Assembly (NCBI GenBank): GCA_964545415.1
Contig: CAZJFP010000001.1
Coordinates: 9,786-73,785 of the forward strand
Length of the DNA stretch: 64,000 bases
Reading direction: 5' to 3'
From: an uncultured Candidatus Peribacteria bacterium
GTDB taxonomy: Bacteria > Patescibacteriota > Gracilibacteria > Absconditabacterales > Absconditicoccaceae
In this document: piece by piece, positions 1 through 64,000 of the stretch
How the letters are laid out: each line of letters opens with the position of its first letter
Numbering within the stretch: the stretch's first letter is position 1
Program-made: the position numbers and the translations under genes
The notes under the pieces: generated by a model
What the model was told of the DNA's origin: nothing
Databases searched by the model: none
Seen by the model: only the letters and a program-made list of their open reading frames with translations

Positions 1-2
1 AG

Positions 3-857
3 AAGCTTAAAAGCCCCTTCGCAAAACTATTTCTCGAAAAGTTAGAAGAATTGGAACTCAGAAGAAATCTTATCCTCGCATACAGCAAACAAGATTTTGA
101 GAATATAGCGACATACAATAAAAAGCTTTTCGGTGAATTTGATGATGAACTTTTGAAAGTAGCAAAAGAAAAAGTATTCACACTCAAGGAAGATAATCAA
201 AAGCTTTTGTGAGAACCATTGACCTTGTCAGAGATAGAAACAACTATAGAGAAATATCTCGCAGAAAAAAAAATTTATGGAATCGATATTGTTTTCAGTT
301 ATACTAATCTCTCAAGAATATCCGTCATCATTGGGAAAAACATCAAAATCAGTATCTCCAAGCATGGAATTTTCAGAGAAAAAGAATTGCTTTCCATATT
401 AGCCCATGAAATCGATACCCATCTCATCAGACATCTTAATGGACTCAAATCTGGATGGAATATTCTGAAATCAGGGACTGGATTTTATCTCAAGGATGAA
501 GAAGGATTGGCCATCTATAATGCAACAAGAATACTTCCTGAAGACTACAAAAAAGATAGTATCTATAAAAAATATTTTTTAGTCAAAGAAGCAGAGAATA
601 TCGACTTCAAAAAATTGGTGCATATGATTGACTTCATTTATCCGAATTATTCGAGGGAATTCCATTTCAAGACCGCACTAAGAATAAAGAAATGAATCAT
701 ACACACCAGCATCATCCATCCAGGATCGGTCTTTTTCAAAGATAAAGTTTATCTGGAATGATATGAAAAAATACAACAGCGAATAGAAAGTTGAAACGAT
801 GACAAGAAAATCTATAAGGGGAAAATCAAAATTGAAGATCTGAAATTTATCATATAA
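3..857 (+). CDS. DUF1704/MATCAP-like metallopeptidase (QEGLA-motif family), 5' partial
   Basis: Frame 3 is open from the window edge. Track ORF 219..695 continues through in-frame TGA at 210, 693, 759 and 792 to TAA at 855-857. It has the motifs LAHEIDTHLIRH (HExxxH) and KDEEGLAIYNA (QEGLA-like), followed by KDKVYLEGY. Confidence 0.75.
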
Positions 858-866
858 GCGTGTTTC

Positions 867-1835
867 ATGATAAAAGTCGCCATAGAAATATGATATCATA
901 CCCATTATACCAAAATCGATACGTATGGCACAAGATCCTTCATGCAATATTTTTTTCAATCCTATGGACTTGAACTTGTAAGAGTGAGTATCAATAAATT
1001 CAACAAACGCCAATGATATTTTACAGAATACCATATATTCGATTCCACAGGAAAAAATATCATGGTAAAAAAGCCATACAAACCTGATATTATCTGGATA
1101 AGAAAATGAGGGGAAATATGCCACAAATTTGAGACATTTCATAACTTTTTATTAATTCCTTCTCAAAAAATAGTAACTTTATGAAATGACAAATTCGATC
1201 AATATCAATTCCTTCATACATATCAGCCCTATACTTCACTATTGTCAGCATTTTTTAACAATAAAAGCATTCAGAAGCTTTTTAGTGGAAAAGTAGTTTT
1301 GAAGCCTATAAGGTCAAGTTGATGAAAATGAATACAGCTCACTACCGTCAATACATTACTCAAAGAGAAAGAAAAATATGCTTGATTGGAAAAACTTTAT
1401 ATTGTCCAGCAATTCAAAGATTTCAGCAAATGATATCCATGAATCGTAAAAGGAATACATGATGTAAGATTTATGTTTGCAGGGAAAAACATCATAGAAA
1501 CAACTTGCAGAATACCAAAACCATGAGGATTCAAAAGCAATGTCAGCGATTGAGGAACGGTTATTGCTTTGAAAAAAAGTCAAATACCTAAACAACTTCT
1601 TTCATTATCAAAAAAGATATATAAGGATTTGCATATTCAGGATGATAATATTTTTTCAATGGATTTCTCCTACTGCTCCAGTGAAAAAAAACGATATCTC
1701 ATAGAGATCAATTCTTCTCCATGAACATGGACATCTCGATATAGGGATATAAAGATACTAAAAAGCATATATAAAGGATTGGTTTCTTTTTTTCATACAG
1801 AACGGCTAAAAAGACAAAACTATTATAAAATTTAA
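867..1835 (+). CDS. ATP-grasp ligase, RimK/glutathione-synthetase-like
   Basis: This 322-codon frame-3 ORF is only visible with TGA=Gly (about 14 in-frame TGA); I checked it triplet by triplet. Motifs are VVLKPIRSSGGKGIQL, GIHDVRFMFAGKNII, RIPKPGGFKSNVSDGGTV and YLIEINSSPGTW. The standard-code track shows only antisense ORFs here. Confidence 0.8.
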
Positions 1836-1862
1836 AAAAATTTTAATTTTTCATCATATTAG

Positions 1863-3143
1863 ATGTATCTCATAGGATTTTATTCAAAAAAAAGTCTATT
1901 TAAACTTAATAAGTTCGATTATTATAAAACAAGTTTCAACGATCTCAAAGCACATGATATTTCTGTTATTTATTTTTATCAGGAAGATCCTACTATCAAT
2001 CTTTCACAAGATATTATTGATGGGATCAACAATATGGGAGTAAAAATTATTAGCTTTACTGATGATAAAACTATCATAGCATATTTACAGACGTTATCAT
2101 GACGTATCTTCATAAATACTTTTGAAGAACAAGAAATATATTTTACCAATAAAATCAGAGCTGAATTATGACAAAAAATAACAGATAATCCAGATATATT
2201 CCTCAATAAATATTTACAGAGAAAAACTATAGGAGATCAGTATCCAGAGACTATCGTACGATATAAAAGTTTCAGTATACAAGAAGCAGAACATGTTACT
2301 ATAAAAGATTTTCCCTCATTTCCCTGTATCATAAAGCCCACTTGATGAATACAAAGCAGTTGAGTATGCAAAATAAACAATTTCGAAGAATACCAAACAT
2401 CACTAAAGACAACGTTCAATGCATTTACTATGCTGGGAAATAAAAAATTAACCAATCAATCCGTTTTGATAGAAGAATTTATTGATGGAAAAATGTATAC
2501 TATTGACTATTACGTCGATGAAGATCAGCATATTACCATGTCAAAACCTGTTTTTGTTAAATTATGAGTCGATTATGGTATCAATGATTTTTCTAATATA
2601 TCCAGATTTATTTGATATGATATAGAAACAGAAGTTGATGACAAAAAACTTCATGATTTTATAAAAAAGACAGTCATTTGATGAGGCATCAGGAATACGT
2701 TTGTACATCATGAGTTTAAGATAACTACGAAATGACAAATGAAAACGATAGAAATCAACGGAAGGATCTGATGATTCAGATTGGACATGTATCAGTTATG
2801 ATATGATATAAATCTTCTCAGGTTTCCCTTTATTCCTGACACTGAGAAAGTATATTCTTTGAAGCAAAATATAGCAATGTTTGCATTGTATCCACAGCAA
2901 ACAGCTACTTTCCATGGATACCATCAAAACATCATAAAACAAATAACAAGTCTTCCCTCTTTTTACAGAATAAACAAATGAATCAAAGAATTATGAGCAA
3001 CAATCTGATTGACTCATAACTGATATGGCAAAGTGTGATCGATAGAATTAGCAAACAGCGACATACAGCAATTCAAAAAAGATGTTGATTTTCTAGAAAA
3101 TAACTATTTTAACATCATCAACACGGATTCATGATCGGATTAA
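1863..3143 (+). CDS. ATP-grasp domain protein (second ligase)
   Basis: Frame 3 runs from ATG 1863 to TAA 3141-3143 and I found no TAA/TAG in between. Motifs are FPCIIKPTGGIQSSGV, IEEFIDGKMYTIDYYV and TIEINGRIGGFRLD, with the glycines encoded by TGA. Confidence 0.8.
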
Positions 3144-4231
3144 ATTATGTCTATTATTCGTTAAATGATGATATTATCTTAAAAAATTATCTTTTTTTCT
3201 TTGGATTGTTTTTTAAGGAGATAGTGTCAGAAGATGAAATGGACAAAAAGAAAGCAAAAAAGATCATTGCTTTGTTAAAAGGTATTTCTCCTCTGAAAGC
3301 AAAACAAGCAATCATTTCGTCAGATGAAAATATATTTGATTCTCCCTTAATAAAGGAGCTGTTACTTTTGGCGTTTGATTATGAAATATGAGCTAAACTC
3401 TGTAAAAAAAAGATTCCGTCTCTCCTAAAAACCAATCAACGCATATTATCGATTTTCAATACGCTCTATGGAATCGATTATCATCGTAGCATTACTACAG
3501 CAAATTTTGCCAAATATACCAAGAACCAATGAATATATACCTTTTACCATGAACAATACTATGATTCTGCTGAAGCATCTATCAAGAAATTCTTTTCCTT
3601 TGTTTTCGATATTCTTGAAAAAAGCGGTCATAAAAAGGAAAAAAGACAGCTTGAACAAGAAGTAACTATTCACACAATTCGTACCGTCTATCACAAAGCA
3701 AACAGCTCTTTTGTGGAAGCCAAAGGGAATACTATAACTATCCATTTACATTCAAAGAAAAAGACTGTTCTCTATCATGAATGCACTCATCTTATACATA
3801 TGCTTGTCAGGAAAAGATTTTCCATAAAGAAAAAATGATTTAAAATCCAGTCCTTCAATGAAGGAGCAGCTAACTTTTTTGCCTATAATCTCTTTGATAA
3901 TATAGAACAATGAACTTTCACTACTATATCTCTAAAATATCTCAATTTTCCGAAATACAGCTATCTCTACCATGAAATCTTTACCAAAGGAACAAATTCT
4001 TCACATAGCAATTATCTTTTGGTAAAAAGGACATGTAAAACTCTATGATATACCAATAAAAAAGAAATAGAGGCAATTTATTATAGATGTTTCAAATTTT
4101 TCCCCTTTTCTCAGCATATGTATCTTTATCCCAAAGAACTTCTTTATCAGATATGATATGAACGTATCATACATTCATTTAAAGGGAAGGATCCTCTTTA
4201 TCGTATTGCTGAGATCATTCTTTATACTTAA
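3131..4231 (+). CDS. Zincin-like hypothetical peptidase, distantly DUF1704-like
   Basis: Frame 2 is open from 3131 to TAA 4229-4231 through 7 TGA codons. Motifs are LYHECTHLIHML (HExxH) and SFNEGAANFFA, which echoes the QEGLA motif. The start is uncertain; ATG 3238 is an alternative. Confidence 0.6.
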
Positions 4232-4264
4232 TATTTTCGTTTTTTATTCATTTCCCCTACATGT

Positions 4265-4822
4265 ATGAATACAACATTATCCACCAATCGCTTGATAATC
4301 AGACAAATGAAAGAAGATGATATCTCTTCTATGACCCAACTTTTGAAAGAAAAAAAAATAAGATCATTTATCAATTTACCAAATAATTTACAAAAACTAA
4401 AAAGATATATTGTATCCTATCAAAAAAAGAGACGCAAAGGTAAAACTATAAGATGGATAATTATCTTACCTCAAAGCAAAAAAATCATTTGATCTGTCGT
4501 ATTAAAAAAGATCAGCAAAAAACATAAAAAAGCTGATATATGATATTGGTTGGGAAAATATTATGAATGAAACGGATTTATGACTGAAGCACTCCAAGCA
4601 ATACTCTATTATGCATTCAATACCATGAAATTCGAAAGAATTCAGGCGTGGATCAGAACAGATAACACAGCATCAATCAAATTAGCAGAAAAAATATGAT
4701 TTATCCGTGAATGAACAGCTAGACATCTACATTTTTCAAAAAAAGATCAAATTTATCATGATTTTTTTCTCTATGGAATATTATCAGAAGATTTTTGACA
4801 AAATACCAAAAAAAGCATATAA
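4265..4822 (+). CDS. GNAT family N-acetyltransferase (RimJ/RimL-like)
   Basis: Frame 2 runs from ATG 4265 to TAA 4820-4822. The pattern LSTNRLIIRQMKEDD ... YWLGKYYEGNGFMTEALQAILYYAF ... RIQAWIRTDNTASIKLAEKIGF is typical of RimJ/L-type GNATs. Confidence 0.75.
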
Positions 4823-4852
4823 TAATATGCTTTACTCTTTATATCCGCCATC

Positions 4853-6721
4853 ATGGGAAATCATTTAGAATATGCTGAGCGTGTCCAAGAAACAGAGAAA
4901 AGCCTCACTGGGATGAACTGACTCAAATTAACCTATATTACCAAAAAATCCGCCTCATTGGATGGCTATATGAATTATATCTCCAGCAAATTTTTCCCAG
5001 AGAAAGAACAGATATCTCTCTATGATATAGAAGAAAGAAGTGCAATCATCGAAACAACGATTCAATCATATAAGAGCATCCAGCAAGAAATAAAATCAGA
5101 TCATGTATTAGATTCAGATTTAAAATTATTTCTCATCAAGAAGATACAAGAAAGTACAAATAAAGCAGAAATAGCAAAGATATCACTTTTGTTTGAAGCG
5201 GAAAAATATGGATATGATATAAATTTTGCAGGAACCTCCTTTTCTATCAAAAAAAATCAAACAGCAATAGAACAGATAGGATTATGATCTGATTATGAAA
5301 AGGAAAAAAACAAATATCTGGAACATATCGAAGATTTGCAAACCGCTACTTACGGGCCAAAAATCAGTGATAATCCTGATGAAAAAAATATCATTCTTTC
5401 CTTATGCAATGATAAATATCAAAAAAATAAAAAAAGACTGACACAACAAGAGGATATCTTGTTTTCTTCTTTTCTTGATACCTTCAAAGACAGCATCACT
5501 AACACGATACCTCAAGATAGAAAGAAACTTTCTTCAAGAGGAAAACTTTCTATGTCAACTATCATGGAAGGAACAGAGCATGTTAAAACACATTTTTATC
5601 CAGAAATAACTCAGCGGCCTCAACAACAAGAAAAATGAAAAACATGATATGCCGCGCCATTTAGTAGCAAAGTCCGTGAATATCCAGACAAGGAAGAAGA
5701 TATTTTCAATAAAATTCTGACTACTATAGGACATGAGGATGCATGACACATGATCAGATGAAATAATCAAGAAGGAAACTGATTGATCATAGCATGACCG
5801 TGATATGAAGATATTGAAGAAGGAATTACTAAGCTCAACGAATGATTATTGAGATATTCGCTAGATGACTACCCTCTTATCCCAAATGATACATTTATAG
5901 CTGTATTTATAGGTGAAAATTATAATTTTGAAGCTACCTATCATCTTCTCAAAGCATGGAAAAAATTGAATATTTCAGAAGAGATAACAAAAGAGAAAGA
6001 AACTTCCTTATCCAAGATTGCTTTCAACCTAGCACAAAGAGTGAAATGTTATTATCCTCGGGATGAAAAAGGTTCGAACAGAAAAGATGTCATCTATTTT
6101 AGAGGAGAAAAAAAACTAGTCGAATATCTAAAGTCATTGCCAAATGATGAAGAAAGAGCTGCTTTTTATAGAAAAGCCATGTCGGCTAAAGTTTCCTTTG
6201 AAGATATATTTACTCTAGATACACTTTTCCAAAAACTATGAGTTCATCCAGAAGACATCAATCAGAATAAGCTTGTTGATAAAGTGTTTCATATAAAGCT
6301 TAAGGAATGAGCAGGGGCATTCAGTAAAAAAGCGAATGATGAATGAGTAGCAAATATTGAAAAAAATCTGTGGAAATGAGATTTTAGATTTAATGGAATG
6401 AAAGAATATGTCCAAGAAGAAAAGAAAGCATTGGTAGAACTTTTTGACATGGTGCATTACAAAAAGTATAGAGGGAAATATGTCCAAGAAGCAAAATGGA
6501 CCCAGCTCAAAGCAAGAGACGTATTAAAGAAATGAAATATCATGTCTCTCCCTACTGCCAATGGTATCCAAAAAGCAAAAGTGATCTCTTCAGATCTTAA
6601 TGAACTCAAAGTAATACTACAACACGACGGAAAATTTACTGGATGAGACATCATGACTATCTCAAAAAAAGATATAAAAAATCTATGAGAAGTAAGGATT
6701 CTCAACAAACAGAAAAAATAA
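4853..6721 (+). CDS. Large DUF1704/MATCAP-like metallopeptidase paralog
   Basis: Track ORFs 4958, 5336 and 5849 are all in frame 2. They join through TGA into a 622-codon ORF ending at TAA 6719-6721. TIGHEDAGHMIRGNNQEGNGLIIAGPGYEDIEEGITKLNE aligns with the HExxxH..EEGLA block of gene 3..857, followed by VIYFRGEKKLVEYL. Confidence 0.7.
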
Positions 6722-6785
6722 TTTCACTTGAATCCTATCTTCAAATCAGTTAAATACTGACGATTTATTTGTCTATGTTTTTCTT

Positions 6786-8087
6786 ATGAAAAAACTTATC
6801 GCGCTCACCATACTACTCGCGGGAAGCTTATTCCTTTTCACTAGCACATCAGCACAATTCTCTCCTACAACTTGTGAATGACAGGCCCACTGCTCTGCTC
6901 CTACCAAAGGCATCAATTACAGAAACACCATCATCTATATCTGAACGGAAGGCGATGAATTCGATCTTGGGTTCCAGACAAATTTCGATAAGCAGAAAAC
7001 CCTCCTTCAAGAAATATTCATTTCAGATACCAAAAATTTTTCTGAAGAAGATATACTTACAAAAATAAAAAACAATATCGCTGATATCCAGACAAGCAAG
7101 ACATTGATAATCAATACTTCGAACTTTGATGTACTTCTTCAACTTCTGGCTAAAGTCCACGTTTCTGACAATCTCAATCTCAAAGACAAAACAATCTATC
7201 TGGTGACCAATAGCAATAAGTTTTTCCTCAAAAGGATGCTGGCCAAATATATCAAGCCGATTGAGATCACAAAAATATATACGCTTTCCCAGGACAAACT
7301 CCTCAATTTCCTTTCGACGCTTTCTTTGGATAAGATAACGAATAAAGAAGAATATATCACGCCATTCTCTCTTTCATTTCAAGAGACACCGAAATATCTC
7401 CCTATCTCTTATCTTGTGGATCGCTTGATCTATCATGGATTCCCTGTAGAACTCATCACTATGTTTTTGGTACTGTCTTTGTGAGCATTGCTGATAAGCA
7501 TCTTGAGACAAATAGTGTGATTTTCAATATTTGGTATCTATAGTCCTCTGCTCTTTGCTGTCTCTATGTCGATCCTTGGCGTACCATTCAGTCTGACATT
7601 GCTTGGTATATGATTGATCACCAAACTGCTTATGAGACTTTTTACCAAAAGGATGTATCTCCTTCACAATGCAAAGACATCGCTCTTGGTCATATTATAT
7701 TTTCTTCTCATGCTGCTTGTTTTCTGACTCAATACTATTATCTGACTCAACCGAATAGATATCACTATTTTTGCTAATGGATATATCATTTTCCCGATGA
7801 TCTTCATCATCCTCGTAAGCGACAAAGTCTTCAACGAAGGATTCAAACTCTTTAGTGCTGGACGACGAGTAGCATTTTCAGAATTCATCATAGTATCTTT
7901 CGCTGTATATGGACTCTTCTATCGGACATGATTGAAGCATCTTCTCTTAGCATTCCCTGAATTATTGATTCTGATTTTTTTCCTCAATATCGCTGTTTGA
8001 AGATTTACCGGACTCCAACTTCTCGAATATTTCCGTTTCATGCCATTATTGAAGAACTCCTCAGGGACTGAAGAGGAAGAGGAATAA
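6786..8087 (+). CDS. Secreted N-terminal domain fused to a 7-TM membrane domain, with acidic C-terminus TEEEEE
   Basis: Frame 3 runs from ATG 6786 to TAA 8085-8087 (checked). It has a signal peptide (MKKLIALTILLAGSLFLFTSTSA), a soluble domain of about 200 aa, then seven hydrophobic segments. The architecture resembles the 7TM proteins that co-occur with RimK-like ATP-grasp genes. Confidence 0.7.
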
Positions 8088-8094
8088 GAATTAT

Positions 8095-8165
8095 AAATAG
8101 TCATCGCGAGGAATGTAATGACGTGGCGATCTTATAAGATTGCTTCGTTCCACTCGCAATGACTT
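8095..8165. repeat. Nested GC-rich palindrome between convergent genes (GTCATCGCGAGG ... CACTCGCAATGAC)
   Basis: The outer arms are gtcatcgcgagg and cactcgcaatgac. The inner palindrome is gcgatcttataagattgc. It may act as a bidirectional terminator. Confidence 0.6.
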
Positions 8166-8166
8166 T

Positions 8167-9546
8167 TTACTTAAAATATTTTTTCTTGGTAGATAATCGT
8201 CGATCTGATTGTCTGGTGAGCTCTTGTTGATCTTCAGGATTCAGTAAGAAATGTTTTACTGCTTCTTCAAGATAAATAGTATTCTGGCTTCCTTTGCAGA
8301 CGACAAGATATTCATCTCCTGGCTCTTTCAGAAGTTTCTGGATATGCTTGCCGGCGATGTTCGCGTCATAAAATTTTTCTACCAGTTTCGGATCGTAGCC
8401 GACTTTTTCAAGTTCATCAGCTAAATAATCTGTCATATATTTCCCTACTAAGATCACTTTGTCTGCAACTTGTGAAACGTATCCTGCAATCATCCTATGC
8501 TCGCGTTCCGTCAAATCGCCGAGTTCTCTCATATCTCCGAGTACGAGAATGATCTTCCTTTGTGGAAACAATTGCGTTTTGATGTTGAATGCAGTATTGA
8601 TGATCTTCCTGACGCTCAATGGAGAAGCGTTGTAGGTCGAATCGATGATAACGCTATTTTCGATACCGTGGAAGATAGAAAGTCTTCCTGGCTGCAATTG
8701 ATATTTCATCTCAAGCGTTTCATGTGAGCCATTCCTGAGGATCGGATCTTCAGGTCTTTTTTCCAGCTTGGCATACTTGTAATCCAGAATTCCAGCAATA
8801 GCCAATGCTACTCCTATATAGCCGTAATTCGCCTTACTGAGAATATTGGTAGTGATAGCATATTTTTTTTCTTTGATCCAGGCATGAAATTGGACTCAGA
8901 TTCCCCCTTTGAAATCAGCGAGATAAAAAAGTTCATCCTTGAAATGGATATCCGCGGTGATATCATTACCTTCCGTCTGATAGGTCAGATAATCTATTTT
9001 CAATTGATCTTTGAGCTGGAGCGCATAAGCGTCGTTAGCATTGAGGAACCCTATTTCTAAGGTGTTTTTGAGCATTTTTACCTCCTCTCTTGCGATCTCC
9101 GCCGGATTGCCGAATTGTTCGGAATGCACGGAATCTATCGCAGTAAACACGCCAATATGCGGCTTAGCTATGCTTACGAGAAAGTCCATCTCCCCGGGAC
9201 GATCGATTCCATATTCGAGCAGGAGAATATCATAGGGCTTGGGTCAGAAATATCTTTTTCGGATGAGTCTAAAAAGGGTTGCAACGAAATACAGGATATT
9301 GGGTTCCCGTTTCTCTATCTGAAAAATCGAAAGCGACATCCCGAGTTCTCCATTGAAATTTTTGGGTGACGTATAGATATGTCTGTTCGGCAAAAATCTC
9401 TGCAAGGTTTGATAGATAATCATGCGGCAGGATGTCTTGCCTACACTTCCGTTGATTCAGATTACTTGCGGATTATGTTTTTCAATATATCAATGAGCTA
9501 GCTTTCCTAGCAACTTATAGTACCATCGCAAGAATTTCTTTTTCAT
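8167..9546 (-). CDS. murF: UDP-N-acetylmuramoyl-tripeptide--D-alanyl-D-alanine ligase
   Basis: Minus-strand fragments 8167..8805 and 8896..9189 plus the N-terminus join in one frame of 460 codons. Motifs are IGINGSVGKTS, LLLEYGIDRPGEMDFL and IIDSTYNASPLS. Confidence 0.85.
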
Positions 9547-9756
9547 ATACATACTTATATGCTAAAAGTAATGTGACCTACGGTCGTAATTCATCACTTC
9601 GTGATGTAATGTATCCTATCGGATGTAATGTATTGTAATGAATTTTCAGATGAACTCAAGTATGAGTGTATTGTGTTTAAAAAAATTACGTCCGCATAGG
9701 CGGACGTATTACACGAAGTACATTACGTGAAGCTCATTACGTCCTTCGGGCAATTT
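9547..9756. repeat. Cluster of mini-hairpins separated by GTAATG/CATTAC words, with GC hairpin acgtccgcataggcggacgt
   Basis: It has repeated gtaatg/cattac words and small stems (gacctacggtc, atcacttcgtgat, atcctatcggat). The GC hairpin is the reverse complement of the one at 13609-13628. Confidence 0.7.
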
Positions 9757-11025
9757 TTATTCTTCAAATGTTTTTTCCATCAGGAGCGTTACTATAACGG
9801 CGATAGGGACAGCAAGCAAGATACCTAGGAATCCAAGAATCAGTCCTCAGATGATCATGCTTATGAAAATAACGATAGGATTGACGCCCAAGGTTTTGTT
9901 CATCAACAACGGTATAAGCACATTATTTTCAAGCCATTGCAAAAGCATTGCACAGCCGATCACAATCAAAGCTCCATATCGTCAGAAATGTATGAAAGCG
10001 ACCAACGCTGCAGCAGCTCCTCCAATGAATGGCCCTATATACGGGATCAACTCTGTAATCGCTACGATACCCGCAAGCGCTCATTTTTGGGGAAGATCCA
10101 ATCCAAACAATGCCAATATCCACAAGATAGCATACATGGCTACACCCATAAACAGGCAAAGCATCAGCTGGGATTTTAATCGTACTCCAAGCTGTTTGTA
10201 GATTTTTTCTATCTTCATATAGATAAATTTATATTTTTTCTGACCACCGAGCCTAGCGATAAACTTCATGACCGCGTCTTTCTGGAAAGAAAAGAGTACG
10301 GACAAAGTCAACACTATGGATGTCTGAGTAAAAAATGTAGCGATAGATCAGACTGCGCTTACTGCCATAGTACCTATATTTTTTGCGTAGGTCGTTCCCA
10401 CGCTGACCATCTGAGCAATATTCTGTTCTAATTGATTTTGCACTCCTGCTACTACCGTAGGATCTCCCAAGGAATTCAATAGCCCTGTTTTGAGACTTCA
10501 AGGAAGCCGATGGATATCCTGGATAATACCTGTCAATGATTTGGTTGTGAGCACCTCTTGAAAATTTGAGATATTGCCGATAAAGATCGTAATGATATCT
10601 GATATCTGTCCGAGAATGAACGGAATAATAAAGACCATCGCTCATAGAAATGCGAGCAACAGCAATATGTATGCTATAATGATAGATATTGTCCTATGTC
10701 CTATCTTTTTATGAAAAAAATCGATCACCGCTTCCACAGCGAGAGAGATAATGTACGCCATAAAAATCAAATAGATGATATTCAATGACTGATAGACTAA
10801 TAAACCAAGAAAAACCACCAACAATCCGAATGCTCGGAACTTGATAAACATCCTGTTGGTAAAGACAAATGGCGTAATAAGCGCTTTTTTTTCATGCTCT
10901 TTTTGTTCCTCGAGTTTTTTCTCCAATTTTTCCAATTCCAACAGTTCTCTCTTGTTGTCAGATTTGAGCGATTGAAAAAATGATGAGCTCTTCTTCATAA
11001 AACGCTTGAATATGTTCATATACAT
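9757..11025 (-). CDS. AI-2E family transporter (PerM/YhhT-like permease)
   Basis: This 423-codon minus-strand ORF is joined across TGA. It has multiple TM segments and the family motif ITELIPYIGPFIGG. It ends at TAA (plus-strand tta at 9757-9759). Confidence 0.8.
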
Positions 11026-11075
11026 TCCATAACTAAGTAAAACAATTACGAATTACCAATCCTGAATTATAAACT

Positions 11076-11483
11076 CTACACTCTTTTCTGACAGAATCTA
11101 TTATTGACCCATTTCCAGGATTTCTCGAATTCCTCTTGGATATATGTAATTGTATCTTTTTTTGAAAAATTTGCAATTTTTTTCTCTATCTCCGGGATAC
11201 GATCCTTGGAAATAACGATAAATATTTTGTAGAACGTATCATAGATAGGATATTTTACGAGATTGTGCTGCTGTATACGTTGAATGATTGCCCTCTTGAT
11301 CATATGTCTAAATACCGATCTTTTGGATAATTTGATCGTAATATGACAAGAAAACTGATTGTAGTTTACGCCAGGATACTGTTTTATATAGAAAAATCCA
11401 AACAACCCCTGACTGAGATATTGTCTTTTTCTCGTGATGAAGATCACGTCTTTGCCTGTTAATCTCTGTTTTTGTGGTAACAA
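11076..11483 (-). CDS. rnpA: Ribonuclease P protein component
   Basis: The N-terminus LPQKQRLTGKDVIF plus the basic composition and size (135 aa) are typical of RnpA. It uses a TTG start. Confidence 0.75.
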   Translation of the reverse strand: MLPQKQRLTGKDVIFITRKRQYLSQGLFGFFYIKQYPGVNYNQFSCHITIKLSKRSVFRHMIKRAIIQRIQQHNLVKYPIYDTFYKIFIVISKDRIPEIEKKIANFSKKDTITYIQEEFEKSWKWVNNRFCQKRV

Positions 11484-11509
11484 AACGATTCTATTACTAT
11501 ATAAATTTA

Positions 11510-11593
11510 GATGGGATAGATGGATTGGATGGGATAGATGGGATAGATGGGATAGATGGATTGGATGGGATAGATGGATTGGATGGGATAGAC
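11510..11593. repeat. Tandem 9-nt repeat array (GATGGRWTW units, about 9 copies)
   Basis: The array reads gatgggata gatggattg gatgggata gatgggata gatgggata gatggattg ... It lies between rnpA and the DUF192 gene. Related words occur at 18481-18556 and 21447-21545. Confidence 0.85.
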
Positions 11594-11628
11594 AGATCTA
11601 ACCAGTTTCAAAATCAGTCTAATCCGTC

Positions 11629-12099
11629 TTATTGTATATTTACGAATCTCATCGTCGTTCCCTCAGCAATTCAATGTTTAGCAGCCATCCCTGCATTGAT
11701 TTCCAAAACATATTTTGCTGTTTTGCCTGGTTGGTAGATAGGACATGGATCCGCTGTGCACGGTTCTGCGGTATGTATTTTCACGACATTGAAGTTTTCA
11801 TCTATCCAGAGCATATCCAAAGGAATCAGAGTGTTTTTCATCCGAAAATCATAGATATCTGCTATTTCAAATACAAAAAGCATTCCTGACATCTCAGACA
11901 TCGATTCACGATACATCAATCACCTTTGATGTTCTTCCTGTGTACGAGCGACCTCTACCACAAAGCATTGATCATCTCAGCATACCTTCGGTTCATCATT
12001 ATTTTGATTCCATATAGTCATACATATGACTGCAATAATGCAAAATCCAATTATGAATCGTATTCATTGTCTTTTTACAAAATTCCGTTTGTTTTTCAT
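11629..12099 (-). CDS. DUF192 domain protein
   Basis: This 157-codon ORF is joined through TGA. It has an N-terminal TM segment and the motifs EEHQRGLMYRESMSEMSGMLFVFE and IPLDMLWID. Confidence 0.7.
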
Positions 12100-12231
12100 G
12101 CTAAATTACCTATATAGTTAAATGATTCTAGATGCTAGATTCAAGATTCAAGAACTATTATGTAGCTACACTGTACTTGAATCATGCATCATACATCATG
12201 TATCAATTTTTTATTTGTTTATTTATTTTTC

Positions 12232-12858
12232 ATGAAACGCCTATTGAAATATCTTGTAGTGCTCCTTATCGTGCTTGTCTGTGTATATGGTTTTTGGCTA
12301 TGGTTGCAATATAAATGAGCTACCGTCATCAAAAAAACCACTGCTTCTATCATGACTGAGCTCAAAACCGTAGAAAAACTGGAAACTGTCTCCAAAAGCT
12401 TTACCAATACTATCGAGGGTCAGCAAGAATTAGTAGCCTTACTCCCTGATATCGGAGTAGACCAAATCATCAGCAGTGCACTCTTTAGTACTGCATTGTC
12501 CCTTGAGGTAGAATGAATAGTCAGTGCTTGATATACTATCAACAACATCGCTACGGGAGATATCCAAGTCTCCCGTGATGGAACAGTCACTATGATCCTC
12601 AGAGAACCTGAGATTTTCTGAGTAACGCTTACCGGAGAATTGCAAACTACTAAGCTCGGTATCGTAACCAAAAGCGAAATAGATATGGAAAATAAACTCA
12701 GAGAAAAAGCTGGAGAGCAAATGATTCAAGAAGCGCTCAGCGGAGGTATCCTTGAAGAAGCCAAAAGCAATGCACAAAGCACTCTCCAAGACCTCTTTTT
12801 GAAAGCAAACATCCAGATCAAGGAAGTTATCATCAAGGGAACTGGCGATAAAGAGTAA
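12232..12858 (+). CDS. DUF4230-like membrane-anchored protein
   Basis: Frame 1 runs from ATG 12232 to TAA 12856-12858 through 4 TGA codons. It has an N-terminal TM helix. The family assignment is from memory of its overall pattern. Confidence 0.55.
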
Positions 12859-12950
12859 AAAGTCTATTTTCATTTGAAATCACTTCTAGAATTCGTATAT
12901 ATTCATTCGCACAATTTTTTTGTTAATTTTTAATTGTTTTGTATATACCA

Positions 12951-13598
12951 ATGCCAAAGAGAAAAGTAGAAAACAAGGTAGTAGAAGTTATCCTCTTGCA
13001 AAGCGACAAACACCTAGGAGAAAAGTTTGAGATCGTCAAGGTTAAACCTATCTTCGCGAGAAATGTCCTATTACCAAAAAATATGGCAGTATTGGCCGAT
13101 GCTATGAACAAGAATAAGTTCGCTCAAAAGATGAAAGCTGCTGAATCTGACAGACAAAAGAAAGCTGTCAATCTAGAAGACCTTTTCATCAAGCTTCACA
13201 ACGATGAAGGTATCACACTCATCAGAAAAGCAAACGCAGATGGAACACTCTACGCAAAAGTCGATGAAAACGATATCGCTACCAAAATCAACGAAGTCTA
13301 TGGAACTGAAATAGAACCTCATTACTTCAAGCTCAAAAAAAAGATTTCTGCACTCGGAAGCTTCACTATCCCATTCCTCTACAAAGAGCTTAAAAAGGAA
13401 GTTATCGTCAAAATAGAGCAAGATCCTGAAGAAGCTGAAAAGTTAGCGAAGAACAAGAAATGAACGAAAAAAGAAATAGCTGAAGAAGAAGTAAAAGTCA
13501 AAAAAACTAGAGAAGAGATAGCCGCAGAAAGAGAAGCAGCAAGATTAGCTAAGAGAGAAGAGACTATCAAGAGATTGAAAGAGAAATTTAAAGACTAA
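12951..13598 (+). CDS. rplI: 50S ribosomal protein L9 with long charged C-terminal extension
   Basis: VEVILLQSDKHLGEKFEIVKVKPIFARNVLLPKNMAV is the L9 N-domain. The ORF reads through TGA at 13461 to TAA 13596-13598, which adds a K/E-rich tail. Confidence 0.85.
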
Positions 13599-13775
13599 AG
13601 GTAATTTGTCCGCCTATGCGGACGTAATGAACTTCGTGCAATATACCTGTGGCGTAATGCACATCGTCCATTACTAATCATTACAGGCGAAGCCCTTATT
13701 ATATCCGCCATTACGGATATATTACAGTCATTTTGAAGCATAACCATGCTTATCATATCCCCGCATCGCAGGGGT
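13599..13775. repeat. Second GTAATG/CATTAC mini-hairpin cluster, with GC hairpin gtccgcctatgcggac
   Basis: It uses the same word set as 9547-9756. Its orientation relative to the upstream gene (rplI) is the same as for the AI-2E gene at the other locus. Confidence 0.7.
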
Positions 13776-13804
13776 AAAAAACTCACTTCGGTGAGTTTTT
13801 TTTT
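13776..13804. terminator. Bidirectional intrinsic-terminator-like hairpin
   Basis: The sequence aaaaa actcac ttcg gtgagt ttttttttt lies between rplI and the convergent lipoprotein gene. Confidence 0.65.
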
Positions 13805-13864
13805 ATTTCGCAATAAAAAAAGGCCAGAAAATACTCCTGACCTTTCTTGAACCAATATGGCAAT

Positions 13865-14491
13865 TTAATTTTTTTCTTTGTTTGTTACTTTTACATTGTT
13901 TTTATCCTTCTTAGCTAACAAAAGCTGAAGGATCTCTTTTTGCTGTTCATACGACCATTCCCATCTGGCTGAACAAAAATCATCGACTTTTTCTCCTACA
14001 ATATCTACAGTGTAAATATATATTTCTCCTTTACTTTCGAAAGGGACATATCCTTTTACAGTAACTGAGATTTTGTAAGACGGTAAATAAAAGTCGTAAT
14101 AGTCAGCTGACTCTAATTTTTCTATGGAACAGCTGTCTAGCGACTCTTTTTTTATTACCTCTTTGAATCGCCGTAAGCAAATCAAAGAATACGGCTCAGG
14201 AGAACACTTATCATCAAGAATCTTGATAAGGTTTTTGATAGTGATGGTTCCATCTGCATTTACCGTATCGCTACCACCAATATTGACGATCACTTTACTG
14301 TCTCCCTGGAAGCGTTTCACCGCTACACTTCCATCAGAGAAATACAGTATATTCCCCGATTCATCATACTGGCAACTGTCTACCACAAGATCAGCTACCT
14401 TCTGTACAGGACTATTTCTTCTCCCGCTTCGGCTGGTACATGCGGAAAGCAACAAAGCAGCAACAGCTGCGAAAATCAAAACTTTTCTCAT
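13865..14491 (-). CDS. Lipoprotein, unknown function
   Basis: It has a signal peptide with lipobox LLLSAC. The ORF is 208 aa and ends in a real TAA. Confidence 0.65.
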   Translation of the reverse strand: MRKVLIFAAVAALLLSACTSRSGRRNSPVQKVADLVVDSCQYDESGNILYFSDGSVAVKRFQGDSKVIVNIGGSDTVNADGTITIKNLIKILDDKCSPEPYSLICLRRFKEVIKKESLDSCSIEKLESADYYDFYLPSYKISVTVKGYVPFESKGEIYIYTVDIVGEKVDDFCSARWEWSYEQQKEILQLLLAKKDKNNVKVTNKEKN

Positions 14492-14680
14492 TTTTTTTCT
14501 TTTTTTTATTGGTTTATATTATTCTTATATATATTTATTATAAAAAGTCAATCTCACTTACCTGTGGACTTCGGAAACAAATTTCCTATATTTCCTTTAA
14601 CTTTTTGTTAACAAACCCTCCCCGACCCTCCCTTGACAGGGCGGGAGCTAAGGAAAATTTATATATTCTGCTCAAAATAT

Positions 14681-15058
14681 ATGAACGAAGAGGAAATCAG
14701 ATATAAAGCATATAATAGAAGCAATATTGATTCTGCAAGAGAAATGAGAAAGAATCCGACACCAGCTGAAGAGAAAATACGGAATGAGATACTTAAGCAT
14801 AGACCATGAGGATATAAATTCACCAGACAAAAACCTATATGATCGTTTATAGTTGATTTCTATTGCGCTAAACTTGCTTTGGCTATTGAACTTGATGGGG
14901 AAGTTCATAAGAATAATAAGGAATACGACAAAGAAAGAACCTCTTTCTTATCTTCAAAATGAATATCGGTAATAAGATATCGAAACAATGAAGTCATTAA
15001 AAATATAGATAAGGTTTATAAAGATATCCTGAATTATATACAAGAGACTGAAAAATAG
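14681..15058 (+). CDS. DUF559 endonuclease-domain protein (Vsr-like fold)
   Basis: AREMRKNPTPAEEKIRNEILKHRPGGYKFTRQKPIGSFIVDFYC ... AIELDGEVH matches the DUF559 pattern. It contains 3 in-frame TGA codons and ends at TAG 15056-15058. Confidence 0.75.
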
Positions 15059-15141
15059 AATATTCCATGTAGCCCCCTGTCAAGGGGGAATGGGGGTTTG
15101 AAAAATTAAATTAAGAAAAATTTTATAATTATCTGTTTGGT

Positions 15142-16698
15142 ATGTTATTTGAGTTACAATCGAACTATAAACCAGGAGGAGATCAGCCGCAGGCCATAGA
15201 GCAGATCAAGAAACTCTTCGAAAGCGGAAAGCGCAAGGCTACCCTACTCTGAGCCACGGGTACGGGAAAGACCTTTACTATGGCAAACATCATCCAACAT
15301 GTCCAGAAACCTACCTTGATAATTTCTCACAACAAGACTTTGGCTGCGCAGCTTGCGACGGAGTTCAAGTATTTTTTTCCGAATAATGCCGTGCATTACT
15401 TCGTCTCCTACTTTGACTATTACCAGCCGGAAAGTTATTTACCGGACCAATGATTATATATCGAGAAAGAAGCGACTATCAACCAGGAGATCGAGATGTA
15501 CAGACTCGCAACTATGGCTTCATTACTAACCAGAAAGGATGTAATAGTAGTAGCTTCAGCATCATCACTCTACGGTTTGGGACAAAAAAGATTCTTCGAA
15601 GAAAACTGTCTGCAGCTGGAAGTGGGTAAAGAATATGATTTCAAGGAACTGAAAAAACAGCTATTACGTATGCAGTATAAACCTATAGTCTCTAAGATAG
15701 AGCACGGTATGTTCGAATTCAAAGGAGATATCTTGGATATCTTTTCCAGTACGGAGAAATTCGTGTATAGATTACATTTCAACGAAGAAAAAATAGAGAT
15801 TATAGAAATGAAAGATTCCGTGACCTTCGAATCACACGGCAATAGAACCAAAGTCAGCATCCGGCCTGCGACACAGTTTTTGCAGGATATCTCCGATCTG
15901 GATACCATCCTCGAACAGATGAATGCCGAGAAAGAGCTCAGAGTCAAAGAATTTGAAAAGCAGGGAATGTTGGTAGAGGCAGAGAGGATCAAGAAAAGGG
16001 TGGAATACGATATCAGGATGATCAAGGAAACCGGATTCGTGAATGGGATCGAAAATTATTCCTTATATTTTGACAACAGATTGCCGGGAGAGCCTCCGAA
16101 CACGATTTTCGATTACTTCCCGGACGATTTCCTCCTCATTATCGACGAATCGCATATGACTATTCCGCAGCTGAGAGCAATGCCAAGCGGCGATAGAGCG
16201 AGAAAGACTAATCTGATAAAATACTGATTCAGACTACCTTCAGCGATCGACCACAGACCGCTGAGATTCGAGGAGCTCGAAGGAATCTTGGGTCGGGTCG
16301 ATATGGAAAATATTATGCCGGATCAAGCGTTTGACCTCGACGCGAACGTTTCAAATACCCATATCGAGATCTACAACAAATACAAAAATATGAAAGCTGC
16401 ACGTGGAGAAAATCAGATGCTTACGTTGGTCAAGAAACATAAAAAAGATGCTAAATCTATCTTCCTATCCGCTACGCCGGCTGAGTATGAATTGAATCTT
16501 TCCGATAAAGTCGTCGAGCAGATCATCAGACCGACAGGCTTATTAGATCCGATCACATATGTGTATCCGAAGTCATGAGACTATGACTCATTGATTTTGA
16601 GTATAGAAAAACTGATAAAGCAAAAGCCACATCTGAAAGAATTTATGGATGGATATAGCTTGAAAGATGGAGTGGAAGAAGTGTTTAGTAATGAGTAA
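15142..16698 (+). CDS. uvrB: Excinuclease ABC subunit B, C-terminally truncated (518 aa)
   Basis: It has [14 protein letters not shown], Walker [12 protein letters not shown] (Gly = TGA at 15250), [10 protein letters not shown] and [10 protein letters not shown]. It then terminates at TAA 16696-16698 with no helicase domain 2 (no TLTK/LREGLD region). Confidence 0.8.
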
Positions 16699-16750
16699 TG
16701 TCATTACAACCCCGAAATATCCGAAGAAGCAATCTCCATATAGGAAAAAG

Positions 16751-16776
16751 AAAAAAATCGCCTTGCGATTTTTTTC
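16751..16776. terminator. Bidirectional intrinsic-terminator-like hairpin
   Basis: The sequence aaaaaaatcgc ctt gcgatttttt is flanked by A and T runs. It lies between the uvrB stop and the convergent gene 16835..17557. Confidence 0.6.
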
Positions 16777-16834
16777 TCGGTAGAAATACTATTTTTGACT
16801 TTTTGACAATCAATGACCTAAAAGGGACGAATCG

Positions 16835-17557
16835 CTACGCGGAGCAGTCCTCACAAGCGACAAAAGGCGTTCAGCATTCCATGGCGCTTTTTTCAAATAC
16901 AGGACCTCCACCCCGCCAAATTTCATACCCATCCGACAACCTCACATAGCCGGTACCAACATTGCGAAATGTTCTTCGTAGTTCAAATACATAACCGGAT
17001 TTTTTTAAACCAAAAAGATTGATAAAGTTTAGCATTTTTTCTTCTTGGTTTTCTCCTGGGAAATAACTAATAAATTCTTCTACTTCTGCTCTATTATTAA
17101 GTAATTTCTTATTTTGTTCTTTACAGACCTTTTCTGCTGCTCTACCTGTTAAGTAAGTCACTCCTGCAATTCACTTGTGTCCATATTCATCTTCATTTTC
17201 TCATGTGAAGATATCTTTACCATTATGCTCAGCTTGTAATATCGAGAATTTTTTCTTCATCTTGATTATCTCTATCTTTCCATCAGTACTGATTTTAATG
17301 TTCTCTTGCATATACTTCTGTTGTTCTGGTTTATCTTTAAGATTTTTCCAAAGCTTTACATATCCTTCATGTTGAGAAAAAGGACAATCCTTTTCTACGG
17401 GCGTCTGCGTAAACTCTTTTTTATCTAGAAGGCCTTGGATAAGCTCATCTTTCTTCTCTTGAGAAAGAGACTTAGATTTCCTGATAGCGACGATATCTTC
17501 AGCTATCTCATGCCTTTCAGATGCATGCTCAGTTTTTTTTAGATCTTTCTTTGCCAT
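16835..17557 (-). CDS. Hypothetical protein
   Basis: This 241-codon minus-strand ORF joins track ORFs 16871..17161 and 17201..17647 through TGA. It starts at MAKKDLKK and ends in TAG. I recognised no family. Confidence 0.5.
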
Positions 17558-17700
17558 GGGTGTAAAATTATAGGTAAAACTACATATACGTAAGTATACT
17601 CCCCCCCTCGATTTGTCAAATTTTGGAGGACTTTTTTTGGAAATCATTGAAATATATCGTTCCTGATTGCAATCGGGGGCGTTTTTTCTATAGTCTAGGT

Positions 17701-18192
17701 ATGTTATTTCATTTTCTCTCTATTGCTATGATAAACACACCAAAAAAAGGCATACATCGTTTTGCTAAATCAAATTCATTTGATGAAACTAAGGTTTCTG
17801 ATGAAGTTGCTCGTGTGCTTTTTATCAATGAAGACTATGCTGTCAAACGCATGAAATTCCTATCACTTGCACAAGTATGCTTCGATAAGCTCTGATTGAC
17901 TAAGTGATCCAAACAGCTGAGAGTAATGAAACATTATTTCAACAATGGTGCCTGTTATATCATGAGATCAGATAATTTTGCTCAAGCAAGTGAAGAAGAG
18001 ATAGATGAATATTGGAAAAATAACCAATTGTTTATGTCTATCGTCCAACGCATCAATCATCTTGATACAGAGCAAAAAAAATGTTTCCTTGCATCTATGG
18101 AACACCATCATGACACTGACCAAACTGTACCCACTCCCAACCCGATCGTAATTATGGACACTATTCTTACTTCAGTACTTAGCTCGACATAA
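17701..18192 (+). CDS. Hypothetical protein
   Basis: Frame 1 joins track ORFs 17623 and 17926 through two TGA codons. TAA 18190-18192 directly abuts the rimO ATG. The start is uncertain (17701 or 17728). Confidence 0.45.
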
Positions 18193-19572
18193 ATGCAACC
18201 ACTCAATTTTTCTCTCATCAATCTCTGATGCACCAAGAACCTGGTCGATAGCCAATATTTCCTTGGTAGACTTTTTGATATGAGCATGAAGTCCCATGAC
18301 TATCAGATAAATTATTTTGCCGATCCCTTCGATAAAGAGACGAAATTTGTATTTGTTAATACATGTGGATTTATTTCGTCTGCAAGAGACGAAGCTGATG
18401 AAACAGTGCAACAGCTTTTGGAAGCGGGAAAGACTGTGTATTTGCTTGGATGTGCTGTACAGTATTACAAAAAGCTCATGAAAATAGACGGAATGGACGG
18501 AATAGATAGAATAGGACCTATCTCATCCAACCCGTCTAATCCATCTGGTCTCCATTATTTGTCCCGAGGCGATGTGAATAAAGTAAATCTAAAAAATATC
18601 TTAGCATGATACGATAGCAAAAGTTACGGCGATTTTGAATTTGCTAGCTCGCCGAGAGTCTATACTAACATAGAACAAAAGTTTGAATATCTCAAAATCG
18701 CAGAATGATGCGATAATCATTGCACGTTCTGTATCATCCCAGACATCAGAGGAAAGCAACAATCGCTCCCGATGGAACAGATTTTGAACGAAGCGAAGCA
18801 GATGATCGCAAACGGCATCCAGGAAATTATTTTGATAGCGCAAGATACGACGAGATACGGAAGTGATCTTTACGGTGAGCCGAAATTATTGGAATTGTTA
18901 AAAAAGTTGGATAAGCTGAAATGAGATTTTCAGTACAGACTCCTCTACTTGTATCCGGATATCGTCACGCTGAAACAAATCAAAGAGCTGAAAATATTGA
19001 AAAAGTTTATCCCGTATTTTGATATTCCCTTGCAACATATTAGTTCACCGGTCTTGAAAAAAATGGGAAGATTCTATGACGAAACATATATCAAAAAATT
19101 TTTGGATCAGATCAAAGATTCCTTTCCGATCAGATTTGTGAGAACGAATTTGATCATCGGATTCCCCGGCGAAACGAAGGAAGACTTCAAAAAACTGATG
19201 AAATTTATCGACGAAACAAAGTTCGATAATATCGCCCTGTTCGAATATCACGATGAGCCGCTAGCGGCTTCAAGTAAATTACCGAACAAAGTTTCTGAGA
19301 GTGAAATCAGAGCGAGATTCACGAAAATCAGACAGCTGGTGAATAGGCAATTGCTCGAGAGAGAGAACGACAGAAAATGAACCCAGGAAGTATGATATAT
19401 TACCGAATTTTATTCTGAATTCTGAACTCTGAATTCTGAATTAATAGTCCGTCCGCGATTGCATTGTCCAGAAATCGATGAAGTGGATGAAATTAGTTTA
19501 CCACAAGTTATCGGGACGTTCGATGAGAAAAAGGAGTTGGAAATAGGCGATAAAATAGTATATACTTTATAA
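18193..19572 (+). CDS. rimO: Ribosomal protein S12 methylthiotransferase
   Basis: It has the MTTase N-domain ([14 protein letters not shown]), the radical-SAM motif [31 protein letters not shown], and a TRAM-like C-terminus. The ORF is 459 aa and is joined through TGA. Confidence 0.8.
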
Positions 19573-19576
19573 ACAC

Positions 19577-19738
19577 CGTGCCGTACGTCATTCCGGGAAC
19601 TAATACTACACCACATCATTCCCGGAAACTAATACTACACCACGTCATTCCCGACCTGATCGGGAATCCAATTCGCTATGTAGCAAGATGGATTCCCGCT
19701 TTCGCGAGAATGACGCTGAAAAGTACGGGAATGACGTT
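19577..19738. repeat. GC-rich palindromic repeat cluster (GTCATTCCCG ... CGGGAATGAC words)
   Basis: It has a direct repeat (cgtcattccgggaactaatactacaccac, two copies), the hairpin gtcattcccgacctgatcgggaatcc, then ggattcccgctttcgcgagaatgacg and cgggaatgacg. Confidence 0.75.
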
Positions 19739-19774
19739 GCTGGAACATAAAATTTTACCTTCTAAATTCATTTC

Positions 19775-20650
19775 ATGGCTCTTACTCCCGAGCTCCAGAC
19801 TATTGCGGATACGTTAAGACAAGAAAAGGTCATCGGTTTATTGGCGCCGAGTTTCCCGGTGGATTTTTGATATCCGGAGATCATCATCAATCTCAAGATG
19901 ATCGGCTGCGAAAAAGTCGTCGAACTCACCTACGCTGCGAAGTTGATAAATATGGAATACGAGAAAATCCTCAAAGAGCATCCTGATAAACAATATATCT
20001 GTCCCAACTGCCCTACTATCGTGAAGATGATAGAATTCAAATATCCAGAGCTCAAAGAAGATATCATCAATGTCGCATCGCCCATGGTCGTTATGCATAG
20101 ATTTGTAAAAAAACAATACGGTCCCGACTGGAAAACGCTTTTTATCGGACCATGCCTAGCGAAGAAACTGGAAGCGAAACAATATGGCATCGATTACGCT
20201 ATCACATTCAAAGAATTACAGGATATTTTCGATTATTATAAAGAGAACAATATCCCGTCCAAGGAATTTACCTTTTCTGTCACCGAAGACGGCACGCCCG
20301 ATTTCGATAAATTCTACAATGATTATACTAAAGTCTATCCGCTCGCTGGATGAGTCGCTGATAGCATGCATTACAAAGGTATCCTGACAAAAGATCAGAT
20401 TCTCGTAATCGACGGACCGAAAGAGATAGATGCAGGCATACAGGAATTCAAAAACAATAAAAACATCAAATTCCTCGATATCTTAGCCTGCGAATGATGA
20501 TGTATCGGCGGACCATGAATGATGTCCAAGGAGCCGTTGGAAGTAAAAAAACAGAAAGTTCTTGAGTATAAACACTATTGTAAAAAAGATAAAATCTGAT
20601 CCAAACTCGGCAAGTTCGAATACGGAGAAGGACTCGATATCACCAGATAA
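19775..20650 (+). CDS. [FeFe]-hydrogenase large-subunit C-terminal-domain-like protein (stand-alone, 291 aa)
   Basis: It has APSF..., ICPNCPTIVKMIE, FIGPCLAKKLE and DILACEGGCIGGPG. These resemble the three H-cluster cysteine motifs. The two glycines after ACE are TGA. Confidence 0.65.
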
Positions 20651-20654
20651 ATTT

Positions 20655-20785
20655 AATGAAAAATTAAAAATTAATAATTAATAATGAATAATGTTGGTGT
20701 CGCATATTTATTAGCTATTGTAAAATTACAATAGTTCATTTGAGCAATTCTGCCATCATTCATCTTTCATTTTTCATCATTCATT
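20655..20785. repeat. ~130-nt palindromic intergenic element, family B, copy 1
   Basis: The left arm is aattaataatgaataatgttggt, the central mini-palindrome is ctattgtaaaattacaatag, and the right arm is catcattcatctttcatttttcatcattcatt. The right arm abuts the hemW ATG. Confidence 0.8.
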
Positions 20786-22123
20786 ATGTTAAGTCTCTAT
20801 ATCCACATACCGTTCTGTGCCAGTAAATGCGCCTATTGCTCGTTCAATAGTCTGCCTATTTTTCTATTAGATAATTACGAATTACAAATTACGAATTATG
20901 TTGAAGCGTTGAAAAAAGAAATCGATCATTACGCAGAAAAACTTTCTGACAAGGAAATAAAAACATTATATATCTGATGATGAACTCCGAGTAGGATCGG
21001 TATCGAGAGAATCATCGATATCATCGACTACCTCAGAACCAAATTCGATTTTGAAAATATCGCGGAATTGAGCATAGAGTTGAATCCTAATCCAGCCGAA
21101 GAAGTGTTGTTGTTCGTCGATACGATCAGCAAAAAATATAAGGAGTTTCCGAGAGTGAGATTTAGTTTTGGTATCCAAAGCCTCGACGATGAAGTTCTGC
21201 AGATGACTTGAAGAGCATACAATTTCACGCAGATAGCGGAGTTTCTTAGAGAGCTAGTGAAACACAAAAAAGAGAATACTGTATTCAATTTTGACTTCAT
21301 CGCCTTCGGCAAATTCCAGGTCAGCAAGAACGGCCATAAGCAGCTCCGGCACGAATTCAAACGCAATTTTTTGAAAGATTTTTTAAACAGTGGATATGCG
21401 GATAGTATCTCTTTGTATACCCTGGAGAATATAAAAGACAAGAAAAATGGATTAGACTGTATAGACGGATTAGGGCGTCCTTCTATCCCATCTATTCCAT
21501 CTATCCCGTCTATCCCATCTATTCCGTCCAATCCGTCTTATTATTGAACTGATGACGAGATCATGGAAGAGTTTCAAATACTGAAAAAAATCGTCGAAGA
21601 CGCGGGCTACCAAAGATATGAGATCTCCAATTTTGCACATGCTGGCAAAGCTTCCATCCACAATATGGCTTATTGGAAGATGGAGAATTACATAGGTTTT
21701 GGAGTCTCAGCAAGTTCTTTTTTAATGCAGAGTGCAGAATGCAGAATGCAGAAATCTTTCCCTGATTCTCTTGTCCTCGAAGGAGGGAAATCCTGAACTC
21801 TGAATTCTGAATTCTGAATTCGTCGAACGAATACATGAGATATCAAACAATATATCGAAGGAAATCGAAGAGATGAAGAGGAAGTTCAAACGTTGAATGA
21901 GTCAGATATATTGATAGAAGAATTTTTCCTTGGACTCAGGACCAGGGAAGGACTCGCCGATATTTCAAGATACGCTCCGGTGCTTGTTTCCAATTACGAA
22001 TCCTTGATCGCTAGCTATCAGGACGAAATGTTGGTCAATTTTGATGGAAAAAAATTACAGCTTACGGATGAAGGAATGAACCTCTCCAATACCATCATCA
22101 CGGACCTGTTGCAGAAACTATAA
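20786..22123 (+). CDS. hemW: Radical SAM heme chaperone / coproporphyrinogen-III-oxidase-like
   Basis: It has YIHIPFCASKCAYCSF, YIGGGTPS (GGG = three consecutive TGA at 20975-20983) and YEISNFAHAGKASIHNMAYW. Four track fragments share frame 2. Confidence 0.8.
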
Positions 22124-22206
22124 TCCCCTTGAAAACTCGCCCCGAAAGACTATCCTCAGTATAGGATAATATGATTATCCTATTTTTTATTTACTCCAAA
22201 AATAAT

Positions 22207-23235
22207 ATGAGATTAGACGGTAAAAGCATCCAAGCTGCCATCATGGCACTCGTAGACGATTATAAATTCGATCCGTACCAAGTCTTAGAAATCGTAAAGG
22301 CTGGTATCAAATCAGGATTCAAAAAAGATTTTCCTCAATACAAAAAATCTGAGATCATCGTCAATATCGAAAACGATGGAACCGTTACTATCTATAGAGA
22401 ACTTGAAGTAGCCAAAGACGTTGAAGACGATGAATTGCAGATCACCCTCGCTGATGCGAAAAAAATCAGAAAAGATGTAACTATGGGAGAAAAACTTCTG
22501 ATCGATGTCACGCCAGAAAGTTTGGAACTTTCGAGAATTGCTGCTCAATCAGCTGCTCAGACCATCAAGCAAAGTTTGAAAGGAATAGAGAGAGAAAGAT
22601 TTTATGAAAAATTCCAGAACAAGCAAGGAGAGCTTTTGAAAGCCAGAGTCATCAGAGTTCATGCAGATAGTATCATCCTCGATATCGAAGGAACTGCAGT
22701 GGTATTACAGCCAGATGGTCAGATACCAAATAGGATGTACGAACCAGGAGAAGAAATATTCGTATTATTGAAACAGATTTCCAAAGGCCAAGGAGGAATC
22801 ATCTTGGAAATCACCCAATCTACAACCGAATATATTGAAGCTATCTTGAGAAAGATCGTCCCTGAATTGGAGGAAGGTGTAGTCTGAATAGAAAAAATAG
22901 TGAGAATACCTGGAAAGAGAACCAAGATTATCGTCTACTCCAATGAAGAAAAAGTCGATCCGGTCGGTGTTATGGTCGGAAGCAAAGGAGATAGAATCAA
23001 TACGGTATTATCATTGCTCGACGGAGAAAAAATAGACTTTATTGAAGATACGGAAGATCCTATCCAGCTTATCAAGAACTGTTTGAAGCCAGCTCAGATC
23101 AACAGCGTCGACCTCGAAGACAACAAAGCCATCGTTATGATGGATGAAAGCCAGAAAGCACTCGCTATCGGAAAATGAGCATCTAATGTAAAATTAGCAA
23201 CTCAGCTTACCGGATACCAGATCGAAATCAGATAA
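22207..23235 (+). CDS. nusA: Transcription termination/antitermination factor NusA
   Basis: It has an S1-like segment (GELLKARVIRVHADSIILDIEG) and KH motifs (DPVGVMVGSKGDRINTV and ALAIGKGASNVKLATQLTG). Frame 1 is joined through 2 TGA codons. Confidence 0.85.
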
Positions 23236-23255
23236 ATATATCTACTATTCAATAT

Positions 23256-23287
23256 AAAAAAAGCCTGCTCACACAGCAGGTTTTTTT
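23256..23287. terminator. Bidirectional intrinsic-terminator-like hairpin after nusA
   Basis: The sequence is aaaaaaagcctgct cacac agcagg ttttttt. Confidence 0.65.
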
Positions 23288-23299
23288 AAAATAATTTTT

Positions 23300-23815
23300 T
23301 TAGAATGGCAGATCTATTTCTGGCACCATCCGATCTCTTTTTGATTCCAAATCAAGCACTCTTGCTTTTCCCTTGGAAATCTCCTTGGAAGGAAATCCAA
23401 ATTCTCTTGGTCCAAATTGTGTTATTTCGAGATGACTCACGATAACAACCACTTCTTTTGTACAAGAGGTAATAAACTTCTTAACCCAATCATAATCTTC
23501 TACAGAGATTATTTTGTTTTCTTCCTGTTTCAATCGTTGAAGCTCTTTTCTAGCATCCGACCCTGACCAAAGTTCATAGTATTTGCGGAAATACACATCG
23601 ATATCATTATTGAACCATATCGTTTCCATCTCTTTCGCTGTCTGGATTGCACGGTTTGCTACAGAAGTAATGAATTCTGTGTTTTTACCCCTGATCTCAG
23701 GGATTAGCTTTCTAGCTAATTTGCGGACTGCATCTTTGCCTACTTCTGAAAGATCAAAAGGTTCGACATTGATATAATCACCATGCCGAATGAAAATTAC
23801 TTTTTTTGTTTCCAT
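23300..23815 (-). CDS. Histidine phosphatase family protein
   Basis: It has VIFIRHGDY (the RHG motif) and a later VIVSHLE. The start is taken at METKK. Confidence 0.6.
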   Translation of the reverse strand: METKKVIFIRHGDYINVEPFDLSEVGKDAVRKLARKLIPEIRGKNTEFITSVANRAIQTAKEMETIWFNNDIDVYFRKYYELWSGSDARKELQRLKQEENKIISVEDYDWVKKFITSCTKEVVVIVSHLEITQFGPREFGFPSKEISKGKARVLDLESKRDRMVPEIDLPF

Positions 23816-23965
23816 ATGTTTGATGTTTTTTTGTAGTATTACGATAATTAGCAAAAAAGTCAATTGTATTTGTTAAATATACTTTATTGCCCGTAGATAT
23901 TTTTTTTATTTGCAAAATTTCTGTTCTCGGATATACTTACATATCTTTATCCTTCCCTTACGATT

Positions 23966-24688
23966 ATGAACGATAACGACAAAAAAATCACTACTCAGGA
24001 AAGCATACAATCATCATATCAAAAACTACCGCACTCCAATGATTTTCTGCTTACCAATATCAAAACCAACCTACATAAGATCCTCGAACGGAAGATGCCT
24101 CTGGAAAAAAGCGATAGAGCGATGGATTTCTGAATCGATGAATATTCGAGGATGCTCAAGACCGTAGAAAAATTAAAAGAAACATCGCTTTCTGAACACG
24201 ATAGGGAGTTCTTACATGCTATGGAGGGATTCTATTATATCGCCGGCCAAAAAAACGATATGGATCCAAACACCTATAAAGAGATGCTCCGCAACGTAAG
24301 GGATACTATGGGAACATTCTATCTCAAATGTGCATTACGCAACGATTATGACATCACCAAAAACCCGCTTAAACTTTCGCTCCACGATATCATCACCATC
24401 TGCACCTTCATTGAAAAAAGATTCACCACAAATGATCAAGTCGATCGAATAGGATATTTCACTGCATATGAAGAAGGGGGAAATCTCAAACTCGTCGAGC
24501 TCATAGAACAAGCAAAAAAAGAATACCCTGATTTCAAAAAAGAGCAGATAAACATACCGCTCCTGCTTAAGATTTTCAATCTCAAAAATGATATCAGCAA
24601 GGATGTCTTCAGTTATCTCCTAAAAGATCATCTCTGATATACCAACAAGGAGATTTCTGCTATCAACGACAAATATCATCTTGGATAA
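23966..24688 (+). CDS. Hypothetical protein
   Basis: Frame 2 runs from ATG 23966 through TGA at 24131 and 24635 to TAA 24686-24688. I recognised no family. Confidence 0.5.
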
Positions 24689-26413
24689 TTATCTATCGAA
24701 GAATTTATCGATATCGCTTTTTGGCGTCTTGATAAAGAATGGCCTGCCATGCTGACAGACGAAGAGACCTGGAATAGCGGAAAGACCTTCTTTTACTAGA
24801 TTCGTCATCTCCGGCAGCGAGAGTCTATCCCCTGCTTTGATGGAGACTTTGCACGCATGCGTTGCAAACATCTTGTCTAGGATATGATCGAAGGTGATCT
24901 TTTCTAAATACAATATATGATTGAACACCTTTTCCATATCTATCTTGTGAACGGAAAATATCTGCGGTACGGAATAGATGGCGATTTTGTTCTCGCCGAT
25001 CATGGATGCGTCGAATCCGAGCGTGTTGATCTCGTCCAATTTCTGATCCAGATTCGGTATATTGGTGATTTCTATCGTGATAGGCTGTAATAATATTTCT
25101 GACTGACGATCTTCTTTTACGCCAGCCTTGATATGTTCGAACAAGATCCTTTCTGCGAGTGCGTGCTGATCTATATAAAATAAGGAATCTATCGATTCGA
25201 CTAATATGTATGCATTCCATAATTGCCCGATGACTTTGTAATCGCCGATCTCTTTGTCCCGCAATTGTTCCTGTGGTTCCGTAGCAAATGCTGTTGTTTG
25301 CGTTACTGTAGGTTGAGCAACCGTAGCAAAATCATTCACTCCAAACATGCTATTTTGCTCGATTACCGGTGTAGATGATGATGACACTTCCATCCTAGAG
25401 AACTGCTGGCTGATGGTAGAAATCCTATGTTCACCAAGCGATTTGATGACATTGGAATAAATGAGGTCATAGACTTTCCTGGAATCAGCGAATTTCACTT
25501 CCAATTTTCTCGGATGTACATTGACGTCTACGAAGCTCGGTTTTGCATCTATCATCAACAACGCAAGCGGATACTCGTTGGGTGCTATCTGTCTATAATA
25601 AGCGTCCATCAACGCTTTCTTGATAACCTTATCCTGGACTGGTCTTTTGTTGACGTAGATCTTGATATTCTCTGCAGATCAGAACAAAAGCTGTGAATTT
25701 CCTATGATGCCGTAGAGTGATAATTCTTCAGCTGTATGCTGTATTTCCTTGATATGTTTGCTCCGATCTTTCTTGTAGATATCCTGGATCCTCTCCATCA
25801 GCGATTCTCTCGGTTGTAGATCGAAAATAATCTTATCGTTCTTCTTGAAGATAAATCCTTTGTCGGGGTGCATGATCGCGATATCAGTAACATAGTTGTA
25901 ACAATAGAAAAATTCTGTCTGTGAGGATTTGAGGAATTTCAATCTTGCAGGGACATTGTAAAACAGATCTTCGACCGTTACGATAGTTCCATGCTGGAAC
26001 CCCACCGGCTGATGCTTGACGATAGGATCCATACCCAATTTCGTTATCTTGGTTCATATCTCACTATATGCAGTTTTTGAAATCACCGTAGTCTTACTTA
26101 CTTCTGCTATACTTGCCAATGCTTCCCCACGGAAACCGTAGCTTATGAGATTGAAGAGATCCTGTTCTCCATATATTTTTGATGTTGCGTATCTTTCAAA
26201 CAACAATTCCATATCTGACAATTCGATTCACAATCCATTATCTTCGACACTGATCAATGATTTTCCGCCATCATGAATATCTATCTTGATCTGCGTCGCT
26301 CACGCATCCAGACTATTTTCCACCAATTCCTTCAAAATGGAAGCCGGTCTTTCGACGATTTCTCCTGCTTTGAGTCTATTAATCAAATATTCCGGTAATT
26401 TGCGGATAGCCAT
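24689..26413 (-). CDS. mutL: DNA mismatch repair protein MutL
   Basis: This 575-codon ORF is joined through TGA. It has the GHKL N-terminus ([38 protein letters not shown] and [11 protein letters not shown]) and a C-terminal CQHGRP motif. Confidence 0.9.
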
Positions 26414-26415
26414 AC

Positions 26416-26499
26416 TAAACTCTAATTTTAAGTTCTAAATGTTAAGTTTTAAATATTTTTCGTTATGCTTAGCATTAAGCATTCAACATTAAGCATTGT
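26416..26499. repeat. Hairpin with 7-nt-periodic arms upstream of mutL
   Basis: The arms are taattttaagttctaaatgttaagttttaaat and atgcttagcattaagcattcaacattaagcatt. Confidence 0.65.
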
Positions 26500-26643
26500 T
26501 TTAAAGTTTTGTATATTGGTTTTTAGTATTTTCGCTTGAATTTTCAACCACATTACTCATAAATCATTGATGATTTGTAATAGTCCATAAGGAGACAATT
26601 TCGACATTGTTAGCTTTTAGTTGTTAGTTGTTAATTACGTTTA

Positions 26644-27056
26644 TGGAATATATACGTACACTTCTCAGAAGATATCCGAACCGCATCAAATACGGAATAT
26701 TGATTCTGGATATTTTTGCGATGATTGTCGCTATCAGAACCTATGTAAATTATATCTCCATCGAGACTGCCATAGAAGACGCCACCATACAACAACAGGT
26801 CAAAACTGATGAGTTAGCCTTCACTCAAAATTTTCTGGTGAATTATGAGAAGTCTGAATATGCAAAATATTTTCTCGAGCATGAAAATAATATGCTCCTT
26901 GGCGACGAATATATCGTCAAATTCGAAGAAATGTACCAAAAACAAGAAGTGAATACCGGGACCTCTGTCAGCCCTATAGGATATGAAAATACGGTTATCG
27001 ATACTCCACAAAAATCCTGGAAAAAATTCATCGGAGACAAAATCAACAAGAGATAA
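26644..27056 (+). CDS. Membrane-anchored hypothetical protein
   Basis: It has a single N-terminal TM segment (GILILDIFAMIVAI) followed by a polar domain, and ends in a real TAA. Confidence 0.5.
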
Positions 27057-27145
27057 TTGGAGTTGAATTAGGCGTGTATATGCTTAAATTGTCTACATCC
27101 TACCATATATCCCCTATACCCTTTTATACCTTAAAGCTTTGACCT

Positions 27146-27649
27146 ATGAAAAAATTCCTTACCTTGCTTGGTATAGTATCACTTTCCCTCCTAGTCATAG
27201 CATGATGTACCAGCAAAAACAGAGTGCAAGTCGGCGATACCATTACTATCGTCTATTCTGCTACCTATCCTGATGGCACACTTTTTGATCAAAACACAGA
27301 AGACCAGCCACTCATGTTTGTTGTAGGTACCAATCAAGTCATCCAAGGATTGGATGAAGGTATTGTTGGGATGAAAATCGGAAAATCCAAGACTATCACC
27401 ATCACTCCTGATAAATGATACGGAAAACTCTACCAAAAGCAAAATGTCCAAAAAGTCGGTAAACTCATCTTTGATGCGATAGGAGTTATCCCTGAAATCG
27501 GGAAAATGCAGAAATTGGATAGTATAGAATGACTTGTCAAAAGTATAGAGACCGATACAGAAGGAAACCAATTCATACTTTTCGATATCAATCCAAGACA
27601 GACATATGAAACACTCAAATACAAAGTGACCGTCATCACAAAACAATAA
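27146..27649 (+). CDS. FKBP-type peptidyl-prolyl isomerase lipoprotein
   Basis: The lipobox LLVIAGC has its Gly encoded by TGA. The FKBP core is VQVGDTITIVYSATYPDGTLFD ... VIQGLDEGIVGMKIGKSKTITITPDKGYG. Confidence 0.8.
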
Positions 27650-27747
27650 TATTCAATGATATGTGATACATGATCTATGATACATGAACCATATAACGTA
27701 ATGGCTCTTGCGTCTTGAATCTTGTATCCTGAAACAAGTATTTATCA

Positions 27748-29961
27748 TTGTTTTTGGATTACATGCAACTCTTCAAGAGAGTCCTATTGTCCCTATTCCC
27801 TGATGAAATCATTGCACAGACCATAAATCCCGCAAGCATGTTTATCTCGTTTATCTCTACCAAAGAGTTTTTTTCCGTAATCAACAGAAAAATCGTAGAA
27901 AACTATAAACTGAATCTTTTTGACGTTACGCTTGACCCCTTCGAATTCAAGATAGGATTCGGCGAACAATCCAATATCAAGCCCAAAGATATAGATGCGT
28001 ATTATAGTTATTGCGCCACTGCTAATCTCAATGGCTACAGGTTTTTTTCACCTGCAAATGTCTCCAATAATCTTGCATTGGTAGTCGCACTCTATGTCAA
28101 AGATATTTTCAGACAGTATCCTCCTGAGTATTATCTCAACTTTCTCTATGCTGTCTTTCTTTTGAGTTTTGTCTTTCTCGCAAGACTAAAAATCTTCCCA
28201 TACAAAGATAGAGAAAAAAATTACAACTGGTTCATAGAGACCATGTTTTCGTTCTATGAGTTCGTTTTTCAACAGACAGGAAAAAAAGCTGATCCAGTCA
28301 TCATCAAAGCATTAAAAAAGGAATTATTGAATCAGATAGAAGTCTTTTTGACGTTATTCTCCGTATACAAAAATCTCAATACGCTATTCGTACACCCCGA
28401 TATTGTAGACCAAGATATCTATGCTTGGCTCTTTTATGATGAACTCAAAAGCGATGCTAAATCCATTTATGCAGAATTTATCGCCAACCACAAAAACTAT
28501 ACGTCCAAGAAGAATTTTTCAGCGGTAGAGACCAAAATCATGCAATCCATTCTTCCTGCAGATATCCTTCTCAGATATCTCTTCATCGATTCGGATATGG
28601 GACTCATTACCGATATAGTAATTGCAAAGATCTTCGACAAAAAGATCCTCGACACCTTTATCAAAAGTTTCCGTACTGACGAATCACAGCTTGAGCCTTT
28701 CTTACTTTACATTACTGATTATAGAAATTTCAAAAAAAACTTCTTTTCAGGAGTACAAAAATATATAATCACCATGTTCAGAGACCAGGATAATAAGACA
28801 CCCATCAAAGAGGATTTGGATGATCTCATGTCCTCTATCGGAGAAGATGTCGAAAATATCGAGAGTTTCAAAATTCCAGAAAGAATCAAAAAGGAATCCA
28901 AAATGATGGAAAAACTCCTCAATTTCTACATTACCCTCATTGGCGGCTCTTGGCTTTCTAGAGGTGATACATTTTTTTTGAGATTATTTAGAAAACCCAT
29001 AATCCATCAACTCAGCACGTCCGAAGATAATCTCGACGAAAAAAATTATACGCTCCTCTATTATGGAGGACTTCTCTACCAATACGGCAAGAATGTGTTC
29101 TTCTATAAACATACAGCAGAAAATGTTAGAGCTGGTAAGCAGAAATTCATCCTGCCACATAAGACGGATATCAAAAATATCTATTCCAATATTGCTTTAC
29201 TCAAGTTCTTCGATGAAACATTCCTCGCAACACTCTTGCAGGATATCAATCCAAAAGATATCAGACTCTATATCAAAAACAAAAAACTTATAGAGCTTTT
29301 CAAAGGGCTCACTGGCCAAGAGATCTCCAATATGGTAAAGCTCTCTGATAATCAATTCATAGAATCTGCATATCAGGATATTGCAAAAAATCTTGAACAC
29401 AAACATTTTACCAAAATCCTAAAAAAAGAACTGCATGAGCAGGATATCTATCATCTCAAAGAGAACATTTACAATCTTGATTTTCGAGTCAGCAAAGCTT
29501 TCTTCAGATCCATAACTCAAAAAAATATTCTTCTAAAAAACGACTATTCTGATCTCGTGATCATGGGAATCTTCGCTACCATTAGGGAAACGCTCTTTGG
29601 ATTCTTGATCTACCTCACCTATGTGAAAGATGAAGCTAAGGAAAAAAACATTCATACTGACCTCCTTCTCAAACTCTATGTTCAAGACATCTTGAATATC
29701 GATGAATATTATCATAGCAAGATCATTGATATCATCACTACTCTTCAGGCAGATTTCAATGAAATCATCAAACATCGGATAGAAATAGATGACAATCACG
29801 ATTATCTCAAAATCGCTTATGAAAACTGGATTTTTTTCTCCAAGGGAAACAAAAGCCTTGAAGAGATCAAGAAGAACATTATCAGTGAGGACATCATCCG
29901 ATTCAAATGATTCCTCAAGAATATCACGTATTATAACAAAAGATTCCTTATGCCACAATAA
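27748..29961 (+). CDS. Large hypothetical protein (~737 aa)
   Basis: A 720-aa standard-code ORF extends through one TGA to TAA 29959-29961. It is rich in K, F, Y and I. I recognised no motif. The start may be ATG 27763. Confidence 0.6.
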
Positions 29962-29971
29962 ATGCTTCGCA

Positions 29972-30093
29972 AATTGAAAATTAAAAATTAAGAATGAATA
30001 ATGTTGGTTTTGCTGAAACGAACTATTGCATTCTACAATAGCAAATAATAAGACAAAACAAAAATCATTCATCTTTCATTGTTCATCATCCAT
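29972..30093. repeat. Family B element, copy 2
   Basis: The sequence aattaagaatgaataatgttggt ... ctattgcattctacaatag ... atcattcatctttcattgttcatcatcc has the same architecture as copy 1. Confidence 0.8.
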
Positions 30094-30113
30094 TTATATA
30101 GTTATATAAAGTC

Positions 30114-30548
30114 ATGAAGTGCCCGAAATGCCAGAGTATGGAGACCAAAGTTATAGATTCTAGAGTGATTGAAGACGGTCAAAGTATCAGAAGAAGAAGG
30201 GAATGCGAATATTGTCAGCACAGATTCACTACGTTTGAAAGAAAATGATTCACGGAATTAGTGGTCGTCAAAAAAGACGGCAGCAAAGAAATGTACGACA
30301 GACAGAAGCTCAAGAAAGCCTTGCTTTTGGCGTTCGCAAAAAGAGAGATAGATAGAGAACAGATCGAGAATCTTATCAACAATCTCGAAGCGGAACGATC
30401 TACCGACAAAAATGAAATCACCTCCAAAGAGATCGGAGATGATGTCCTGAGAGCATTAAAAAAGATAGATCCCGTCGTCTATGTAAGATTTGCATCTGTG
30501 TACAAATCATTCGATAGTCTCAAAGATTTCAAGAAATTCATAGACTAA
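30114..30548 (+). CDS. nrdR: Transcriptional repressor NrdR
   Basis: It has [42 protein letters not shown] (zinc ribbon) followed by an ATP-cone. One in-frame TGA lies at 30246. Confidence 0.9.
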
Positions 30549-30570
30549 TCCCTTGCGCAAAAAAATTGCA

Positions 30571-30657
30571 CAAGAATTTAAAATTTTAAATGCTAAATTT
30601 TAAATGAAGCATTTTTTTATTTAGAATTTAGAATTTAGAACTTAACATTTAACATCC
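30571..30657. repeat. Hairpin with 7-nt-periodic arms downstream of nrdR
   Basis: The arms are aaattttaaatgctaaattttaaatgaagc and atttagaatttagaatttagaacttaacatttaac. Confidence 0.65.
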
Positions 30658-30668
30658 CTGCAAGGGAA

Positions 30669-31175
30669 TTATTCTACAAATGCTTTGAAATCTATAAACG
30701 TTATTTCTTCTCTGGTTTGTGCCAGATCAAAAAATGTAAATTCCTGTATTTCAGGGGTATGTGCTACACAACAATCCTTGATGACCGTGATATTAAATTC
30801 TCTATCATAGGCATCTTGAATAAAACTCCTGACACAAAGGTTAGTCAAAATTCCACAAACAATAACATTTTTGATACCATTCAATTCTTGATCCAAGGAG
30901 GTGTTATAAAACGGATTGATCTTGTTTTTTATAATGACCGTATCTGTCTCTTGAGCACCGAGTTCTGGGATAAATTGTGTCTCTGGACCGAATGCATCCA
31001 TAGAATCAGGTTCCCTATGTTTCGTCCAGATAATTTTATATTCTCTCGCTCTACAATGATCAATCAGATATTTTACTTTTGCTAGAGTCTCTTGAACATC
31101 ACCGACATAATATTCGCTTTCTGGATCAAGCCGTTCTTTTTGGAAATCAATAAGCACCAAAGCTGTTTCAGTCAT
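30669..31175 (-). CDS. Isochorismatase-family cysteine hydrolase
   Basis: It has ALVLIDFQK ... VIIKNKINPF ... VIVCGILTNLCVRSFIQDA, which gives the catalytic D/K/C pattern. Confidence 0.7.
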   Translation of the reverse strand: MTETALVLIDFQKERLDPESEYYVGDVQETLAKVKYLIDHCRAREYKIIWTKHREPDSMDAFGPETQFIPELGAQETDTVIIKNKINPFYNTSLDQELNGIKNVIVCGILTNLCVRSFIQDAYDREFNITVIKDCCVAHTPEIQEFTFFDLAQTREEITFIDFKAFVE

Positions 31176-31299
31176 AATAGAGAAAAAAATATATATAAAA
31201 TACATGCGTAGCAGTACCTATAATGATTTTGCCTTCATTTTCAAATATAATGAGAAGAGTCTCGGACAATCCGGACTCTTCAAATACAACCCTTTACTG

Positions 31300-31707
31300 T
31301 TACTTCATTTCTTTTTCAGGCACGTTTTCAGATGTTTTTTTTCTAATGGGATAGTATACCCTTTTATGAAATTCCAACCTCTGATCCAAGGACTTATTGG
31401 TCCATGGCGTAGCTGCATTACAATCTTCGTTGTTCATCAAGTTTCGTAACACAGCAATAATGTTGTTTTTCTTTCCATCAAAGGCACTTCCTCCTTTGAA
31501 AATCAGAAGAGGTTTATCGTTCCATAAGAGCATATTGGTATTATCCCCATTCTCCTGGTCCTCGATTTTCAATCCTGTCACTCGCTGGTTTGAGTCAGCG
31601 GCATAAATGCTTTGGAATAAGTCTAGTAGACCGTCTCTGTCCAAAATTGCCTGTAGATTCCTTTGGGAAGGTATCTTCCCTCCCCTTTTTTCTTCTTTCT
31701 CTTGCAT
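31300..31707 (-). CDS. Hypothetical protein
   Basis: This is a 135-aa ORF that ends in a real TAA. I recognised no family. Confidence 0.45.
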   Translation of the reverse strand: MQEKEEKRGGKIPSQRNLQAILDRDGLLDLFQSIYAADSNQRVTGLKIEDQENGDNTNMLLWNDKPLLIFKGGSAFDGKKNNIIAVLRNLMNNEDCNAATPWTNKSLDQRLEFHKRVYYPIRKKTSENVPEKEMK

Positions 31708-31773
31708 GTTTTTAATTATTTTTTTTGTTTTTGGTTAACGTATATTGGTTTTTTATTACTATTTATTTGGCTT

Positions 31774-32430
31774 CTAAAGTCAAGTCTTTCTATCTGATAT
31801 AATATATTTCACAAGTCTTATAATTCATCGGATAACTACAATACCTATGATAAGCGTAGCCATTATCATCAATCATACATAGTTTCGAAACATAACATAT
31901 CGTGATTTTTCAAAAAATGCTACCTTGAGGGTCGGTATTGCTTTGAATGTTTGTACCATCTCTTTGAAAGGAAAACTTTCTATTTTTCCTATAGTGAGAG
32001 AATATTTTCCTTGGTTACCAGGATTGGATACAGTAATAGTATACACTCCGCCATCGACGTATTTTTCGAAACTTGGTCATTTAAGATATGTGTCCCCTGC
32101 AAATGGTTCAAAAAAATCTGTCCGCACTGATGAAGCACCTTCCAGGCTCGTTGCTATATCTTTGGGTTCGTGAATATGTACAACAAAATCAGTCCTCTGC
32201 CCCGAGAATGCAGGCACTACAATATTCACATACAGGAGGAATCCTGTATCCGATACTATCTGATACACATCTTCATATCCTGAAAGTATGCCATAAAATG
32301 CTTGTGAAATCTCTGGATGTTCTACATTCACAATCTGTCCTACAGGTTGTTTGAACACTAACCTCGGCTGATGAGCAAACGTGAAGCCCAACAAAAAAAG
32401 TCCCATAACAAATAAGAATATTTTTTTCAT
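31774..32430 (-). CDS. Secreted protein with C-terminal TM anchor, unknown function
   Basis: It has a signal peptide (MKKIFLFVMGLFLLGFTFA). The ORF extends through TGA codons to TAG (plus-strand cta at 31774-31776). The C-terminal hydrophobic segment is LMIMATLIIGIVVI. Confidence 0.55.
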
Positions 32431-32452
32431 AGTATGGAAGCAATGGATAAAA

Positions 32453-33850
32453 TTATCCTAATTCTTTTGCATATTGTTGAAAAAAAATTCACTTCTCCTC
32501 GAAATTTTTCCAGAGCGTATAGCTCGGAGATGCTGTGGAAAGCAAGCAGATCTTTCCATTTTTAGTGTATTTATAGGCAAACTTCACTGCTTCCTTCATA
32601 TCATTGGTCTGAAATATCCTAATCCAAACAACTTCTTTTCCAATGGGTATTTCCTGACTTTTTATTGCATCTGCTATTCTCTTGCCCGAATCAGGGAATG
32701 CTACTACATTCCTGATGCGGTATTTACGAAGTGTTTTTATCAAATCATCGAAGACATATCCCCTATCCGTCCCTCACAAGAAGATGGTATCTATATCTTT
32801 GCCAAATGTCTTGATCGCTTGGATAGTGCTTTCCGGAGTCGTTGAGATTGCGTCGTCGATCCGGATGATCCCCCCATATTTTCCTATATATTCCATTCTA
32901 TGAGGCAATCCGTTGAATGCCTTCAGCGTATCTTTGAGTATATTTGGATGTATCTTCATAATAGCACAAACCCCCAAAACTGCAGAGATATTCATCATAT
33001 TATGTTCTCCTTGGAGCAAGATACCTTCATCACTAAATGTTTTGTCTTTCTTGACTAGGAATTCTCCGTCTTTGTATGCATACGTTCCCTTATGTCAGAA
33101 TGTATGGATATTGAATTCCTTGATCTGTTCCTTCGTAAAATCATGTTTTTCCAGTATTTCATCCCTCAATAGATTATACATACTACCATTGAGCAGATTC
33201 ATCTTCGCATTTTTATAGTTTTCGAATCCATTATGCCAATCTATATGATCCGCATAGATATTGAGTAGGACACTGATATAATTTTTTTTGGTGAGTCATT
33301 CCAACATATAACTGGATATTTCACACACAGCATATTCATCCTTTTGGGATTCGGGATGCTCGATATCCAAATAATTCAAGACAGGATTCCCTATATTTCC
33401 TATAAGTTTCACGTTTTTTCCAGAACGTTTTATAGTTTCATAAATCAACGTGGATGTCGTCGATTTTCCTTTGGTCCCTGAAACGGCAATAATTTTTCCC
33501 TGATAATGATCAAAGAATATCTGTACCTGTGAAGTTATCTTTTTTCTAAAGGGATATATCTTTTCGTGATAGAGTGATATTCACGGTGTTTTGATGATGA
33601 GATCGAAAGTCTTGAGATTATCCAGATATTTATCTCAGAATATCAGATTAAATTCAGGATCTATACCGAATGTCTGGCTGAGATATTCAAAATTTGCTGC
33701 CAATCATTCTATCTTTTTAGCAGCATCAAGTATAGTGATATTCCTTGTCGGAACTCCGATCATCAAGAGAAATTGGAGTGAGGATTTTCACTCCCTCCCA
33801 TATCAGAGAATAGCTATTTTTTTATTGTGAAATTCCTCAAAACCGTTCAT
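32453..33850 (-). CDS. murD: UDP-N-acetylmuramoylalanine--glutamate ligase (MurD-type Mur ligase)
   Basis: This 466-codon ORF is joined through TGA. Motifs are IAILGYGREGKS, AVSGTKGKSTTSTL and GLPHRMEYI. The track stop at 32489 is TGA; the real stop is TAA at 32453-32455. Confidence 0.8.
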
Positions 33851-33952
33851 ATATCTACGTGAAGATATAAGGATTTTATTACTTCGAATATAGTCATCCC
33901 CTCGTGAAATGCAATTGCATTATCCTTGATTTCACCGTTCCAATAGATATCT

Positions 33953-35341
33953 ATGGAAATGAATTTATTTTTCCTGTTTGAGGAAATGAAAGCTTTTCAG
34001 ACCTTCTTTTTTGATGGATATGCCTTTGATCCTACCACCCTCAAAGCGTCTTTTTTCTATTCCTTCGACAAGGAAGTCAATTTTATGGAAACCATCGATT
34101 TCGCTTGCCCCGAATTTACACCAATCAAAGATATCGACCCTGAAATCATGAATACCCTTCTCTTCCATCTTTCTCTGGCGCTTGGTATCAGCTATTATAA
34201 GCTTTATCCTACCAAAGATTTGATTGTAGAGAACGGCAAACTCACGGATTACCAAAAAGCCTTCCGGAAGACCTTTTATATTCAGGGATTAGGAGAGTTT
34301 TTCTTTACCAATGCGCTTTCCCCGAAAGGACTCGTGAATTTCATAGATGGAGCCAAAGATTCACCCAAAAAACCTTTCGCTCCTCATTCAGCTATGACTA
34401 TGATAGCTATTGGTGGCGGAAAAGACAGCCTCGTTAGCGTTGAATTGGTCAAAAAACTCCAAATACCTTTTTATACCTCAACCTTCGGCAAGGATTACTA
34501 TCTCCACCAAGTTGTCGGCAAAAAGATAGGAGTTCCAAGATTATTCATGCAAAGGACCATGGATCCGAAATTGTTTGAGATGAACAAACAAGGATATTAT
34601 AACGGCCACGTACCTATCAGCGGCATCATCGCTTTTGTGTTGGTAACTGCTGCTTACCTGTACGATTATCGCTATATCATCATGTCCAACGAAAAAAGCG
34701 CCAACGAAGGGAATACTGTCATGGATGGCATCGAAATCAATCATCAACGATCCAAAAGTTATCAATTCGAATCAGATTTTTCCGACTATTGCAAGAAATA
34801 TCTTTCCCCTGATGTAAGCTATTTCAGTCTCCTCAGAGGTATGTACGAGATCACTATAGCGAAGCGCTTTAGTCAGTACAAGCACTATTTTGATCTCTTT
34901 AGCAGCTGCAACAACAATTTCAAGATCATAGAAGACAACAAGACCACTACCGATCGCCGATGCGGTCGTTGCCCGAAATGCGCTTTCGTCTATACGACCC
35001 TGAGGCCATTCATCAGTGATGAGGACACCCAAAGGATTTTCGGCCAAGAATTGTATGATAATAAGGAATTACTCGGTCTCTACAAAGAACTCCTCGGTAT
35101 AGAAAGTATCAAACCGTTCGAATGTGTCGGAACGAATGAAGAAGTCACGTATGCGATGTATCTCCAGTATCAAAAAATAAAAGATTCCTCTCAGATCCCT
35201 CCGATCCTGGAAATGTTCAAAAACGATGTTTTGCCTAGATTATCAACAGAAGATCTCATCCTCCTCGAAAAAAAGCTTTTCACCATCTATTCTGAAGAGA
35301 CCAATATTCCTCCATATTTTCAAAAAGCACTCATTGAATAA
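33953..35341 (+). CDS. PP-loop (adenine nucleotide alpha-hydrolase-like) protein, possible MurL-type epimerase
   Basis: The motif IAIGGGKDSLVS is like the SGGKDS PP-loop. It also has a CGRCPKC cysteine cluster. It lies divergent from and adjacent to murD. The function is inferred only. Confidence 0.45.
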   Translation: MEMNLFFLFEEMKAFQTFFFDGYAFDPTTLKASFFYSFDKEVNFMETIDFACPEFTPIKDIDPEIMNTLLFHLSLALGISYYKLYPTKDLIVENGKLTDYQKAFRKTFYIQGLGEFFFTNALSPKGLVNFIDGAKDSPKKPFAPHSAMTMIAIGGGKDSLVSVELVKKLQIPFYTSTFGKDYYLHQVVGKKIGVPRLFMQRTMDPKLFEMNKQGYYNGHVPISGIIAFVLVTAAYLYDYRYIIMSNEKSANEGNTVMDGIEINHQRSKSYQFESDFSDYCKKYLSPDVSYFSLLRGMYEITIAKRFSQYKHYFDLFSSCNNNFKIIEDNKTTTDRRCGRCPKCAFVYTTLRPFISDEDTQRIFGQELYDNKELLGLYKELLGIESIKPFECVGTNEEVTYAMYLQYQKIKDSSQIPPILEMFKNDVLPRLSTEDLILLEKKLFTIYSEETNIPPYFQKALIE

Positions 35342-35497
35342 TATCAGAAAATAGATCGATTACTTCAATTTATAAACATATTAAATATATTTTTATTACA
35401 CTGTCAATCTAATGTGGATACAATGACAGTGTTTTTTTGATTATTCGCCCATCGAGAATATAATAGTAACGTACATTATTTCTTTACTGTTTGAACG

Positions 35498-38203
35498 ATG
35501 GCAATGATCAAAAACCTCACTCAACATTCACCGATGCTTACTCTGCTCAAGAGATTCCTCTTTGGGCTCATTCTGCTTTTGTGTGGATTTGTAGCAACCT
35601 TCAGATTTCTCCATGCGGATAGCCTCCCTTTTGAGGATGATCTGACAACCATCTTCCCTTGGATAGATACGGGGAATTACACCAACACCTACTTCAAATT
35701 TGGAGGAAACGATTTTGTGGGTATCATTTTCCGAGAAGGAACTGAAACACTTTCTACACCAGAAACCGTCAGTATCAACAGCTGAGCTCAAGCCATTTCT
35801 TGTACTCAAAAGCTTAGATGAATCTACTACAACAATCAAAGAGGTTGGGTAATATGGCCTTTGGACACAGGAAACCTTACCACACTACAAACACACCCTT
35901 TGGCTGTAGGATATGGCGACATGAGTATGCAACACGGATTTTATACCAACTGTAGCGCATTGAGTTGAGGATATATTCCAGCAATCAATGAAGTCTACGG
36001 ACAGATAGACCATACGCTCAGCGGAGTGGGGCAATTTCACTTGTTTGCTGGAGTTGAATATGATTTCACCGGCAATGCTATCGTGGTTTGATCATTATTT
36101 GACCATACATTATCTATCATATCTTGAATACACAACGGACATATTTTCGATGATAATTGAGGTATTGCTGAACTTAGCATGAATCTTCCACGATGTGCAA
36201 ATTTTTCTATGGGACCCACAAACTTCCCACAATGATCTACCGCAACATTCATTTGTGAAGGAAATAGTATAGCAGGATACGGTCTCAGCATACGATCTGG
36301 AGGCATTCAACCCATGTACAATAATTCTACATCCAATACGGGTTCAACACAACGATGGCTTACAGGAAATACTCTTCCTGTTGGAAACTATACTGCACAA
36401 TGCCTTATATTACTGAGCTGAGGCGGAGGAATGCCATGTGGATGATCACTTCCTTTCCAAGTGACTGGTACAGGAACTATTCCTACTACAGGAACTGCCT
36501 GTGATGCAAACTTCCAAGGAGAGATAAGTTTCTTACCATTATCTGCAGGGCAATTTATCACTAACCCTTCATTGGGAACATATTATACCAACAAAACAGG
36601 TATCATACTTCAACGGGCAGCTACACAGCCTAATCAAATATCTATTTCATGAGATTTGACACCACAGATTTCTTCCAATTATACGGGAGATGATATGTTT
36701 ACCGATATAGCATCTTATCCTGTTTCTCTTACCAAGATTGATGATTGGAATTATTTCTATAGCACCTACACAACTACTGGTTCTACAGGAACATGTACCT
36801 ATACTGATGCCACCAAGAGAATGTTTATGGATACTGTTCCTCCTACTAGTCCTACAATAACTACACCGGCAAATGGATCTTATCTATGTCCTTCTACTCC
36901 TATGACCGTAACATGGACACCTTCAACTGACACAGGTTCACTCCTCTCTCATTATGCATATGAAATTTACAGCAATACAGGTATGACAACCATCGTCCTT
37001 AGTGGAACCGTTCCTAACACAATCACCACAACACAGATAGCTACACAATCTCTTCCTTTGGGAACATATTATCTCAGAATAGCCGCAGTGGATAATGTTG
37101 GATTGAGATGATATTCAACAGGGGTTACCTTCACAACATCATCAAGCTATTGCTCTGCAGGAACAGGTATCATGATTGTTAGTCCAGTAATATCCATCAC
37201 GAATGCAAATCTCGACACCGTTTATAGATCAGATCCTATCTATATCTTTGGACTCACAGGACCTACCCTACTCACTATTTCCAAATGAATGCTTTTCATC
37301 AACAACGGTACTGGAGTAGGAACTACAGGTATAGTAACCTCTAACGATACTATCCATATTGAGCTTATTTCAAGCAATGAACACGATACTACTATTTCCT
37401 CACAACTTACTATCCTCAACAAGACAGGAACCTTTTCTGTTACCACCAAGGATAGCGATTGTGTGTTAAGCGCTTCTGAGAGATTAGTTATCCAAAATAT
37501 CTATGCTGAACTAAAGGACGAATATAACAATGATATCTCAAAATATTCAGAATTTTTGACCACCTTCCAAAGCATGGTTGAAGATGAATCCAACCTCAGC
37601 AATAGCTGTACGCTCGAATACCTCCTTCAACTTATTGAAGATGATTTTGGATCTGAATGAATTAATACAAAGGATCACATTACCCCAAATTGCAAAGAAT
37701 ACACTATAGGATATGATGTAACAGAATGAGCATATTACTCGCCTGATATGATGAACAGATATTATTTCATCAACCGCGAATCGCTCATCAGACATCTCGA
37801 TTATTACAACCCAGGCGATTGTCATATCAATACCTACGGAACCAATTATCGATCATCAAGCGAGAATCCTATGCTTCATGTAGCTCCTAACGGTAAGATC
37901 TATCATCTCATAGGGCAGTATGGCGGATATTCTGCAGAGGAATTTATCAGCCCTAAATATTTCGATTCATTGCAAGGTATCAAGACATACATCGATCTAA
38001 AAAATCCAGCAAAAGATATTTGGAAGCACACTTTGGATACTGCATTCATTCCCATCGTCTATGCAGCACCCAATGGCAAGGAATATAAGATCTACAAGAC
38101 AGACAGAGGATTTATGTCTTACAAGCTCATGAAAGTGAGATACTTCTCAAGCCTTTGAGAGCTCAAAAGCTATATCGACAAGAATAATCCAAGCAAACGA
38201 TAA
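35498..38203 (+). CDS. Giant secreted/surface protein 1 (901 aa) with FN3-like module and triple C-terminal repeat
   Basis: Track ORFs 35498, 36461, 36656, 37289 and 37748 all share frame 2 and are joined by TGA (checked). It has an N-terminal TM/signal segment. The FN3-like block is PMTVTWTPSTDTGS...YAYEIYS...GTYYLRIAAVDNVGL. Confidence 0.75.
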
Positions 38204-38245
38204 TACTCAATTACAAATTTATCATTTATCATCTATCATTTAGGT

Positions 38246-41200
38246 ATGAAGTTACCATTTCATTACATCAGACATGCACAAAAGACCTTCGATCATTTCC
38301 ATAGGAATATGCATCATGCTTTTGTGATTATCGTGTGAGCTATTATAGGAATGCTCCGATGAGCATCACATCTTTTCCTACCGACACATGCCACACGGCA
38401 ACGATGAGGATTTATCACGAGCGATTTCCGATATCAGAGCCCAAGCCAATGAAACATCAAATATGCGCTTTTTGGAGATGGGACACCTTGATCAACTGCG
38501 TACACCAATATATGGAATAGTAGTTGTATACCTACGAATCCTATACAATATATTTCCTCTTTATCATGAACTACCCTGTCAGACAATACTATATATGTCG
38601 TAAATTCCGGAACCTATACACTTACCAGTCCACTCATCATAGGCAACTGCTCGGCAATCATCTGAATCGGTGAGGTTGTCATCAACGCTAACGGGTATCC
38701 TATCGAAATACAGAACGGACAGAATATCATCATCGACAATATTGCATTCGACGGACAGAATACCGTATCACAAGGGATCATTGTAAACACCTGAACAAAC
38801 ATAACCTTCAACGGAATAGACGTATACCACAATACATGATATGGAATATATACCACCAACACTAACAACATATTATTCGATAATTCGAACATCTATGACA
38901 ACAGCAGTATCGGAATAGCTGTTTCCAACAACACAACCATAAACAATTCAAAAATCTATAATAACAGTGAGGGCTTGGTCATAAATCAATACAGCAACAA
39001 TACTATAAACAATTCACAGATTTACAACAATACCAAGTGAGTAAGAATTGGGTATTATACATCTACGCCGATGTGTCCTGTAAATACGGCATGTGTTCGA
39101 TGCTCCACTATCGATTTGAAAAACACGATAAACAATACCATCATATACAACAACGATAATGGTATCTATATAGATAAATGTTTATCTATGGGTAATCAAT
39201 CGTATGATTTCAATCGTATATACTATCTTAATGATACAAAGATATACAATAATGGGACATGAATAGCAGAAATTGCTAATTTTGGATCCGGATTTACGAT
39301 GTCATATTATTGAACACTAAGAGTATTTGGAAATGATGTATTCACGTGAGGTGTAATTTCTCATCTCACTCCAGGATTACTTCCCTCACCCGTAACTACA
39401 CGATCTGCATGATCACTTGACGCTACACCTACATCAATGACCTATGATCGAGTAACCAACCCTCAGAACGGTAGCTGACAATGGATGCTCAATGGAATAT
39501 TGACTGAACTCAGAGGAATTCAGACGTTCGATGTCACACGTCCGATCAGATATATCTTTTGATTGAATATATCCAAGCAGATCGTTCCTGTCCGGTTCAA
39601 TTCTTCCAGTCTGGAGGCATATGGATCCGACGGAGCGGAGTATTTCACAACAAAATATATTACTGAGCCCTCATCCATACTTTCCTTCAACCAGCAGAAT
39701 CTCGTTCAGCAATATTTTTGATCCTGATCAGCTTTCACCGAAAATCGGGAAACCAATTGATGTTCACTTTCTGCCTTCCAAGTAAAGGAACTCACTGGCG
39801 GAACTTTTTCCTCTACCTATGCTTTTGAAGATCATACTATATATATCCTTACTGGTGGTGAATATAGATCGGCGCTTTCATTAGGTTATCCTTTTGTTTT
39901 TAATGGAAACTGTATTGCACTCGTAGGGACAGATACTACGAGATTCACCAAAAATGGATGATCCGGTATCCTTGGTATGTTGTATGCTGACAACAAGCAC
40001 AACATCATCATTGACAACATCAAGGTCGATGCGGAATATTATGGTACGAACTCTGTCTCTTGACCAGCAGCAGTCGGAATCAAGCTTGATGGCGCAAGCA
40101 ACAACAACACATTAAACAATATCCAAGTATACAATACATCAGAATACGGAATCTATCTCGGTCTCGGATCGCATCACAACACTATCATCAATGCACAGAT
40201 ATTCAACCATGCTCTAGCGGGTATTTATCTGTATTATGCATCCAATTATAATGTCATCAACAATACGCAGGTGTACAACAATACTGCTTATGGAATCTGG
40301 TTCGCTAACGGATCCAGCAAAAACACTATGAACAACTTCCAAGCATACAATAACCAAATCGGTATATTCTGAGATCTTACCACCAAGGAGAATGTTCTCA
40401 ATAGAGCTGCTATCTACAACAACAGCGAAGCGGGTATCTATTTCAAAAACGCTTCAGGAAATGCACTCAATGACGTTATGATCTACAACAATACCAAAGG
40501 TATCAAGGCATTATATAGCTCTAACAACAACAAATATTATGGCGAATTGAAATTTTTCGCCAACACTTCAGATCTCGATGGTACCGATGCAAATGATGGA
40601 TATCTTGCTCCAGGAACGGCAGGACTTTTTCCTTACGAAGGAACGTTGATCACAGGAACGACCGCTATGTCGTGTTTATACGCTACCAATCCTACCCGTT
40701 CGGGCGATTCTATTACCCTGCTCAATAGCAGCTGTAACAATAGCTGATATAATAGTTCATTCATCTCACAATACAATACCTATACCAATTATATGTTCGG
40801 TCTCGGTATATACAAACAAAGCATACCTATCAGATACGAAAGTGGAAATACACAACCCGTACAAATCCCTTCACAATATGACGCAAACAAATACATCGCT
40901 GAGCTCTTCGCTATTCGAGATACTTATCCTGAATATGTAGGATTTGCTTCTACAGGATCTGCACCACTGAATAGCTGGTATACAACAGAAGTATATACGG
41001 CAGGAACGGTGAATATCCCTGTCCTTGCTACGCTCTCCTTTGAGCCGAGTACAACTTCGTGATATCTCATCATCAGCTGAACAACATTAACAACACTGAC
41101 CGGCATGGTAAATAACGGTGATCCTATCCAAGTAAAATTACTCACTCAACCATGATATAACCAAACGATTACTGGTACCATTACGATAGGAACAGCTCCT

Positions 41201-42931
41201 ACCGCAACGTTTACTATCACTACCAGAGACTATAGCCAAACACCTGCCACAGGATCATTTGCATTTGCAAACTTTACGAGTATACCCCTAGATACATTCA
41301 CCGGTAGCACCGTTACGATCGCAGGCATTGAAACTGGCGTATTAGCATCTATTGCCTTTGTTCCTACAACGACTTCGTGACGGCTGGAGATCTACTCGTG
41401 AGGAATACTCGTGAATTCATGAACGACCGGTCTACTCGTCCACAATGGCAATCAGATCAAAGCTATTGCACAAAGCAGTTCAGGATATTCACAAACAGTA
41501 ACTGGGTATGTCACTATAGGACTCTGAACCGGTATGTTTACCATCAAGACCAAATGATCTGACGTCACTCCTCCTACCGCCCCTACACTGACGTATCCAT
41601 TGACTGGAGAAGAACTCTTCTTTGTAACTTGGGAATGGACTGGAGCTACCGATACGGGATCAGGTATCGAAGGATATGTCTATCAAATTGCTGAAGATAG
41701 TTCATTTACTGATATCGTAGATACTGGATTTATAGCTACTACAGGAACATTTGGACGGCCAAGCACTGCATTTGATGCAACTAGCGATACGTTCTATCGA
41801 AGACTCCAGGCAAGAGATAGGGATGGCAATCTTTCCTCACGAAGCAATGCTGGACGTTTTGAAGCGATAGATTCTGATGAACGAAATTTTGATGAAATAG
41901 AAAACGCAAATCTCAGGACCTATTATGATTCCAATGAAATCACCCTGGAAGGTATCAAGGACGGCCTTTCTCTCCAGGCTACTATCGATAACAACGGAAC
42001 GCTCTATGAAAACGAAAATGAAAAAGGTACAGGAACTTTGATCCAAAATGATGATACCTTATTCATCAATCTCAGATCAAGCAATAGATATGACAAAACC
42101 GTTTCTTCAATCCTTACGATAGCAAATAGGGAACTCGAATTTACTGTTACTACCAAAGAGCAATCTGATGACGGATGTACGCTTAACGAAGATGATGAAA
42201 CCACGATCCAAGATATCTTCGATGGTCTTGTAGAAAATTATTCATGAGATGAAAATATGTATGAAGAATTCCTCTACACGATGCAAAGCATGTTAGAAGA
42301 TGAAATCGATTTTACCAATGATTGTAATCTTCAGTATCTCCAAGATCTCATCAACGATGAAATCTGAATCACCCCTGAAAGTCCGACCGCTACTACAGGC
42401 GCACATATAGCACCTAACTGTAAACAATATACTGTAGCTTTCGATACTACAAGATCTGCATATAGTTCACCGAACTTCAAGGTGGTTACCTATTTTGCAA
42501 ACCGTGATGCACTGACGAGATATATCGATAGCAAGAATCCTGGAGATTGCCATATCACTACCTATGGTGTCTCATCATGGATATTCACCAATACCGATCC
42601 TACAAAGCACATTGCAGCCAATGGAAAAATCTATACCGTACAAACGTCCCCTCAAGGATGATATACATCAAGCGATTTTTCTTCTGCAAAATATTTTTCT
42701 ACCCTCAATGCCCTTCGCGCTTATATCGACACCAATAATCCTCCTCCAGAGGTATGGAATCATCAGGTAGATACCAGTTTCTCTCCGCAAGTATACACTG
42801 CACCAAATGGAAAAGAATATACTATTTATCACACCAACAGAGGATATATGTCCTACAAACTCATGAAAGTAAGATACTTCTCTACTCTAGCAGAATTACA
42901 GGCATATATACAGAAAAACAATACTAGATAA
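38246..42931 (+). CDS. Giant secreted/surface protein 2 (1561 aa) with parallel beta-helix repeats, FN3-like module and the same C-terminal module
   Basis: Frame 2 is open from ATG 38246 to TAA 42929-42931; I walked it across all junctions. It has many N-x-x-I-Y-N-N-type beta-helix repeats. The C-terminal ~450 aa are paralogous to those of gene 35498..38203. Confidence 0.75.
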
Positions 42932-42947
42932 TAAATAGAGAGTAAAG

Positions 42948-42977
42948 AAACCTGACTATGACGTCAGGTTTTTTTTC
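42948..42977. terminator. Intrinsic-terminator-like hairpin after giant surface protein 2
   Basis: The sequence is aaacctgac tatgac gtcaggtttttttt. Confidence 0.6.
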
Positions 42978-43047
42978 TTATATAACAAAAAGGCGAATGA
43001 TATTCGCCCCTACATTTTTTTTTGAATTCTGAATTATGAATTCTGAA

Positions 43048-43584
43048 TTAATTTACTATCTTGTGCATTATTCAGTTAATGAGCTTCGGTGCTCATTCAT
43101 CAGAATAACGCTTTGCAAGCTCGATCATTTCATTGAGCACCACTTCTTTCGGGGTATCCAACTCTTTTCGTTCGGTATACCCAAGCAAAAATATTGCCTG
43201 ATCCAAAGGATCCATCTGATGATATCCGAATGTTTGGATATGTTCATCTACTTTTTGTTCAATCTCTTCTCTATATTTCGTGAAATGGATACCGACCTTG
43301 GATATGTAATCGAAATCGATATCTTCAGCTGGCCGTTCATCAAAGAAACAGTCAGCAAATTCTTTGAAATCTTCCAAAGTATATATCTTCACATACTTTT
43401 CTATTTCTTCCTTGAGCTTTTCTTTTTCCTTGTCATACATCCCCGCATCGGTTTTGAAGACATAATCAATGAATAATGAGTCAGTAAGCACTTTATCCTG
43501 TTGCATCAGATTAACAAAAAAACAATGCTGATACAAATAGGATAACACTATTTTTCTCGCATTGATTCTTTGTTTGATATTCAT
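43048..43584 (-). CDS. nusB: Transcription antitermination factor NusB
   Basis: It has INARKIVLSYLYQ ... LDQAIFLLGYTE ... ELAKRYSDEGAPKLINGIMHKI. Two in-frame TGA codons lie near the 3' end, and the real stop is TAA at 43048-43050. Confidence 0.75.
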
Positions 43585-43682
43585 GAGCTGGGAATAATGA
43601 ACTAAAGAACTACTTCGCAATTTCTAATTTTCAATTTTAAATTTCTAAATTCTGAACTCTACATTCTGAATTCTGAATTAAT

Positions 43683-43913
43683 TTATGCGTCTACTACTTT
43701 TTCCTTGCTCTTGCTCTTGATCGTCAATACTTGTTTCCCTTTGTAATATCAGCAAACTGGACAAACTCTGTGAGAGAGCTTCTTAGCTCCACAGTTTTTG
43801 CATACGGAAATCTTGTAGGTATCTACCATTCTTTGGATATTTAATCCTTCCCATGTCGAATGCCTCTGGCGTCCTTTTGCTTGGGAAATTTTCTTTTTTG
43901 GTCCGATTGTCAT
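43683..43913 (-). CDS. rpmF: 50S ribosomal protein L32
   Basis: This 76-aa ORF is not in the track. It has KGRQRHSTW ... [23 protein letters not shown], with the Gly in CGYY encoded by TGA. Confidence 0.8.
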
Positions 43914-43945
43914 TGTATACTAAAAAAAACGATAAAATGCAGTGA

Positions 43946-44218
43946 TTACTTAACCTCTACGACAGTCTTGAGGTATTTTCTTCCGTCGAATCTTCCTACT
44001 TTTTTCTGTTTGAAAGCGACAGTTCCATCAACTTTTGCATGAACAGAGAAATCACTACCGAGATAGGTGTTTTTTCCACATTCATATTTGGATCCCTTTT
44101 GTCTGATGATGATATTTCCTGCAGTCGCTTTTTGACCACCGAACACCTTCACTCAACGATACTTTGGTTTTGAATCCCTAAGGTTTTTTGCCGATCCACC
44201 GGCCTTTTTGTGTGCCAT
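43946..44218 (-). CDS. rpmA: 50S ribosomal protein L27
   Basis: The sequence [45 protein letters not shown] is the classic L27 N-terminus. Confidence 0.9.
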
Positions 44219-44370
44219 TTGTAAACTATAACTAACGAGTAAAATACGTAATGTAATTCAGTGGGGTTGTATATATGGATTTCCCTAGTATTTTCAAGCT
44301 TTATATATCAAATTGATATATAATCCTCTCATCTGAACGAATTTCAAAACAAATCCCTTCAGCGTTCGAA

Positions 44371-47300
44371 TTATTCTTGAATATCTATTCCGTGATCTTT
44401 TCTGTAAATTTCACCTACTGGCAAGAGTCTTCCAATAATAACGTTTGACTTCAAATCGGAAAGCATATCTATAGATCCTTTCAGTGATGAAGCAACCATA
44501 ACTCTGATTGTCTCCTGGAAAGATGCTGCAGAAAGCCATGAATCCGTCTCTTTTGCAATATTAGTCAATCCGAGTGCCAATCTTTTTCCTTTGGCAGCTT
44601 TCTTGCCTTCTGCTTCCAATTCCTGATTTACTTTGATAAATTCTTCATATTTGATGTATGTTCCTGGAATGAAACTACTATTTCCTGAATCTTCTATAAA
44701 GACTTTTGAGAACAATTGTTTGACGACCACTTCGATATGTTTATCATTAAGATCCTGTCCTTGAGCTCCATAAACCTTTTTAGTCTCCTTGATGATGTAT
44801 TTTTGTGCTTCAAGGTCTCCAACAATATCTTTGTACTCTTTGATGGATAATGCTCCTGTTGTCAGAATTTCTCCTTTGAAGACATCTTCTCCATCCTTTT
44901 TGATAGCATTGAGTCCTGTAACCGCTTTTACATATTCTTCTTGAATACCGAGAACGATATGATCAGCTTTTACTTCCAACACTTTTCCGCCTTCCTTTAC
45001 CTTGAGTTTGCTCTTTCCTTTGGATGCGAATATTCATCCTTTTTTCACTTCTTCCCCCTTTTTTACATCTATTTTGTACCCTGGTTTGAGTAAGTAGTTT
45101 TTTTTCTGATATTCAGAGATCACTTTCACATATCTAACTTTATTGGCTTCATAGAAGGAAACTTTTCCGTCAAATGGGGTGATAATAGCAGGCATTTTTG
45201 GATCTCTTACTTCAAACAATTGTTTTACCCTATCGATACCTGTTGTTTGTTCTCATCATTTTGCGACTCCTCATTCATGGAACGTATCGAGTGTCAACTG
45301 CGTTGATGGTTCTCCAATAGATTGCGCAGCAATGATTCCGACAGGTACTCAGATCTCAACTATTCTTCTTGTAGAAAGATCTGTTCCGTAGCATTTTTGA
45401 CAGATACCGCTGATACTGTGACATACTAATGGCGTTCTTACCTTCACCTCCTCTATTTCCATATCCTGGAGCAATTTGACATTCTCCTTATCCAAGAGAT
45501 CGTCCTTACTCAAGATAACATTTTTTTTCTTATCCAATACATCTTCTGCAAGTACTCTTCCAGCGATAATAGTGTAGAAATTCTCCCCTTTCATCTCAGA
45601 TTCCTGTTTGGAGAAAATGACATATTTTTCTGTTCCGCAATCATGTTCCCTGATGATAACTTCTTGTGACGCATCACAGAGTTTTCTCGTCAAATATCCT
45701 GATTCCGCTGTTCTCAATGCTGTATCCGCTTTTCCCTTTCTTCATGCATGCGCGGAGATGAAATATTCAATAGGTCTCAATCATTCAACGAAAGAGTTTT
45801 TGATCGGCAACTCGATAATCTCTCCTTGAGGATTAACAACTAGACCCTTCATACCTGCAATCTGCGTCATATGCGTCTGTGATCATCTCGCTCATGAATC
45901 AACCATCGTATAGAGATCCTGTCCTGGTCCAGTAATGGACTTCAAGCTCTCCTCTATCTTCTTTTTGACATCGGTCCAGATCTTAATGATGAACCTATGT
46001 TTCTCCTCTTCAGAAAAGAATCCTTTGAAATAATATTTATAGATTTCATTTGTCTTGAGATCACCTATTTTCAGTTCATCTTCTTTTTCTTTAGGCACCT
46101 TCATATCCAAGATATTTACTGATGTGGATCAGAGCGTAGCGTATTTGAATCCAAGATCCTTGATATCATCTGCGACATAGACAGTTGTCTGCATATCATA
46201 TTCATCAAATATCCTACTCAAGAGTTTTTTTAGGTCTTTATTTTTTAGCTTTGTATTGATAAATCTGATTCTTTCAGGAAGGATAGAATTGAAAATAACT
46301 CTTCCTACTGTGGTTTCTATAGGTTCTTTGTTATAATTGAGCAGTATTTTGTCTTTTACGAAGATCTCTCCGTTACCATAACTGTCCAATACATTTTCTA
46401 TGCTTGGAAAAATTCCTATAATAGGTTTTTTCTTTCGTTCCTCTTCTGTAGTATATTGCGGTGTTCTCTGATCATAAAAATCCGTAAGATAATACGCTCC
46501 AAGCACCATATCCTGGGAATGAGCGATAGTAGGATCTCCTGAACCTGGCTTCAAAATATTTTTGTCAGCTGCAATCAGCTCTCTTGCCTCTTTCTGCGCT
46601 TCGTCAGAAATAGGCAGATGGACTGCCATCTGATCTCCATCAAAATCGGCATTGAATGAAGGACATACTAATGGATGGATACGGATGGTCTTTCCTGGCA
46701 TCAATCTAATCTTAAATGCTTCGATGGACAACCTATGTAATGTCGGTGCACGATTGAGCAGAACATATTTGTCTTTGATCACTTCTTCGAGGAATTTCAA
46801 TGCTAATGGCGATTCTTCTTTGATGAGTTTCTCTGCCTGTTTAGGGGTATATACTATTTTCTTTTCGATAAGTTTTCCGATGATGAACGGCGTAAACATC
46901 TTGACCGCGATATAGATCGGCAATCCGCATTCATCCAATTTGAGCTCAGGACCAACGGTAATGATAGACCTTCCTGAATAATCCACTCTCTTTCCGAGCA
47001 AATTCTTTCTGAAGATACCTTCTTTTCCTGAAAGCATATCTGACAATGATTTGAACACTTTGATACCAGCTCCGCTGCTTCCTGCTGCACCTGCTTTTTC
47101 TCCAACCAACAAATTATTTACTGATTCCTGGAGCAATCTGATTTCGTTTTTCTTGACGACATCAGGCATTCCGACCTGGATCATTTTTTTCAATCTGATA
47201 TTTCTCATCAGTACGCGCCTATAGAACAGGTTAACGTCAGATGATGCAAATTTTCCTCCTTCCAATTGAACTACTGGTCTCAAATCAGGGGGTATGACTG

Positions 47301-48189
47301 GCAATTTTCTGATTACCATATTTTCTGGCTTAACACCGGAAACATGAAGATTGATCAATAATTTTATCAATGCAATCAATTTTTTTCTCTGCTCCTCTGA
47401 TTTGGTGTCTTTGAATATTTGGATCGTTTTTTTGATCTCTTTCTCTACATCGATATTTTGGAGCATCCTCAAAATTGATTCAGGTCCTGATTGGAATATG
47501 ATAAGGTTGGAAAATCTGGAGAAGATATTTCTGAAATCGTTTTCGAAGATAGTCGATCCTACATCTAAATCAGAGATAATAGATTTTATCCTATTGAATT
47601 CTTTTTCAAGTGTATCCTTATTGTCGTTGAAAAGTTTTTCGAGTTCTTTGAGTTTCTTTGGATTCTCTTTTTCTTTGGCAGCTTCTTCTTTGTAGAGGGT
47701 CTCAAGTTCTTTGATTTTGTTATCAAAATCCTCTTTGATCTTTTCCTTGATCTTCTTATCAAAATCTTTGTCCAGTTTCTGGACCATAATATATTTTACA
47801 AAGCTCAAAATCTTGTCTATCTCATTGGAAGAAAGACCGAGCAATTGATTGACTCCTCCTGATGGACTTGCCTTATACCATGCATGCAAAACAGGGACAG
47901 CTAATTCGATATGCCCCATCCTAGATCTCCTCACTCTCGAACTCGTGACTTCTACTCAACATCTTTCACATACGATTCCCTTATATCTTACTCCTTTGTA
48001 CTTACCACAGCTACATTCGTAATTTTTCACTGGTCAAAAAATGGATTCACAAAACAATCAACCTTGTTTAGGTTTCCCTGTCCTATAGTTGACTGTATCA
48101 GGATTATCCACTACACCATGAGACCATTTCTCGATGTCTTCCATCGCAGCAAGCCTAACAATCAATCCCTCGAATTTTGTTTTGTTCAT
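44371..48189 (-). CDS. rpoC: DNA-directed RNA polymerase subunit beta'
   Basis: Five track fragments share one frame of 1273 codons. It has the N-terminal zinc-finger region ([23 protein letters not shown]) and [12 protein letters not shown]. Confidence 0.95.
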
Positions 48190-48225
48190 ACTACGCTCCT
48201 TAGTAAGAAAATAAACGACTTATTT

Positions 48226-48304
48226 CTTAAGTGCTAAGTGTTGAATGCTAAGTGTTAAGTTGTGGTATTTTTTTATTTAGAACTTAGCACTTAGAACTTA
48301 GCAT
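48226..48304. repeat. Long hairpin with 7-nt-periodic arms between rpoB and rpoC
   Basis: The left arm is taagtgc taagtgt tgaatgc taagtgt taagtt. The loop is T-rich. The right arm is tttagaa cttagca cttagaa cttagca. The arms are largely complementary. Confidence 0.75.
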
Positions 48305-48311
48305 AATAGTT

Positions 48312-51300
48312 TTATTCAAGTTCACCAAAGTCTTCCATCTCTTGGATCACGTTATCGATAATCTCTTCTTTTTCCTGTCCGGTTGTATCTCCTTCCTCTT
48401 CAATAACTGTAGCTTCTCCTTCACCCGTGATGGTACTCTTCATAACACCAGAAAGCCCTAGATTAACGATTTTCTTGATCCTATCTTCCTGGACAACTTC
48501 CAACTCTTCTACCGTCAATGGCTCTATATTCTGACAAAGTCATTTGAATAGGTACGTCAACAAATTGAATGATTCAGGTAATCCACCAATCTTTGGTTTC
48601 TGTCCCTTGATGATAGATTCATATAATTTATTTCTTCCGATAACATCATCTGATTTGACGGTCAACATCTCTTGCAAGGTATAGACTGCAGAATATGCTT
48701 CCAATGCCCAAACTTCCATCTCTCCAAATCTCTGACCTCCTTGTCTGGACTTTCCTCCGAGCGGTTGCTGGGTAATCAATGAATATGGTCCTACAGCTCT
48801 TGCATGGATTTTATCCTCGACCATATGTACCAATTTGAGGATATGCATATATCCTACGGTCACTTTTTGATCATATTTCATACCGTTTGCACCATTGTAG
48901 ATATCAAATTTCAAATCATCGAATCCACACATCTTGGTAAGTTCCGTCAAATCTTCAGAAGAAAATTTGGAAAATGTAGGAACCGCAAAACTTACACCAA
49001 AATGCTTAGCGATAAATCCTAACTGAGATTCAAATAGCTGTCCCATGTTCATACGAGAGATTACTCCGAGAGGATTGAGACATACATCTACTGGTTTACC
49101 GTCTTCGGTAAACGGCATATCCTCTTCTGGAACAACAATAGAGATAATACCCTTGTTTCCATGTTTTCCCGCTAATTTATCTCAGACTTCGATCTTTCTC
49201 GTACTTGCGACATAGACTTTGATCTTCTTTCTCACTCCTGCCATAAGATTATCTCCTTTTTTTGCATCGAGGATGACCACATCGATCACTTTTCCTTCAT
49301 TGCTTCCTGATGGTACATATAATGAAGTATCTTTTACATTTTTTGATTTATCTCCGAAGATTGCTTGGATCAACTTTTCTTCTGGCGTCAGTTCTCCTTC
49401 AGATTTTGGCGTGATCTTTCCGATCAAAATATCTCCTCATTTGACGATAGATCCGATTCTGATTACTCCATCATCGTCCAAATTTTTGAGCTTGATCATA
49501 GAAACTCCTGGGATATCGTTTGTTGTTTCTTCAGGCCCAAGTTTGGTATCTGCTACCTCTATTTCGTATTCATCGATATTTATGGATGACAATTCATCAT
49601 CTTTTACCAATCTCTGTGAGATAACAATCGCATCCTCATAATTGTATCCTTTCCATGGCATAAACGCTATCCTCAGATTCTTTCCGAGTGCCATTTCTCC
49701 TTGTACGGAACATGGACCTTCAGCGATAAGATCTCCTTTTTTTACTTTTTGTCCTAATGACACTCTAGGGACCTGATGCATACATGATTTACTATTTGAT
49801 CTTGCGAATACTATCAGTTGGTATTCCTTTATTCCCGTCTTATATTTTATCTTGATTCTCTTTCCATCAACATAAACCACTTCTCCTTCAGCTTCTGCTT
49901 TGAGTACTGCATGAGTCATCTGTACGATATCTCTTTCCAATCCTGTTCCTACCAAAGGTGCGTCATTTTTCAATAACGGCAATGCTTGTCTCTGTTGATT
50001 GGTAGCGATAGATGCACGCACCGCATCGTTATGATCAACGAATGGAATCAATGAGGTGTTCGGTGAGAATATCTGTGATGGATTGACGTCGATATGTGTA
50101 ACATCTCCTACATGGAACATACCCATTTCATTGAATTGTCTTGCAGCAACACGGACATCCGTCATATTATTATATGCATCGATAGGTGTAGTTGCATCAG
50201 CTATACAGCATTTTTCATCCATTTCTGGCGAAATATACTCCAACTCGTTGGTGAAAAACGGTTTGACAGCAATGGTTGTTCCTAGTTTTCCATATATTTT
50301 TTCTATCTCTTTTGCTGATTTTTCATCGATATAATGATCTTCTTTGACTATTACTCTCTTGAGTTGTTTCCCTTTGGCATCCAATTCATGGATATCACGG
50401 TGAGCTATCCTATTGATCAATAATTCTTTTTTGGGAGCTACTTCACGAGCAATCTTGAGTGCTGGCGTTTCCAAAAATCATTCATCGTTGACACGAGAAT
50501 ACAATGATTGGTAAATTACCAGTCCGATATTTTGTCCTTCAGGTGTTTCGATAGGACATATTCTTCCATAATGCGAAGGGTGAACATCACGCACTTCGAA
50601 TTTGGCAGTTTCTCTTTTGAGTCCTCCAGGTCCAAGGGCAGTGATTCTTCTTTTATGTTCGATTTCTGATAGCGGATTGATCTGATCCAAAAACTGAGAT
50701 AATTGTGAAGTTGCAAAGAAACTCTTGATAGCATTATCTATAATCTTGAAGTTTACCAAATCAGTAATTTTGAGCGGACTTTCCAAATTCAAGATAGAAA
50801 GCTTTCCCTTGATGCTCTTTACGAATTTTCTCATGACCGGCTGCAGATGTGCATAGAGGATCTCTCCCATGGATCTGATACGTTTATTGGAAAGATGATC
50901 AGAGTCGTCTGTATAATATCATTTTTTAAAATTTGAGATATTGAATAAGTATTTCAATGCTCCTACAAGATCTTCACCATCGAAGATATTGGCAACATCA
51001 CCATCGAGTGGCTTCTTGATTCCTAATTTTGCATTCACTTTTCTTCTGGCAATTCTTCCCATAAAGATTCTCTCTGGAGAAAGGAATTGATTCTTGATAT
51101 AATTGAGCGCACTTTCCTGATCGATCAATTCGCCTGGTCTGACTTTGTTGTAGACAAATTCCGCTGCAGATAAAGCGTCGGTAGTACTATCTTTTTTGAG
51201 TGTTGTTTCGAGATAATTGAAATCTTCCTCATCAAACGTATCCTTGAAGAGTTCTCTAATACTTTCATCTGTCTCTAATCCAAAAATCCTGAGCAATGTC

Positions 51301-52088
51301 GTGATAGGAAATTTTCTGGATTTATTGATTCTTGCTACTACGACTCCAGATTTTTCTGTCTGGACTTCCAACCATGGTCCATTTTCAGGAATAACCTTGA
51401 ATGAATATCTAAATTCCTTTTTAGCAAAAAATATACCATATGATCTTATGATCTGGGAGATAATAACTCTCTCAACTCCATTGATAATATAGGATGCAGA
51501 CGGCGTCATTAGCGGTAAAATACCGATATTTGCACGTTTGCTGAAGAGCGTTTTTTCCGTTTTCTTCTTACCATCATCACGGACTTCATTGAGTTTTACT
51601 TTACCAGTAATGATACCTCCATAGGTCAATTCTTTTTTCTTACAGGTTTTTACATCATCGATAGGCTCAGAAATTTTGATATCATCTATCTCTACATACA
51701 TCTTTTCACCTGCTATATCCCATACTGGATTAATACTATCAAAAAGCTTATTCGTATATTTTTTGATAAAGTCATCATATCCTCTTTTCTGTAAATCAAG
51801 CAAATCAGGGAATCCGGCGAATTTTCTCGGATTACGCAAAAATATCCTCTCTCCCTCCCTATAGAAGTCTTTGAAGATTTCTGGTATCCTGATAGGTTTA
51901 CTAGGTTTGCTTATCGCCTTGGTCGGTTTAGTGAGAGACACCTTGACTGCAGCTTTTGGAGCGGCTTTTGGAGCGGCTTTTTTAGCTGGTTTATTCGTCG
52001 CTTTCGGTGCTGATTTCACTGATTTGACTACTGGTTTCTTTGTCTTTTTTATTTCTTTTTTCCCTTGAGAAGATTTTTTTTGTGTCAT
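48312..52088 (-). CDS. rpoB: DNA-directed RNA polymerase subunit beta, with K/A/P-rich N-terminal tail and acidic C-terminal tail
   Basis: Six track fragments share one frame of 1259 codons. Motifs are [23 protein letters not shown] and [16 protein letters not shown]. Confidence 0.95.
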
Positions 52089-52189
52089 ATGGGTATCTGT
52101 GATAAGAAAATAAACAATGAATATGGTCTACGCAGGTGTATTCAAGAATTTTCTCTCTCTGAAAACAAAAAAATTCAAAAACCGATGGT

Positions 52190-52345
52190 TTACGGTCTTT
52201 GAACAGTCAGTTGTTTTCTGCCTTTTCTTCTCCTTCTGCTAAGCAAGGCCCTTCAAGATGCTGTTTGCATTCTTTCCCTGAAGCCGTGCTTCGTTATTCT
52301 CTTGTTTCGGGAATATTTTCTCACCCTTCTTAGTTTGCTGGCCAT
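52190..52345 (-). CDS. rpmH: 50S ribosomal protein L34
   Basis: This 51-aa ORF is not in the track. Its sequence is [51 protein letters not shown], with one TGA Gly. Confidence 0.85.
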
Positions 52346-52385
52346 TGTACTATATTGTTAAGTGGTAAATTCTACTTTTGGTACT

Positions 52386-52434
52386 AGGTAGAAGGTATAA
52401 GGTATAAGGCCTTGTCCTTTATCCCTATTCCCTT
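52386..52434. repeat. Short hairpin with 7-nt word arms upstream of rpmH
   Basis: The sequence aggtagaaggtataaggtataagg faces ccttgtcctttatccctattccctt. Confidence 0.6.
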
Positions 52435-52445
52435 GTCTCTAATTA

Positions 52446-53012
52446 TTATTTTTTGTATTCCACGAAGCCTAATTCTCTTGCTCTCAATACCGCAGTCTTG
52501 AGCTTTTTTTGCACTGATACAGGATTGTTCGTATATGCTCTAGGCTTGATATCACCGAATCTCGTGATATATTTTCTGAGCATTACTACAGACTTCCGAT
52601 TGAGATATTTTTCATTTTTCTTGTCCGCAAAAAAGGAAACTTTTTGTCAAAGCTTCTTCGGATCCCATGTTTCTATGACTGCTCCAAGTTCTTCATTTAC
52701 TTTTGCAAATTTCAAAAACTCTTCATTCTTATCCATCTTGAAGATATAGTATCTCTTGATTGCCTTGTTGTACAAGAGATTCTTTTTGATTACATCTAAA
52801 TCTTCAGCTTCTGCCTGAATATAATATGAATACACATATGCCTTGTCATTTCAAGCTTTATTGCTTAAATTGTACCTCAATTGCTGGAGACCTATATCGT
52901 CATGTTCGACAATAGTCTTTTTGATGAGACTTTCGAATTCAGAAACGATTTCTTTGCGGTTTGTCTCTGACAACGATGCATCAACCAACAACACTACATC
53001 ATACTTTTGCAT
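52446..53012 (-). CDS. rpsF-rpsR: 30S ribosomal proteins S6 and S18 encoded as one in-frame ORF (apparent fusion)
   Basis: It has an S6-like N-terminus (MQKYDVVLLVDASLSE...LRYNL...YVYSYY), a single in-frame TGA at 52647-52649, then an S18-like C-terminus (LRKYITRFGDIKPRAYTNNPVSVQKKLKTAVLRARELGF). No TAA/TAG occurs before 52446. Confidence 0.7.
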
Positions 53013-53038
53013 TAGTTTATTATGTAAGGTGGTAAAAA

Positions 53039-53839
53039 TTACGATCCGATCGCCATTCTAACGAACGCAAGGACTTTCATGTCGGCAGGAAGTATTTCCT
53101 TGACCTTCTTGGCTCCGTCCCTGATATATTCCTGCTCAAGCAGAACGTTTTCCGCCAACGCCTTCTTGATCTTGCCGTCGACGATCTGAGCTATCATAGC
53201 TTCCGGCTTGCCGGCTGCCTTGAGTTCAGCTCCGAATTCTTCTGTCATTTTAGCTATTTCGTCCTTATCGACTTCATCGAATGATACATAGGTAGGATTC
53301 ATAGCAGTCACCTGCAAAGCAACTTCCTTGGCAGCTTCATCATTTCCTCCTTCAAAGAAAACCAAAGTCGCAACCTTATTTCCTGGATGATTGTAGATGA
53401 ACGCTTTTTTGGAAGTCACCAAAACGCCTCCTATTTTCATATTTTCTCCTGTCTTGCCCATAAACTCTTTGACTTCATTTTCTACTGTCTCAGCTAATGT
53501 AGGATCAAGATGTTCCAATGCAGAGATTTCTTTATCTCCTGCAGCAATCTTTTCGAGAATAGAATCGAACAATGCTTGAAAATTTTCGTTTTTTGCAACG
53601 AAATCTGTCTCACAAAGCAATTTGAGACCTACGGTCTTTCCGTTTTTCTCGACAATCTTGACGATGCCTTCCTTGGTTTCTCTTTCAGCCCTATTTCCTG
53701 CTTTTGCGATACCTTTCTTTTTGAGGATTTCTTGTGCTGCTTCCAGATTGTCACCTGCTTCAGCCAATGCTTCCTTGCAGTCCTTGAGAGGAGCAAAAGT
53801 GATCTCCCTCAATTGTTTCAATAGTTCTATATTGGACAT
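53039..53839 (-). CDS. tsf: Elongation factor Ts
   Basis: It has LKQLREITFAPLKDCKEALAEAGDNLEAAQEILKKKG (the UBA-like N-terminus). The 266-aa ORF is uninterrupted. Confidence 0.9.
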   Translation of the reverse strand: MSNIELLKQLREITFAPLKDCKEALAEAGDNLEAAQEILKKKGIAKAGNRAERETKEGIVKIVEKNGKTVGLKLLCETDFVAKNENFQALFDSILEKIAAGDKEISALEHLDPTLAETVENEVKEFMGKTGENMKIGGVLVTSKKAFIYNHPGNKVATLVFFEGGNDEAAKEVALQVTAMNPTYVSFDEVDKDEIAKMTEEFGAELKAAGKPEAMIAQIVDGKIKKALAENVLLEQEYIRDGAKKVKEILPADMKVLAFVRMAIGS

Positions 53840-53844
53840 AATAT

Positions 53845-53960
53845 CAATTAATAATTTAAAATTAATAATGAATAATGTATGATTTGTTTAGTTATTGACT
53901 ATAGCCTACAATCGCAATTGTCCCATCATTTTTCATTGTTCATTATTCATTTTTCATTTC
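53845..53960. repeat. Family B element, copy 3
   Basis: The sequence is aattaataatgaataatgtatga ... cctacaatcgcaattg ... catcatttttcattgttcattattcatttttcatt. It overlaps the 3' end of CDS 53943..54413. Confidence 0.75.
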
Positions 53961-54413
53961 TTTTTTTGGTTCTTCCATTTTAACTTCGAAGAGGGTCATA
54001 ATTCGCCCGCCTAGTGCATGGAATATCGCCATCTTACTTTGTTCCTCGATAGTATATTTACCATCTCGGGCACGTTTGATGAATATACCCATAAAAACCA
54101 CCATTACAATAACCAAAAATATCGGGAGATACTTGATGATAGGGAGTAGCATAAATACAGAAGTCGCTACCACTAGAAGCAGAAATATTGCCCACCATCC
54201 CAATGCTTGCTTGAGATGAAAAGATTCAAAATCACTCTTCTTTTGGTTATTGAGCGCTACGACGATGATTCCTATCAGGAGATACATCATCACTGCTCTC
54301 TTTTTCTCCGTACTGCTAGGCGTATACACCTCTTTGGAAGGTGATGCGGCAGCAATCGTTTCTAACGTTTGCCCAACAGCGTCGGACTTGATTGGTTCTT
54401 CCATATGCATCAA
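53943..54413 (-). CDS. Small integral membrane protein
   Basis: This 156-aa ORF has three hydrophobic segments. Its last codons overlap the right arm of a repeat element. Confidence 0.55.
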   Translation of the reverse strand: MMHMEEPIKSDAVGQTLETIAAASPSKEVYTPSSTEKKRAVMMYLLIGIIVVALNNQKKSDFESFHLKQALGWWAIFLLLVVATSVFMLLPIIKYLPIFLVIVMVVFMGIFIKRARDGKYTIEEQSKMAIFHALGGRIMTLFEVKMEEPKKEMKNE

Positions 54414-54454
54414 AGAAAAGATAAATTGCTCTGTGCATTGTTATAGTAAGGAAA

Positions 54455-55117
54455 TTATCTGAACATGCTATTCAGAACAAAATCCACGCTCTTATGGCTT
54501 CACATATTGGCGATAATAATGCTATCTTCTGCCCACCGTCTGGAAAAATTAGTTCCAGCGATAACAATATTCTGAATATTAGGAGTCTTTGTTATCTCAT
54601 TGATGAAATTATCCATCATCTGACCATCCAATACGATGATCAATTCTGGTTTTCTCGTAAGATTTTTTACTCCCTTATAGATTTTCAGGACTCTTGCGAG
54701 TTTTCTCTTGTATACCAACTGCTCTTTTTTGGTCAACGACAGATAATTTTCGCTGTCCACGAAACGAGCCATAGTATTCATAGATTCTATCCTTTTCTTG
54801 AGCGTCTCGAAATTTGTAAGGAATCCAGAAGGAAGTTTGTAATTGAGATAATTCACTCCGTACTTCTCACCGAGCTTCTCCAATTCGTCAGCGTACATCT
54901 TCTTTTCGGAAACGATCAAAATCTCTTTCCCGTCAGCCTTGGCTTGTTGGATTTTCTTTTTTGCGTTCTCGATCTGCTCTATGATGATTTCGGGATTGAT
55001 CACTGCTATATTGTTGACTACCCCAGCCCGATATTTGTTGGTCTTTGGGTGAGCTTCGCTTTTGAGCGTACCAATATGAGCTTGCGCCTCAATCACATCG
55101 TTTACAGATATACTCAT
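54455..55117 (-). CDS. rpsB: 30S ribosomal protein S2
   Basis: It has VIEAQAHIGTLKSEAHPK and ILIVSEKK. The ORF reads through TGA at 54500 to TAA at 54455-54457. Confidence 0.85.
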
Positions 55118-55235
55118 AATGTTTACGATTTGATAAAATAAAGTGAATTTGGAATTTATAATTTGAAATTTGCAATTTGAAAACGCATATACATCGTTTT
55201 ACAATTTACCATTTCGCCTTTCAAATTCAAAATTC

Positions 55236-55625
55236 TTACTTAAGCGTGATAGTTGCACCTTCAGCCTCCAATTTTGCCTTGATACCTTCAGCTTCTTCGT
55301 ACTTAACTTTCTCCTTGATAACGGTAGGTGCCTTTTCTACGAGATCTTTAGCTTCCTTGAGTCCAAGTCCAAGTACTTCCTTGACTACCTTGATAACTCC
55401 GATTTTTTGCTGTCCGATATCAGTCAATTCGATATTGACGGAATCAGCATTTCCACCAGCAGCTCCTGCATCTGCAGCTCCGCCAGCAGCTCCTGCAACT
55501 ACCATAGCAGCTGCGCTTACGCCAAATTCTTCTTCCAATCCTTTAACTAATTGGTTTAATTCTACCGCACCCATGTCTTTGACCAGATCCATGATCTGTT
55601 GTGCGTTCTTTGATAATTCTGCCAT
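55236..55625 (-). CDS. rplL: 50S ribosomal protein L7/L12
   Basis: It has an Ala/Gly hinge and the C-terminal domain KIGVIKVVKEVLGLGLKEAKDLVEKAP...EAEGIKAKLEAEGATITLK. Confidence 0.95.
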   Translation of the reverse strand: MAELSKNAQQIMDLVKDMGAVELNQLVKGLEEEFGVSAAAMVVAGAAGGAADAGAAGGNADSVNIELTDIGQQKIGVIKVVKEVLGLGLKEAKDLVEKAPTVIKEKVKYEEAEGIKAKLEAEGATITLK

Positions 55626-55775
55626 TCTGTATGGAATAAAGTAATAAAATACTTGATATGTTGAAGCGATCAAATAATGAAACGCTTAAACGACTAACTA
55701 TAAGATTGAAATATTGAAAGATGCAAACATTGAAAGATTAATTTTTCCATTCTCCATTTTCCAATTTTTCCATTT

Positions 55776-64000: not shown

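Follow-up and report, generated by a model that had tools for sequence, protein, structure and literature searches.

The first 8 kb of the window, the 64,000-nucleotide stretch of SR1/Absconditabacteria DNA that was analyzed, carries a cluster of seven genes whose conserved core is a ligase-peptidase fusion adjacent to a 7TM protein with a Glu-ending, predicted cytoplasmic tail. Our tentative explanation is that the Glu tail of this membrane protein (g7) is lengthened by the ligases of the cluster and shortened by its MATCAP-type carboxypeptidases. The cluster may represent an SR1/Absconditabacteria variant of an Rlo-type system (ATP-grasp ligase plus 7TM protein), with the protease partner replaced by cytoplasmic MATCAP-family zinc carboxypeptidases.

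Gene content and genetic code

Under translation table 11, the region yielded only short, scattered open reading frames, and the coding capacity rose from 51.8 to 131.8 kb once UGA was read as sense. With table 25 (UGA = Gly), positions 3 to 8087 are tiled by seven plus-strand genes, g1 to g7, separated successively by 9, 27, -13, 33, 30, and 64 nt, in agreement with the co-directional, tightly spaced cluster reported in a preliminary description of this DNA. UGA reads as Gly, not Trp, in this SR1/Absconditabacteria group bacterium, judging by the residues found at UGA positions in g1 and g2. Gly was the commonest residue at each of the four g1 UGA columns of a 113-sequence DUF1704 alignment (counts of 27, 86, 89, and 44; at codon 70 the plurality is weak), two g1 UGAs align with Gly positions of human MATCAP, and three UGAs lie within the g2 ATP-grasp loop SSGGKG. 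The features are as follows (window positions).

3-857, + strand: g1, MATCAP/DUF1704 metallocarboxypeptidase domain, 5′-truncated at the window edge
405-422, + strand: g1 HEIDTH (HExxxH motif)
498-512, + strand: g1 EEGLA (EEG motif)
867-1835, + strand: g2, RimK-like ATP-grasp ligase, 322 aa (PF08443, 4.4e-10; TIGR00768, 1.8e-8)
1863-3143, + strand: g3, ATP-grasp_4 ligase, 426 aa (PF13535, 5.6e-21)
3131-4231, + strand: g4, HExxH...NEG gluzincin metallopeptidase assigned by motifs, 366 aa, overlapping the g3 end by 13 nt
3776-3790, + strand: g4 HECTH (HExxH motif)
3857-3874, + strand: g4 NEGAAN (NEG motif)
4265-4822, + strand: g5, RimJ/RimL-type GNAT N-acetyltransferase, 185 aa (PF13302 Acetyltransf_3, 6e-30)
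4795-4823, + strand: candidate internal promoter, TTGACA-17-TATAAT (12/12 sigma-70-like match), 30 nt upstream of the g6 start
4853-6721, + strand: g6, divergent MATCAP/DUF1704-like metallopeptidase assigned by hhalign and motifs, 622 aa
5732-5749, + strand: g6 HEDAGH (HExxxH motif)
5807-5824, + strand: g6 EDIEEG (EEG motif)
6786-8087, + strand: g7, 7TM_transglut/RloB family protein (PF14402, 7.4e-11, aa 225-421; NF052267 RloB, 2.9e-5)
8070-8084, + strand: g7 C-terminal EEEEE (GAA GAG GAA GAG GAA, then TAA)

The families proposed earlier for these genes all survived profile tests (PF08014 for g1, RimK for g2, ATP-grasp_4 for g3, GNAT for g5, and 7TM_transglut for g7), and g4 has the HExxH motif described for it. 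The proposal of three MATCAP/DUF1704-like zincins held firmly for two. In profile searches, g1 matched PF08014 (MATCAP) at 3.5e-14 and TIGR02421 at 4e-17; it also matched human MATCAP (7Z5G) at 1.4e-8 across 227 residues and reads as a bona fide MATCAP homolog. Neither g4 nor g6 had a match in Pfam or NCBIfam by profile search. When compared with DUF1704 by hhalign, g6 scored 98.2% (P 3.6e-14, 171 columns), and the 455-aa zincin of locus L051 links DUF1704 (98.6%) with g6 (89.9%). Residues H294, E295, H299, E319, E322, and E323 are invariant among 15 g6 homologs, Foldseek returned M32/ACE/DUF885 folds as weak matches, and the C terminus (approximately aa 535 to 620) resembles an SH3/KOW-like beta-barrel (KapB/KOW barrels, prob 0.98). 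Judged by these alignments, g6 is a divergent MATCAP relative. The MATCAP link of g4, a putative distant DUF1704 relative, is moderate: its hhalign score was 77.6% (P 1.9e-5) with the motifs in register, H216, E217, H220, N243, and E244 are invariant in seven homologs, and its AF2 model (pLDDT 81) best matched an M32 carboxypeptidase (Foldseek prob 0.94, E 0.0096).

Both stand-alone ligases retain conserved residues, namely K146, R149, the G-loop, and D266/E280/N282 across 11 homologs of g2 and K158, E204/E205, and E297/N299/R301 in the g3 homolog alignment. The GNAT g5 matched NF007539 (L7/L12 acetyltransferase) at 9.4e-16, under the model cutoff. It was seen only in the window and L001, L017, and L037, with GNATs of other families elsewhere, and by this distribution is an accessory gene of few genomes.

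The ligase-MATCAP fusion and the acidic tail of g7

By sequence comparison, g1 is the C-terminal portion (a third to a half) of an approximately 820-aa ATPgrasp_ST(RloC-like)-MATCAP fusion. Complete fusions of 810 to 860 aa are present in L005, L008, and L010-L044, and the one in L008 matched PF14397 (8.5e-42), TIGR02291 (4e-54), and PF08014 (3.4e-16). Because g1 is a cut fusion that carries a ligase half, the cluster has three ATP-grasp domains, and the two ligases counted previously, g2 and g3, are joined by a third that had been overlooked. The neighborhood was compared across 24 distinct loci, each with 7 kb or more of sequence upstream. In 23/24 of these loci the fusion lies beside the 7TM gene; at L024 (SR1), the poly-E 7TM gene is present and the adjacent fusion is absent. 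Conservation of the whole seven-gene order had been set beforehand as the test that could refute the proposal. The order proved conserved only in part: all seven genes recur in sequence at L017 and the near-identical L001, but across the loci no more than the fusion and its 7TM partner were kept.

The predicted architecture of g7 comprises a signal peptide, an approximately 194-aa extracytoplasmic domain, a 7-TM domain, and a 29-aa cytoplasmic tail. The PF14402 match agrees with the 7TM family suggested earlier, whereas the inactive-transglutaminase domain expected with it was not detected in g7. The N-out, C-in topology fits the hydropathy and the K/R distribution and would place the tail in the same compartment as the ligases and peptidases of the cluster, which all lack a fused signal peptide. 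In all 95 homologs of g7, found across SR1/Absconditabacteria at identities as low as 33%, the C terminus is an acidic run of two to seven residues that is nearly all Glu, always has Glu last, and follows a conserved EYFRFMPL[IL]K motif; runs of 2, 3, 4, 5, 6, and 7 residues occur in 2, 33, 17, 35, 7, and 1 homologs, respectively. The Pfam and RloB models stop at g7 residues 421 to 424, upstream of the tail, and the terminal Glu run of g7 is encoded by mixed GAA/GAG codons. The poly-E tail was absent from 5/5 classical proteobacterial RloB proteins, a sample of five tails from three lineages only, Legionella and Aeromonas-type included.

In the proposed mechanism, g7 would present a short cytoplasmic tail whose encoded Glu end would serve as primer or substrate. 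The RloC-like, alpha-L-glutamate-ligase-type domain of the fusion would use ATP to add residues to the g7 carboxyl terminus, a step modeled on RimK, which extends ribosomal protein S6 at its ...EE end, and the fused MATCAP domain would take residues off, as MATCAP/TMCP enzymes trim the acidic tails of tubulin. The length or composition of the tail would then be an adjustable state of the membrane protein, with g2, g3 and its partner zincin g4, g5, and g6 as lineage-variable accessory writers, erasers, or cappers that may add, remove, or acetylate other residues. Reversible C-terminal ligation and trimming on a membrane protein or peptide had been proposed in the preliminary description; the conserved poly-Glu tail adds evidence for the membrane protein, and the mechanism itself, including g7 as the substrate, the identity of the added residues, and what the modification controls, is what we infer.

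We favor tail modification because the ligase and eraser are fused and adjoin the 7TM gene at nearly every locus, because the Glu-final run is present in every g7 homolog found, and because the topology prediction puts the tail with the cytoplasmic enzymes. The similarity of g1 to human MATCAP argues in the same direction, since members of that family are, experimentally, carboxypeptidases of acidic C-terminal tails that remove terminal Glu and shorten poly-Glu chains (PMC10499314), as does the extension of ...EE C-termini by RimK-type ligases (PMC11957051; PMC10375531). We also counted in its favor that the usual RimK substrate is unavailable (this genome encodes S6 as a fusion with S18), that the gaps between g1 and g7 are too small for a precursor-peptide gene, that classical RloB, paired with a retropepsin and not with MATCAP, lacks the poly-E tail, and that catalytic residues are kept in the three zincins and both stand-alone ligases. 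On the other side, the acidic tail might instead serve in docking or autoinhibition or bind cations, simple length control leaves the great variability of accessory genes unexplained, and the fusion has no 7TM gene beside it in L050, from an organism with the standard code, or in L051, with L024 as the reverse case.

The main alternative, which we consider somewhat unlikely, is that the ATP-grasp ligases make short acidic peptides, or a poly-amino acid, by polymerizing free amino acids. The product would be poly-alpha-Glu-like, perhaps with an N-acetyl group added by the GNAT, the zincins would shorten or recycle it, the 7TM protein would export or sense it, and the poly-E tail would be a product mimic or enzyme docking site. 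RimK makes free poly-alpha-glutamate in vitro (PMC10375531; PMC11957051), which counts against tail modification. P. aeruginosa cells that lack the secreted RloA proteases, which cut poly-Glu substrates in vitro, die under hypo-osmotic conditions, and this lethality is suppressed when rloB or rloC is also lost; these genetics are consistent with a toxic ligase product cleared by a periplasmic protease (PMC11957051) and thus point to export of a product and not to modification of a tail. The fusions in L050 and L051 and the varied amide-bond enzymes encoded between the core genes (see below) also suit free peptides. Pairs of GNAT and RimK-type enzymes elsewhere make small N-acetylated peptides (NAAG, NAGGN). 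However, the peptidases are all cytoplasmic, one of them ligase-fused, which would make an export pathway a futile cycle. This reading would predict neither a strictly conserved run of terminal Glu in the 7TM protein nor the lack of one in classical Rlo partners, and the 7TM_transglut family is not known to transport.

The variable segment and its genomic setting

Genes g2 to g6 form a low-GC segment (0.28 to 0.33, versus 0.38 for g7 and 0.39 to 0.41 for the flanks) that varies across loci, including among genomes with approximately 80% identical g7. Across the 24 loci, g3 occurs in 4, g4 in 3, and g5 in 3, and g6 is inverted at L012, L027, and L029. Additional genes of the segment encode several RimK paralogs, an ATP-grasp_3 protein, GNATs, a YdjC-like protein, and, in RAAC1, a cyanophycin-synthetase-like Mur ligase. 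The consensus promoter sequence ahead of g6 may drive g6 and g7; the match is suggestive, since promoter-like sites overall were no more numerous than in shuffles. The low GC, variable content, inversions, and promoter would all fit an insertion hotspot flanked by the fusion and 7TM pair and collecting unrelated ligase and peptidase genes, such that the seven genes are not one unit. We regard this as improbable. The accumulated genes are non-random, nearly always encoding ATP-grasp ligases, MATCAP-like/gluzincin peptidases, and GNATs in keeping with the core theme, and those in the window are co-directional and closely packed. Ligase-zincin pairs also recur: g4 directly follows g3 in the window, L001, L007, and L017, an ATP-grasp_4 protein accompanies the 455-aa zincin of L051, and in Aminobacter a QEGLA protein accompanies a glutathione-synthetase-like ATP-grasp.

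The gene murF adjoins the cluster site and is syntenic in nearly all SR1 loci, and Pseudomonas rlo mutants are altered in cell shape, beta-lactam sensitivity, and osmotic tolerance. Together with the ATP-grasp_4, Ddl-like, and Mur-ligase-like enzymes of the variable segment, these observations would suit ligases and carboxypeptidases that build or remodel a peptide on a precursor of peptidoglycan or another envelope component, while the 7TM protein would take part in assembling the envelope. Such a role is hardly likely. murF is convergent and belongs to a conserved housekeeping block with an AI-2E transporter, DUF192, DUF4230, and L9, so its adjacency may be positional only; the core ligase has its best family matches among alpha-L-glutamate-ligase-like enzymes and not among Ddl or Mur; and MATCAP targets are protein tails (PMC10499314).

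Comparison with known systems

In RloABC of P. aeruginosa and related proteobacterial cassettes, RloA is a secreted retropepsin-like protease, RloB an inactive-transglutaminase 7TM protein, and RloC an ATP-grasp ligase (TIGR02291). Classical cassettes at Legionella and Aeromonas loci bear out the earlier remark that RimK-like ligases neighbor 7TM proteins (PMC11957051). The present cluster likewise encodes ligase, peptidase, and 7TM protein together, with g7 in the 7TM family of RloB and the N-terminal half of the g1 fusion in the RloC family. It differs in that the place of the secreted retropepsin is taken by a cytoplasmic zincin of MATCAP type joined to the ligase in one protein, its 7TM protein lacks a detectable transglutaminase-like domain and ends in poly-Glu, unlike the sampled classical RloB, up to five extra ligase, peptidase, or GNAT genes are present, and scores against the RloB and RloC models fall far under the equivalog cutoffs.

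In the RimK/RimB/S6 (RpsF) system, an ATP-grasp alpha-L-glutamate ligase lengthens a Glu-Glu-ending C-terminus and a dedicated peptidase undoes the addition (PMC11957051, PMC11957791). Both g2 and the fusion ligase domain are RimK-like, but g2 was rejected as a RimK equivalog (34 bits against a family cutoff of 143), the candidate substrate is a membrane protein rather than S6, and the proposed eraser is a zinc carboxypeptidase rather than a retropepsin. The DUF1704/QEGLA proteins (TIGR02421, "flavohemoglobin expression-modulating QEGLA motif protein") share the domain family of g1 and also have ATP-grasp neighbors, as on an Aminobacter plasmid where an N-formylglutamate amidohydrolase gene is followed by QEGLA and then the glutathione-synthetase-like gene. 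In contrast, the g1 motif is EEGLA, and here the domain shares a protein with an RloC-type ligase, has divergent additional paralogs (g6, perhaps g4), and is linked to a 7TM protein.

The tubulin cycle sets TTL/TTLL ATP-grasp ligases against MATCAP (TMCP1/2), vasohibin, and CCP carboxypeptidases. The cluster resembles it, at the level of genes, in pairing ATP-grasp ligases with MATCAP-family carboxypeptidases and an acidic, Glu-rich C-terminal tail (PMC10499314); g1 has the HExxxH and EEG motifs of a MATCAP homolog, and g7 ends in ...SSGTEEEEE, a sequence similar to tubulin tails, for example ...GEEEGEE(Y). The ligases of the cluster belong to the RimK/RloC and ATP-grasp_4 types rather than to TTL (g2 against PF03133, only 0.031), and the candidate substrate is a 7TM protein. 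If tail modification is correct, the analogy suggests a bacterial counterpart of the eukaryotic add-and-trim cycle on tubulin tails.

Genetic code and gene content of the cluster

Under the standard bacterial code, window positions 1-8087 contain only short ORFs. Once UGA is read as sense, the ORF capacity of the window rises from 51.8 to 131.8 kb, and seven ORFs on the plus strand (g1 to g7) tile positions 3-8087 with gaps of 9, 27, -13, 33, 30, and 64 nt. The UGA codons fall at glycine positions: the ATP-grasp loop SSGGKG of g2 is built from three of them, and of the four UGAs that g1 contains, two face Gly in human MATCAP. The part of g1 that is free of UGA served as the query of an exhaustive search, from which a DUF1704 alignment of 113 sequences was assembled. 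Gly is the commonest residue at all four g1 UGA columns of this alignment (27, 86, 89, 44), although at g1 codon 70 it is a weak plurality only. The Trp residues at these columns probably stem from other recoded genomes translated with table 4. Tables 11 and 4 were therefore dropped on the strength of the ORF tiling and the UGAs at Gly positions; UGA encodes glycine, and the organism thus uses table 25. The closest database relatives are labelled Candidatus Absconditabacteria/SR1. The homologous database proteins (P0001-P0124) are mostly table-4 predictions with Trp where the genome has Gly (e.g., WHEDAGH versus GHEDAGH), and these errors make for poorer profile and structure predictions for the SR1 lineage.

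Features of the cluster
g1, 3-857, plus strand: MATCAP/DUF1704 protein, cut at the window edge (PF08014, 3.5e-14; TIGR02421, 4e-17; human MATCAP 7Z5G, 1.4e-8)
g2, 867-1835, plus strand: RimK-like ATP-grasp (PF08443, 4.4e-10)
g3, 1863-3143, plus strand: ATP-grasp_4 (PF13535, 5.6e-21)
g4, 3131-4231, plus strand: gluzincin of uncertain family, without a Pfam or NCBIfam match
g5, 4265-4822, plus strand: RimJ/L-like GNAT (PF13302, 6e-30)
g6, 4853-6721, plus strand: divergent MATCAP relative, without a Pfam or NCBIfam match
g7, 6786-8087, plus strand: 7TM_transglut protein, weakly RloB (PF14402, 7.4e-11; NF052267, 2.9e-5)

Elsewhere in the window, a giant ORF (56742-63998, minus strand; at least 2418 aa; GC content, 0.31-0.33) continues past the window end and contains 59 in-frame UGA codons and an HEMHH zincin-like motif. 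Two adjacent plus-strand ORFs (35423-38203 and 38246-42931) encode proteins of 926 and 1561 aa that have in common a C-terminal module of ~470 aa (42% identity). Repetitive 'IYNN...' stretches in the larger one suggest a beta-helix surface protein.

Zincins and ligases

The hallmark of MATCAP is an HExxxH zinc-binding and catalytic motif with a third ligand supplied by an EEG motif further downstream (PMC10499314). The preliminary description of g1 as a DUF1704/MATCAP-like protein with HExxxH and EEGLA motifs was borne out by the profile match to PF08014 (53 bits; cutoff, 27), by the match to human MATCAP 7Z5G across 227 residues, and by the motifs HEIDTH (aa 135-140) and EEGLA (aa 166-170), which align with their MATCAP counterparts. 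The other two zincins, g4 and g6, represent narrow families without annotation (8 and 21 database clusters, respectively). In the g6 family, HEDAGH and EDIEEG are invariant among 15 homologs, and this HExxxH...EDIEEG signature aligns to the g1 motifs. Profile-profile comparison of the g6 family with DUF1704 (hhalign) returned 98.2% (P = 3.6e-14) over 171 columns with both motifs in register, while negative controls with the 7TM family remained below 1%. A 455-aa zincin from another UGA-recoded locus, L051, bridges DUF1704 (98.6%) and g6 (89.9%). The suggestion that g6 is a MATCAP-like paralog is thus upheld, and both g1 and g6 are, as judged from profiles and motifs, members of the MATCAP family.

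The position of g4 is less clear-cut. HExxH...NEGxANF is invariant in an alignment of seven homologs (g4 itself reads HECTH), so that its earlier reading as an HExxH zincin with an NEGAA motif stands, but g4 does not show the HExxxH spacing of MATCAP. Against DUF1704, the g4 family scored 77.6% in hhalign (P = 1.9e-5; 169 columns), and the motifs line up: HEC-TH faces HEIDTH with one residue deleted, and NEGAAN faces EEGLAIYN. Direct hhalign comparisons related g4 neither to g6 nor to the zincin of L051. We consider g4 best filed as an HExxH...NEG gluzincin and a distant DUF1704 relative, for which a MATCAP affiliation is plausible.

AlphaFold2 models of g4 and g6 were built on table-4 database twins (P0001 and P0022), which carry Trp at the UGA positions. 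The pLDDT was 81 for g4 and 72 for g6, with only 51-69 in the catalytic region of the latter. Foldseek matched both models to weak, generic gluzincin folds (M32, ACE, DUF885, and M48; best E values, 0.0096 and 0.05), the first match of g4 being an M32 carboxypeptidase. MATCAP was absent from the top 50 matches of g4 and from the matches of g6, though the model of the latter is of low quality in the active-site region. When the family profiles were searched against PDB sequences, the best E values were 1 (g4) and 0.11 (g6), both for unrelated proteins. The C terminus of g6 is modeled as an SH3/KOW-like barrel.

The ligases retain their catalytic residues. In g2, the catalytic K, R, and D/E/N are conserved and PF08443 is matched at 39.9 bits (cutoff, 21), but TIGR00768 reaches only 34 bits (cutoff, 143), and g2 is therefore no RimK equivalog. 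Similarly, g5 matches PF13302 at 105 bits (cutoff, 25.4), in agreement with its earlier assignment as a RimJ/L-like GNAT, while the RimL and RimJ equivalog models stay far under their cutoffs. Two ATP-grasp ligases had been counted in the cluster; the family assignments of g2 and g3 hold, but the count does not, because g1 is the 3′ part of a fusion with a further ATP-grasp. A near-identical contig (L001) lengthens g1 to at least 548 aa, and the complete fusion measures 810-860 aa in other genomes. Its N-terminal half, analyzed in locus L008, matches ATPgrasp_ST (8.5e-42; PF14397, 144 bits versus 31) and TIGR02291, 'alpha-L-glutamate ligase-like' (4e-54; 184 bits versus a cutoff of 314). The ligase half of the fusion, which lies outside the window, is by its profile scores a TIGR02291 family member and not an equivalog.

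A 188-aa ORF at 52446-53012 (minus strand) encodes ribosomal proteins S6 (aa 1-94) and S18 (aa 123-186); UGA occurs once within the S6 domain and once in the linker, and a separate S18 would lack a start codon. Since the UGAs are sense under table 25 and S18 has no start of its own, the product is an S6-S18 fusion protein, and the classical RimK target is unavailable in this genome. A housekeeping RimK for S6 was rejected as an identity for g2 because of this fusion and the scores far under the equivalog cutoffs.

The variable segment, the membrane protein, and its acidic tail

With g7 as the anchor, 38 loci were fetched from genomes that represent their species, among them the complete RAAC1_SR1_1 chromosome and Candidatus Vampirococcus lugosii; their genes were re-called with table 25 and classified by iterated HMMs. 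Components were counted in the 24 distinct loci in which 7 kb or more of sequence was available 5′ of the 7TM gene.

Occurrence of cluster components in the 24 loci
ATP-grasp-MATCAP fusion: 23/24
g6: 15/24
Other RimK-like paralogs: 15/24
g2: 14/24
g3: 4/24
g4: 3/24
g5: 3/24

Conservation of the seven-gene order, a point raised in the preliminary description, extends to L017 and the near-identical L001 and not across the 24 loci, where g3, g4, and g5 occur in 4, 3, and 3, respectively. In four genomes, the fusion and the 7TM gene stand alone. Elsewhere, the segment between them is further filled by an ATP-grasp_3 protein, GNATs of other families, a YdjC-like protein, or a Mur-type ligase (RAAC1); g3 and g4 travel as a pair and occupy another position in L007. 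The RAAC1_SR1_1 ligase (CP006913.1; L034 8377-9627) is a 416-aa protein closest to the cyanophycin synthetase M domain (TIGR02068, 2.6e-44) and adjoins a RimK-like ATP-grasp. The two look like a split cyanophycin-synthetase-like pair, which hints at side-chain branching chemistry.

The GC content is 0.28-0.33 in the variable genes, 0.38 in g7, and 0.39-0.41 in the flanks, and between the same genomes, g6 is 34% identical versus 82% for g7. A perfect (12/12) sigma-70 consensus, TTGACA-17-TATAAT, lies in the 3′ end of g5 (4795-4823, plus strand), 30 nt before the g6 start. This site could serve g6-g7 as an internal promoter, with promoter-like counts overall at chance level. The low GC of the variable genes, their changing content, and the promoter ahead of g6 are what would be expected of an insertion hotspot whose genes have no joint function. 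The accumulating genes, however, almost always share one biochemical theme, and we regard this explanation as improbable. The site itself is syntenic, with cysS on one side and a convergent block of murF, AI-2E transporter, DUF192, DUF4230, and L9 genes on the other. Synteny with murF, together with the Rlo phenotypes, could point to editing of cell-envelope peptides, but the murF adjacency looks positional, leaving this reading little likelihood.

The assignment of g7 as a 7TM protein is supported by PF14402 (42.4 bits; cutoff, 25) and by a hydropathy profile that fits seven transmembrane helices. A Pfam scan (E ≤ 1) found no transglutaminase family in g7 residues 24-220, contrary to the inactive-transglutaminase fusion that had been considered, and the RloB model covers the 7TM part alone (model positions 315-508). 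The protein ends in ...SSGTEEEEE, with the Glu run encoded by GAA GAG GAA GAG GAA. All 95 g7 homologs, down to 33% identity, end in two to seven acidic residues, nearly all Glu and the last always Glu, preceded by a conserved EYFRFMPL[IL]K motif; in the ortholog from Candidatus Absconditicoccus praedator (P0118), the encoded run is EEE. The 29-residue tail is predicted to be cytoplasmic from hydropathy and the positive-inside rule. A wider search for classical RloB proteins yielded two records in a plasmid collection and four close Aeromonas-type loci in a metagenome scan. The classical tails sampled represent three lineages: one Legionella protein, three of Aeromonas type, and a relative with 78% identity all have non-acidic, unrelated ends. 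These five proteins, and the Pfam and RloB models, which stop at g7 residues 421-424, ahead of the tail, suggest that the tail is specific to SR1.

RimK-type ligases lengthen protein C termini that already end in Glu-Glu (PMC11957051, PMC10375531), and MATCAP/TMCP enzymes (HExxxH, EEG) are carboxypeptidases of acidic tails that cut off a terminal Glu and trim poly-Glu chains (PMC10499314). Here, one polypeptide joins a ligase of the kind that extends Glu ends and a peptidase of the kind that trims acidic tails. This fusion is co-conserved with a membrane protein whose poly-Glu end is predicted to face the same compartment. Most economically, though tentatively and with somewhat less than even confidence, we read this as a writer-eraser system whose target is the poly-Glu end of the 7TM protein in the cytoplasm. 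The RimK-type ligase domain of the fusion would extend the g7 tail, the fused MATCAP domain would trim it, and the g3-g4 ligase-zincin pair, g2, g6, and the GNAT may add, remove, or cap other residues. We infer this mechanism wholly from what is observed: gene content, family memberships, intact motifs, the fusion, the tail, and co-conservation. It fits the S6-S18 fusion, the absence of room for a precursor peptide in the operon, and the lack of poly-Glu in the sampled classical RloB proteins. A RiPP/graspetide system was rejected because the operon has no space for a precursor gene.

Three loci place related genes in other contexts. L050 (10001-12310), from a standard-code organism, encodes an ATPgrasp_ST-MATCAP fusion without a 7TM neighbor. 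Downstream of the fusion in L051 (10001-15131) lie another MATCAP-like zincin and an ATP-grasp_4 protein, and here, too, no 7TM gene is nearby. On an Aminobacter plasmid (NZ_AP017988.1; L048 4397-8141), an N-formylglutamate amidohydrolase, a 622-aa QEGLA protein, and a glutathione-synthetase-like ATP-grasp form a DUF1704 context without a 7TM gene, a gene order by which the pairing of MATCAP homologs with ATP-grasps reaches beyond SR1.

The enzymes might instead make free acidic peptides or polymers that the 7TM protein exports or senses. The fusions of L050 and L051 are compatible with this, as are the synthesis of poly-alpha-Glu by RimK in vitro, Pseudomonas genetics that fit a harmful ligase product cleared by a periplasmic protease, and the resemblance of the variable segment to a peptide-synthesis toolkit. 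However, all cluster peptidases are cytoplasmic, and this model does not predict the g7 tail; we hold it to be possible but somewhat unlikely. Extending the writer-eraser reading, a prokaryotic 'tail code' is possible but somewhat unlikely: the genetically primed poly-Glu C terminus of a membrane receptor would be lengthened, decorated, and trimmed by the ligase-MATCAP enzyme and by fast-diversifying accessory ligases, carboxypeptidases, and acetyltransferases.

Significance and comparison with known systems

MATCAP enzymes have only recently been recognized as tubulin-tail carboxypeptidases, and for their many bacterial homologs (DUF1704/QEGLA), we know of no substrate. The SR1 operon unites a ligase, a ligase-fused MATCAP eraser, and a membrane protein with a substrate-like end. 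It thereby makes two questions directly testable, the substrate of the bacterial MATCAP homologs and the role of RloB and RloC (with a synthetic peptide, ...FMPLLKNSSGTEEEEE, as an alternative to the g7 C-terminal domain), and it bears on the origin of the eukaryotic tubulin-tail machinery. If true, the tail code would give bacterial MATCAP/DUF1704 enzymes their first natural substrate and first physiological setting, and it would be a plausible antecedent of the eukaryotic tubulin tyrosination/glutamylation cycle. Members of this reduced-genome lineage have been described as predatory or epibiotic, and variable accessory ligases and peptidases in such a lineage suggest an unusual diversifying pressure on the system.

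The component families and the ligase-7TM association are already known, and Rlo has been studied genetically; Iyer et al. in 2009 (Mol Biosyst 5:1636) reportedly gave the first account of contexts joining RimK-like ligases to 7TM-transglutaminase proteins. In the searchable literature, a scope that leaves aside this 2009 comparative-genomics paper, which may hold parts, we found no description of the RloC-type ligase-MATCAP fusion, the exchange of the secreted protease for one to three cytoplasmic MATCAP-like zincins, the universal poly-Glu tail, or the variable accessory segment. The classical Rlo cassette of the Legionella and Aeromonas loci comprises a small or secreted protease, an inactive-transglutaminase 7TM protein, and a TIGR02291 ligase (PMC11957051). 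RloC, the ATP-grasp encoded in the Rlo operon, belongs to TIGR02291, as does, by its profile scores, the ligase half of the SR1 fusion. No retropepsin-like gene was found among g1-g7 or the variable segments examined, whereas Legionella and Aeromonas have one; the SR1 peptidases are one to three cytoplasmic MATCAP-like zincins rather than a secreted protease. Likewise, the poly-Glu tail of SR1 g7 has no counterpart in the classical RloB proteins sampled, the partners of secreted retropepsins.

Follow-up and report, generated by a model that had tools for sequence, protein, structure and literature searches.

The window, the whole stretch of 64,000 nucleotides analysed here, comes from a genome of the Absconditabacterales (candidate division SR1), in which TGA is read as glycine. 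It carries a rimO-like gene with two repeat segments lying in frame within it, a hemW-like gene that also contains repeats, and several related repeats in spacers. The features discussed below are the following.

11506-11630, + strand: spacer copy of the 9-mer palindromic family, whose left arm has grown to 9.4 units
18193-19572, + strand: rimO-like methylthiotransferase gene, 459 aa in table 25 translation, with 7 in-frame TGA codons
18481-18549, + strand: segment 1, an imperfect palindromic repeat element of 69 nt (23 codons, aa 97-119)
19412-19442, + strand: segment 2, a heptamer array of CTGAATT (second unit CTGAACT; TRF period 7, 4.4 copies, 91% matches)
19423-19425, + strand: in-frame TGA within segment 2 (codon 411, Gly411)
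20786-22123, + strand: hemW-like radical SAM gene, 445 aa (Pfam Radical_SAM and HemN_C)
20873-20898, + strand: array of the heptamer AATTACG (x3.7) towards the 5' end of hemW (TRF)
21449-21537, + strand: 9-mer palindromic element in hemW (inverted repeat I8), in frame and encoding 30 residues
21724-21821, + strand: heptamer-armed palindrome in hemW, (AATGCAG)x4.3, a 35-nt spacer and (CTGAATT)x4.7
43021-43052, + strand: heptamer array of the CTGAATT type in the spacer downstream of nusB (NusB by Pfam)
43618-43684, + strand: intergenic heptamer array upstream of nusB, ending CTGAACT-CTACATT-CTGAATT-CTGAATT

The rimO reading frame is intact only when TGA is read as glycine (code 25), and code 11 cuts the protein at aa 139. 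At three conserved glycine columns of RimO the codon is TGA or GGN in 79/80, 80/80 and 78/80 orthologs; no tRNA-Gly(UCA) was found in the window, which holds no tRNA of any kind. The product has the architecture of RimO, with a UPF0004 N-domain (Pfam, aa 7-95), a radical-SAM core containing CxxxCxxC (Pfam Radical_SAM, aa 169-339) and a C-terminal TRAM-like domain, to which the Pfam TRAM model gave no match. Residues C173/C177/C180, C58 and C87 are invariant in the ortholog alignment. RimO is the top-scoring family despite a score of 322.6 bits with the RimO equivalog model TIGR01125, below its cutoff of 356.95, a shortfall plausibly due to divergence plus the inserts, and the MiaB/RimO subfamily model TIGR00089 is passed with 283 bits against a cutoff of 251. 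The RimO of Thermotoga maritima (4jc0) ranked first both by phmmer against the PDB and by Foldseek, with TM-scores of 0.72/0.77 for the predicted model. The two proteins have the three-part architecture and the cluster-binding cysteines in common, but the interdomain linker is about 18 residues longer in the window protein, whose TRAM hairpin, although of similar length, is encoded by a heptamer array. The dN/dS of rimO against close relatives, 0.12-0.16, indicates that purifying selection acts on the gene.

Segment 1 lies in the linker that joins the N-terminal domain to the radical-SAM domain (aa 97-119, between the two Pfam matches), which is where an earlier note on this DNA had placed it. 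That note quoted the sequences of both segments correctly and in frame under table 25, and its start for segment 1 holds, but its end at 18556 overshoots the true end by about 7 nt. The left arm (18483-18514) has a period of 9 with 3.6 copies (TRF), and the two arms are complementary at 22 of 33 positions, so that the capacity for a hairpin, which had also been proposed, is borne out weakly. Folding scores are z = -1.4 as RNA and -1.6 as DNA, with 15-18 of 200 shuffles equally good, and no functional hairpin is claimed for a segment whose stability is no better than that of shuffled sequence.

The 9-nt family occurs three times in the window, twice within genes (rimO and hemW) and once in the spacer at 11506-11630; a compact orthologous version of the spacer copy is found on a related contig, L036. 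In a strict scan of 83 related loci for the GGAATAGAC 9-mer family, copies were found only in the window's own species cluster. One further copy, spotted by eye in the alignment only, lies in the hemW of another species (L006) and carries the centre of segment 1, GGAATAGATARAAYAGGACCTATCYCATCCAACCC, in nearly identical form. The reading frame is the same, DG[IML]...PS[IN], in rimO, in hemW and in the hemW of L006. Segment 1 itself is present only in the window's species cluster (P0001, P0121, P0123, P0127 and L036) and is absent from P0002/L002 and from minimal orthologs; P0002, which is 82% identical, has a minimal 7-residue linker in its place.

Segment 2 encodes SEFGTLNSEL inside EFYSEFGTLNSEL (aa 405-417) and is a one-armed tandem array in a single orientation, not a palindrome. 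Since a CTGAATT array runs through all three frames, a TGA must fall in frame, and the array can be read through because TGA means glycine: code 11 closes the frame here and code 25 keeps it open, in agreement with the earlier statement that this TGA needs a sense reading. The unit order CTGAACT-CTGAATT-CTGAATT is common to rimO and hemW, and the spacer array at 43650 has that order with one diverged unit, CTACATT, after CTGAACT. The segment is common to the window's cluster, and a diverged, degenerate orthologous array, decayed by substitutions with its frame intact, is present in L003/L006. Minimal orthologs lack it (EIYKGTLVVRP, with KGTL at the array position). It adds 6 aa relative to minimal SR1 orthologs, and is an insertion against those alone, with about 1 residue more than Thermotoga maritima RimO. 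Midway along the array, at the variant unit CTGAACT, are the ancestral codons of the hairpin tip, TGA-ACN (Gly-Thr), and segment 2 may have partly grown in place.

Short-period repeats are abundant throughout the window. The 12-mer CTGAATTCTGAA, with at most one mismatch, occurs 13 times against 1.2 expected, a count reached by 0 of 100 shuffles. Period-7 arrays of at least 3 copies number 24, against a mean of 0.125 and a maximum of 1 in 40 dinucleotide shuffles, and there are 4 period-9 arrays against 0.15 in shuffles. Only 4 of the 24 heptamer arrays lie inside ORFs, though about 90% of the window is coding. The spacer repeats consist of tandem units of 7 nt, less often 8 or 9 nt, and often have two inverted arms. 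Heptamer units in general are highly diverse (91 canonical units in 173 arrays), and it is the periodicity, not the sequence, that stays constant. The CTGAATT arrays in the spacers at 43021-43052 and 43618-43684 are real, but the description of both families as otherwise intergenic fails, since hemW carries both of them in frame. The CTGAATT array of the hemW palindrome (21789-21821) is in frame, and this palindrome folds well (DNA z = -3.1). In all, hemW has three heptamer arrays, this one and two more. The HemW ortholog alignment has two hypervariable sites, and minimal HemW is devoid of the heptamer palindrome.

Two ortholog sets were used for RimO, 120 proteins from databases and 81 loci read with code 25, and in neither set is either segment conserved RimO sequence. 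Among 68 full-length SR1 orthologs, the standard deviation of length is 19 aa at about positions 91-115 and 26 aa at about 401-420, and it is 0 across most of the remaining protein. At these sites other SR1 species have arrays of heptamers or 8-mers, palindromes with tandem arms, a GTCATTCCCGC palindrome or an element that bears DUF559. In nearly all 81 loci the ORFs are continuous across the inserts, which measure from 3 to about 500 nt. Judged by these alignments, both segments are lineage-specific insertions at hot spots, as the earlier note had expected, segment 2 only relative to minimal SR1 orthologs; HemW shows the same hot-spot behaviour. An AlphaFold model was made, from a 48-sequence alignment, for P0001, which is 91% identical, carries both segments and was given W at the TGA positions. 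In this model segment 1 falls in a disordered interdomain loop (pLDDT < 50 at aa 98-117) and segment 2 at the tip of a beta-hairpin of the TRAM region (strands 398-407 and 416-420, loop 408-415), so that the surface positions foreseen for them agree with the prediction, and the two hot spots appear to mark insertion-tolerant loops of RimO.

Close relatives differ in these repeats according to unit length and location. The 9-mer arms in hemW differ between relatives by -9, -18 and -27 nt, and L084 and L087 are 99.8% identical, yet one 9-nt unit apart in the hemW element. The heptamer array in the FeHyd-hemW spacer differs by +7 nt between close relatives. Coding heptamer arrays, in contrast, have the same copy number in relatives, the three in hemW showing point changes only, and both rimO segments have the same length in the window, P0001, P0121, P0123 and P0127. 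Indels within the coding copies have lengths that are multiples of 3, 9 or 18 nt. Nucleotide differences in the two segments are 2/69 and 0/39, against about 8% gene-wide; the divergence of rimO is mosaic in 30-nt bins, with both segments inside longer low-divergence tracts, and nucleotide-level constraint on the segments was rejected, the mosaic being put down to recombination.

The explanation we hold with considerable confidence is that repeat elements were placed in permissive loops of rimO, are read through as part of the Gly-TGA code and then change by unit slippage. In a first step, elements would be copied or seeded at many places. In a second, for which part of the evidence is given above, the surviving copies would be those in permissive loops, in frame, free of TAA and TAG, and in a gene that is still needed; such selection for permissive loops would lead to the same two sites holding different repeats in different SR1 species. 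In a third, arrays would change by whole-unit slippage. With 9-mers this leaves the reading frame untouched, but with heptamers it breaks the frame, and heptamer arrays in genes would for that reason be frozen in copy number. No clear target-site duplication is seen at the three filled sites or in the minimal alleles, and neither a cognate transposase nor a terminal signature was identified for these elements within the window. Most likely the segments are translated and kept, segment 1 as a flexible loop and segment 2 as a lengthening of the hairpin, without a dedicated function; we infer their translation from the frame, the selection on the gene and the comparative evidence.

Origin in place, by slipped-strand duplication of local rimO sequence, with the likeness to spacers reflecting a genome-wide bias to 7- and 9-nt slippage, is a possible but doubtful alternative. 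It would account for the diversity of the units, of which periodicity alone is constant, and for whole-unit changes of arrays between close relatives, and polymerase slippage has been proposed as the reason why prokaryotes have heptanucleotide repeats in excess (Mrazek et al. 2007, in what PMC4679880 relates of it). Local seeds can also be pointed to: at site 2 the ancestral Gly-Thr codons lie within the array, whose diverged ortholog is seen in L003/L006, and at site 1 the minimal linker reads D-Q-G-I (GAC CAA TGA ATA), close to the 9-mer GAC GGA ATA. However, no comparable DGI seed is present in minimal hemW sequences, the central part of segment 1 matches the hemW element of another species almost exactly and is related to the intergenic one, and CTGAACT followed by two or three CTGAATT units recurs in rimO and hemW, with an interruption in the 43650 spacer.

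A role as a contingency switch, in which gain or loss of a 7-nt unit in the rimO array toggles RimO off and on, is very unlikely. Contingency loci are classically built from a non-triplet unit repeated within a gene, as PMC4679880 discusses in its treatment of such repeats, and one spacer heptamer array does vary by one unit between close relatives. The rimO array, however, is only about 4 units long and is identical in length in five full-length sequences from different samples (the window, P0001, P0121, P0123 and P0127); contigs L001 and L084-L087 agree, but they carry P0001, P0121 and P0123 and are not independent. The three heptamer arrays of hemW differ by point changes only, and the orthologous array of L003/L006 decayed by substitution with its frame intact. 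Phase variation was rejected, there being no length variant among the cluster members or related contigs.

Hairpins take part in the bypass of the T4 gene 60 type, and segment 1 can form a weak one, which might suggest that the segments are removed before mature RimO is made, by such translational bypass, as an intron or by intein-like excision. This is less likely still: segments of 23 and about 10 codons are far too short for inteins, and no Rfam family was found at rimO (elsewhere in the window there is only an L10 leader). Moreover, the inserts at both sites are in frame and stop-free in nearly all 81 loci, and coding indels come in multiples of 3, 9 and 18 nt while a spacer array changes by 7 nt, none of which would be needed in an excised element. 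That an assembly or binning artefact joined a repeat into rimO, as short repeats can mislead metagenome assemblers, is a negligible prospect, because both segments are in place in independent assemblies that come from several samples and sources, L001, L084-L087 and P0127 (ENA), with flanking divergence of up to 8-10%, and L036, whose contig breaks off at RimO aa 267, confirms segment 1 only.

If repeat elements are indeed placed in permissive loops, the hot spots can be used as natural insertion scans that show where RimO and HemW tolerate extra peptide. Gene callers and family models lose score on such genes or split them, as with the RimO model that stays below its cutoff here. The free variation of 9-nt arrays in genes, set beside 7-nt arrays that are frozen in genes and variable in spacers, would represent selection filtering slippage.

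Several known systems resemble these elements in part, and nothing specific was found in the literature on repeats, heptamers or in-frame elements of SR1/Absconditabacteria. REP/BIME, Correia and MITE-like elements are likewise small, of non-coding size, palindromic and multi-copy, and occasional in-frame fusions of MITEs with host ORFs are documented (PMC10969869). The window's elements appear to differ from them in that the whole element is palindromic and has no separate terminal inverted repeats, and in an arm length that varies by slippage.

Another likeness is to prokaryotic heptanucleotide tandem repeats. The cyanobacterial STRR repeats are also of this kind. Within this class, the LSSR of prokaryotes (Mrazek et al. 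2007, in the account that PMC4679880 gives of it) and the TAACTGA repeats of Beggiatoaceae and cyanobacteria are described. In the window, too, tandem 7-nt units, mostly in 3-6 copies, are strongly over-represented, are concentrated in spacers, frequently right before a start codon, and are rare in ORFs; the excess of 24 arrays over 0.125 and the +7-nt spacer polymorphism agree with this class. Here, however, there are 91 unit types instead of one dominant heptamer, many arrays are inverted pairs forming long AT-rich hairpins, and several would be translated within essential-type enzymes.

The in-frame palindromic elements of Rickettsia (RPEs; Ogata et al. 2000, 2002), to which the earlier note compared the segments, lie in the small genome of a host-dependent bacterium, are about 100-150 bp long, and are always in frame and read as an extra peptide, according to the section of PMC10969869 that treats them. 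Like RPEs, the elements in the window are short, multi-copy repeats dispersed between genes and in unrelated housekeeping genes, in frame and at sites that the fold tolerates, and here too the bacterium is host-dependent and its genome small. They are shorter (69 and 31 nt, outside the RPE length range), occur in another phylum and genetic code with no sequence relationship claimed, and have arms made of tandem units, 7 or 9 nt long, whose number can grow or shrink; segment 2 has a single arm and is no palindrome, and one family relies on TGA as a sense codon. By analogy, then, the elements appear to work like RPEs without being one of them, so that the comparison stands for the way of working and not for membership. 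In-frame colonisation of essential-type genes by repeats, whether selfish or born of slippage, has so far been treated largely as a peculiarity of Rickettsia. We lean slightly towards the broader view that one clade within the Absconditabacterales (SR1) possesses an equivalent of the 'protein-coding palindromes' of Rickettsia, diverse elements with arms of 7-9-nt arrays that repeatedly colonise a few recurrent permissive loops of RimO and HemW and evolve by slippage, with a DUF559 endonuclease ORF in frame at those sites in some species and with TGA as glycine widening the set of readable repeats. A second, independent case, from a lineage of the candidate phyla radiation that has reassigned a stop codon, would suggest that genomes which are small, rich in repeats and weakly purged generally come to be colonised in this way.

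Two repeat-derived stretches lie inside rimO, as an earlier note on this DNA had read essentially correctly, and further elements lie in a hemW-like gene 1.2 kb downstream. The 9-mer family comprises palindromic repeats with period-9 arms, while heptamer arrays are period-7 tandem repeats.

18193-19572, forward strand: rimO
18481-18549, forward strand: segment 1, aa 97-119
19412-19442, forward strand: segment 2, period-7 array, 4.4 copies of CTGAATT, one unit CTGAACT
19423-19425, forward strand: in-frame TGA in segment 2, codon 411
20786-22123: hemW-like gene, Radical_SAM and HemN_C domains
20873-20898: third array in hemW, in frame
21449-21537: 9-mer palindrome in hemW, in frame
21724-21821: heptamer-armed palindrome in hemW, (AATGCAG)n-spacer-(CTGAATT)n, fold z = -3.1
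11506-11630 (start also given as 11508): third copy of the 9-mer family, intergenic

The rimO gene forms a single open reading frame solely with TGA as a sense codon, and under code 25 (TGA read as Gly) seven TGA codons fall in frame and the 459-aa product carries the domains UPF0004 at aa 7-95 and radical SAM at aa 169-339. Its top NCBIfam match is RimO at 322.6 bits, with the equivalog cutoff of 356.95 not reached and that of the MiaB/RimO subfamily model passed, and among solved structures Thermotoga maritima RimO (4jc0; TM 0.72/0.77) matches best in both sequence and predicted fold. Three conserved Gly columns hold TGA or GGN in 79/80, 80/80 and 78/80 orthologous loci, and the Thermotoga enzyme has Gly opposite four of the window's TGAs; judged by alignment, TGA is a glycine codon here. 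Candidate division SR1 and Gracilibacteria are known to use code 25, and the named orthologs are SR1 or Absconditabacterales. The gene is under purifying selection (dN/dS 0.12-0.16 against three relatives). Code-11 gene calls cut RimO down to 109-aa fragments, and some sources in the protein database write W for TGA, others G. Moreover, many MAG records with an SR1-type RimO and in-frame TGA for Gly (related contigs L004, L006, L008-L011, L036 and others) are titled 'uncultured Candidatus Peribacteria bacterium', probably a labelling error.

Period-7 arrays with at least 3 copies number 24 in the window, against a mean of 0.125 and a maximum of 1 in 40 dinucleotide shuffles; there are 4 period-9 arrays where shuffles predict 0.15, and the CTGAATT 12-mer occurs 13 times (1.2 expected). 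These families had been described as otherwise intergenic, which is almost but not fully correct: ~90% of the window is coding, yet just 4 of the 24 heptamer arrays fall within long ORFs (rimO has one, hemW three), and hemW carries three repeat elements, all in frame. In SR1 relatives (L004-L083), period 7 dominates the short tandem repeats, with 164 arrays vs 36 of period 6 and 53 of period 8, and close relatives of the window have 3-8 such arrays per 10 kb, compared with ~0 for oral SR1 (L041) and more distant Gracilibacteria, which indicates a heptamer bias specific to the window's clade. A 54-codon ORF at 11437-11601 (…RWDRWIGWDRWDRW…) is the intergenic 9-mer array in another frame and would be a spurious gene call. 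Other repeats occupy the spacers:

19588-19653: 29-nt unit, 2.3 copies, after rimO
19661-19698: inverted repeat, after rimO
20648-20790, 29962-30100, 53845-53965, 56425-56562: ~140-nt element, four copies, 74% column identity
48228-48303, 12120-12208, 52383-52436, 55145-55235: inverted heptamer-array pairs

The spacer downstream of rimO (19573-19775) consists of repeats of the GTCATTCC(C)G type, in place of which close relatives (L001, L084, L087) have a heptamer-armed palindrome, GAAATTT...CAAATTC, so that even near relatives exchange entire spacers. The ~140-nt element consists of an AATAATG-type heptamer array, TTGG, a central CTATTG...CAATAG palindrome and an inverted TTCATNN heptamer array; the copy that is flanked by the Rfam L10 leader (56556-56686, minus strand) and the start of rplJ is therefore probably transcribed as part of a 5' UTR, and other species, too, have AATAATG arrays upstream of hemW. 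The inverted pairs give long AT-rich hairpins (DNA fold z = -3.5 at 48220-48310, loop T-rich), which might serve as terminators or mRNA stabilisers or have no role, and the pair at 48228-48303 separates two large genes, 44371-48189 and 48312-52088, probably rpoC and rpoB.

The left half of segment 1 is a period-9 array (18483-18514, 3.6 copies) and the right half its imperfect reverse complement. The segment had been called hairpin-capable, and its arms are indeed complementary at 22/33 positions, but the hairpin is weak, with a fold z of just -1.4 to -1.6. From sequence comparison, its family appears to consist of truly dispersed copies. The orthologous spacer of L036 holds a compact form of the window's 11508 element (...GGATTAGATAGAATAGG-TTT-CTATTCC...), the left arm of which is expanded to 9.4 units in the window, and in L006, a different species with a RimO 77% identical, the element at the hemW hot spot nearly matches segment 1 in its centre (GGAATAGATAAAACAGGACCTATCCCATCCAACCC vs GGAATAGATAGAATAGGACCTATCTCATCCAACCC in the window's rimO). 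Segment 1 was found solely in the window's species cluster (RimO proteins P0001, P0121, P0123 and P0127, and L036), and the RimO ortholog P0002 (82% identity) has a minimal linker at the same site.

Segment 2 encodes SEFGTLNSEL, part of EFYSEFGTLNSEL. Its TGA is tolerated as a sense codon, just as had been proposed, since the codons of a heptamer array run through every phase and the CTGAATT array is thus blocked under code 11 but readable under code 25. The window's species cluster shares segment 2, and a diverged form (TCTAAAC CCTGAAC TCAGAAC TCTGAAC; 79% identical) occurs in L003/L006. The evidence that it is a dispersed copy is mixed. The unit order CTGAACT-CTGAATT-CTGAATT is common to rimO and hemW and is interrupted in the spacer array at 43650 (CTGAACT-CTACATT-CTGAATT-CTGAATT), which argues for copying, but heptamer units are very diverse across the clade (91 canonical units in 173 arrays) and the ancestral hairpin-tip codons TGA-ACN lie within the array, making growth in place by slippage a live and plausible alternative for this segment.

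A protein search yielded 120 SR1 orthologs (50-91% identity) and a genome scan 80 loci, translated with code 25. Both segments are lineage-specific, as the earlier note had anticipated for an ortholog alignment; minimal forms exist, and length varies at two sites: among 68 full-length SR1 orthologs, the length SD is 19 aa at site 1 (aa ~91-115), where segment 1 sits, 26 aa at site 2 (~401-420), where segment 2 sits, and 0 across most of the protein. The minimal form occurs in 9 species at site 1 and, as VGYITEIYKGTLVVRP, in 13 species at site 2; between the same anchors, the window's RimO spans 37 and 22 residues, respectively. Different repeats occupy the identical sites in other species, and HemW orthologs have two insertion sites of their own, like the RimO pattern.

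L003, L008, L014, L015, L023, L025: heptamer arrays, RimO
L020, L032: 8-mer arrays, RimO
L008, L023: tandem-armed palindromes, RimO
L080, both sites, in frame (L033 RimO sites also listed): GTCATTCCCGC...GCGGGAATC palindrome
L015, L031, L034: palindromic element without DUF559 ORF, RimO
L019 (rimO 10001-11776), L049 (10001-11839), L065 (10001-11809): palindromic element with in-frame DUF559 ORF
L031, ~12643 onward: DUF559-type element in hemW
Window, 14681-15058: free-standing DUF559 gene immediately upstream of uvrB

In several SR1 species the palindromic element, whose peptide terminates in PTLNPSPLHGEG ... WRGxGGEV, contains an endonuclease ORF of the DUF559 family (PF04480) that continues the reading frame of RimO or HemW, at hot spots shared with the short versions; these elements look like an autonomous/non-autonomous pair or a homing-type insertion.

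In an AlphaFold2 model of P0001, which carries both segments (48-sequence alignment; mean pLDDT 78.7), the two are placed in loops, in line with what had been expected. Segment 1 (residues 98-117) is modelled as an interdomain loop of pLDDT <50 without secondary structure, and segment 2 as the tip of the TRAM hairpin (strands 398-407 and 416-420, loop 408-415, pLDDT ~80). Compared with 4jc0, segment 2 adds one residue and no more, and its array restores the hairpin that is shortened in SR1 minimal forms.

The repeats change unit-wise between relatives. The contigs L084 and L087, with hemW ~90% identical to the window's and 99.8% to each other, have 9 nt less than the window in the left 9-mer arm of hemW, 27 and 18 nt less in the right arm and 18 nt less in the spacer of the hemW heptamer palindrome, and their hemW genes are one 9-nt unit apart. 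The three hemW coding heptamer arrays keep a constant copy number and show point changes alone, and the spacer upstream of hemW has one additional 7-nt unit in the window. Over ~20 kb of synteny, every coding indel of at least 3 nt has a length divisible by three and falls within the repeat segments of hemW, except for an 8-nt gap in gene 14. Each rimO segment keeps its length in all five full-length variants, and this lack of polymorphism speaks against a phase-variation switch. Neither RNA-level nor protein-level removal found support, and the segments are presumably translated and retained; an assembly artefact is excluded by independent assemblies.

Along rimO, the divergence of the window from L001, L084, L087 and L036 forms a mosaic in which 30-nt bins of 0-1 differences alternate with bins of 5-9, and the N-terminal 40 residues of the window's RimO match L003, not L001/L002, indicating that related SR1 populations recombine frequently. 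Nucleotide constraint specific to the segments was rejected, as mosaic recombination tracts explain their low divergence.

The evidence is consistent with a selection-filter model, in which short-period repeat elements would be generated or copied genome-wide, the survivors in still-needed genes would be copies that keep the frame in permissive loops, and these would then change by whole-unit slippage as far as the frame permits. The route by which copies reach new sites is one that we infer, and no transposase was found in the window and no target duplication at three filled sites or in minimal alleles.

No published account of such in-frame repeats in SR1 or other Patescibacteria was found. 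The earlier note had likened the segments to Rickettsia palindromic elements (RPEs), which are described, in the summary of Ogata et al. 2000 and 2002 given by PMC10969869, as dispersed repeats that keep the frame of housekeeping genes unrelated to one another and sit where the fold allows them. The SR1 repeats resemble them in each of these respects, but they differ in size, architecture and taxon and are not members of the RPE family; the likeness is one of mode of working. Additionally, over-represented heptanucleotide repeats are a known prokaryotic class, as PMC4679880 presents them, and the SR1 heptamer arrays are members of this class, albeit unusual in their unit diversity, their inverted pairs and their translation inside enzymes.

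Follow-up and report, generated by a model that had tools for sequence, protein, structure and literature searches.

The intergenic repeats described here are best read as ORF-less miniatures of a foldback cassette, the full form of which is ~460-480 bp long and carries one PF05635 gene. They appear to be tolerated at gene boundaries and to have been recruited later by their neighbours. We put the probability of this reading at about 0.62. What is new is the origin of the element, namely a PF05635 (IVS-type) cassette.

The preliminary description had recorded four copies of the repeat in the window, which is the whole 64-kb stretch of DNA analysed and a piece of contig C1 of the host genome (G000). 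The assembly comprises 1.08 Mb in 34 contigs with 36-38% G+C and an estimated completeness of 97.8%; the 23S gene is missing from it and a gene for RNase III is encoded. As the ORFs stay open only when TGA is read as a sense codon, G000 uses code 25, in which UGA is glycine (SR1). Our own gene set, made of crude code-25 calls, holds 1,022 genes with 89% of the sequence coding. Shine–Dalgarno-like 4-mers lie upstream of only 4% of these genes, as against 13% in random 19-mers. The leaders are T-rich and G-poor, with 44-56% T and 7-11% G at positions -12 to -24. Translation initiation in G000 seems to be independent of Shine–Dalgarno pairing.

All four copies were found where they had been reported, with slightly refined bounds (Table 1). 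A composite pattern of the left-arm word, a gap, CTATNG, a gap and AATMG has exactly four matches in the window, one per copy, and does not occur in any of 100 dinucleotide-preserving shuffles. Each of the shared parts that had been named was seen again: a left arm AATTAATAATGAATAATG followed by TTGG or TATG, a central mini-palindrome CTAT.G...CAATAG, and a right arm built of TTCATNN heptads. Two copies were said to lie at or near start codons, and this holds, with copy 1 ending one base before the hemW ATG and copy 2 ending 19 nt before that of nrdR. The reported overlap with the end of a membrane-protein gene is likewise real. The right arm of copy 3 (53943-53960) doubles as the end of a gene for a 156-aa protein, providing the stop and the five codons before it. 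This gene is located on the minus strand at 53943-54413 and encodes three hydrophobic segments. The count of four stands for the window but undercounts the family, as there are 54 full-length copies genome-wide and, within the window itself, a half-element variant. This variant consists of the inner-right segment and an arm of GTTAGTT words, which represent a second arm dialect inside the window. A further observation concerns a short GCTTCGC module at 29962-29971, directly before copy 2. GC-rich modules of this kind (ATGCTTCGC or GCTCAGCCTACGGCTTCGC) lie outside the left arm in three copies (window 29962-29971; C13:7070-7083; C20:15740-15754), and in G031 the same module is present as a complete hairpin (GCTTCGC/GCGAAGC). 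Such a module may mark a sub-family, or act as a small terminator carried along with the element.

Table 1. Elements and associated features, given in window positions unless a contig is named.
Feature	Positions	Strand	Score (bits)	Context
Copy 1, full mini-element	20652-20785	+	79.7	Fe-hydrogenase-like gene (stop 20648-20650) to hemW (ATG 20786)
Copy 1, left arm	~20652-20693			
Copy 1, inner left	20694-20714			
Copy 1, core palindrome	20715-20734			
Copy 1, inner right	20735-20754			
Copy 1, right arm	20755-20785			
Copy 2, full mini-element	29972-30094	+	71.5	732-aa gene (stop 29959-29961) to nrdR (ATG 30114)
Copy 2, core (CTATTGCATTCTACAATAG)	30023-30041			
Copy 3, mini-element	53845-53960	+	53.2	tsf (EF-Ts; start-codon complement 53837-53839) to end of 156-aa membrane-protein gene
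Copy 4, mini-element in rplJ 5′ UTR	56434-56563	+	63.5	Between L10 leader and rplJ start (complement 56406-56408)
Rfam L10 leader RF00557, complete	56556-56686	-	47.3	
Partial/variant copy	26572-26636	-	20.6	Model positions 2-65; divergent spacer
Full-length cassette (L008), intact PF05635 ORF, TTCAT-type arms	C8:23740-24230			Co-directional neighbours
Full-length cassette (L042), intact PF05635 ORF, TTCAT-type arms	C8:19350-19850			Co-directional neighbours

An nhmmer profile was built from the four window copies, refined once and run on the whole G000 genome. It recovered 67-74 loci, 54 of full length and ~20 partial, with nhmmer E-values of 1e-30 to 1e-10. When the arms are extended for as long as the 7-nt periodicity holds, element length ranges from 112 to 159 bp (median 126 bp). 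Taken as a whole, the consensus forms a nearly perfect palindrome composed of two arms of tandem 7-nt words (TAATKAA/TTCATNN), an inner stem and a conserved centre (CTATTGTAA..TTACAATAG). Its left half begins with an A-rich flank and continues through three to more than five TAATKAA heptads, ending in TAATGAATAATG, to TTGGAA-TTGT...TTATGAAC. The core follows as CTATTGTAA, 2-6 nt and TTACAATAG. The right half runs from GTTCATAA...ACAA-TTCCAACA through TTMATTA heptads to a T-rich flank, and in the flank profile the two sides are marked by an A-run and a T-run, respectively. The number of heptads differs from copy to copy, and a non-repetitive inner region of ~60 nt with the specific core is common to the 54 loci. 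The core pattern occurs 36 times in G000 and 0-4 times in shuffled genomes. The suspicion that further copies might share nothing beyond AT-rich low complexity fails, since 54 copies have retained the core. When a sequence-only covariance model was run on 121 genomes of the class, with no more than 27 copies counted per genome, the family turned up in this genus only.

According to our code-25 gene calls, all 54 full copies are intergenic and nearly fill their spacers. The median distance is 9 nt from the stop codon and ~18 nt (18.5) from the start codon, and in thirteen cases the end of an arm extends into the final codons of a gene. The copies had been described as sitting in spacers whatever the direction of the flanking genes. 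This is borne out by 40 tandem, 8 convergent and 5 divergent placements among 53 copies, the corresponding numbers for all G000 spacers being 622, 187 and 179. Tandem spacers thus hold 75% of the copies as against 63% of all spacers. Within them, the weak orientation of the element is evenly divided, with 20 copies in the same and 20 in the opposite direction.

The evidence for the origin of the element comes from nine PF05635 ORFs in G000 (23S rRNA IVS protein/Avd-like four-helix bundle), all above the Pfam cut-off. Each is flanked by inverted short-word arrays, the word varying by cassette. Two of these ORFs, on contig C8, share AATGAAT/ATTCATT arms, the GAACTATTGT leader and a ..TTCC.. right junction with the minis. 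Over its first 61 nt, which comprise the arms, the leader and CTATTGT, the mini consensus can be aligned with the 5′ end of the C8 cassettes, as far as the ATG of the ORF. Its right half corresponds to the final codons of the ORF, followed by ..ACAA..TTCC.. and the right arm. The core palindrome itself is found inside the 3′ end of the C8 PF05635 ORF, as CTATTGT, 13 nt and ACTATAG. The shared arms, leader and core indicate that the 130-nt element is an ORF-less miniature of an IVS-type cassette. As CTATTGT is present as direct repeats in the leader and near the 3′ end of the ORF, a deletion between them would yield the architecture of the mini. One of the C8 cassettes resides between ORFs of 435 aa and 200 aa, putatively two subunits of one enzyme.

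The C8 protein (P0001, 111 aa) matches TIGR02436, “four helix bundle protein”, and PDB 2rld (E = 6e-23). Searches of PHROGs and PADLOC returned no match, and a known defence or phage protein was rejected as its identity. Between the two C8 ORFs, 39 codons differ synonymously and 14 non-synonymously, which argues that the PF05635 protein is under purifying selection. To our knowledge, PF05635 has no known catalytic activity and is not a known transposase. A search of G000 (97.8% complete) for the domains RVT_1 (PF00078), Y1 transposase (PF01797) and TnpB found none of them. Between 1 and 15 PF05635 ORFs are present in each of 30 genomes of the genus. Inverted word arms flank 29 of the 37 such ORFs examined, with arm scores that exceed the 95th percentile for control genes (Mann-Whitney p = 1e-18). 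Full-length cassettes are predicted to fold with a terminal stem of 18 to ~40 bp around the ORF. Across the class, PF05635 genes were detected in 71 of the 121 genomes sampled, with up to 16 per ~1-Mb genome; 14 well-known control genomes yielded a single gene, in Bacteroides only.

Comparison with relatives reveals gain, loss and replacement at the same sites. Twelve species were compared at the hemW site. The mini is present in G000, G007, G012 and G017; G004 has the same core with TTATCAT arms, and G005 has arms only. In G013 and G016, the same junction holds a 457-463-bp cassette with an intact PF05635 ORF. An unrelated small gene is located there in G002 and G003. The site is empty in G006, with 32 nt, and in G001, where the spacer measures 5 nt and the upstream gene runs into the hemW start. 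On the tree of the flanking genes, which is mostly unresolved, these states show a scattered distribution. At the empty site of G001 (L038), the upstream stop overlaps the hemW start (ATGATTAG). The ancestral state at hemW was probably a translationally coupled pair, later split by the element.

The element at rplJ is found in G000 and G038, and probably in G004. An empty, conserved spacer of ~39 nt is found in at least 10 species, and other species carry different word-hairpins (TTATCAT, TTCTGAA, ATAAAAT). The L10 leader that is split from rplJ by a 130-nt element provides a natural test of regulation across an inserted hairpin. All 13 species that were examined have a word-armed hairpin at the nrdR site. 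The core is present in some of them only, many orthologous sites being without it. Here, both arm words change together, as AATGAAT/ATTCATT, AACTAAC/GTTAGTT and AGTGAAA/TTTCACT. Such strong matching of left and right words between lineages suggests that both arms are renewed in concert or that the whole element is replaced. As for the occurrence of different arm words at the same sites, local generation or allelic replacement by recombination could fit as well as transposition.

Evidence of recent spread comes from three copies (C13:12013, C13:30942 and C20:10658) that are 92-97% identical in the non-repetitive inner region, the family median being 68%. Their flanks are unrelated, and the likeness begins at TAATT and stops at TTCATT. 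It follows that minis recently spread, or were converted, as minis. The marks of mobility named in the preliminary description were found in part. Empty sites exist in relatives at hemW and rplJ, and target-site duplications are absent from every junction examined, including the three youngest copies and the rplJ insertion, and from the flank profile. A single metagenome scan revealed no near-identical strain, the best match having 72% protein identity. Metagenomic orthologues of the C20 site are variously empty, equipped with the same core and GTGCTAA arms, without the core, or armed with G-rich AGGAACN words. This last state was seen in three contigs (L120, L128 and L130), upstream of the orthologue of G000 C20:9510-10619, where the hairpin arms read AGGAACN/GTTCCNN. 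The presence of G-rich words in the same spacer implies that arm composition is not tied to AT-richness.

Some of the older copies are under constraint. Fourfold-degenerate sites in the flanking genes are 0.39-0.54 identical between G000 and its nearest relatives, with 0.39-0.43 for nrdR/G008 and 0.44-0.54 for tsf/G007, chance being 0.25-0.29. Orthologous elements are 83% identical at the hemW site (G017), 84% at the nrdR site (G008) and 88% at the tsf site (G007), and non-orthologous copies at most 73%, although gapped identities of low-complexity arms are inflated (shuffled null ~0.57-0.61). The argument for constraint is therefore carried by the ungapped identical blocks. At the tsf site, arm blocks of ~40 and ~36 nt (lengths read by eye) are letter-for-letter identical between G000 and G007, and they include locus-specific word variants common to five further species. 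Since the orthologous copies change more slowly than fourfold-degenerate sites, they are not neutral junk, and at least these are under purifying selection. Several copies have persisted far longer than neutral DNA would.

The question of what is conserved, pairing or sequence, was addressed in several ways. Most copies would form hairpins if transcribed: folding against shuffles gave a median z of -3.35, with z < -2 in 37 of 54, and the arms pair with each other in the predicted minimum-free-energy fold of 34 of 54. Within a copy, arm-to-arm complementarity amounts to 67%, compared with 65% expected from independent decay of a palindromic master. As this is not above the expectation, pairing itself is not strongly maintained in G000. 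Heptad periodicity and indels make alignments of paralogues unfit for the analysis of covariation, and mirrored positions were for this reason counted directly across copies. No compensatory covariation was found by this count; variation breaks pairs, and at variable positions of the central stem A·C and G·U are commoner than G-C and A-U. RNAalifold, applied to 24 paralogous copies, produced only a register-slipped 9-bp helix with no covariation. The strand asymmetry of G-U versus A-C gave a weak preference for the opposite strand (-24.4 vs -21.9 kcal/mol, p = 0.016), too weak to assign an RNA strand. By contrast with this lack of compensation, the core CTAT..GT/AC..ATAG is 83-98% conserved. 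The conserved motifs hence behave as sequence signals and not as an RNA structure maintained by compensation. No Rfam model matched the element at the gathering score or at E values up to 1, and copy 1 does not fit the promoter or terminator consensus. An intrinsic terminator was rejected as its identity: copy 1 contains no terminator-like site, the stems are AT-rich with periodic mismatches, and the canonical GC-rich terminators of G000 differ from them.

These results bear on the two readings left open by the preliminary description, a MITE-like mobile element or a structured RNA. The former holds in substance, given the dispersed copies, terminal inverted arms, empty sites, near-identical copies and a gene-carrying relative, but the element is no textbook MITE; the latter is not supported. 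A conserved structured ncRNA, such as a riboswitch, sRNA or cis-regulatory leader, would accord with hairpin folding and with the copies just upstream of start codons. It is nonetheless scarcely credible in view of the empty Rfam search, the near-perfect palindromic consensus and the copies in convergent and divergent spacers; the even orientation together with the lack of compensatory covariation makes a classic structured RNA unlikely. A host-serving RNA hairpin that punctuates operons is a more substantial competitor. It could act as an RNase III site, an mRNA stabiliser, a weak bidirectional terminator or a means of translational coupling, the link to PF05635 being merely historical. Better folding than shuffles in most copies, the enrichment in tandem spacers, the strong constraint on orthologous copies, the A-run and T-run on opposite flanks and the RNase III gene would all agree with it, as would the overlapping stop and start at the empty hemW site of G001, where coupling would need preserving. 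Yet we regard this account as unlikely. It has to contend with the absence of compensatory covariation and with AT-rich, periodically mismatched stems, none of which fits the terminator consensus. Copy 4 lies between a leader and a start codon, where termination would be harmful, many relatives are without the element at the same sites, and canonical GC-rich terminators are already present in G000.

Conservation of sequence and not of pairing could also mean that the repeat is an array of DNA binding sites for a host protein. The 9+9-bp core palindrome would then be the operator for a dimer and the heptad arms its iterons, in the service of nucleoid organisation or of a regulon. The persistence of the core while arm words change across species, and the irrelevance of strand orientation, would suit such an array. 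We hold it to be improbable, because the flanking genes (hemW, nrdR, tsf, rplJ) have no common functional theme, many orthologous sites are without the core, no candidate binding protein was identified, and the same core in the PF05635 coding sequence points to shared descent rather than to an operator. A different objection to mobility is that word-armed hairpins might arise repeatedly in situ, through replication slippage and template switching at AT-rich gene boundaries, and converge without any transposition. The variable heptad number, the unrelated word-hairpins in the same spacer of different species, the missing target-site duplication and the absence of RVT_1, Y1 and TnpB are what such a process would leave. 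The inner region of ~60 unique nucleotides with its core at 54 loci is not, and neither are three unrelated loci nearly identical in their non-repetitive part or ends common to the gene-carrying form. For this family, in-situ origin is largely refuted by the shared unique core and is very improbable.

Under the preferred reading, that of a miniature derived from a PF05635 cassette, a mechanism can be proposed. In the full form, the inverted 7-nt word arrays and the leader would constitute a stem that closes an ORF-bearing loop. The mini would keep this stem and a small CTATTGT..ACAATAG hairpin, and it looks like the product of a deletion between the CTATTGT direct repeats. Insertion would be tolerated if the element is built to be harmless at gene boundaries. 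Read inwards from either side, the arm consensus presents TAA in all three frames; read outwards, it contains no stop, no ATG and no G (both read by hand). The outward arm, being G-free and T-rich, would resemble the native leaders that lack Shine–Dalgarno motifs. Folding may re-appose the flanks, bringing a stop beside the next start, or the L10 leader beside the rplJ start. Resident arms could in this way become expression signals or coding ends of their neighbours, which would explain the purifying selection. It may be speculated that the PF05635 protein, the sole product encoded by the element, has the word-repeat arms or the core as its target and, by way of host enzymes, acts on the minis in trans.

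A wider version of this proposal, which we consider distinctly doubtful, is that the PF05635 “IVS proteins” are the trans-acting factor of widespread foldback mobile elements that lack a transposase. Classical 23S rRNA IVSs would then represent only one particular outcome, that of insertion into rRNA. The protein would bind the arms or core and recruit host replication or repair enzymes, both arms would be renewed in concert, and the minis would be domesticated as operon punctuation in bacteria without Shine–Dalgarno pairing. Concerted renewal of the arms would explain why their words are lineage-specific yet complementary.

Correia elements of Neisseria are bacterial MITEs that duplicate TA at the target. 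They resemble the minis in size (~100-160 bp), terminal inverted repeats, abundance between genes, co-location with operons, hairpin-forming transcripts and presence or absence between relatives. The minis differ from them in the lack of a target-site duplication, in a gene-carrying relative without a recognisable transposase and in arms made of lineage-variable tandem heptads. More generally, the minis share with bacterial MITEs (reviewed in PMC3184786) a short (112-159 bp), non-coding form, terminal inverted arms (TAATKAA.../...TTMATTA), 54 dispersed copies and empty hemW and rplJ sites in relatives, but not the target-site duplication. A longer relative shares their ends, and its sole gene is PF05635, which is not a known transposase.

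Other repeat families present partial likenesses. REP elements and BIMEs are also extragenic palindromes at gene ends; operons tolerate them, and they have been proposed to act in mRNA stability or termination (PMC3733652). REP elements differ in being 20-40 bp long, GC-rich, tagged with GTAG or CGTC and dependent on a Y1 (RAYT) transposase (PMC3733652). A REP/RAYT identity was rejected, as PF01797 is absent from G000 and the element is AT-rich and ~130 bp long; so was a relative of IS200/IS605-TnpB, no TnpB domain being found in G000. The GGGAATC arrays of Xanthomonas and heptamer arrays of cyanobacteria (PMC4692102) and the TAACTGA repeats (PMC4679880) are similarly intergenic and consist of 7-nt words in tandem. 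Those of Xanthomonas are frequently arranged in convergent pairs with the potential to form stem-loops, and have no link to known mobile elements (PMC4692102). Unlike the present family, the arrays of both studies have no conserved unique core between arms, and their words are G-rich, with a proposed G-quadruplex role. Neither PMC4692102 nor PMC4679880 mentions IVS, S23 or four-helix-bundle proteins. A palindromic element of the Rickettsia type, which is in frame within coding sequences, was also rejected: no called gene contains any of the 54 full copies, and copy 3 supplies only five last codons and a stop.

The closest resemblance is to the IVSs of 23S rRNA with a PF05635/S23p ORF, as in Coxiella burnetii and Leptospira. 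There, a 428-nt element has a 28-bp terminal stem that is cut by RNase III, and its origin is unclear (PMC4990558). Like the full-length relatives described here, such an IVS is a cassette of ~430-480 nt with a long terminal stem and a single PF05635 ORF of ~110-120 aa in the loop; the ORF is retained by the full-length relatives and lost from the 130-nt copies. As in IVSs, no recognisable transposase is encoded. Unlike IVSs, the present copies lie between protein-coding genes and not in helices 9, 25 or 45 of 23S rRNA (the 23S gene not being in the assembly), their stems are arrays of 7-nt words, and ORF-less minis are abundant, at 54 per Mb. PF05635 proteins further resemble Avd of diversity-generating retroelements in sequence and structure, and Avd is a small helical-bundle protein that acts on nucleic acid together with another enzyme (PMC10053308). 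Membership in a DGR (Avd + RT) was rejected, as PF00078 is absent from G000; with no reverse transcriptase in the genome, its nine PF05635 genes are not parts of DGRs.

IVS elements and their conserved ORF have been known since ~1990, with function and mechanism of spread unknown (PMC4990558), and a 2024 survey of rRNA insertions in CPR bacteria still lists the protein as uncharacterised (PMC11270868). PF05635 cassettes outside rRNA, accompanied by matching minis at ~50 copies per Mb, offer a concrete cis/trans pair in the form of the C8 protein and the 130-nt element. There are also consequences for the annotation of CPR/SR1 genomes, as the elements contribute C-terminal residues as well as stop codons, and come between leaders and their genes, as in the case of the L10 leader and rplJ. 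A contig break coincides with the hemW element in G015, which suggests that the elements may break assemblies. Finally, the rate of change in some copies is several-fold lower than at synonymous sites, which suggests that selfish hairpins have been co-opted into the gene-expression signals of a reduced, ~1-Mb genome.

Follow-up and report, generated by a model that had tools for sequence, protein, structure and literature searches.

Introduction

Rickettsia palindromic elements (RPEs) are elements of ca. 100 to 150 bp with a conserved sequence, grouped into about ten families in the summary from which we know them (Ogata et al. 2000 via PMC10969869). They form dispersed palindromic families that lie in spacers and also, in frame, in unrelated housekeeping genes, where, as far as that summary describes them, they add an extra peptide at positions compatible with the protein fold and are present or absent among orthologs (PMC10969869). 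Bacterial heptanucleotide repeats include GGGAATC in Xanthomonas, GGGGATT in Nostoc, and TAACTGA in Beggiatoaceae and cyanobacteria (Mrazek 2007 via PMC4679880, PMC4692102). They are described in these two papers as over-represented, mostly intergenic and in some cases common to distant lineages, and their cause is given as unexplained, polymerase slippage having been proposed (PMC4692102, PMC4679880). Intragenic MITEs (ERIC, BOX and the Anabaena MITEs; PMC10969869) are small nonautonomous inverted repeats that fuse in frame with ORFs. In PARCELs, entire surface proteins are made up of units of 25 residues; the coding repeats have dyad symmetry, and therefore both orientations encode similar peptides.

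Here, we analyzed a stretch of 64 kb (the whole of it is referred to as the window) containing a gene for a HemW-like radical-SAM protein, called hemW below. A preliminary description had reported three in-frame insertions in this gene (segments 1, 2 and 3), all belonging to repeat families seen elsewhere in the window. The three segments were recovered at the positions given for them by translation, TRF, inverted-repeat scans and our own scans (Table 1). Segments 2 and 3 proved to be insertions, with orthologs that have the corresponding sites empty, and their families do recur in the window; segment 1 is neither an insertion nor a member of a recurring family, its AATTACG unit having no other copy within the 64 kb.

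The likeness of these inserts to RPEs is one of behavior only. Segments 2 and 3, and not segment 1, vary in presence among orthologs and are always in frame; the 9-nt family of segment 2 has copies in both spacers and ORFs, and arrays of the TCTGAAT unit of segment 3 are found at five places. Unlike RPEs, the hairpins described here have arms that are tandem 7- or 9-nt arrays, with variable unit sequence and whole-unit copy number slippage, families replace each other at one site, the host uses genetic code 25, and segment 3 needs TGA to be read as Gly. With the heptanucleotide repeats they share an excess of period 7, a mostly intergenic location, positions near start and stop codons, some inverted pairs, rare intragenic copies, whole-unit (7-nt) polymorphism against close relatives, and a unit found in distant lineages. 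They differ from them in that there are many units per genome and pairing of two arrays into a hairpin is the rule; the copies lie in loops inside conserved enzymes, whereas TAACTGA repeats within genes are mostly at protein ends (PMC4679880).

A DUF559 element matches the intragenic MITE pattern, as do derivatives of it in sister genomes that lack the ORF. Segments 2 and 3, in contrast to MITEs, have no definable terminal inverted repeats with target-site duplication and no associated transposase; they took the place of a few native codons, with no target duplication, and a search for a parent element found none. Segment 2 resembles PARCELs in the dyad symmetry of its coding repeat, although both segments differ from them in being short inserts in enzymes. 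In the literature, we found no work on repeats in Absconditabacteria/SR1 genomes, nothing specific on DUF559 mobile elements, and only tangential papers on cyanobacterial small dispersed repeats or STRR. The combination of periodic-arm hairpins, repeated occupancy and swapping at two internal loops of an enzyme, and dependence on TGA = Gly is new.

Results

The HemW-like gene and its genetic code

The ORF runs from the ATG at 20786 to a TAA at 22121-22123 and forms one frame of 445 codons only if TGA is taken as a sense codon. Eight in-frame TGA codons are present in the translation, three of which provide the glycines of the GGGTP motif (TGA-TGA-TGA-ACT-CCG at 20975). The product carries the radical-SAM signature near its N terminus (C11-x3-C15-x2-C18), followed by I63-GGGTPS (Y-I-G-G-G-T-P), and has Pfam matches to Radical_SAM at residues 5 to 167 (E = 1.2e-16) and to HemN_C (PF06969) at residues 372 to 431 (24.9 bits against a cutoff of 24). 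The top NCBIfam match was the heme chaperone HemW (TIGR00539), which outscored the 16 others among 17 HemN-family models with 154.9 bits, in a match broken into two stretches; since this score lies under the curated equivalog cutoff of 205.4, the gene is named HemW-like.

As in the GGGTP motif, the TGA codons at positions 142, 254 and 351 are aligned with G in code-25 records and with W in code-4 translations, and TGA accounts for 24% of the Gly codons in the window. The host is an SR1 (Absconditabacterales) bacterium using genetic code 25, with TGA = Gly, and the homologs found were Absconditabacterales/SR1 proteins of 356 to 476 amino acids. The reading of hemW with TGA as Gly, already put forward in the preliminary description, is thus supported by the ORF, the TGA codons of GGGTP and the Pfam domains, with the name HemW-like. 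Compared with six orthologs, dN/dS was 0.08 to 0.12, and synonymous sites were saturated (pS, 0.65 to 0.77) except against the closest sequences. The hemW gene is intact and evolving under purifying selection.

Table 1. Coordinates of hemW, its three repeat-bearing segments and related elements in the window
Feature	Position	Strand	Remarks
9-nt hairpin family, intergenic copy	11508..11629	-	Immediately past the stop codon of the DUF192 gene
Free-standing DUF559 element	14614-15099		In a spacer; inverted ends like those of the insert copies; spacer shorter in L080 and L081
9-nt hairpin family, copy in neighboring MiaB-like radical-SAM gene	18481..18549	+	In frame; empty-site orthologs exist
Sister (TCTGAAT) array in MiaB-like gene	19411..19443	+	In frame, YSEFGTLNSEL; orthologs have an empty site or a DUF559 element
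Spacer element upstream of hemW	20651..20785	+	Spans the full gap from the upstream stop codon to the hemW ATG
HemW-like radical-SAM gene, intact	20786..22123	+	445 aa when read with code 25 (TGA = Gly)
Segment 1, AATTACG array	20872..20900	+	Ca. 3.7 copies, encodes DNYELQITNY; TRF and own scan
Segment 2, in-frame insertion of the 9-nt hairpin family	21443..21538	+	32 codons for ca. 5 native loop codons
Segment 2, left arm	21446-21476	+	Purine rich, GGATTAGAC-type units
Segment 2, right arm	21478-21538	+	9-nt array (TCTATCCCA)n, encodes PSI/PSN
Segment 3, in-frame insertion, 7-nt-periodic hairpin	21722..21823	+	Ca. 30 codons
Segment 3, left arm (ATGCAGA)4	21724-21756	+	33 nt
Segment 3, inner loop	21757-21791	+	35 nt
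18-nt module CTTGTCCTCGAAGGAGGG inside the segment 3 loop	21770..21787	+	LVLEGG
Segment 3, right arm (TCTGAAT)4	21792-21823	+	32 nt; continues into the retained native F-G codons

Segment 1 consists of native helix codons

We aligned 36 database orthologs of the HemW-like protein, additionally pulled hemW under code 25 from 79 GTDB genomes, and compared the window with the syntenic contigs of its closest relatives, L080 and L081 (protein identity, 86 to 87%), the syntenic blocks being aligned with MAFFT at its faster settings. An alignment of orthologs under code 25 was one of the checks suggested in the preliminary description, and it separated the segments: segments 2 and 3 are absent from many orthologs, and residues homologous to those of segment 1 are present in all of them. 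Assembly artefacts were ruled out by the same structures being found in the independent assemblies L080, L081 and L082.

Segment 1 forms no hairpin (fold z = +0.8). Every ortholog has a homologous stretch at this site, of equal length or three residues shorter, with the consensus LENSELLITNY; the outgroups L047 (one period-7 array in 4.8 kb), L051 and L054 (none in the sampled loci) read NNLENSQKIIDNY or NNIENSHKIIDNY. In the AlphaFold model of the homolog P0001, the region is the beginning of a helix (residues 31 to 52) with pLDDT values of 85 to 95. The same residues in orthologs free of the repeats were what the preliminary description had named as evidence against insertion and, because homologous residues, equal in number, stand at this site in orthologs from repeat-poor loci, its claim fails for segment 1. 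These residues and the modeled helix rule out an insertion here.

The DNA of segment 1 is nevertheless unusual, its choice of codons following the heptamer. L004 and L012 have the same 27 nt, and L021 matches at 26 of 27 positions, although pS for hemW against these orthologs is 0.65 to 0.70; identity at nine of nine codons has a P value of ca. 0.005 per pair. The minority codons TAC, TTA, ATT and ACG are used, each fitting the heptamer; with the peptide and the codon usage of the window taken as fixed, P is 2e-4. The array (AATTACG)n also stands at a second N-Y-E site near the C terminus in L010, L017 and L021. These patterns modestly suggest a process that homogenizes quasi-periodic native sequence at segment 1.

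Segments 2 and 3 are in-frame hairpin insertions

The inverted repeat of segment 2 folds at -22.8 kcal/mol (z = -1.75), and its reverse strand reads DGLDGIDGIDGID...PNPS. In nine orthologs of the close clade the empty site is TLENIKDK-PCPxI-YYGT, with 32 codons in the window instead of PCPxI. Copy number differs from that in L080 and L081 by 9, 18 or 27 nt, and the intergenic copy of the family past the DUF192 gene retains the 9/18-nt periodicity without any reading-frame constraint. The fold, the sister copies and the orthologs with an empty site agree with the earlier view of segment 2 as an in-frame hairpin of the 9-nt family.

The two arms of segment 3 pair with one mismatch per unit, which is neither a G-U wobble nor strand specific, and fold at -31.5 kcal/mol (z = -1.68). 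Thirteen orthologs have the empty site SASSF-FGNK-RRTNT, to which the window adds ca. 30 codons ahead of the retained F-G. Two TGA codons, at 21794 and 21815, encode Gly; under code 11 the segment has a TGA stop in each of the three forward frames, and it is readable only under code 25 because TGA closes all of them. The fold and the empty sites thus confirm the imperfect 7-nt-periodic in-frame hairpin, with TGA as Gly, that had been proposed for this segment. The peptides to be expected from the inserts under code 25 are ...IKDKKNGLDCIDGLGR..., ...PSNPSYYGTDDEIMEEF... and ...SGTLNSEFGIR....

The TCTGAAT unit is also found at 19411, 30619 (reverse strand), 43021 and 43651, which together with segment 3 makes the five places mentioned above. 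The 18-nt module in the loop is missing in L080 and L081, identical in the distant L083, and reversed in L086. We found no further copies of the loop and its module in the window, and in the fetched loci the left arm and the module occurred only at the hemW site of segment 3. By sequence comparison, the dispersed units in the DNA sampled are the arm units of segment 3, and not segment 3 as a whole.

A 20-pair stem of segment 3 is preserved in eight orthologs, with two pairs altered on both sides, and L087 shows compensatory AU to GC changes. Across orthologs the hairpin arms are better conserved than the synonymous sites in the rest of hemW. Within the right arm, TCTGAAT of the window has as its counterpart TCTGCAT, which is fully complementary to ATGCAGA, in one unit of L080 and in two units of L081, a pattern that points to arm-to-arm correction.

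Predicted structure of the insert-bearing loops

The modeled protein, P0001, is the closest homolog, 87% identical to the protein of the window. Its AlphaFold model has a mean pLDDT of 86.5 and matches Escherichia coli HemN (1OLT) with a TM score of 0.69 (E = 1.8e-18). Values of pLDDT of <50 were restricted to the counterparts of the two inserts, that is, residues 220 to 241 (segment 2) and residues 308 to 315 and 317 to 325 (segment 3, 308 to 325), and both of these loops lie past the radical-SAM core and ahead of the HemN_C domain. Segments 2 and 3 are thus predicted to sit in disordered surface loops compatible with the fold. The preliminary description had suggested structural modeling as a way of seeing whether its insertions lie in loops; this was so for segments 2 and 3, with disordered loops, and not for segment 1, with its confident helix. 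The alignment is sparse in the insert columns, which may partly account for the low pLDDT in the P0001 model.

Occupancy of the two sites and turnover of the elements

In the ground state of the close clade, site 2 (that of segment 2) has 14 amino acids and site 3 (that of segment 3) has 4, in a protein of 386 amino acids. Filled and empty alleles are interleaved in the gene tree, a neighbor-joining tree without support values. The occupants in the orthologs are unrelated to one another: site 3 has four or more families and site 2 six or more, and most of the alternative occupants are hairpins of period 7, 8 or 9. The empty sites in hemW are themselves short palindromes. One of the occupants of site 2 contains an endonuclease domain, DUF559, with inverted repeats on either side.

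The neighboring MiaB-like gene repeats the pattern of filled and empty alleles at two sites. In sister genomes, these sites and site 2 of hemW are filled by the DUF559 domain between inverted repeats rich in GC, or by derivatives that lack the ORF, the derivatives being found in L002, L011, L046 and L060. The spacer element directly 5' of hemW consists of a heptamer arm (AATGAAT/AATTAAT)n, a core hairpin CTATTGTAAAATTACAATAG and a complementary arm (TCATTCA)n, and sister copies of it precede four other genes. Rfam models at their gathering thresholds gave a single match, to an L10 leader (56556-56686), and none at the repeats, and a scan of 18 to 24 kb for promoter and terminator consensus sequences gave matches at background level.

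Compared with L080 and L081, the spacer 5' of hemW has an indel of 7 nt, that is, one unit. Past the DUF192 gene, the 9-nt hairpin of the window is replaced in L080 by (TAAGTGC)n...(CTTAGAA)n, between flanks that are 99% identical. Changes of this kind probably originate by slippage, by template switching from one arm to the other, and by recombination of copies with each other.

Period-7 census and maintenance of the frame

The window contains 21 period-7 arrays, compared with 0.5 in shuffled sequences, and only one or two each of periods 6, 8 and 9. In 28 close-clade loci (444 kb) we counted 131 period-7 arrays, ca. 30 per 100 kb. With our own crude code-25 ORFs as gene calls, spacers had 1.59 of these arrays per kb, 15 times the density in ORFs (0.106 per kb). 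In a small sample of repeat-linked indels against L080 and L081, those in spacers measured 7, 6+1 and 137 nt, compared with 9, 18, 27 and 18 nt in hemW and 9 nt in the DUF192 gene. TAA or TAG occurs on both strands in 52 of the 83 intergenic arrays (63%), which therefore could never reside in a gene, and TGA occurs on the sense strand of 15 of the 37 intragenic arrays. No strict rule of three emerged from the lengths of arrays, whether genic or intergenic, although these lengths say little because the array ends are fuzzy; nor is such a rule built into the arm and loop lengths of segment 3 (33, 32 and 35 nt).

For the preservation of the frame, the preliminary description had offered either strong selection or a mechanism that generates multiples of three. 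The spacer bias, the indel sizes and the stop codons favor the former and, apart from the 9-nt units, speak against the latter. The survival of the frame is best explained by selection that sifts a large influx of repeats, the exception being the 9-nt family, the sole case in which the unit itself secures it.

Discussion

A single explanation, to which we assign a probability of about 0.7, would account for these observations: a heavy repeat load in SR1, two tolerant loops in hemW, and selection that spares in-frame, stop-free copies, with segment 1 as native sequence. The SR1 lineage would bear many short-period, often hairpin-pairing repeats, mostly of 7-nt and less often of 9-nt units, residing chiefly in spacers and turning over fast through whole-unit slippage and replacement of hairpin cassettes at the same spot. 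Two loops of hemW would tolerate added residues, and repeats would have entered or expanded there repeatedly across lineages, so that in this genome one loop has a hairpin of the 9-nt family and the other a heptamer hairpin. Both would be translated as disordered extensions of a working enzyme and, presumably, be neutral passengers. The 9-nt units are trivially frame-safe, and TGA = Gly would enlarge the set of tolerable heptamers, segment 3 being one that needs it. The intact frame of hemW would then be due to the loss of all copies other than those that are in frame, free of stop codons and located in tolerant loops. Segment 1 would be native helix-coding sequence whose synonymous sites match the AATTACG heptamer. 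Two points may modify this explanation. The greater conservation of the hairpin arms than of synonymous sites could reflect a function of the hairpin rather than a neutral passenger, and targeting of preexisting hairpins, rather than pure selection, is possible because few loops are hit repeatedly and the empty sites are short palindromes.

The intragenic hairpins could alternatively be selected nucleic acid signals (for example, an attenuator within the gene, a site for RNase III, a pause in translation or an array bound by a protein that recognizes heptamers), with the peptide as a by-product. The 20-pair stem kept in eight orthologs despite saturated synonymous divergence, with its two compensatory double changes, is what such signals would lead one to expect, as are the arms of L080 and L081, corrected toward perfect complementarity, and the related spacer elements that fit exactly between stop and start codons; TAACTGA repeats in Beggiatoaceae have been suggested as sites of a post-transcriptional regulator (PMC4679880). 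However, template switching between arms gives equal covariation without function, the z-scores of the folds are modest (-1.7), and the design of one mismatch per unit is neither G-U wobble nor strand specific. Many orthologs are free of inserts at both sites and others have unrelated sequences there, and therefore hemW requires no specific signal. We consider selected signals improbable. A mechanism whose additions are by nature multiples of three, so that the frame is kept without selection, is quite improbable: it fits the 9-nt family, which holds its 9/18-nt period in the intergenic copy at 11508-11629, and the length differences in segment 2, all of 9, 18 or 27 nt, but the dominant class has 7-nt units, and its arrays in spacers vary by 7 nt among close relatives. 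The lengths of the arms and loop of segment 3, the lack of a strict rule of three among arrays with fuzzy ends, and a 137-nt presence/absence difference in the spacer at 13598, which is not a multiple of three, also weigh against it, as do the 15-fold depletion of arrays in ORFs and the stop codons in most intergenic arrays.

Coding sequence can be interrupted by stretches absent from the final protein, as in the hopping of T4 gene 60, the mitochondrial "byp" elements and inteins. That the inserts in hemW go untranslated, through ribosome bypass or removal from mRNA or protein, would suit hairpins within a conserved enzyme, but no filled allele breaks the frame or contains TAA or TAG (more than 25 orthologs with at least 10 unrelated families, over both sites). 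Such uniform openness and frame would be superfluous if the inserts were skipped, and the chance that 10 independent inserts are all in frame is ca. (1/3)^10; intein and intron motifs are absent, and Rfam has no match here. On these grounds we rejected a bypassed or excised element as a very remote prospect. Scarcely credible, finally, is a decaying pseudogene with the insertions as damage, an outcome that the preliminary description, for the case of a functional paralog elsewhere, had listed as fatal to its own reading. The HemW NCBIfam score under the curated cutoff is in its favor, and it is contradicted by the intact ORF, the intact CxxxCxxC and GGGTP motifs, the dN/dS of ca. 0.1 (0.08 to 0.12) and the insert-bearing orthologs that are intact in dozens of genomes.

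The left-arm heptamer of segment 3 also recurs in metagenomes. The exact 22-mer (ATGCAGA)3A was present in more than 120 metagenome contigs with a GC content of 38 to 68%, often paired in hairpins; these contigs are rich in period-7 arrays, and one of them pairs an (ATGCAGA) arm with (TCTGAAT)4, exactly as in segment 3. A rather unlikely but wider proposal is that an active process in the SR1 clade, and perhaps in many bacteria, writes heptamer-periodic hairpins, with a bias to units containing AAT (AATGCAG, AATTCAG and AATGAAT) and to existing palindromes, and underlies cassette swaps, the homogenizing of codons of the segment 1 type and the remodeling of loops. If so, a larger share of what it writes would be readable with TGA = Gly, (ATGCAGA)n would recur through a shared enzyme, mobile agent or binding protein rather than by chance, and the DUF559 nuclease elements in the same loops may be connected with the process. 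This heptamer family across phyla deserves follow-up.

Under the explanation that we favor, namely, a heavy repeat load filtered by selection, the inserts have practical consequences, in that they depress profile-HMM scores (HemW falling under its cutoff) and, together with code 25, can mislead automated annotation of candidate phyla. Relatives that differ by single units, swapped cassettes and corrected arms provide a tractable system for the origin and abundance of 7-nt repeats. For the organism itself, a conserved enzyme in a tiny recoded genome would have been remodeled repeatedly at two loops by selfish or slippage-born repeats, and the reassignment of TGA to Gly would alter which repeats a proteome can absorb.

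Repeat elements in radical-SAM genes

The MiaB-like gene, a radical-SAM neighbor of hemW, has two repeat sites of its own. Each site, one holding a 9-nt hairpin and the other a TCTGAAT array, lacks any insert in several orthologs, and further orthologs carry other elements there (coordinates of this and other features are listed in the table).

Coordinates of repeat elements and associated features
Feature	Window	Other loci	Remarks
18-nt module CTTGTCCTCGAAGGAGGG	21770-21787	L083 1207-1224; L086 1114-1131	Within the seg3 element
MiaB-like radical-SAM gene	18193-19572		9-nt-family hairpin at ca. aa 97-118; TCTGAAT array at aa 407-417
DUF559 (Vsr-like endonuclease) element	14614-15099		ORF 14681-15058; free-standing, in spacer
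Spacer element family of ca. 130 nt	20651-20785, 29962-30113, 53840-53942 (-), 56409-56560 (-)	L080 5330-5480; L081 1510-1680	
137-nt element, CGTAATG/GTCCGCCTATGCGGAC family	13598-13734		Without counterpart in L080 and L081

The 18-nt module CTTGTCCTCGAAGGAGGG lies inside seg3, the insertion at site 3 of hemW in which an ATGCAGA arm pairs with a TCTGAAT arm. Its presence varies among close relatives, and it was found in both orientations, encoding either LVLEGG or PPSRTS. The unit of seg1, the native AATTACG array of hemW, recurred in three orthologs (L010, L017, and L021) as (AATTACG)n at a conserved N-Y-E site near the C terminus (equivalent to window position ca. 21985-22010), where the arrays encode IKDYELRITNL and LITNYEG.

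The DUF559 gene of the window has GC-rich inverted repeats (CCCTCCCCGACCCTCCC...GGG) on both sides, and lies free-standing in a spacer; the corresponding spacer of L080 and L081, the closest relatives with syntenic contigs, is shorter by ca. 400 nt. In sister genomes, the element was found in frame within hemW (L060, at site 2, the other loop insertion site) and within the MiaB-like gene (L014 and L053, at site B), with flanks of these in-frame copies reading ...PSPLHGEG and WRGxGGE.... Derivatives without the ORF were present in L002, L011, L046, and L060.

Repeat elements in spacers

Directly 3' of a stop codon, the window has a 9-nt-family hairpin (11508-11629). The flanks match those in L080 at 99% identity, and the hairpin that they enclose in L080 (2377-2508) is a heptamer one, (TAAGTGC)n...(CTTAGAA)n, unrelated to that of the window. 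This difference looks like a cassette replacement at a fixed site.

Elements of ca. 130 nt were located directly 5' of the start codons of hemW, nrdR, tsf, the L10 region, and uvrB. They follow the order heptamer arm, ATGnTGGTTTTGC, conserved core hairpin ACTATTGTAAnnnTACAATAGTT, and complementary heptamer arm; the arm units vary from copy to copy, with complementarity kept. The sole Rfam match in the window was the ribosomal protein L10 leader (RF00557, 47.3 bits, 56556-56686, minus strand), which has heptamer arrays on both sides (56433-56466 and 56529-56555). Copies related to the 137-nt element occur in the window spacers at 9553-9756 and 19573-19774.

Distribution of the seg3 arm in metagenomes

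Exact (ATGCAGA)3A, the seg3 arm, was found in more than 120 metagenome contigs from soil, termite gut, and other sources (L088 to L167), with GC contents ranging from 38 to 68%. Its partner is often (TCTGCAT)n, with which it makes a perfect hairpin; the partner in L120 is (TCTGAAT)4. These contigs contained 194 arrays of period 7, versus 8 to 17 for each of periods 5, 6, 8, and 9, and were enriched in units containing AAT/ATT.

Mosaic divergence of hemW

In the window, just 47 nt of spacer (22124-22170) separate hemW from nusA, and an extra 113-aa ORF was found in this gap in L080 (11351-11692) and L081 (8147-8488). Compared with these two relatives, the hemW region (20640-22135) showed a mosaic divergence, nearly zero at ca. 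20640-20980 and ca. 21340-21830 and 10 to 25% elsewhere. This pattern suggests recombination among related SR1 genomes.

Follow-up and report, generated by a model that had tools for sequence, protein, structure and literature searches.

Palindromic elements with arms of tandem heptanucleotide words in the spacers and genes of an Absconditabacteria lineage

The rpoB-rpoC locus and its heptamer-armed hairpins

The window analysed here is a 64,000-nt stretch of contig CAZJFP010000001.1, whose closest genomes belong to candidate division SR1 / Absconditabacteria. Its minus strand carries, in order, the L10 leader, rplJ, rplL, rpsB, a membrane-protein gene, tsf, an rpsF-rpsR fusion, rpoB, rpoC, rpmA, rpmF, and nusB. 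With the standard bacterial code (code 11) the window is fragmented into short ORFs, and rpoB and rpoC are open only when TGA is read as sense. Since the TGA codons of rpoC align with conserved Gly, not Trp, of solved beta' chains, the host uses code 25 (TGA = glycine). A chloroplast or Mycoplasma origin, to which the broken code-11 ORFs had at first pointed, was discarded in view of this alignment to Gly and of the SR1 affinity of the closest genomes. No tRNA genes were found in the window, and the idea of tRNA-linked elements was dropped on that ground.

The spacer between rpoB and rpoC is occupied by hairpin H (Table 1), whose + strand reads, as successive words, cttaagtg, ctaagtg, ttgaatg, ctaagtg and ttaagtt before the loop, and atttaga, acttagc, acttaga and acttagc after it. 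Its minimum free energy is -27.3 on the + strand versus -14.8 in shuffles (z -4.4), and -19.6 versus -7.3 on the - strand (z -5.7). H carries a clamp-like GTTGTGG-T-run and no core of the kind found in family B, described below.

The elements are built as long imperfect inverted repeats in which a 5' arm of successive purine-rich 7-nt words faces its pyrimidine-rich complement as the 3' arm, with a stable mini-hairpin at the tip of many copies. Of 22 hairpins, 21 have this polarity (5' arm purine/G-rich, 3' arm pyrimidine/C-rich). It is intrinsic and reflects no replichore effect, since a palindrome has the same reading on either strand, and a replication-strand orientation bias ('G-rich arm always left') was dropped as a candidate. 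An earlier note on this DNA had proposed a common architecture in which the word changes from locus to locus, and this is borne out: for hairpins with a unique word, the hairpin's own partner arm was the best match of the 22 arms tested, and 38 canonical words were counted across 76 tracts in the clade. The canonical words are AT-rich (A 260, T 149, G 62, C 61) and contain no G-runs, with the exception of the AGGGACA type of relatives.

Elements fill ~15 of the 39 spacers of at least 30 nt, including co-directional, convergent and divergent ones. Their start frequently lies 3-13 nt past a stop codon, and their end a short way ahead of the following ribosome-binding region. Three arrays are located within ORFs, where the words lack TAA and TAG and several contain TGA, which is glycine here. 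The provision of stop codons in all frames was considered as a cause of period 7 and set aside, since AT-rich spacers have stops anyway and several words are without any.

A lag-k self-match scan of the window returned 20 lag-7 tracts versus 0.4 in shuffles. All other lags gave 3 tracts or fewer, with the exception of the multiples 14 and 21 and of 9/18, which belong to a separate 9-nt repeat; period 7 is the sole short period enriched in the window. When only the spacers were shuffled (39 spacers of at least 30 nt, 4.7 kb, 31% GC), 15 lag-7 tracts stood against 0.07 expected, with a maximum of 1 in 200 shuffles. Tandem Repeats Finder reported ~35 arrays of period 7 or 14, and the longest inverted repeats of the window are heptamer-armed almost throughout. 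A strict automatic count of periodic hairpins is low (3 versus 0 in shuffles), as the degeneracy of many arms keeps them below the threshold for a tract. The same arrays are present in three independent assemblies of close strains, and are therefore no assembly artefact. The claim that spacers contain hairpins with arms of 7-nt words thus stands, given that shuffles of the same composition yield far fewer tracts. The loci first listed for it fared unequally: hairpins H and F and the family B copies hold, D and I fold only marginally, and 43021-43052 and 43621-43684 are solitary direct arrays rather than hairpins.

Family B is composite in structure. The window contains four copies of it, 114-132 nt in length and with fold z-scores of about -2 to -3.6. 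It consists, in order, of an (AATNAAT)n arm, a GTTGG clamp, a T-rich stretch, a CTATTG-N6-8-CAATAG mini-hairpin, an A-rich stretch, and an (ATTNATT)n arm. Its copies are only ~71% identical, a value that is low for a recently active element and that speaks against mobility.

Table 1. Positions, sites and word types of the heptamer-armed hairpins, solitary arrays and reference features of the window. Strand is given in brackets where assigned; z is the folding score relative to shuffles.
Feature	Position	Site	Words or structure	Remarks
9-nt sister-class hairpin	11508-11640		arms of 9-nt words (TAGATGGGA)	
Hairpin A	12120-12208 (folded as 12114-12212)	divergent spacer	GATTCAA / TTGAATC-type arms	z -3.1
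TTCTGAA solitary array	19412-19442 (+)	within rimO	TTCTGAA	translated (EFYSEFGTLNSELI)
B1	20655-20786	3' arm ends at hemW start codon	AATTAAT/AATGAAT arms, GTTGG clamp, apical core CTATTGTAAAATTACAATAG	
AATTACG array	20873-20898 (+)	within hemW	AATTACG	NYELQITNY; no length change vs orthologs
Hairpin C	21724-21822 (folded as 21720-21825)	in frame within hemW	AATGCAG / CTGAATT arms, TTTCCCT..AGGGAAA mini-hairpin tip	z -3.2
Hairpin D (weak)	26420-26499 (folded as 26416-26499)		TTAAGTT / ATTAAGC arms	z about -1, marginal vs shuffles
TTGTTAG solitary array	26607-26633 (+)	9 nt before start codon	TTGTTAG	
ATGATAC solitary array	27656-27687 (+)	6 nt past FKBP gene stop	ATGATAC	
B2	29971-30096	upstream of nrdR		
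Hairpin F	30575-30652 (folded as 30571-30657)	convergent nrdR / isochorismatase spacer	AATTTTA / ATTTAGA arms	z -4.8
ATTTATC solitary array	38217-38239 (+)		ATTTATC	
Canonical terminator	42944-42975 (+)			
Canonical terminator	43011-42989 (-)			
TTCTGAA-family solitary array	43023-43049 (+)	beside two canonical terminators	TTCTGAA family	
Solitary direct array	43619-43679 (+)	between rpmF and nusB	TTCTAAA / TTCTGAA	no hairpin
rpoC	44371-48189 (-)			
Hairpin H	48226-48304	between rpoB and rpoC	5' arm 48226-48262 (TAAGTGC-type words), then GTTGTGGTATTTTTTT, 3' arm 48275-48304 (CTTAGAA/CTTAGCA words)	27-nt arms, 78% complementary
rpoB	48312-52088 (-)			
Canonical terminator	52204-52173 (-)			
Hairpin I (weak)	52383-52436	downstream of rpsF-rpsR fusion gene	AGGTATA / CCTTGTC arms	marginal vs shuffles
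B3	53846-53959	between membrane-protein gene and tsf		
GAATTTG solitary array	55145-55182 (+)	between rplL and rpsB	GAATTTG	
B4	56433-56555	between L10 leader (56556-56686) and rplJ start		

Turnover among close strains and relatives

Three close strains (L083, L084 and L085) are 85-98% identical to the window over its positions 9-32 kb. The period-7 tracts are lineage-specific. Lag-7 tracts number 14 in L083 and 11 in L084, in ~20 kb each, with other lags nearly nil, and the SR1 relatives L001 and L024 (79% and 75% RpoC identity) have zero period-7 tracts in 21.7 kb each. Between strains, arms differ by whole units of 7 nt (sometimes 14 nt): B1 has one 7-nt unit more in the window than in L083 and L084, and hairpin F shows a one-unit indel relative to L084. 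An 18-nt indel at the tip also distinguishes L083 and L084 from the window.

Whole elements are exchanged as well. The 9-nt-word cassette of the window is replaced, at 11484-11628, by a heptamer-armed B-type element in L083, three strains each carry an insert of their own in the spacer upstream of a uvrB-like gene, and the spacer downstream of rimO has a content in the window that differs from the hairpin common to L083 and L084; these cassette swaps are bounded by sharp boundaries. None of the spacers in the rplJ-nusB cluster keeps a constant length: each is extended in certain genomes and short in others. The gap from the L10 leader to rplJ measures 147 nt in the window, where it holds B4, versus 28-44 nt in four relatives, B4 being present in the window only among the five. 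Word families, for their part, are dispersed. The TTCTGAA family is found at 4 loci of the window versus 0 expected by chance, with a variant unit, ACTCTGA, in three of them, and the array at 38217-38239 has exactly the sequence of one arm (3') of a B-type element that L084 carries at a non-orthologous locus. The view that the hairpins do not look like a single mobile sequence could accordingly not be upheld, since word families recur at non-orthologous loci and the insertion/absence and cassette-replacement polymorphisms have sharp boundaries.

The rpoB-rpoC spacer was compared between the window and seven relatives. A CTAAGTT / TTAGCAC-type hairpin occupies it in the window, an AGGGACA / GTCCC-type hairpin in L086, L087, L088, and L118 (RpoC identity 91-93% where listed; folding z -3.8 in L086 and -4.3 in L088), and an AGTGAAT / ATTCACT-type hairpin in L119 (91% RpoC identity), while the spacers of L089 (90%; 62 nt) and L001 (79%; 38 nt) contain no hairpin. 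Six of the eight genomes thus have a hairpin at this position, of three unrelated types, and the flank by the rpoC ribosome-binding site is conserved across the window and L086-L119. Words of the H type are found in L083 and L119 at other spacers. This comparison of orthologous spacers, which the earlier note had recommended, reveals a hairpin type that switches or vanishes among relatives of 79-93% RpoC identity; H is therefore no conserved regulator. The occupancy of this spacer in 6 of 8 genomes, together with the persistence of B1 with co-varying arms in a relative at 71% HemW identity, could mean selection for structure.

Elements have also entered genes. In an alignment of HemW, hairpin C corresponds to a ~30-aa insertion that is missing from six compact orthologs, all of which read SASSFF(G/E)NK-R(R/W)TNT; because the compact orthologs share FFGNK, the compact hemW form is ancestral. 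The hemW genes of L116 (filled) and L117 (empty) are 89.3% identical and differ by exactly 90 nt at the site. Between window and L116, hemW identity rises from 73.0% in the rest of the gene to 83.8% within the element, a non-repetitive 34-nt tip included. Judging from these alignments, the same element appears to have entered the same hemW site in separate lineages, or to have moved between them. Its length is 90, 87 or 69 nt depending on the strain, in each case divisible by 3, and the reading frame remains open. The tip had no match in a viral collection, and carriage of the hemW element by phage was set aside accordingly. Compared with its L117 ortholog, the single array-free one available for comparison, RimO is longer by 6 aa through the TTCTGAA array and by 14 aa through a 9-mer array.

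The 3'-arm word of hairpin C is ctgaatt in the window, and an A-to-C substitution converts it to ctgcatt in one unit of L083 and two units of L084; ctgcatt is the exact complement of the 5'-arm word aatgcag. These substitutions towards a perfect arm complement, along with the exact 7-nt unit indels of B1 and F, support the suggestion of a common generative process.

The B core was found in the strains flanked by differing arms, namely TGCTAAG/ACTTAGA, AATGATA/ATTTATC, and a 3' arm of ATTCAAA words opposite a degenerate 5' arm, and the word families AATGAAT/ATTCATT and AGTGAAT/ATTCACT lie a compensatory double change apart. A metagenome scan with a 21-nt B-arm pattern identified B-type hairpins in four other TGA-recoded contigs and between ribosomal-protein genes of an Oscillospiraceae MAG. 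In the viral collection, (AATGAAT)3 occurs in 78 contigs, some of them dense with heptamer arrays and hairpins. Given that (AATGAAT)3 is so widespread, convergence is plausible, and like words in different genomes can arise independently; no cross-phylum horizontal transfer is claimed from the B-type arms of the Oscillospiraceae contig. By these sequence matches, the heptamer-array/hairpin phenomenon is broad.

Origin and role of the elements

The hairpins are, on balance, probably dispersed palindromic insertion elements with slippage-prone heptamer arms, which, in one sub-lineage of the Absconditabacteria, have colonised spacers as well as a few protein loops that tolerate insertions. The 7-nt register would be produced by replication slippage, while the complementarity of the arms may be due to intra-hairpin template switching (quasi-palindrome correction), to selection for pairing, or to both. 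New copies could arise by structure- or site-directed copy-and-paste by a putative enzyme. The elements would be dispensable to the host, and any effects on mRNA, for example as intercistronic stem-loops, a by-product.

The main rival, itself unlikely, is that the hairpins are selected intercistronic stem-loops that serve in mRNA processing or stability, as translational insulators, or as 5' stabilisers before start codons. Such a role would suit their placement between a stop codon (frequently 3-13 nt after it) and the next ribosome-binding region, their single polarity, the co-variation of their arms, and the occupancy of the rpoB-rpoC spacer despite sequence turnover, and the hairpins of the Oscillospiraceae ribosomal-protein operon end right at GGAGG-ATG. 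However, close relatives have short spacers without hairpins, spacers are expanded in some genomes and compact in others, and hairpins are also found in divergent and convergent spacers and in ORFs. Furthermore, in 15 of 19 cases the better fold belongs to the antisense strand and not to the mRNA-sense strand, where selection on mRNA structure predicts the opposite.

It is rather improbable that each hairpin had a purely local origin, in which a seed on the spot expanded by 7-nt replication slippage and template switching then acted over a short inverted repeat, with no copying between loci. While the variation of words by locus (38 canonical words in 76 tracts), the unit indels between strains and the appearance of same-word heptamer arrays in unrelated genomes are all in keeping with it, and the empty hemW site of L117 (GGCAATAAAAGA) looks like the opening units of the filled L116 site (TTCAATGAAGCA) and is a possible seed, the hemW element of L116 is 84% identical to that of the window, its 34-nt tip included, when the host genes are 73% identical and L117 is empty. 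The non-periodic core and clamp that family B has in common at four or more loci, and the ACTCTGA variant unit common to three TTCTGAA arrays, likewise argue for copying between loci.

Within the insertion-element reading, a more specific scheme can be outlined, in which the hairpins are substrates of structure-directed copy-and-paste by a system not described before. A putative enzyme would recognise the mini-hairpin and clamp and move the folded single strand, the arms would be re-synthesised or homogenised in the 7-nt register, and the preferred sites would be just past stop codons and, in separate lineages, at the same hemW codon position. Taken together, this is a long shot. If true, it would explain why 7 nt is a favoured repeat unit of bacteria, and it would represent a new route to peptide insertions in essential proteins of candidate-phylum bacteria.

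Termination, which had been suggested as a structural role, does not fit the anatomy. Hairpins do lie at gene ends, and their 3' arms are U-rich on either strand, but none has a GC-rich stem with a T-run: stems have fewer than 3 GC pairs and no following T-run, and a terminator scan of 42000-57000 called no heptamer hairpin. It called canonical terminators elsewhere (Table 1), and ordinary sites with a GC stem and T-run exist, some of them a few nt from an array (42944-43011). As hairpins are also found within obligatory co-transcribed units (rpoB-rpoC, the leader-to-rplJ gap) and within ORFs, it is very improbable that they are intrinsic, possibly bidirectional, terminators or attenuators. 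Known RNA families were also considered: in Rfam, only the L10 leader scored above its gathering threshold, H gave a spurious miRNA-precursor match (28 versus an 89-bit cut-off), and no family was matched by the hairpins.

The omega repressor and the centromere heptads of inc18 plasmids are an example of 7-bp heptads read by a DNA-binding protein, and proteins of this sort do use sites laid out as 7-bp units in tandem, both direct and inverted; that the present arrays are sites of this kind is hardly credible, since one protein needs one word and 38 are seen, and since arrays lie within ORFs and are gained and lost between strains.

The elements bear on both the host and the study of repeats. 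They inflate spacers, part regulatory leaders from their genes (as with the L10 leader and rplJ), and mislead gene callers; in a host in which TGA encodes glycine, words rich in TGA are able to enter essential genes (hemW, rimO) and be translated there. By offering many word families in one genome, close strains and graded relatives with sequence for parts of the region, clean filled and empty sites, and a composite element with a non-repetitive core, this lineage makes slippage, arm-to-arm correction, and insertion separable and measurable.

Comparison with known repeat systems

The earlier note was aware of no described repeat class with this design. Heptamer over-representation and convergent inverted heptamer pairs are in fact published (PMC4692102; PMC4679880), and the design is therefore not new. 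Heptamers are the most over-represented longer simple repeats of bacteria; their origin is described as unexplained, and replication slippage is the published explanation of their over-representation (PMC4692102, PMC4679880). According to Mrazek et al. (2007), as summarised in PMC4679880 and PMC4692102, 7-nt units are over-represented among prokaryotic long simple-sequence repeats (LSSRs), and the window arrays likewise consist of tandem 7-nt units beyond chance. Intergenic heptamer arrays in which relatives differ by indels of 7 nt are also known as cyanobacterial STRR and as the TAACTGA repeats found in Beggiatoaceae, cyanobacteria, and Bacteroidetes. The elements described here resemble LSSR, STRR, and TAACTGA repeats in being intergenic, sporadic in phylogenetic distribution, variable in 7-nt increments, and frequently placed just upstream of start codons. 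However, those reports concern mainly direct arrays of few words, whereas paired inverted arrays and cassette-like turnover dominate here, and no TAACTGA dimer occurs on either strand of the window.

In Xanthomonas, 70-75 convergent, stem-loop-capable pairs of GGGAATC arrays are present per genome (Rehm et al. 2015, PMC4692102). As here, these are intergenic tandem heptamers with the G-rich arm first, varying strongly in length and sequence between close relatives. While the convergent stem-loop layout is found in both, Xanthomonas uses one G-rich, quadruplex-forming word and the window dozens of AT-rich words, with no G-rich word of the GGGAATC type; the present elements, in addition, include a composite type whose apical core is conserved, and some are inserted in frame into genes, which sets them apart from the Xanthomonas pairs.

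REPINs/REP sequences and MITEs are, like the present elements, short, non-coding, extragenic imperfect palindromes that are multi-copy, hairpin-forming, and polymorphic for presence. Inverted palindromic pairs forming extragenic hairpins, as in REPIN/REP, were found; unlike REPIN/REP arms, which are one conserved 20-40-nt sequence, the arms here are internally periodic and differ by copy. Family B and the TTCTGAA family are small, non-coding, present in several copies, and provided with terminal inverted repeats in the manner of MITEs, and insertion/absence polymorphism among close relatives was seen at hemW (L116/L117), at B4, and in the cassette swaps. No RAYT, transposase, parent IS or other mobilising enzyme was detected among the window proteins scanned, nor a RAYT in Pfam tables of related loci, and no clear target-site duplication was seen at the L116/L117 hemW or rpoB-rpoC junctions, which are AT-rich and ambiguous; the lack of a mobilising enzyme in the window and of a definable duplication speaks against mobility.

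Rickettsia palindromic elements (RPE) are small palindromes inserted in frame into protein-coding genes and translated. Hairpin C in hemW and the TTCTGAA array of rimO are likewise in-frame, translated insertions, the former a palindrome in an open ORF and the latter an addition of 6 aa. RPE arms, however, are not known to be tandem heptamers, and in view of the host phylum and the periodic arms, a sequence relationship to RPE, and with it membership among them, is unlikely. The literature searched contains no description of such elements in SR1 or Gracilibacteria. What is new here is the host phylum, the many AT-rich word families, the core-bearing composite, the repeated replacement at one spacer, and the in-frame invasion of essential genes.

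Genetic code and the ends of the window

The window is translated with genetic code 25, its TGA codons being read as sense and aligning to conserved glycines, as in rpoC (44371-48189, minus strand), and the source genome belongs to the Absconditabacteria/SR1. Open reading frame lists compiled for this stretch under code 11 are misleading. The first 8,100 nt are of lower GC content (0.30), contain no heptamer arrays anywhere, and may represent a peptide-modification island with a separate origin. Coordinates and products of the features discussed are provided in the table.

Features of the window and of compared loci
Feature	Locus	Position	Strand	Description
Products of the possible island	window	1-8100		MATCAP-like, RimK-like and ATP-grasp proteins, GNAT acetyltransferase, 7TM-transglutaminase-associated protein
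9-nt-word repeats	window	11508-11592, 18483-18514, 21449-21538
9-nt-word repeats	L082 (compared locus)	5930-6047
DUF559 ORF	window	14592-15140		125 aa; Vsr-like endonuclease fold; with flanking hairpins
rimO-downstream spacer	window	19588-19700		29-nt tandem repeat, 2.3 copies, and GC-rich palindrome cgggaatcc..ggattcccg
Terminator-like hairpin	window	52173-52204	-	canonical, with T-run; ~85 nt upstream of rpoB start
S6-S18 fusion ORF	window	52446-53012	-	188 aa; ribosomal protein S6 N-terminal, S18 C-terminal
Open reading frame	window	56742-63998	-	>2418 codons; continues past window end
Hairpins	L113 (Oscillospiraceae MAG)	4260-8090		ribosomal-protein operon; (AATTAAT/AATGAAT)n arms, GC-rich tip tctgcgaagcagac

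Inserts and 9-nt-word repeats

GC-rich inverted hairpins (ccctcccTTGACAGGG / CCCTGTCAAggggg) lie on both sides of the DUF559 ORF, and the spacer that holds it carries B-type hairpins (~130 nt, heptamer-armed, with a GTTGG clamp) instead in two close strains, L083 and L084. Since the annotations of some hemW homologs describe them as fusions with DUF559, our data suggest that DUF559 inserts and B-type hairpins use the same hot spots. At the position of the rimO-downstream spacer, both strains have an AATTTGA/TCAAATT heptamer hairpin instead. A second repeat class is built of 9-nt words (TAGATGGGA / TCTATCCCA); these repeats also form hairpins, and within rimO and hemW they are translated in frame.

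Hairpin folding and occurrence in other genomes

Folding of hairpins from the window, L083, L113 and four relatives (L086, L088, L116 and L117) revealed that the antisense was more stable than the mRNA-sense strand in most cases (15 of 19); mismatches are accordingly of the C.A type in the mRNA and of the G.U type in the antisense. The asymmetry could reflect either a strand-biased mutation process or selection that disfavours mRNA stems of very high stability.

L113 derives from a standard-code Firmicute, and its hairpin design is the same as that in the window; its hairpins are placed between ribosomal-protein genes, every one stopping directly at GGAGG-ATG. Four IMG/VR contigs filed as viral (L136, L137, L147, and L128) contain 1.5-3 heptamer tracts per kb and many inverted heptamer pairs, with the words AATGATC, AGAGTGA, AATTGAC, and AATTCAG.

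The ribosomal-protein and rpoB region

Within 56409-56686, 147 nt lie between the L10 leader (Rfam, 47.3 bits) and the start of rplJ, compared to 28-44 nt in four relatives, due to the presence of B4, a B-type copy at 56433-56555. This widened gap might disturb L10 autoregulation. The S6-S18 fusion is kept as a single ORF in every relative compared. The terminator-like hairpin upstream of rpoB recalls the rplL-rpoB attenuator of E. coli.
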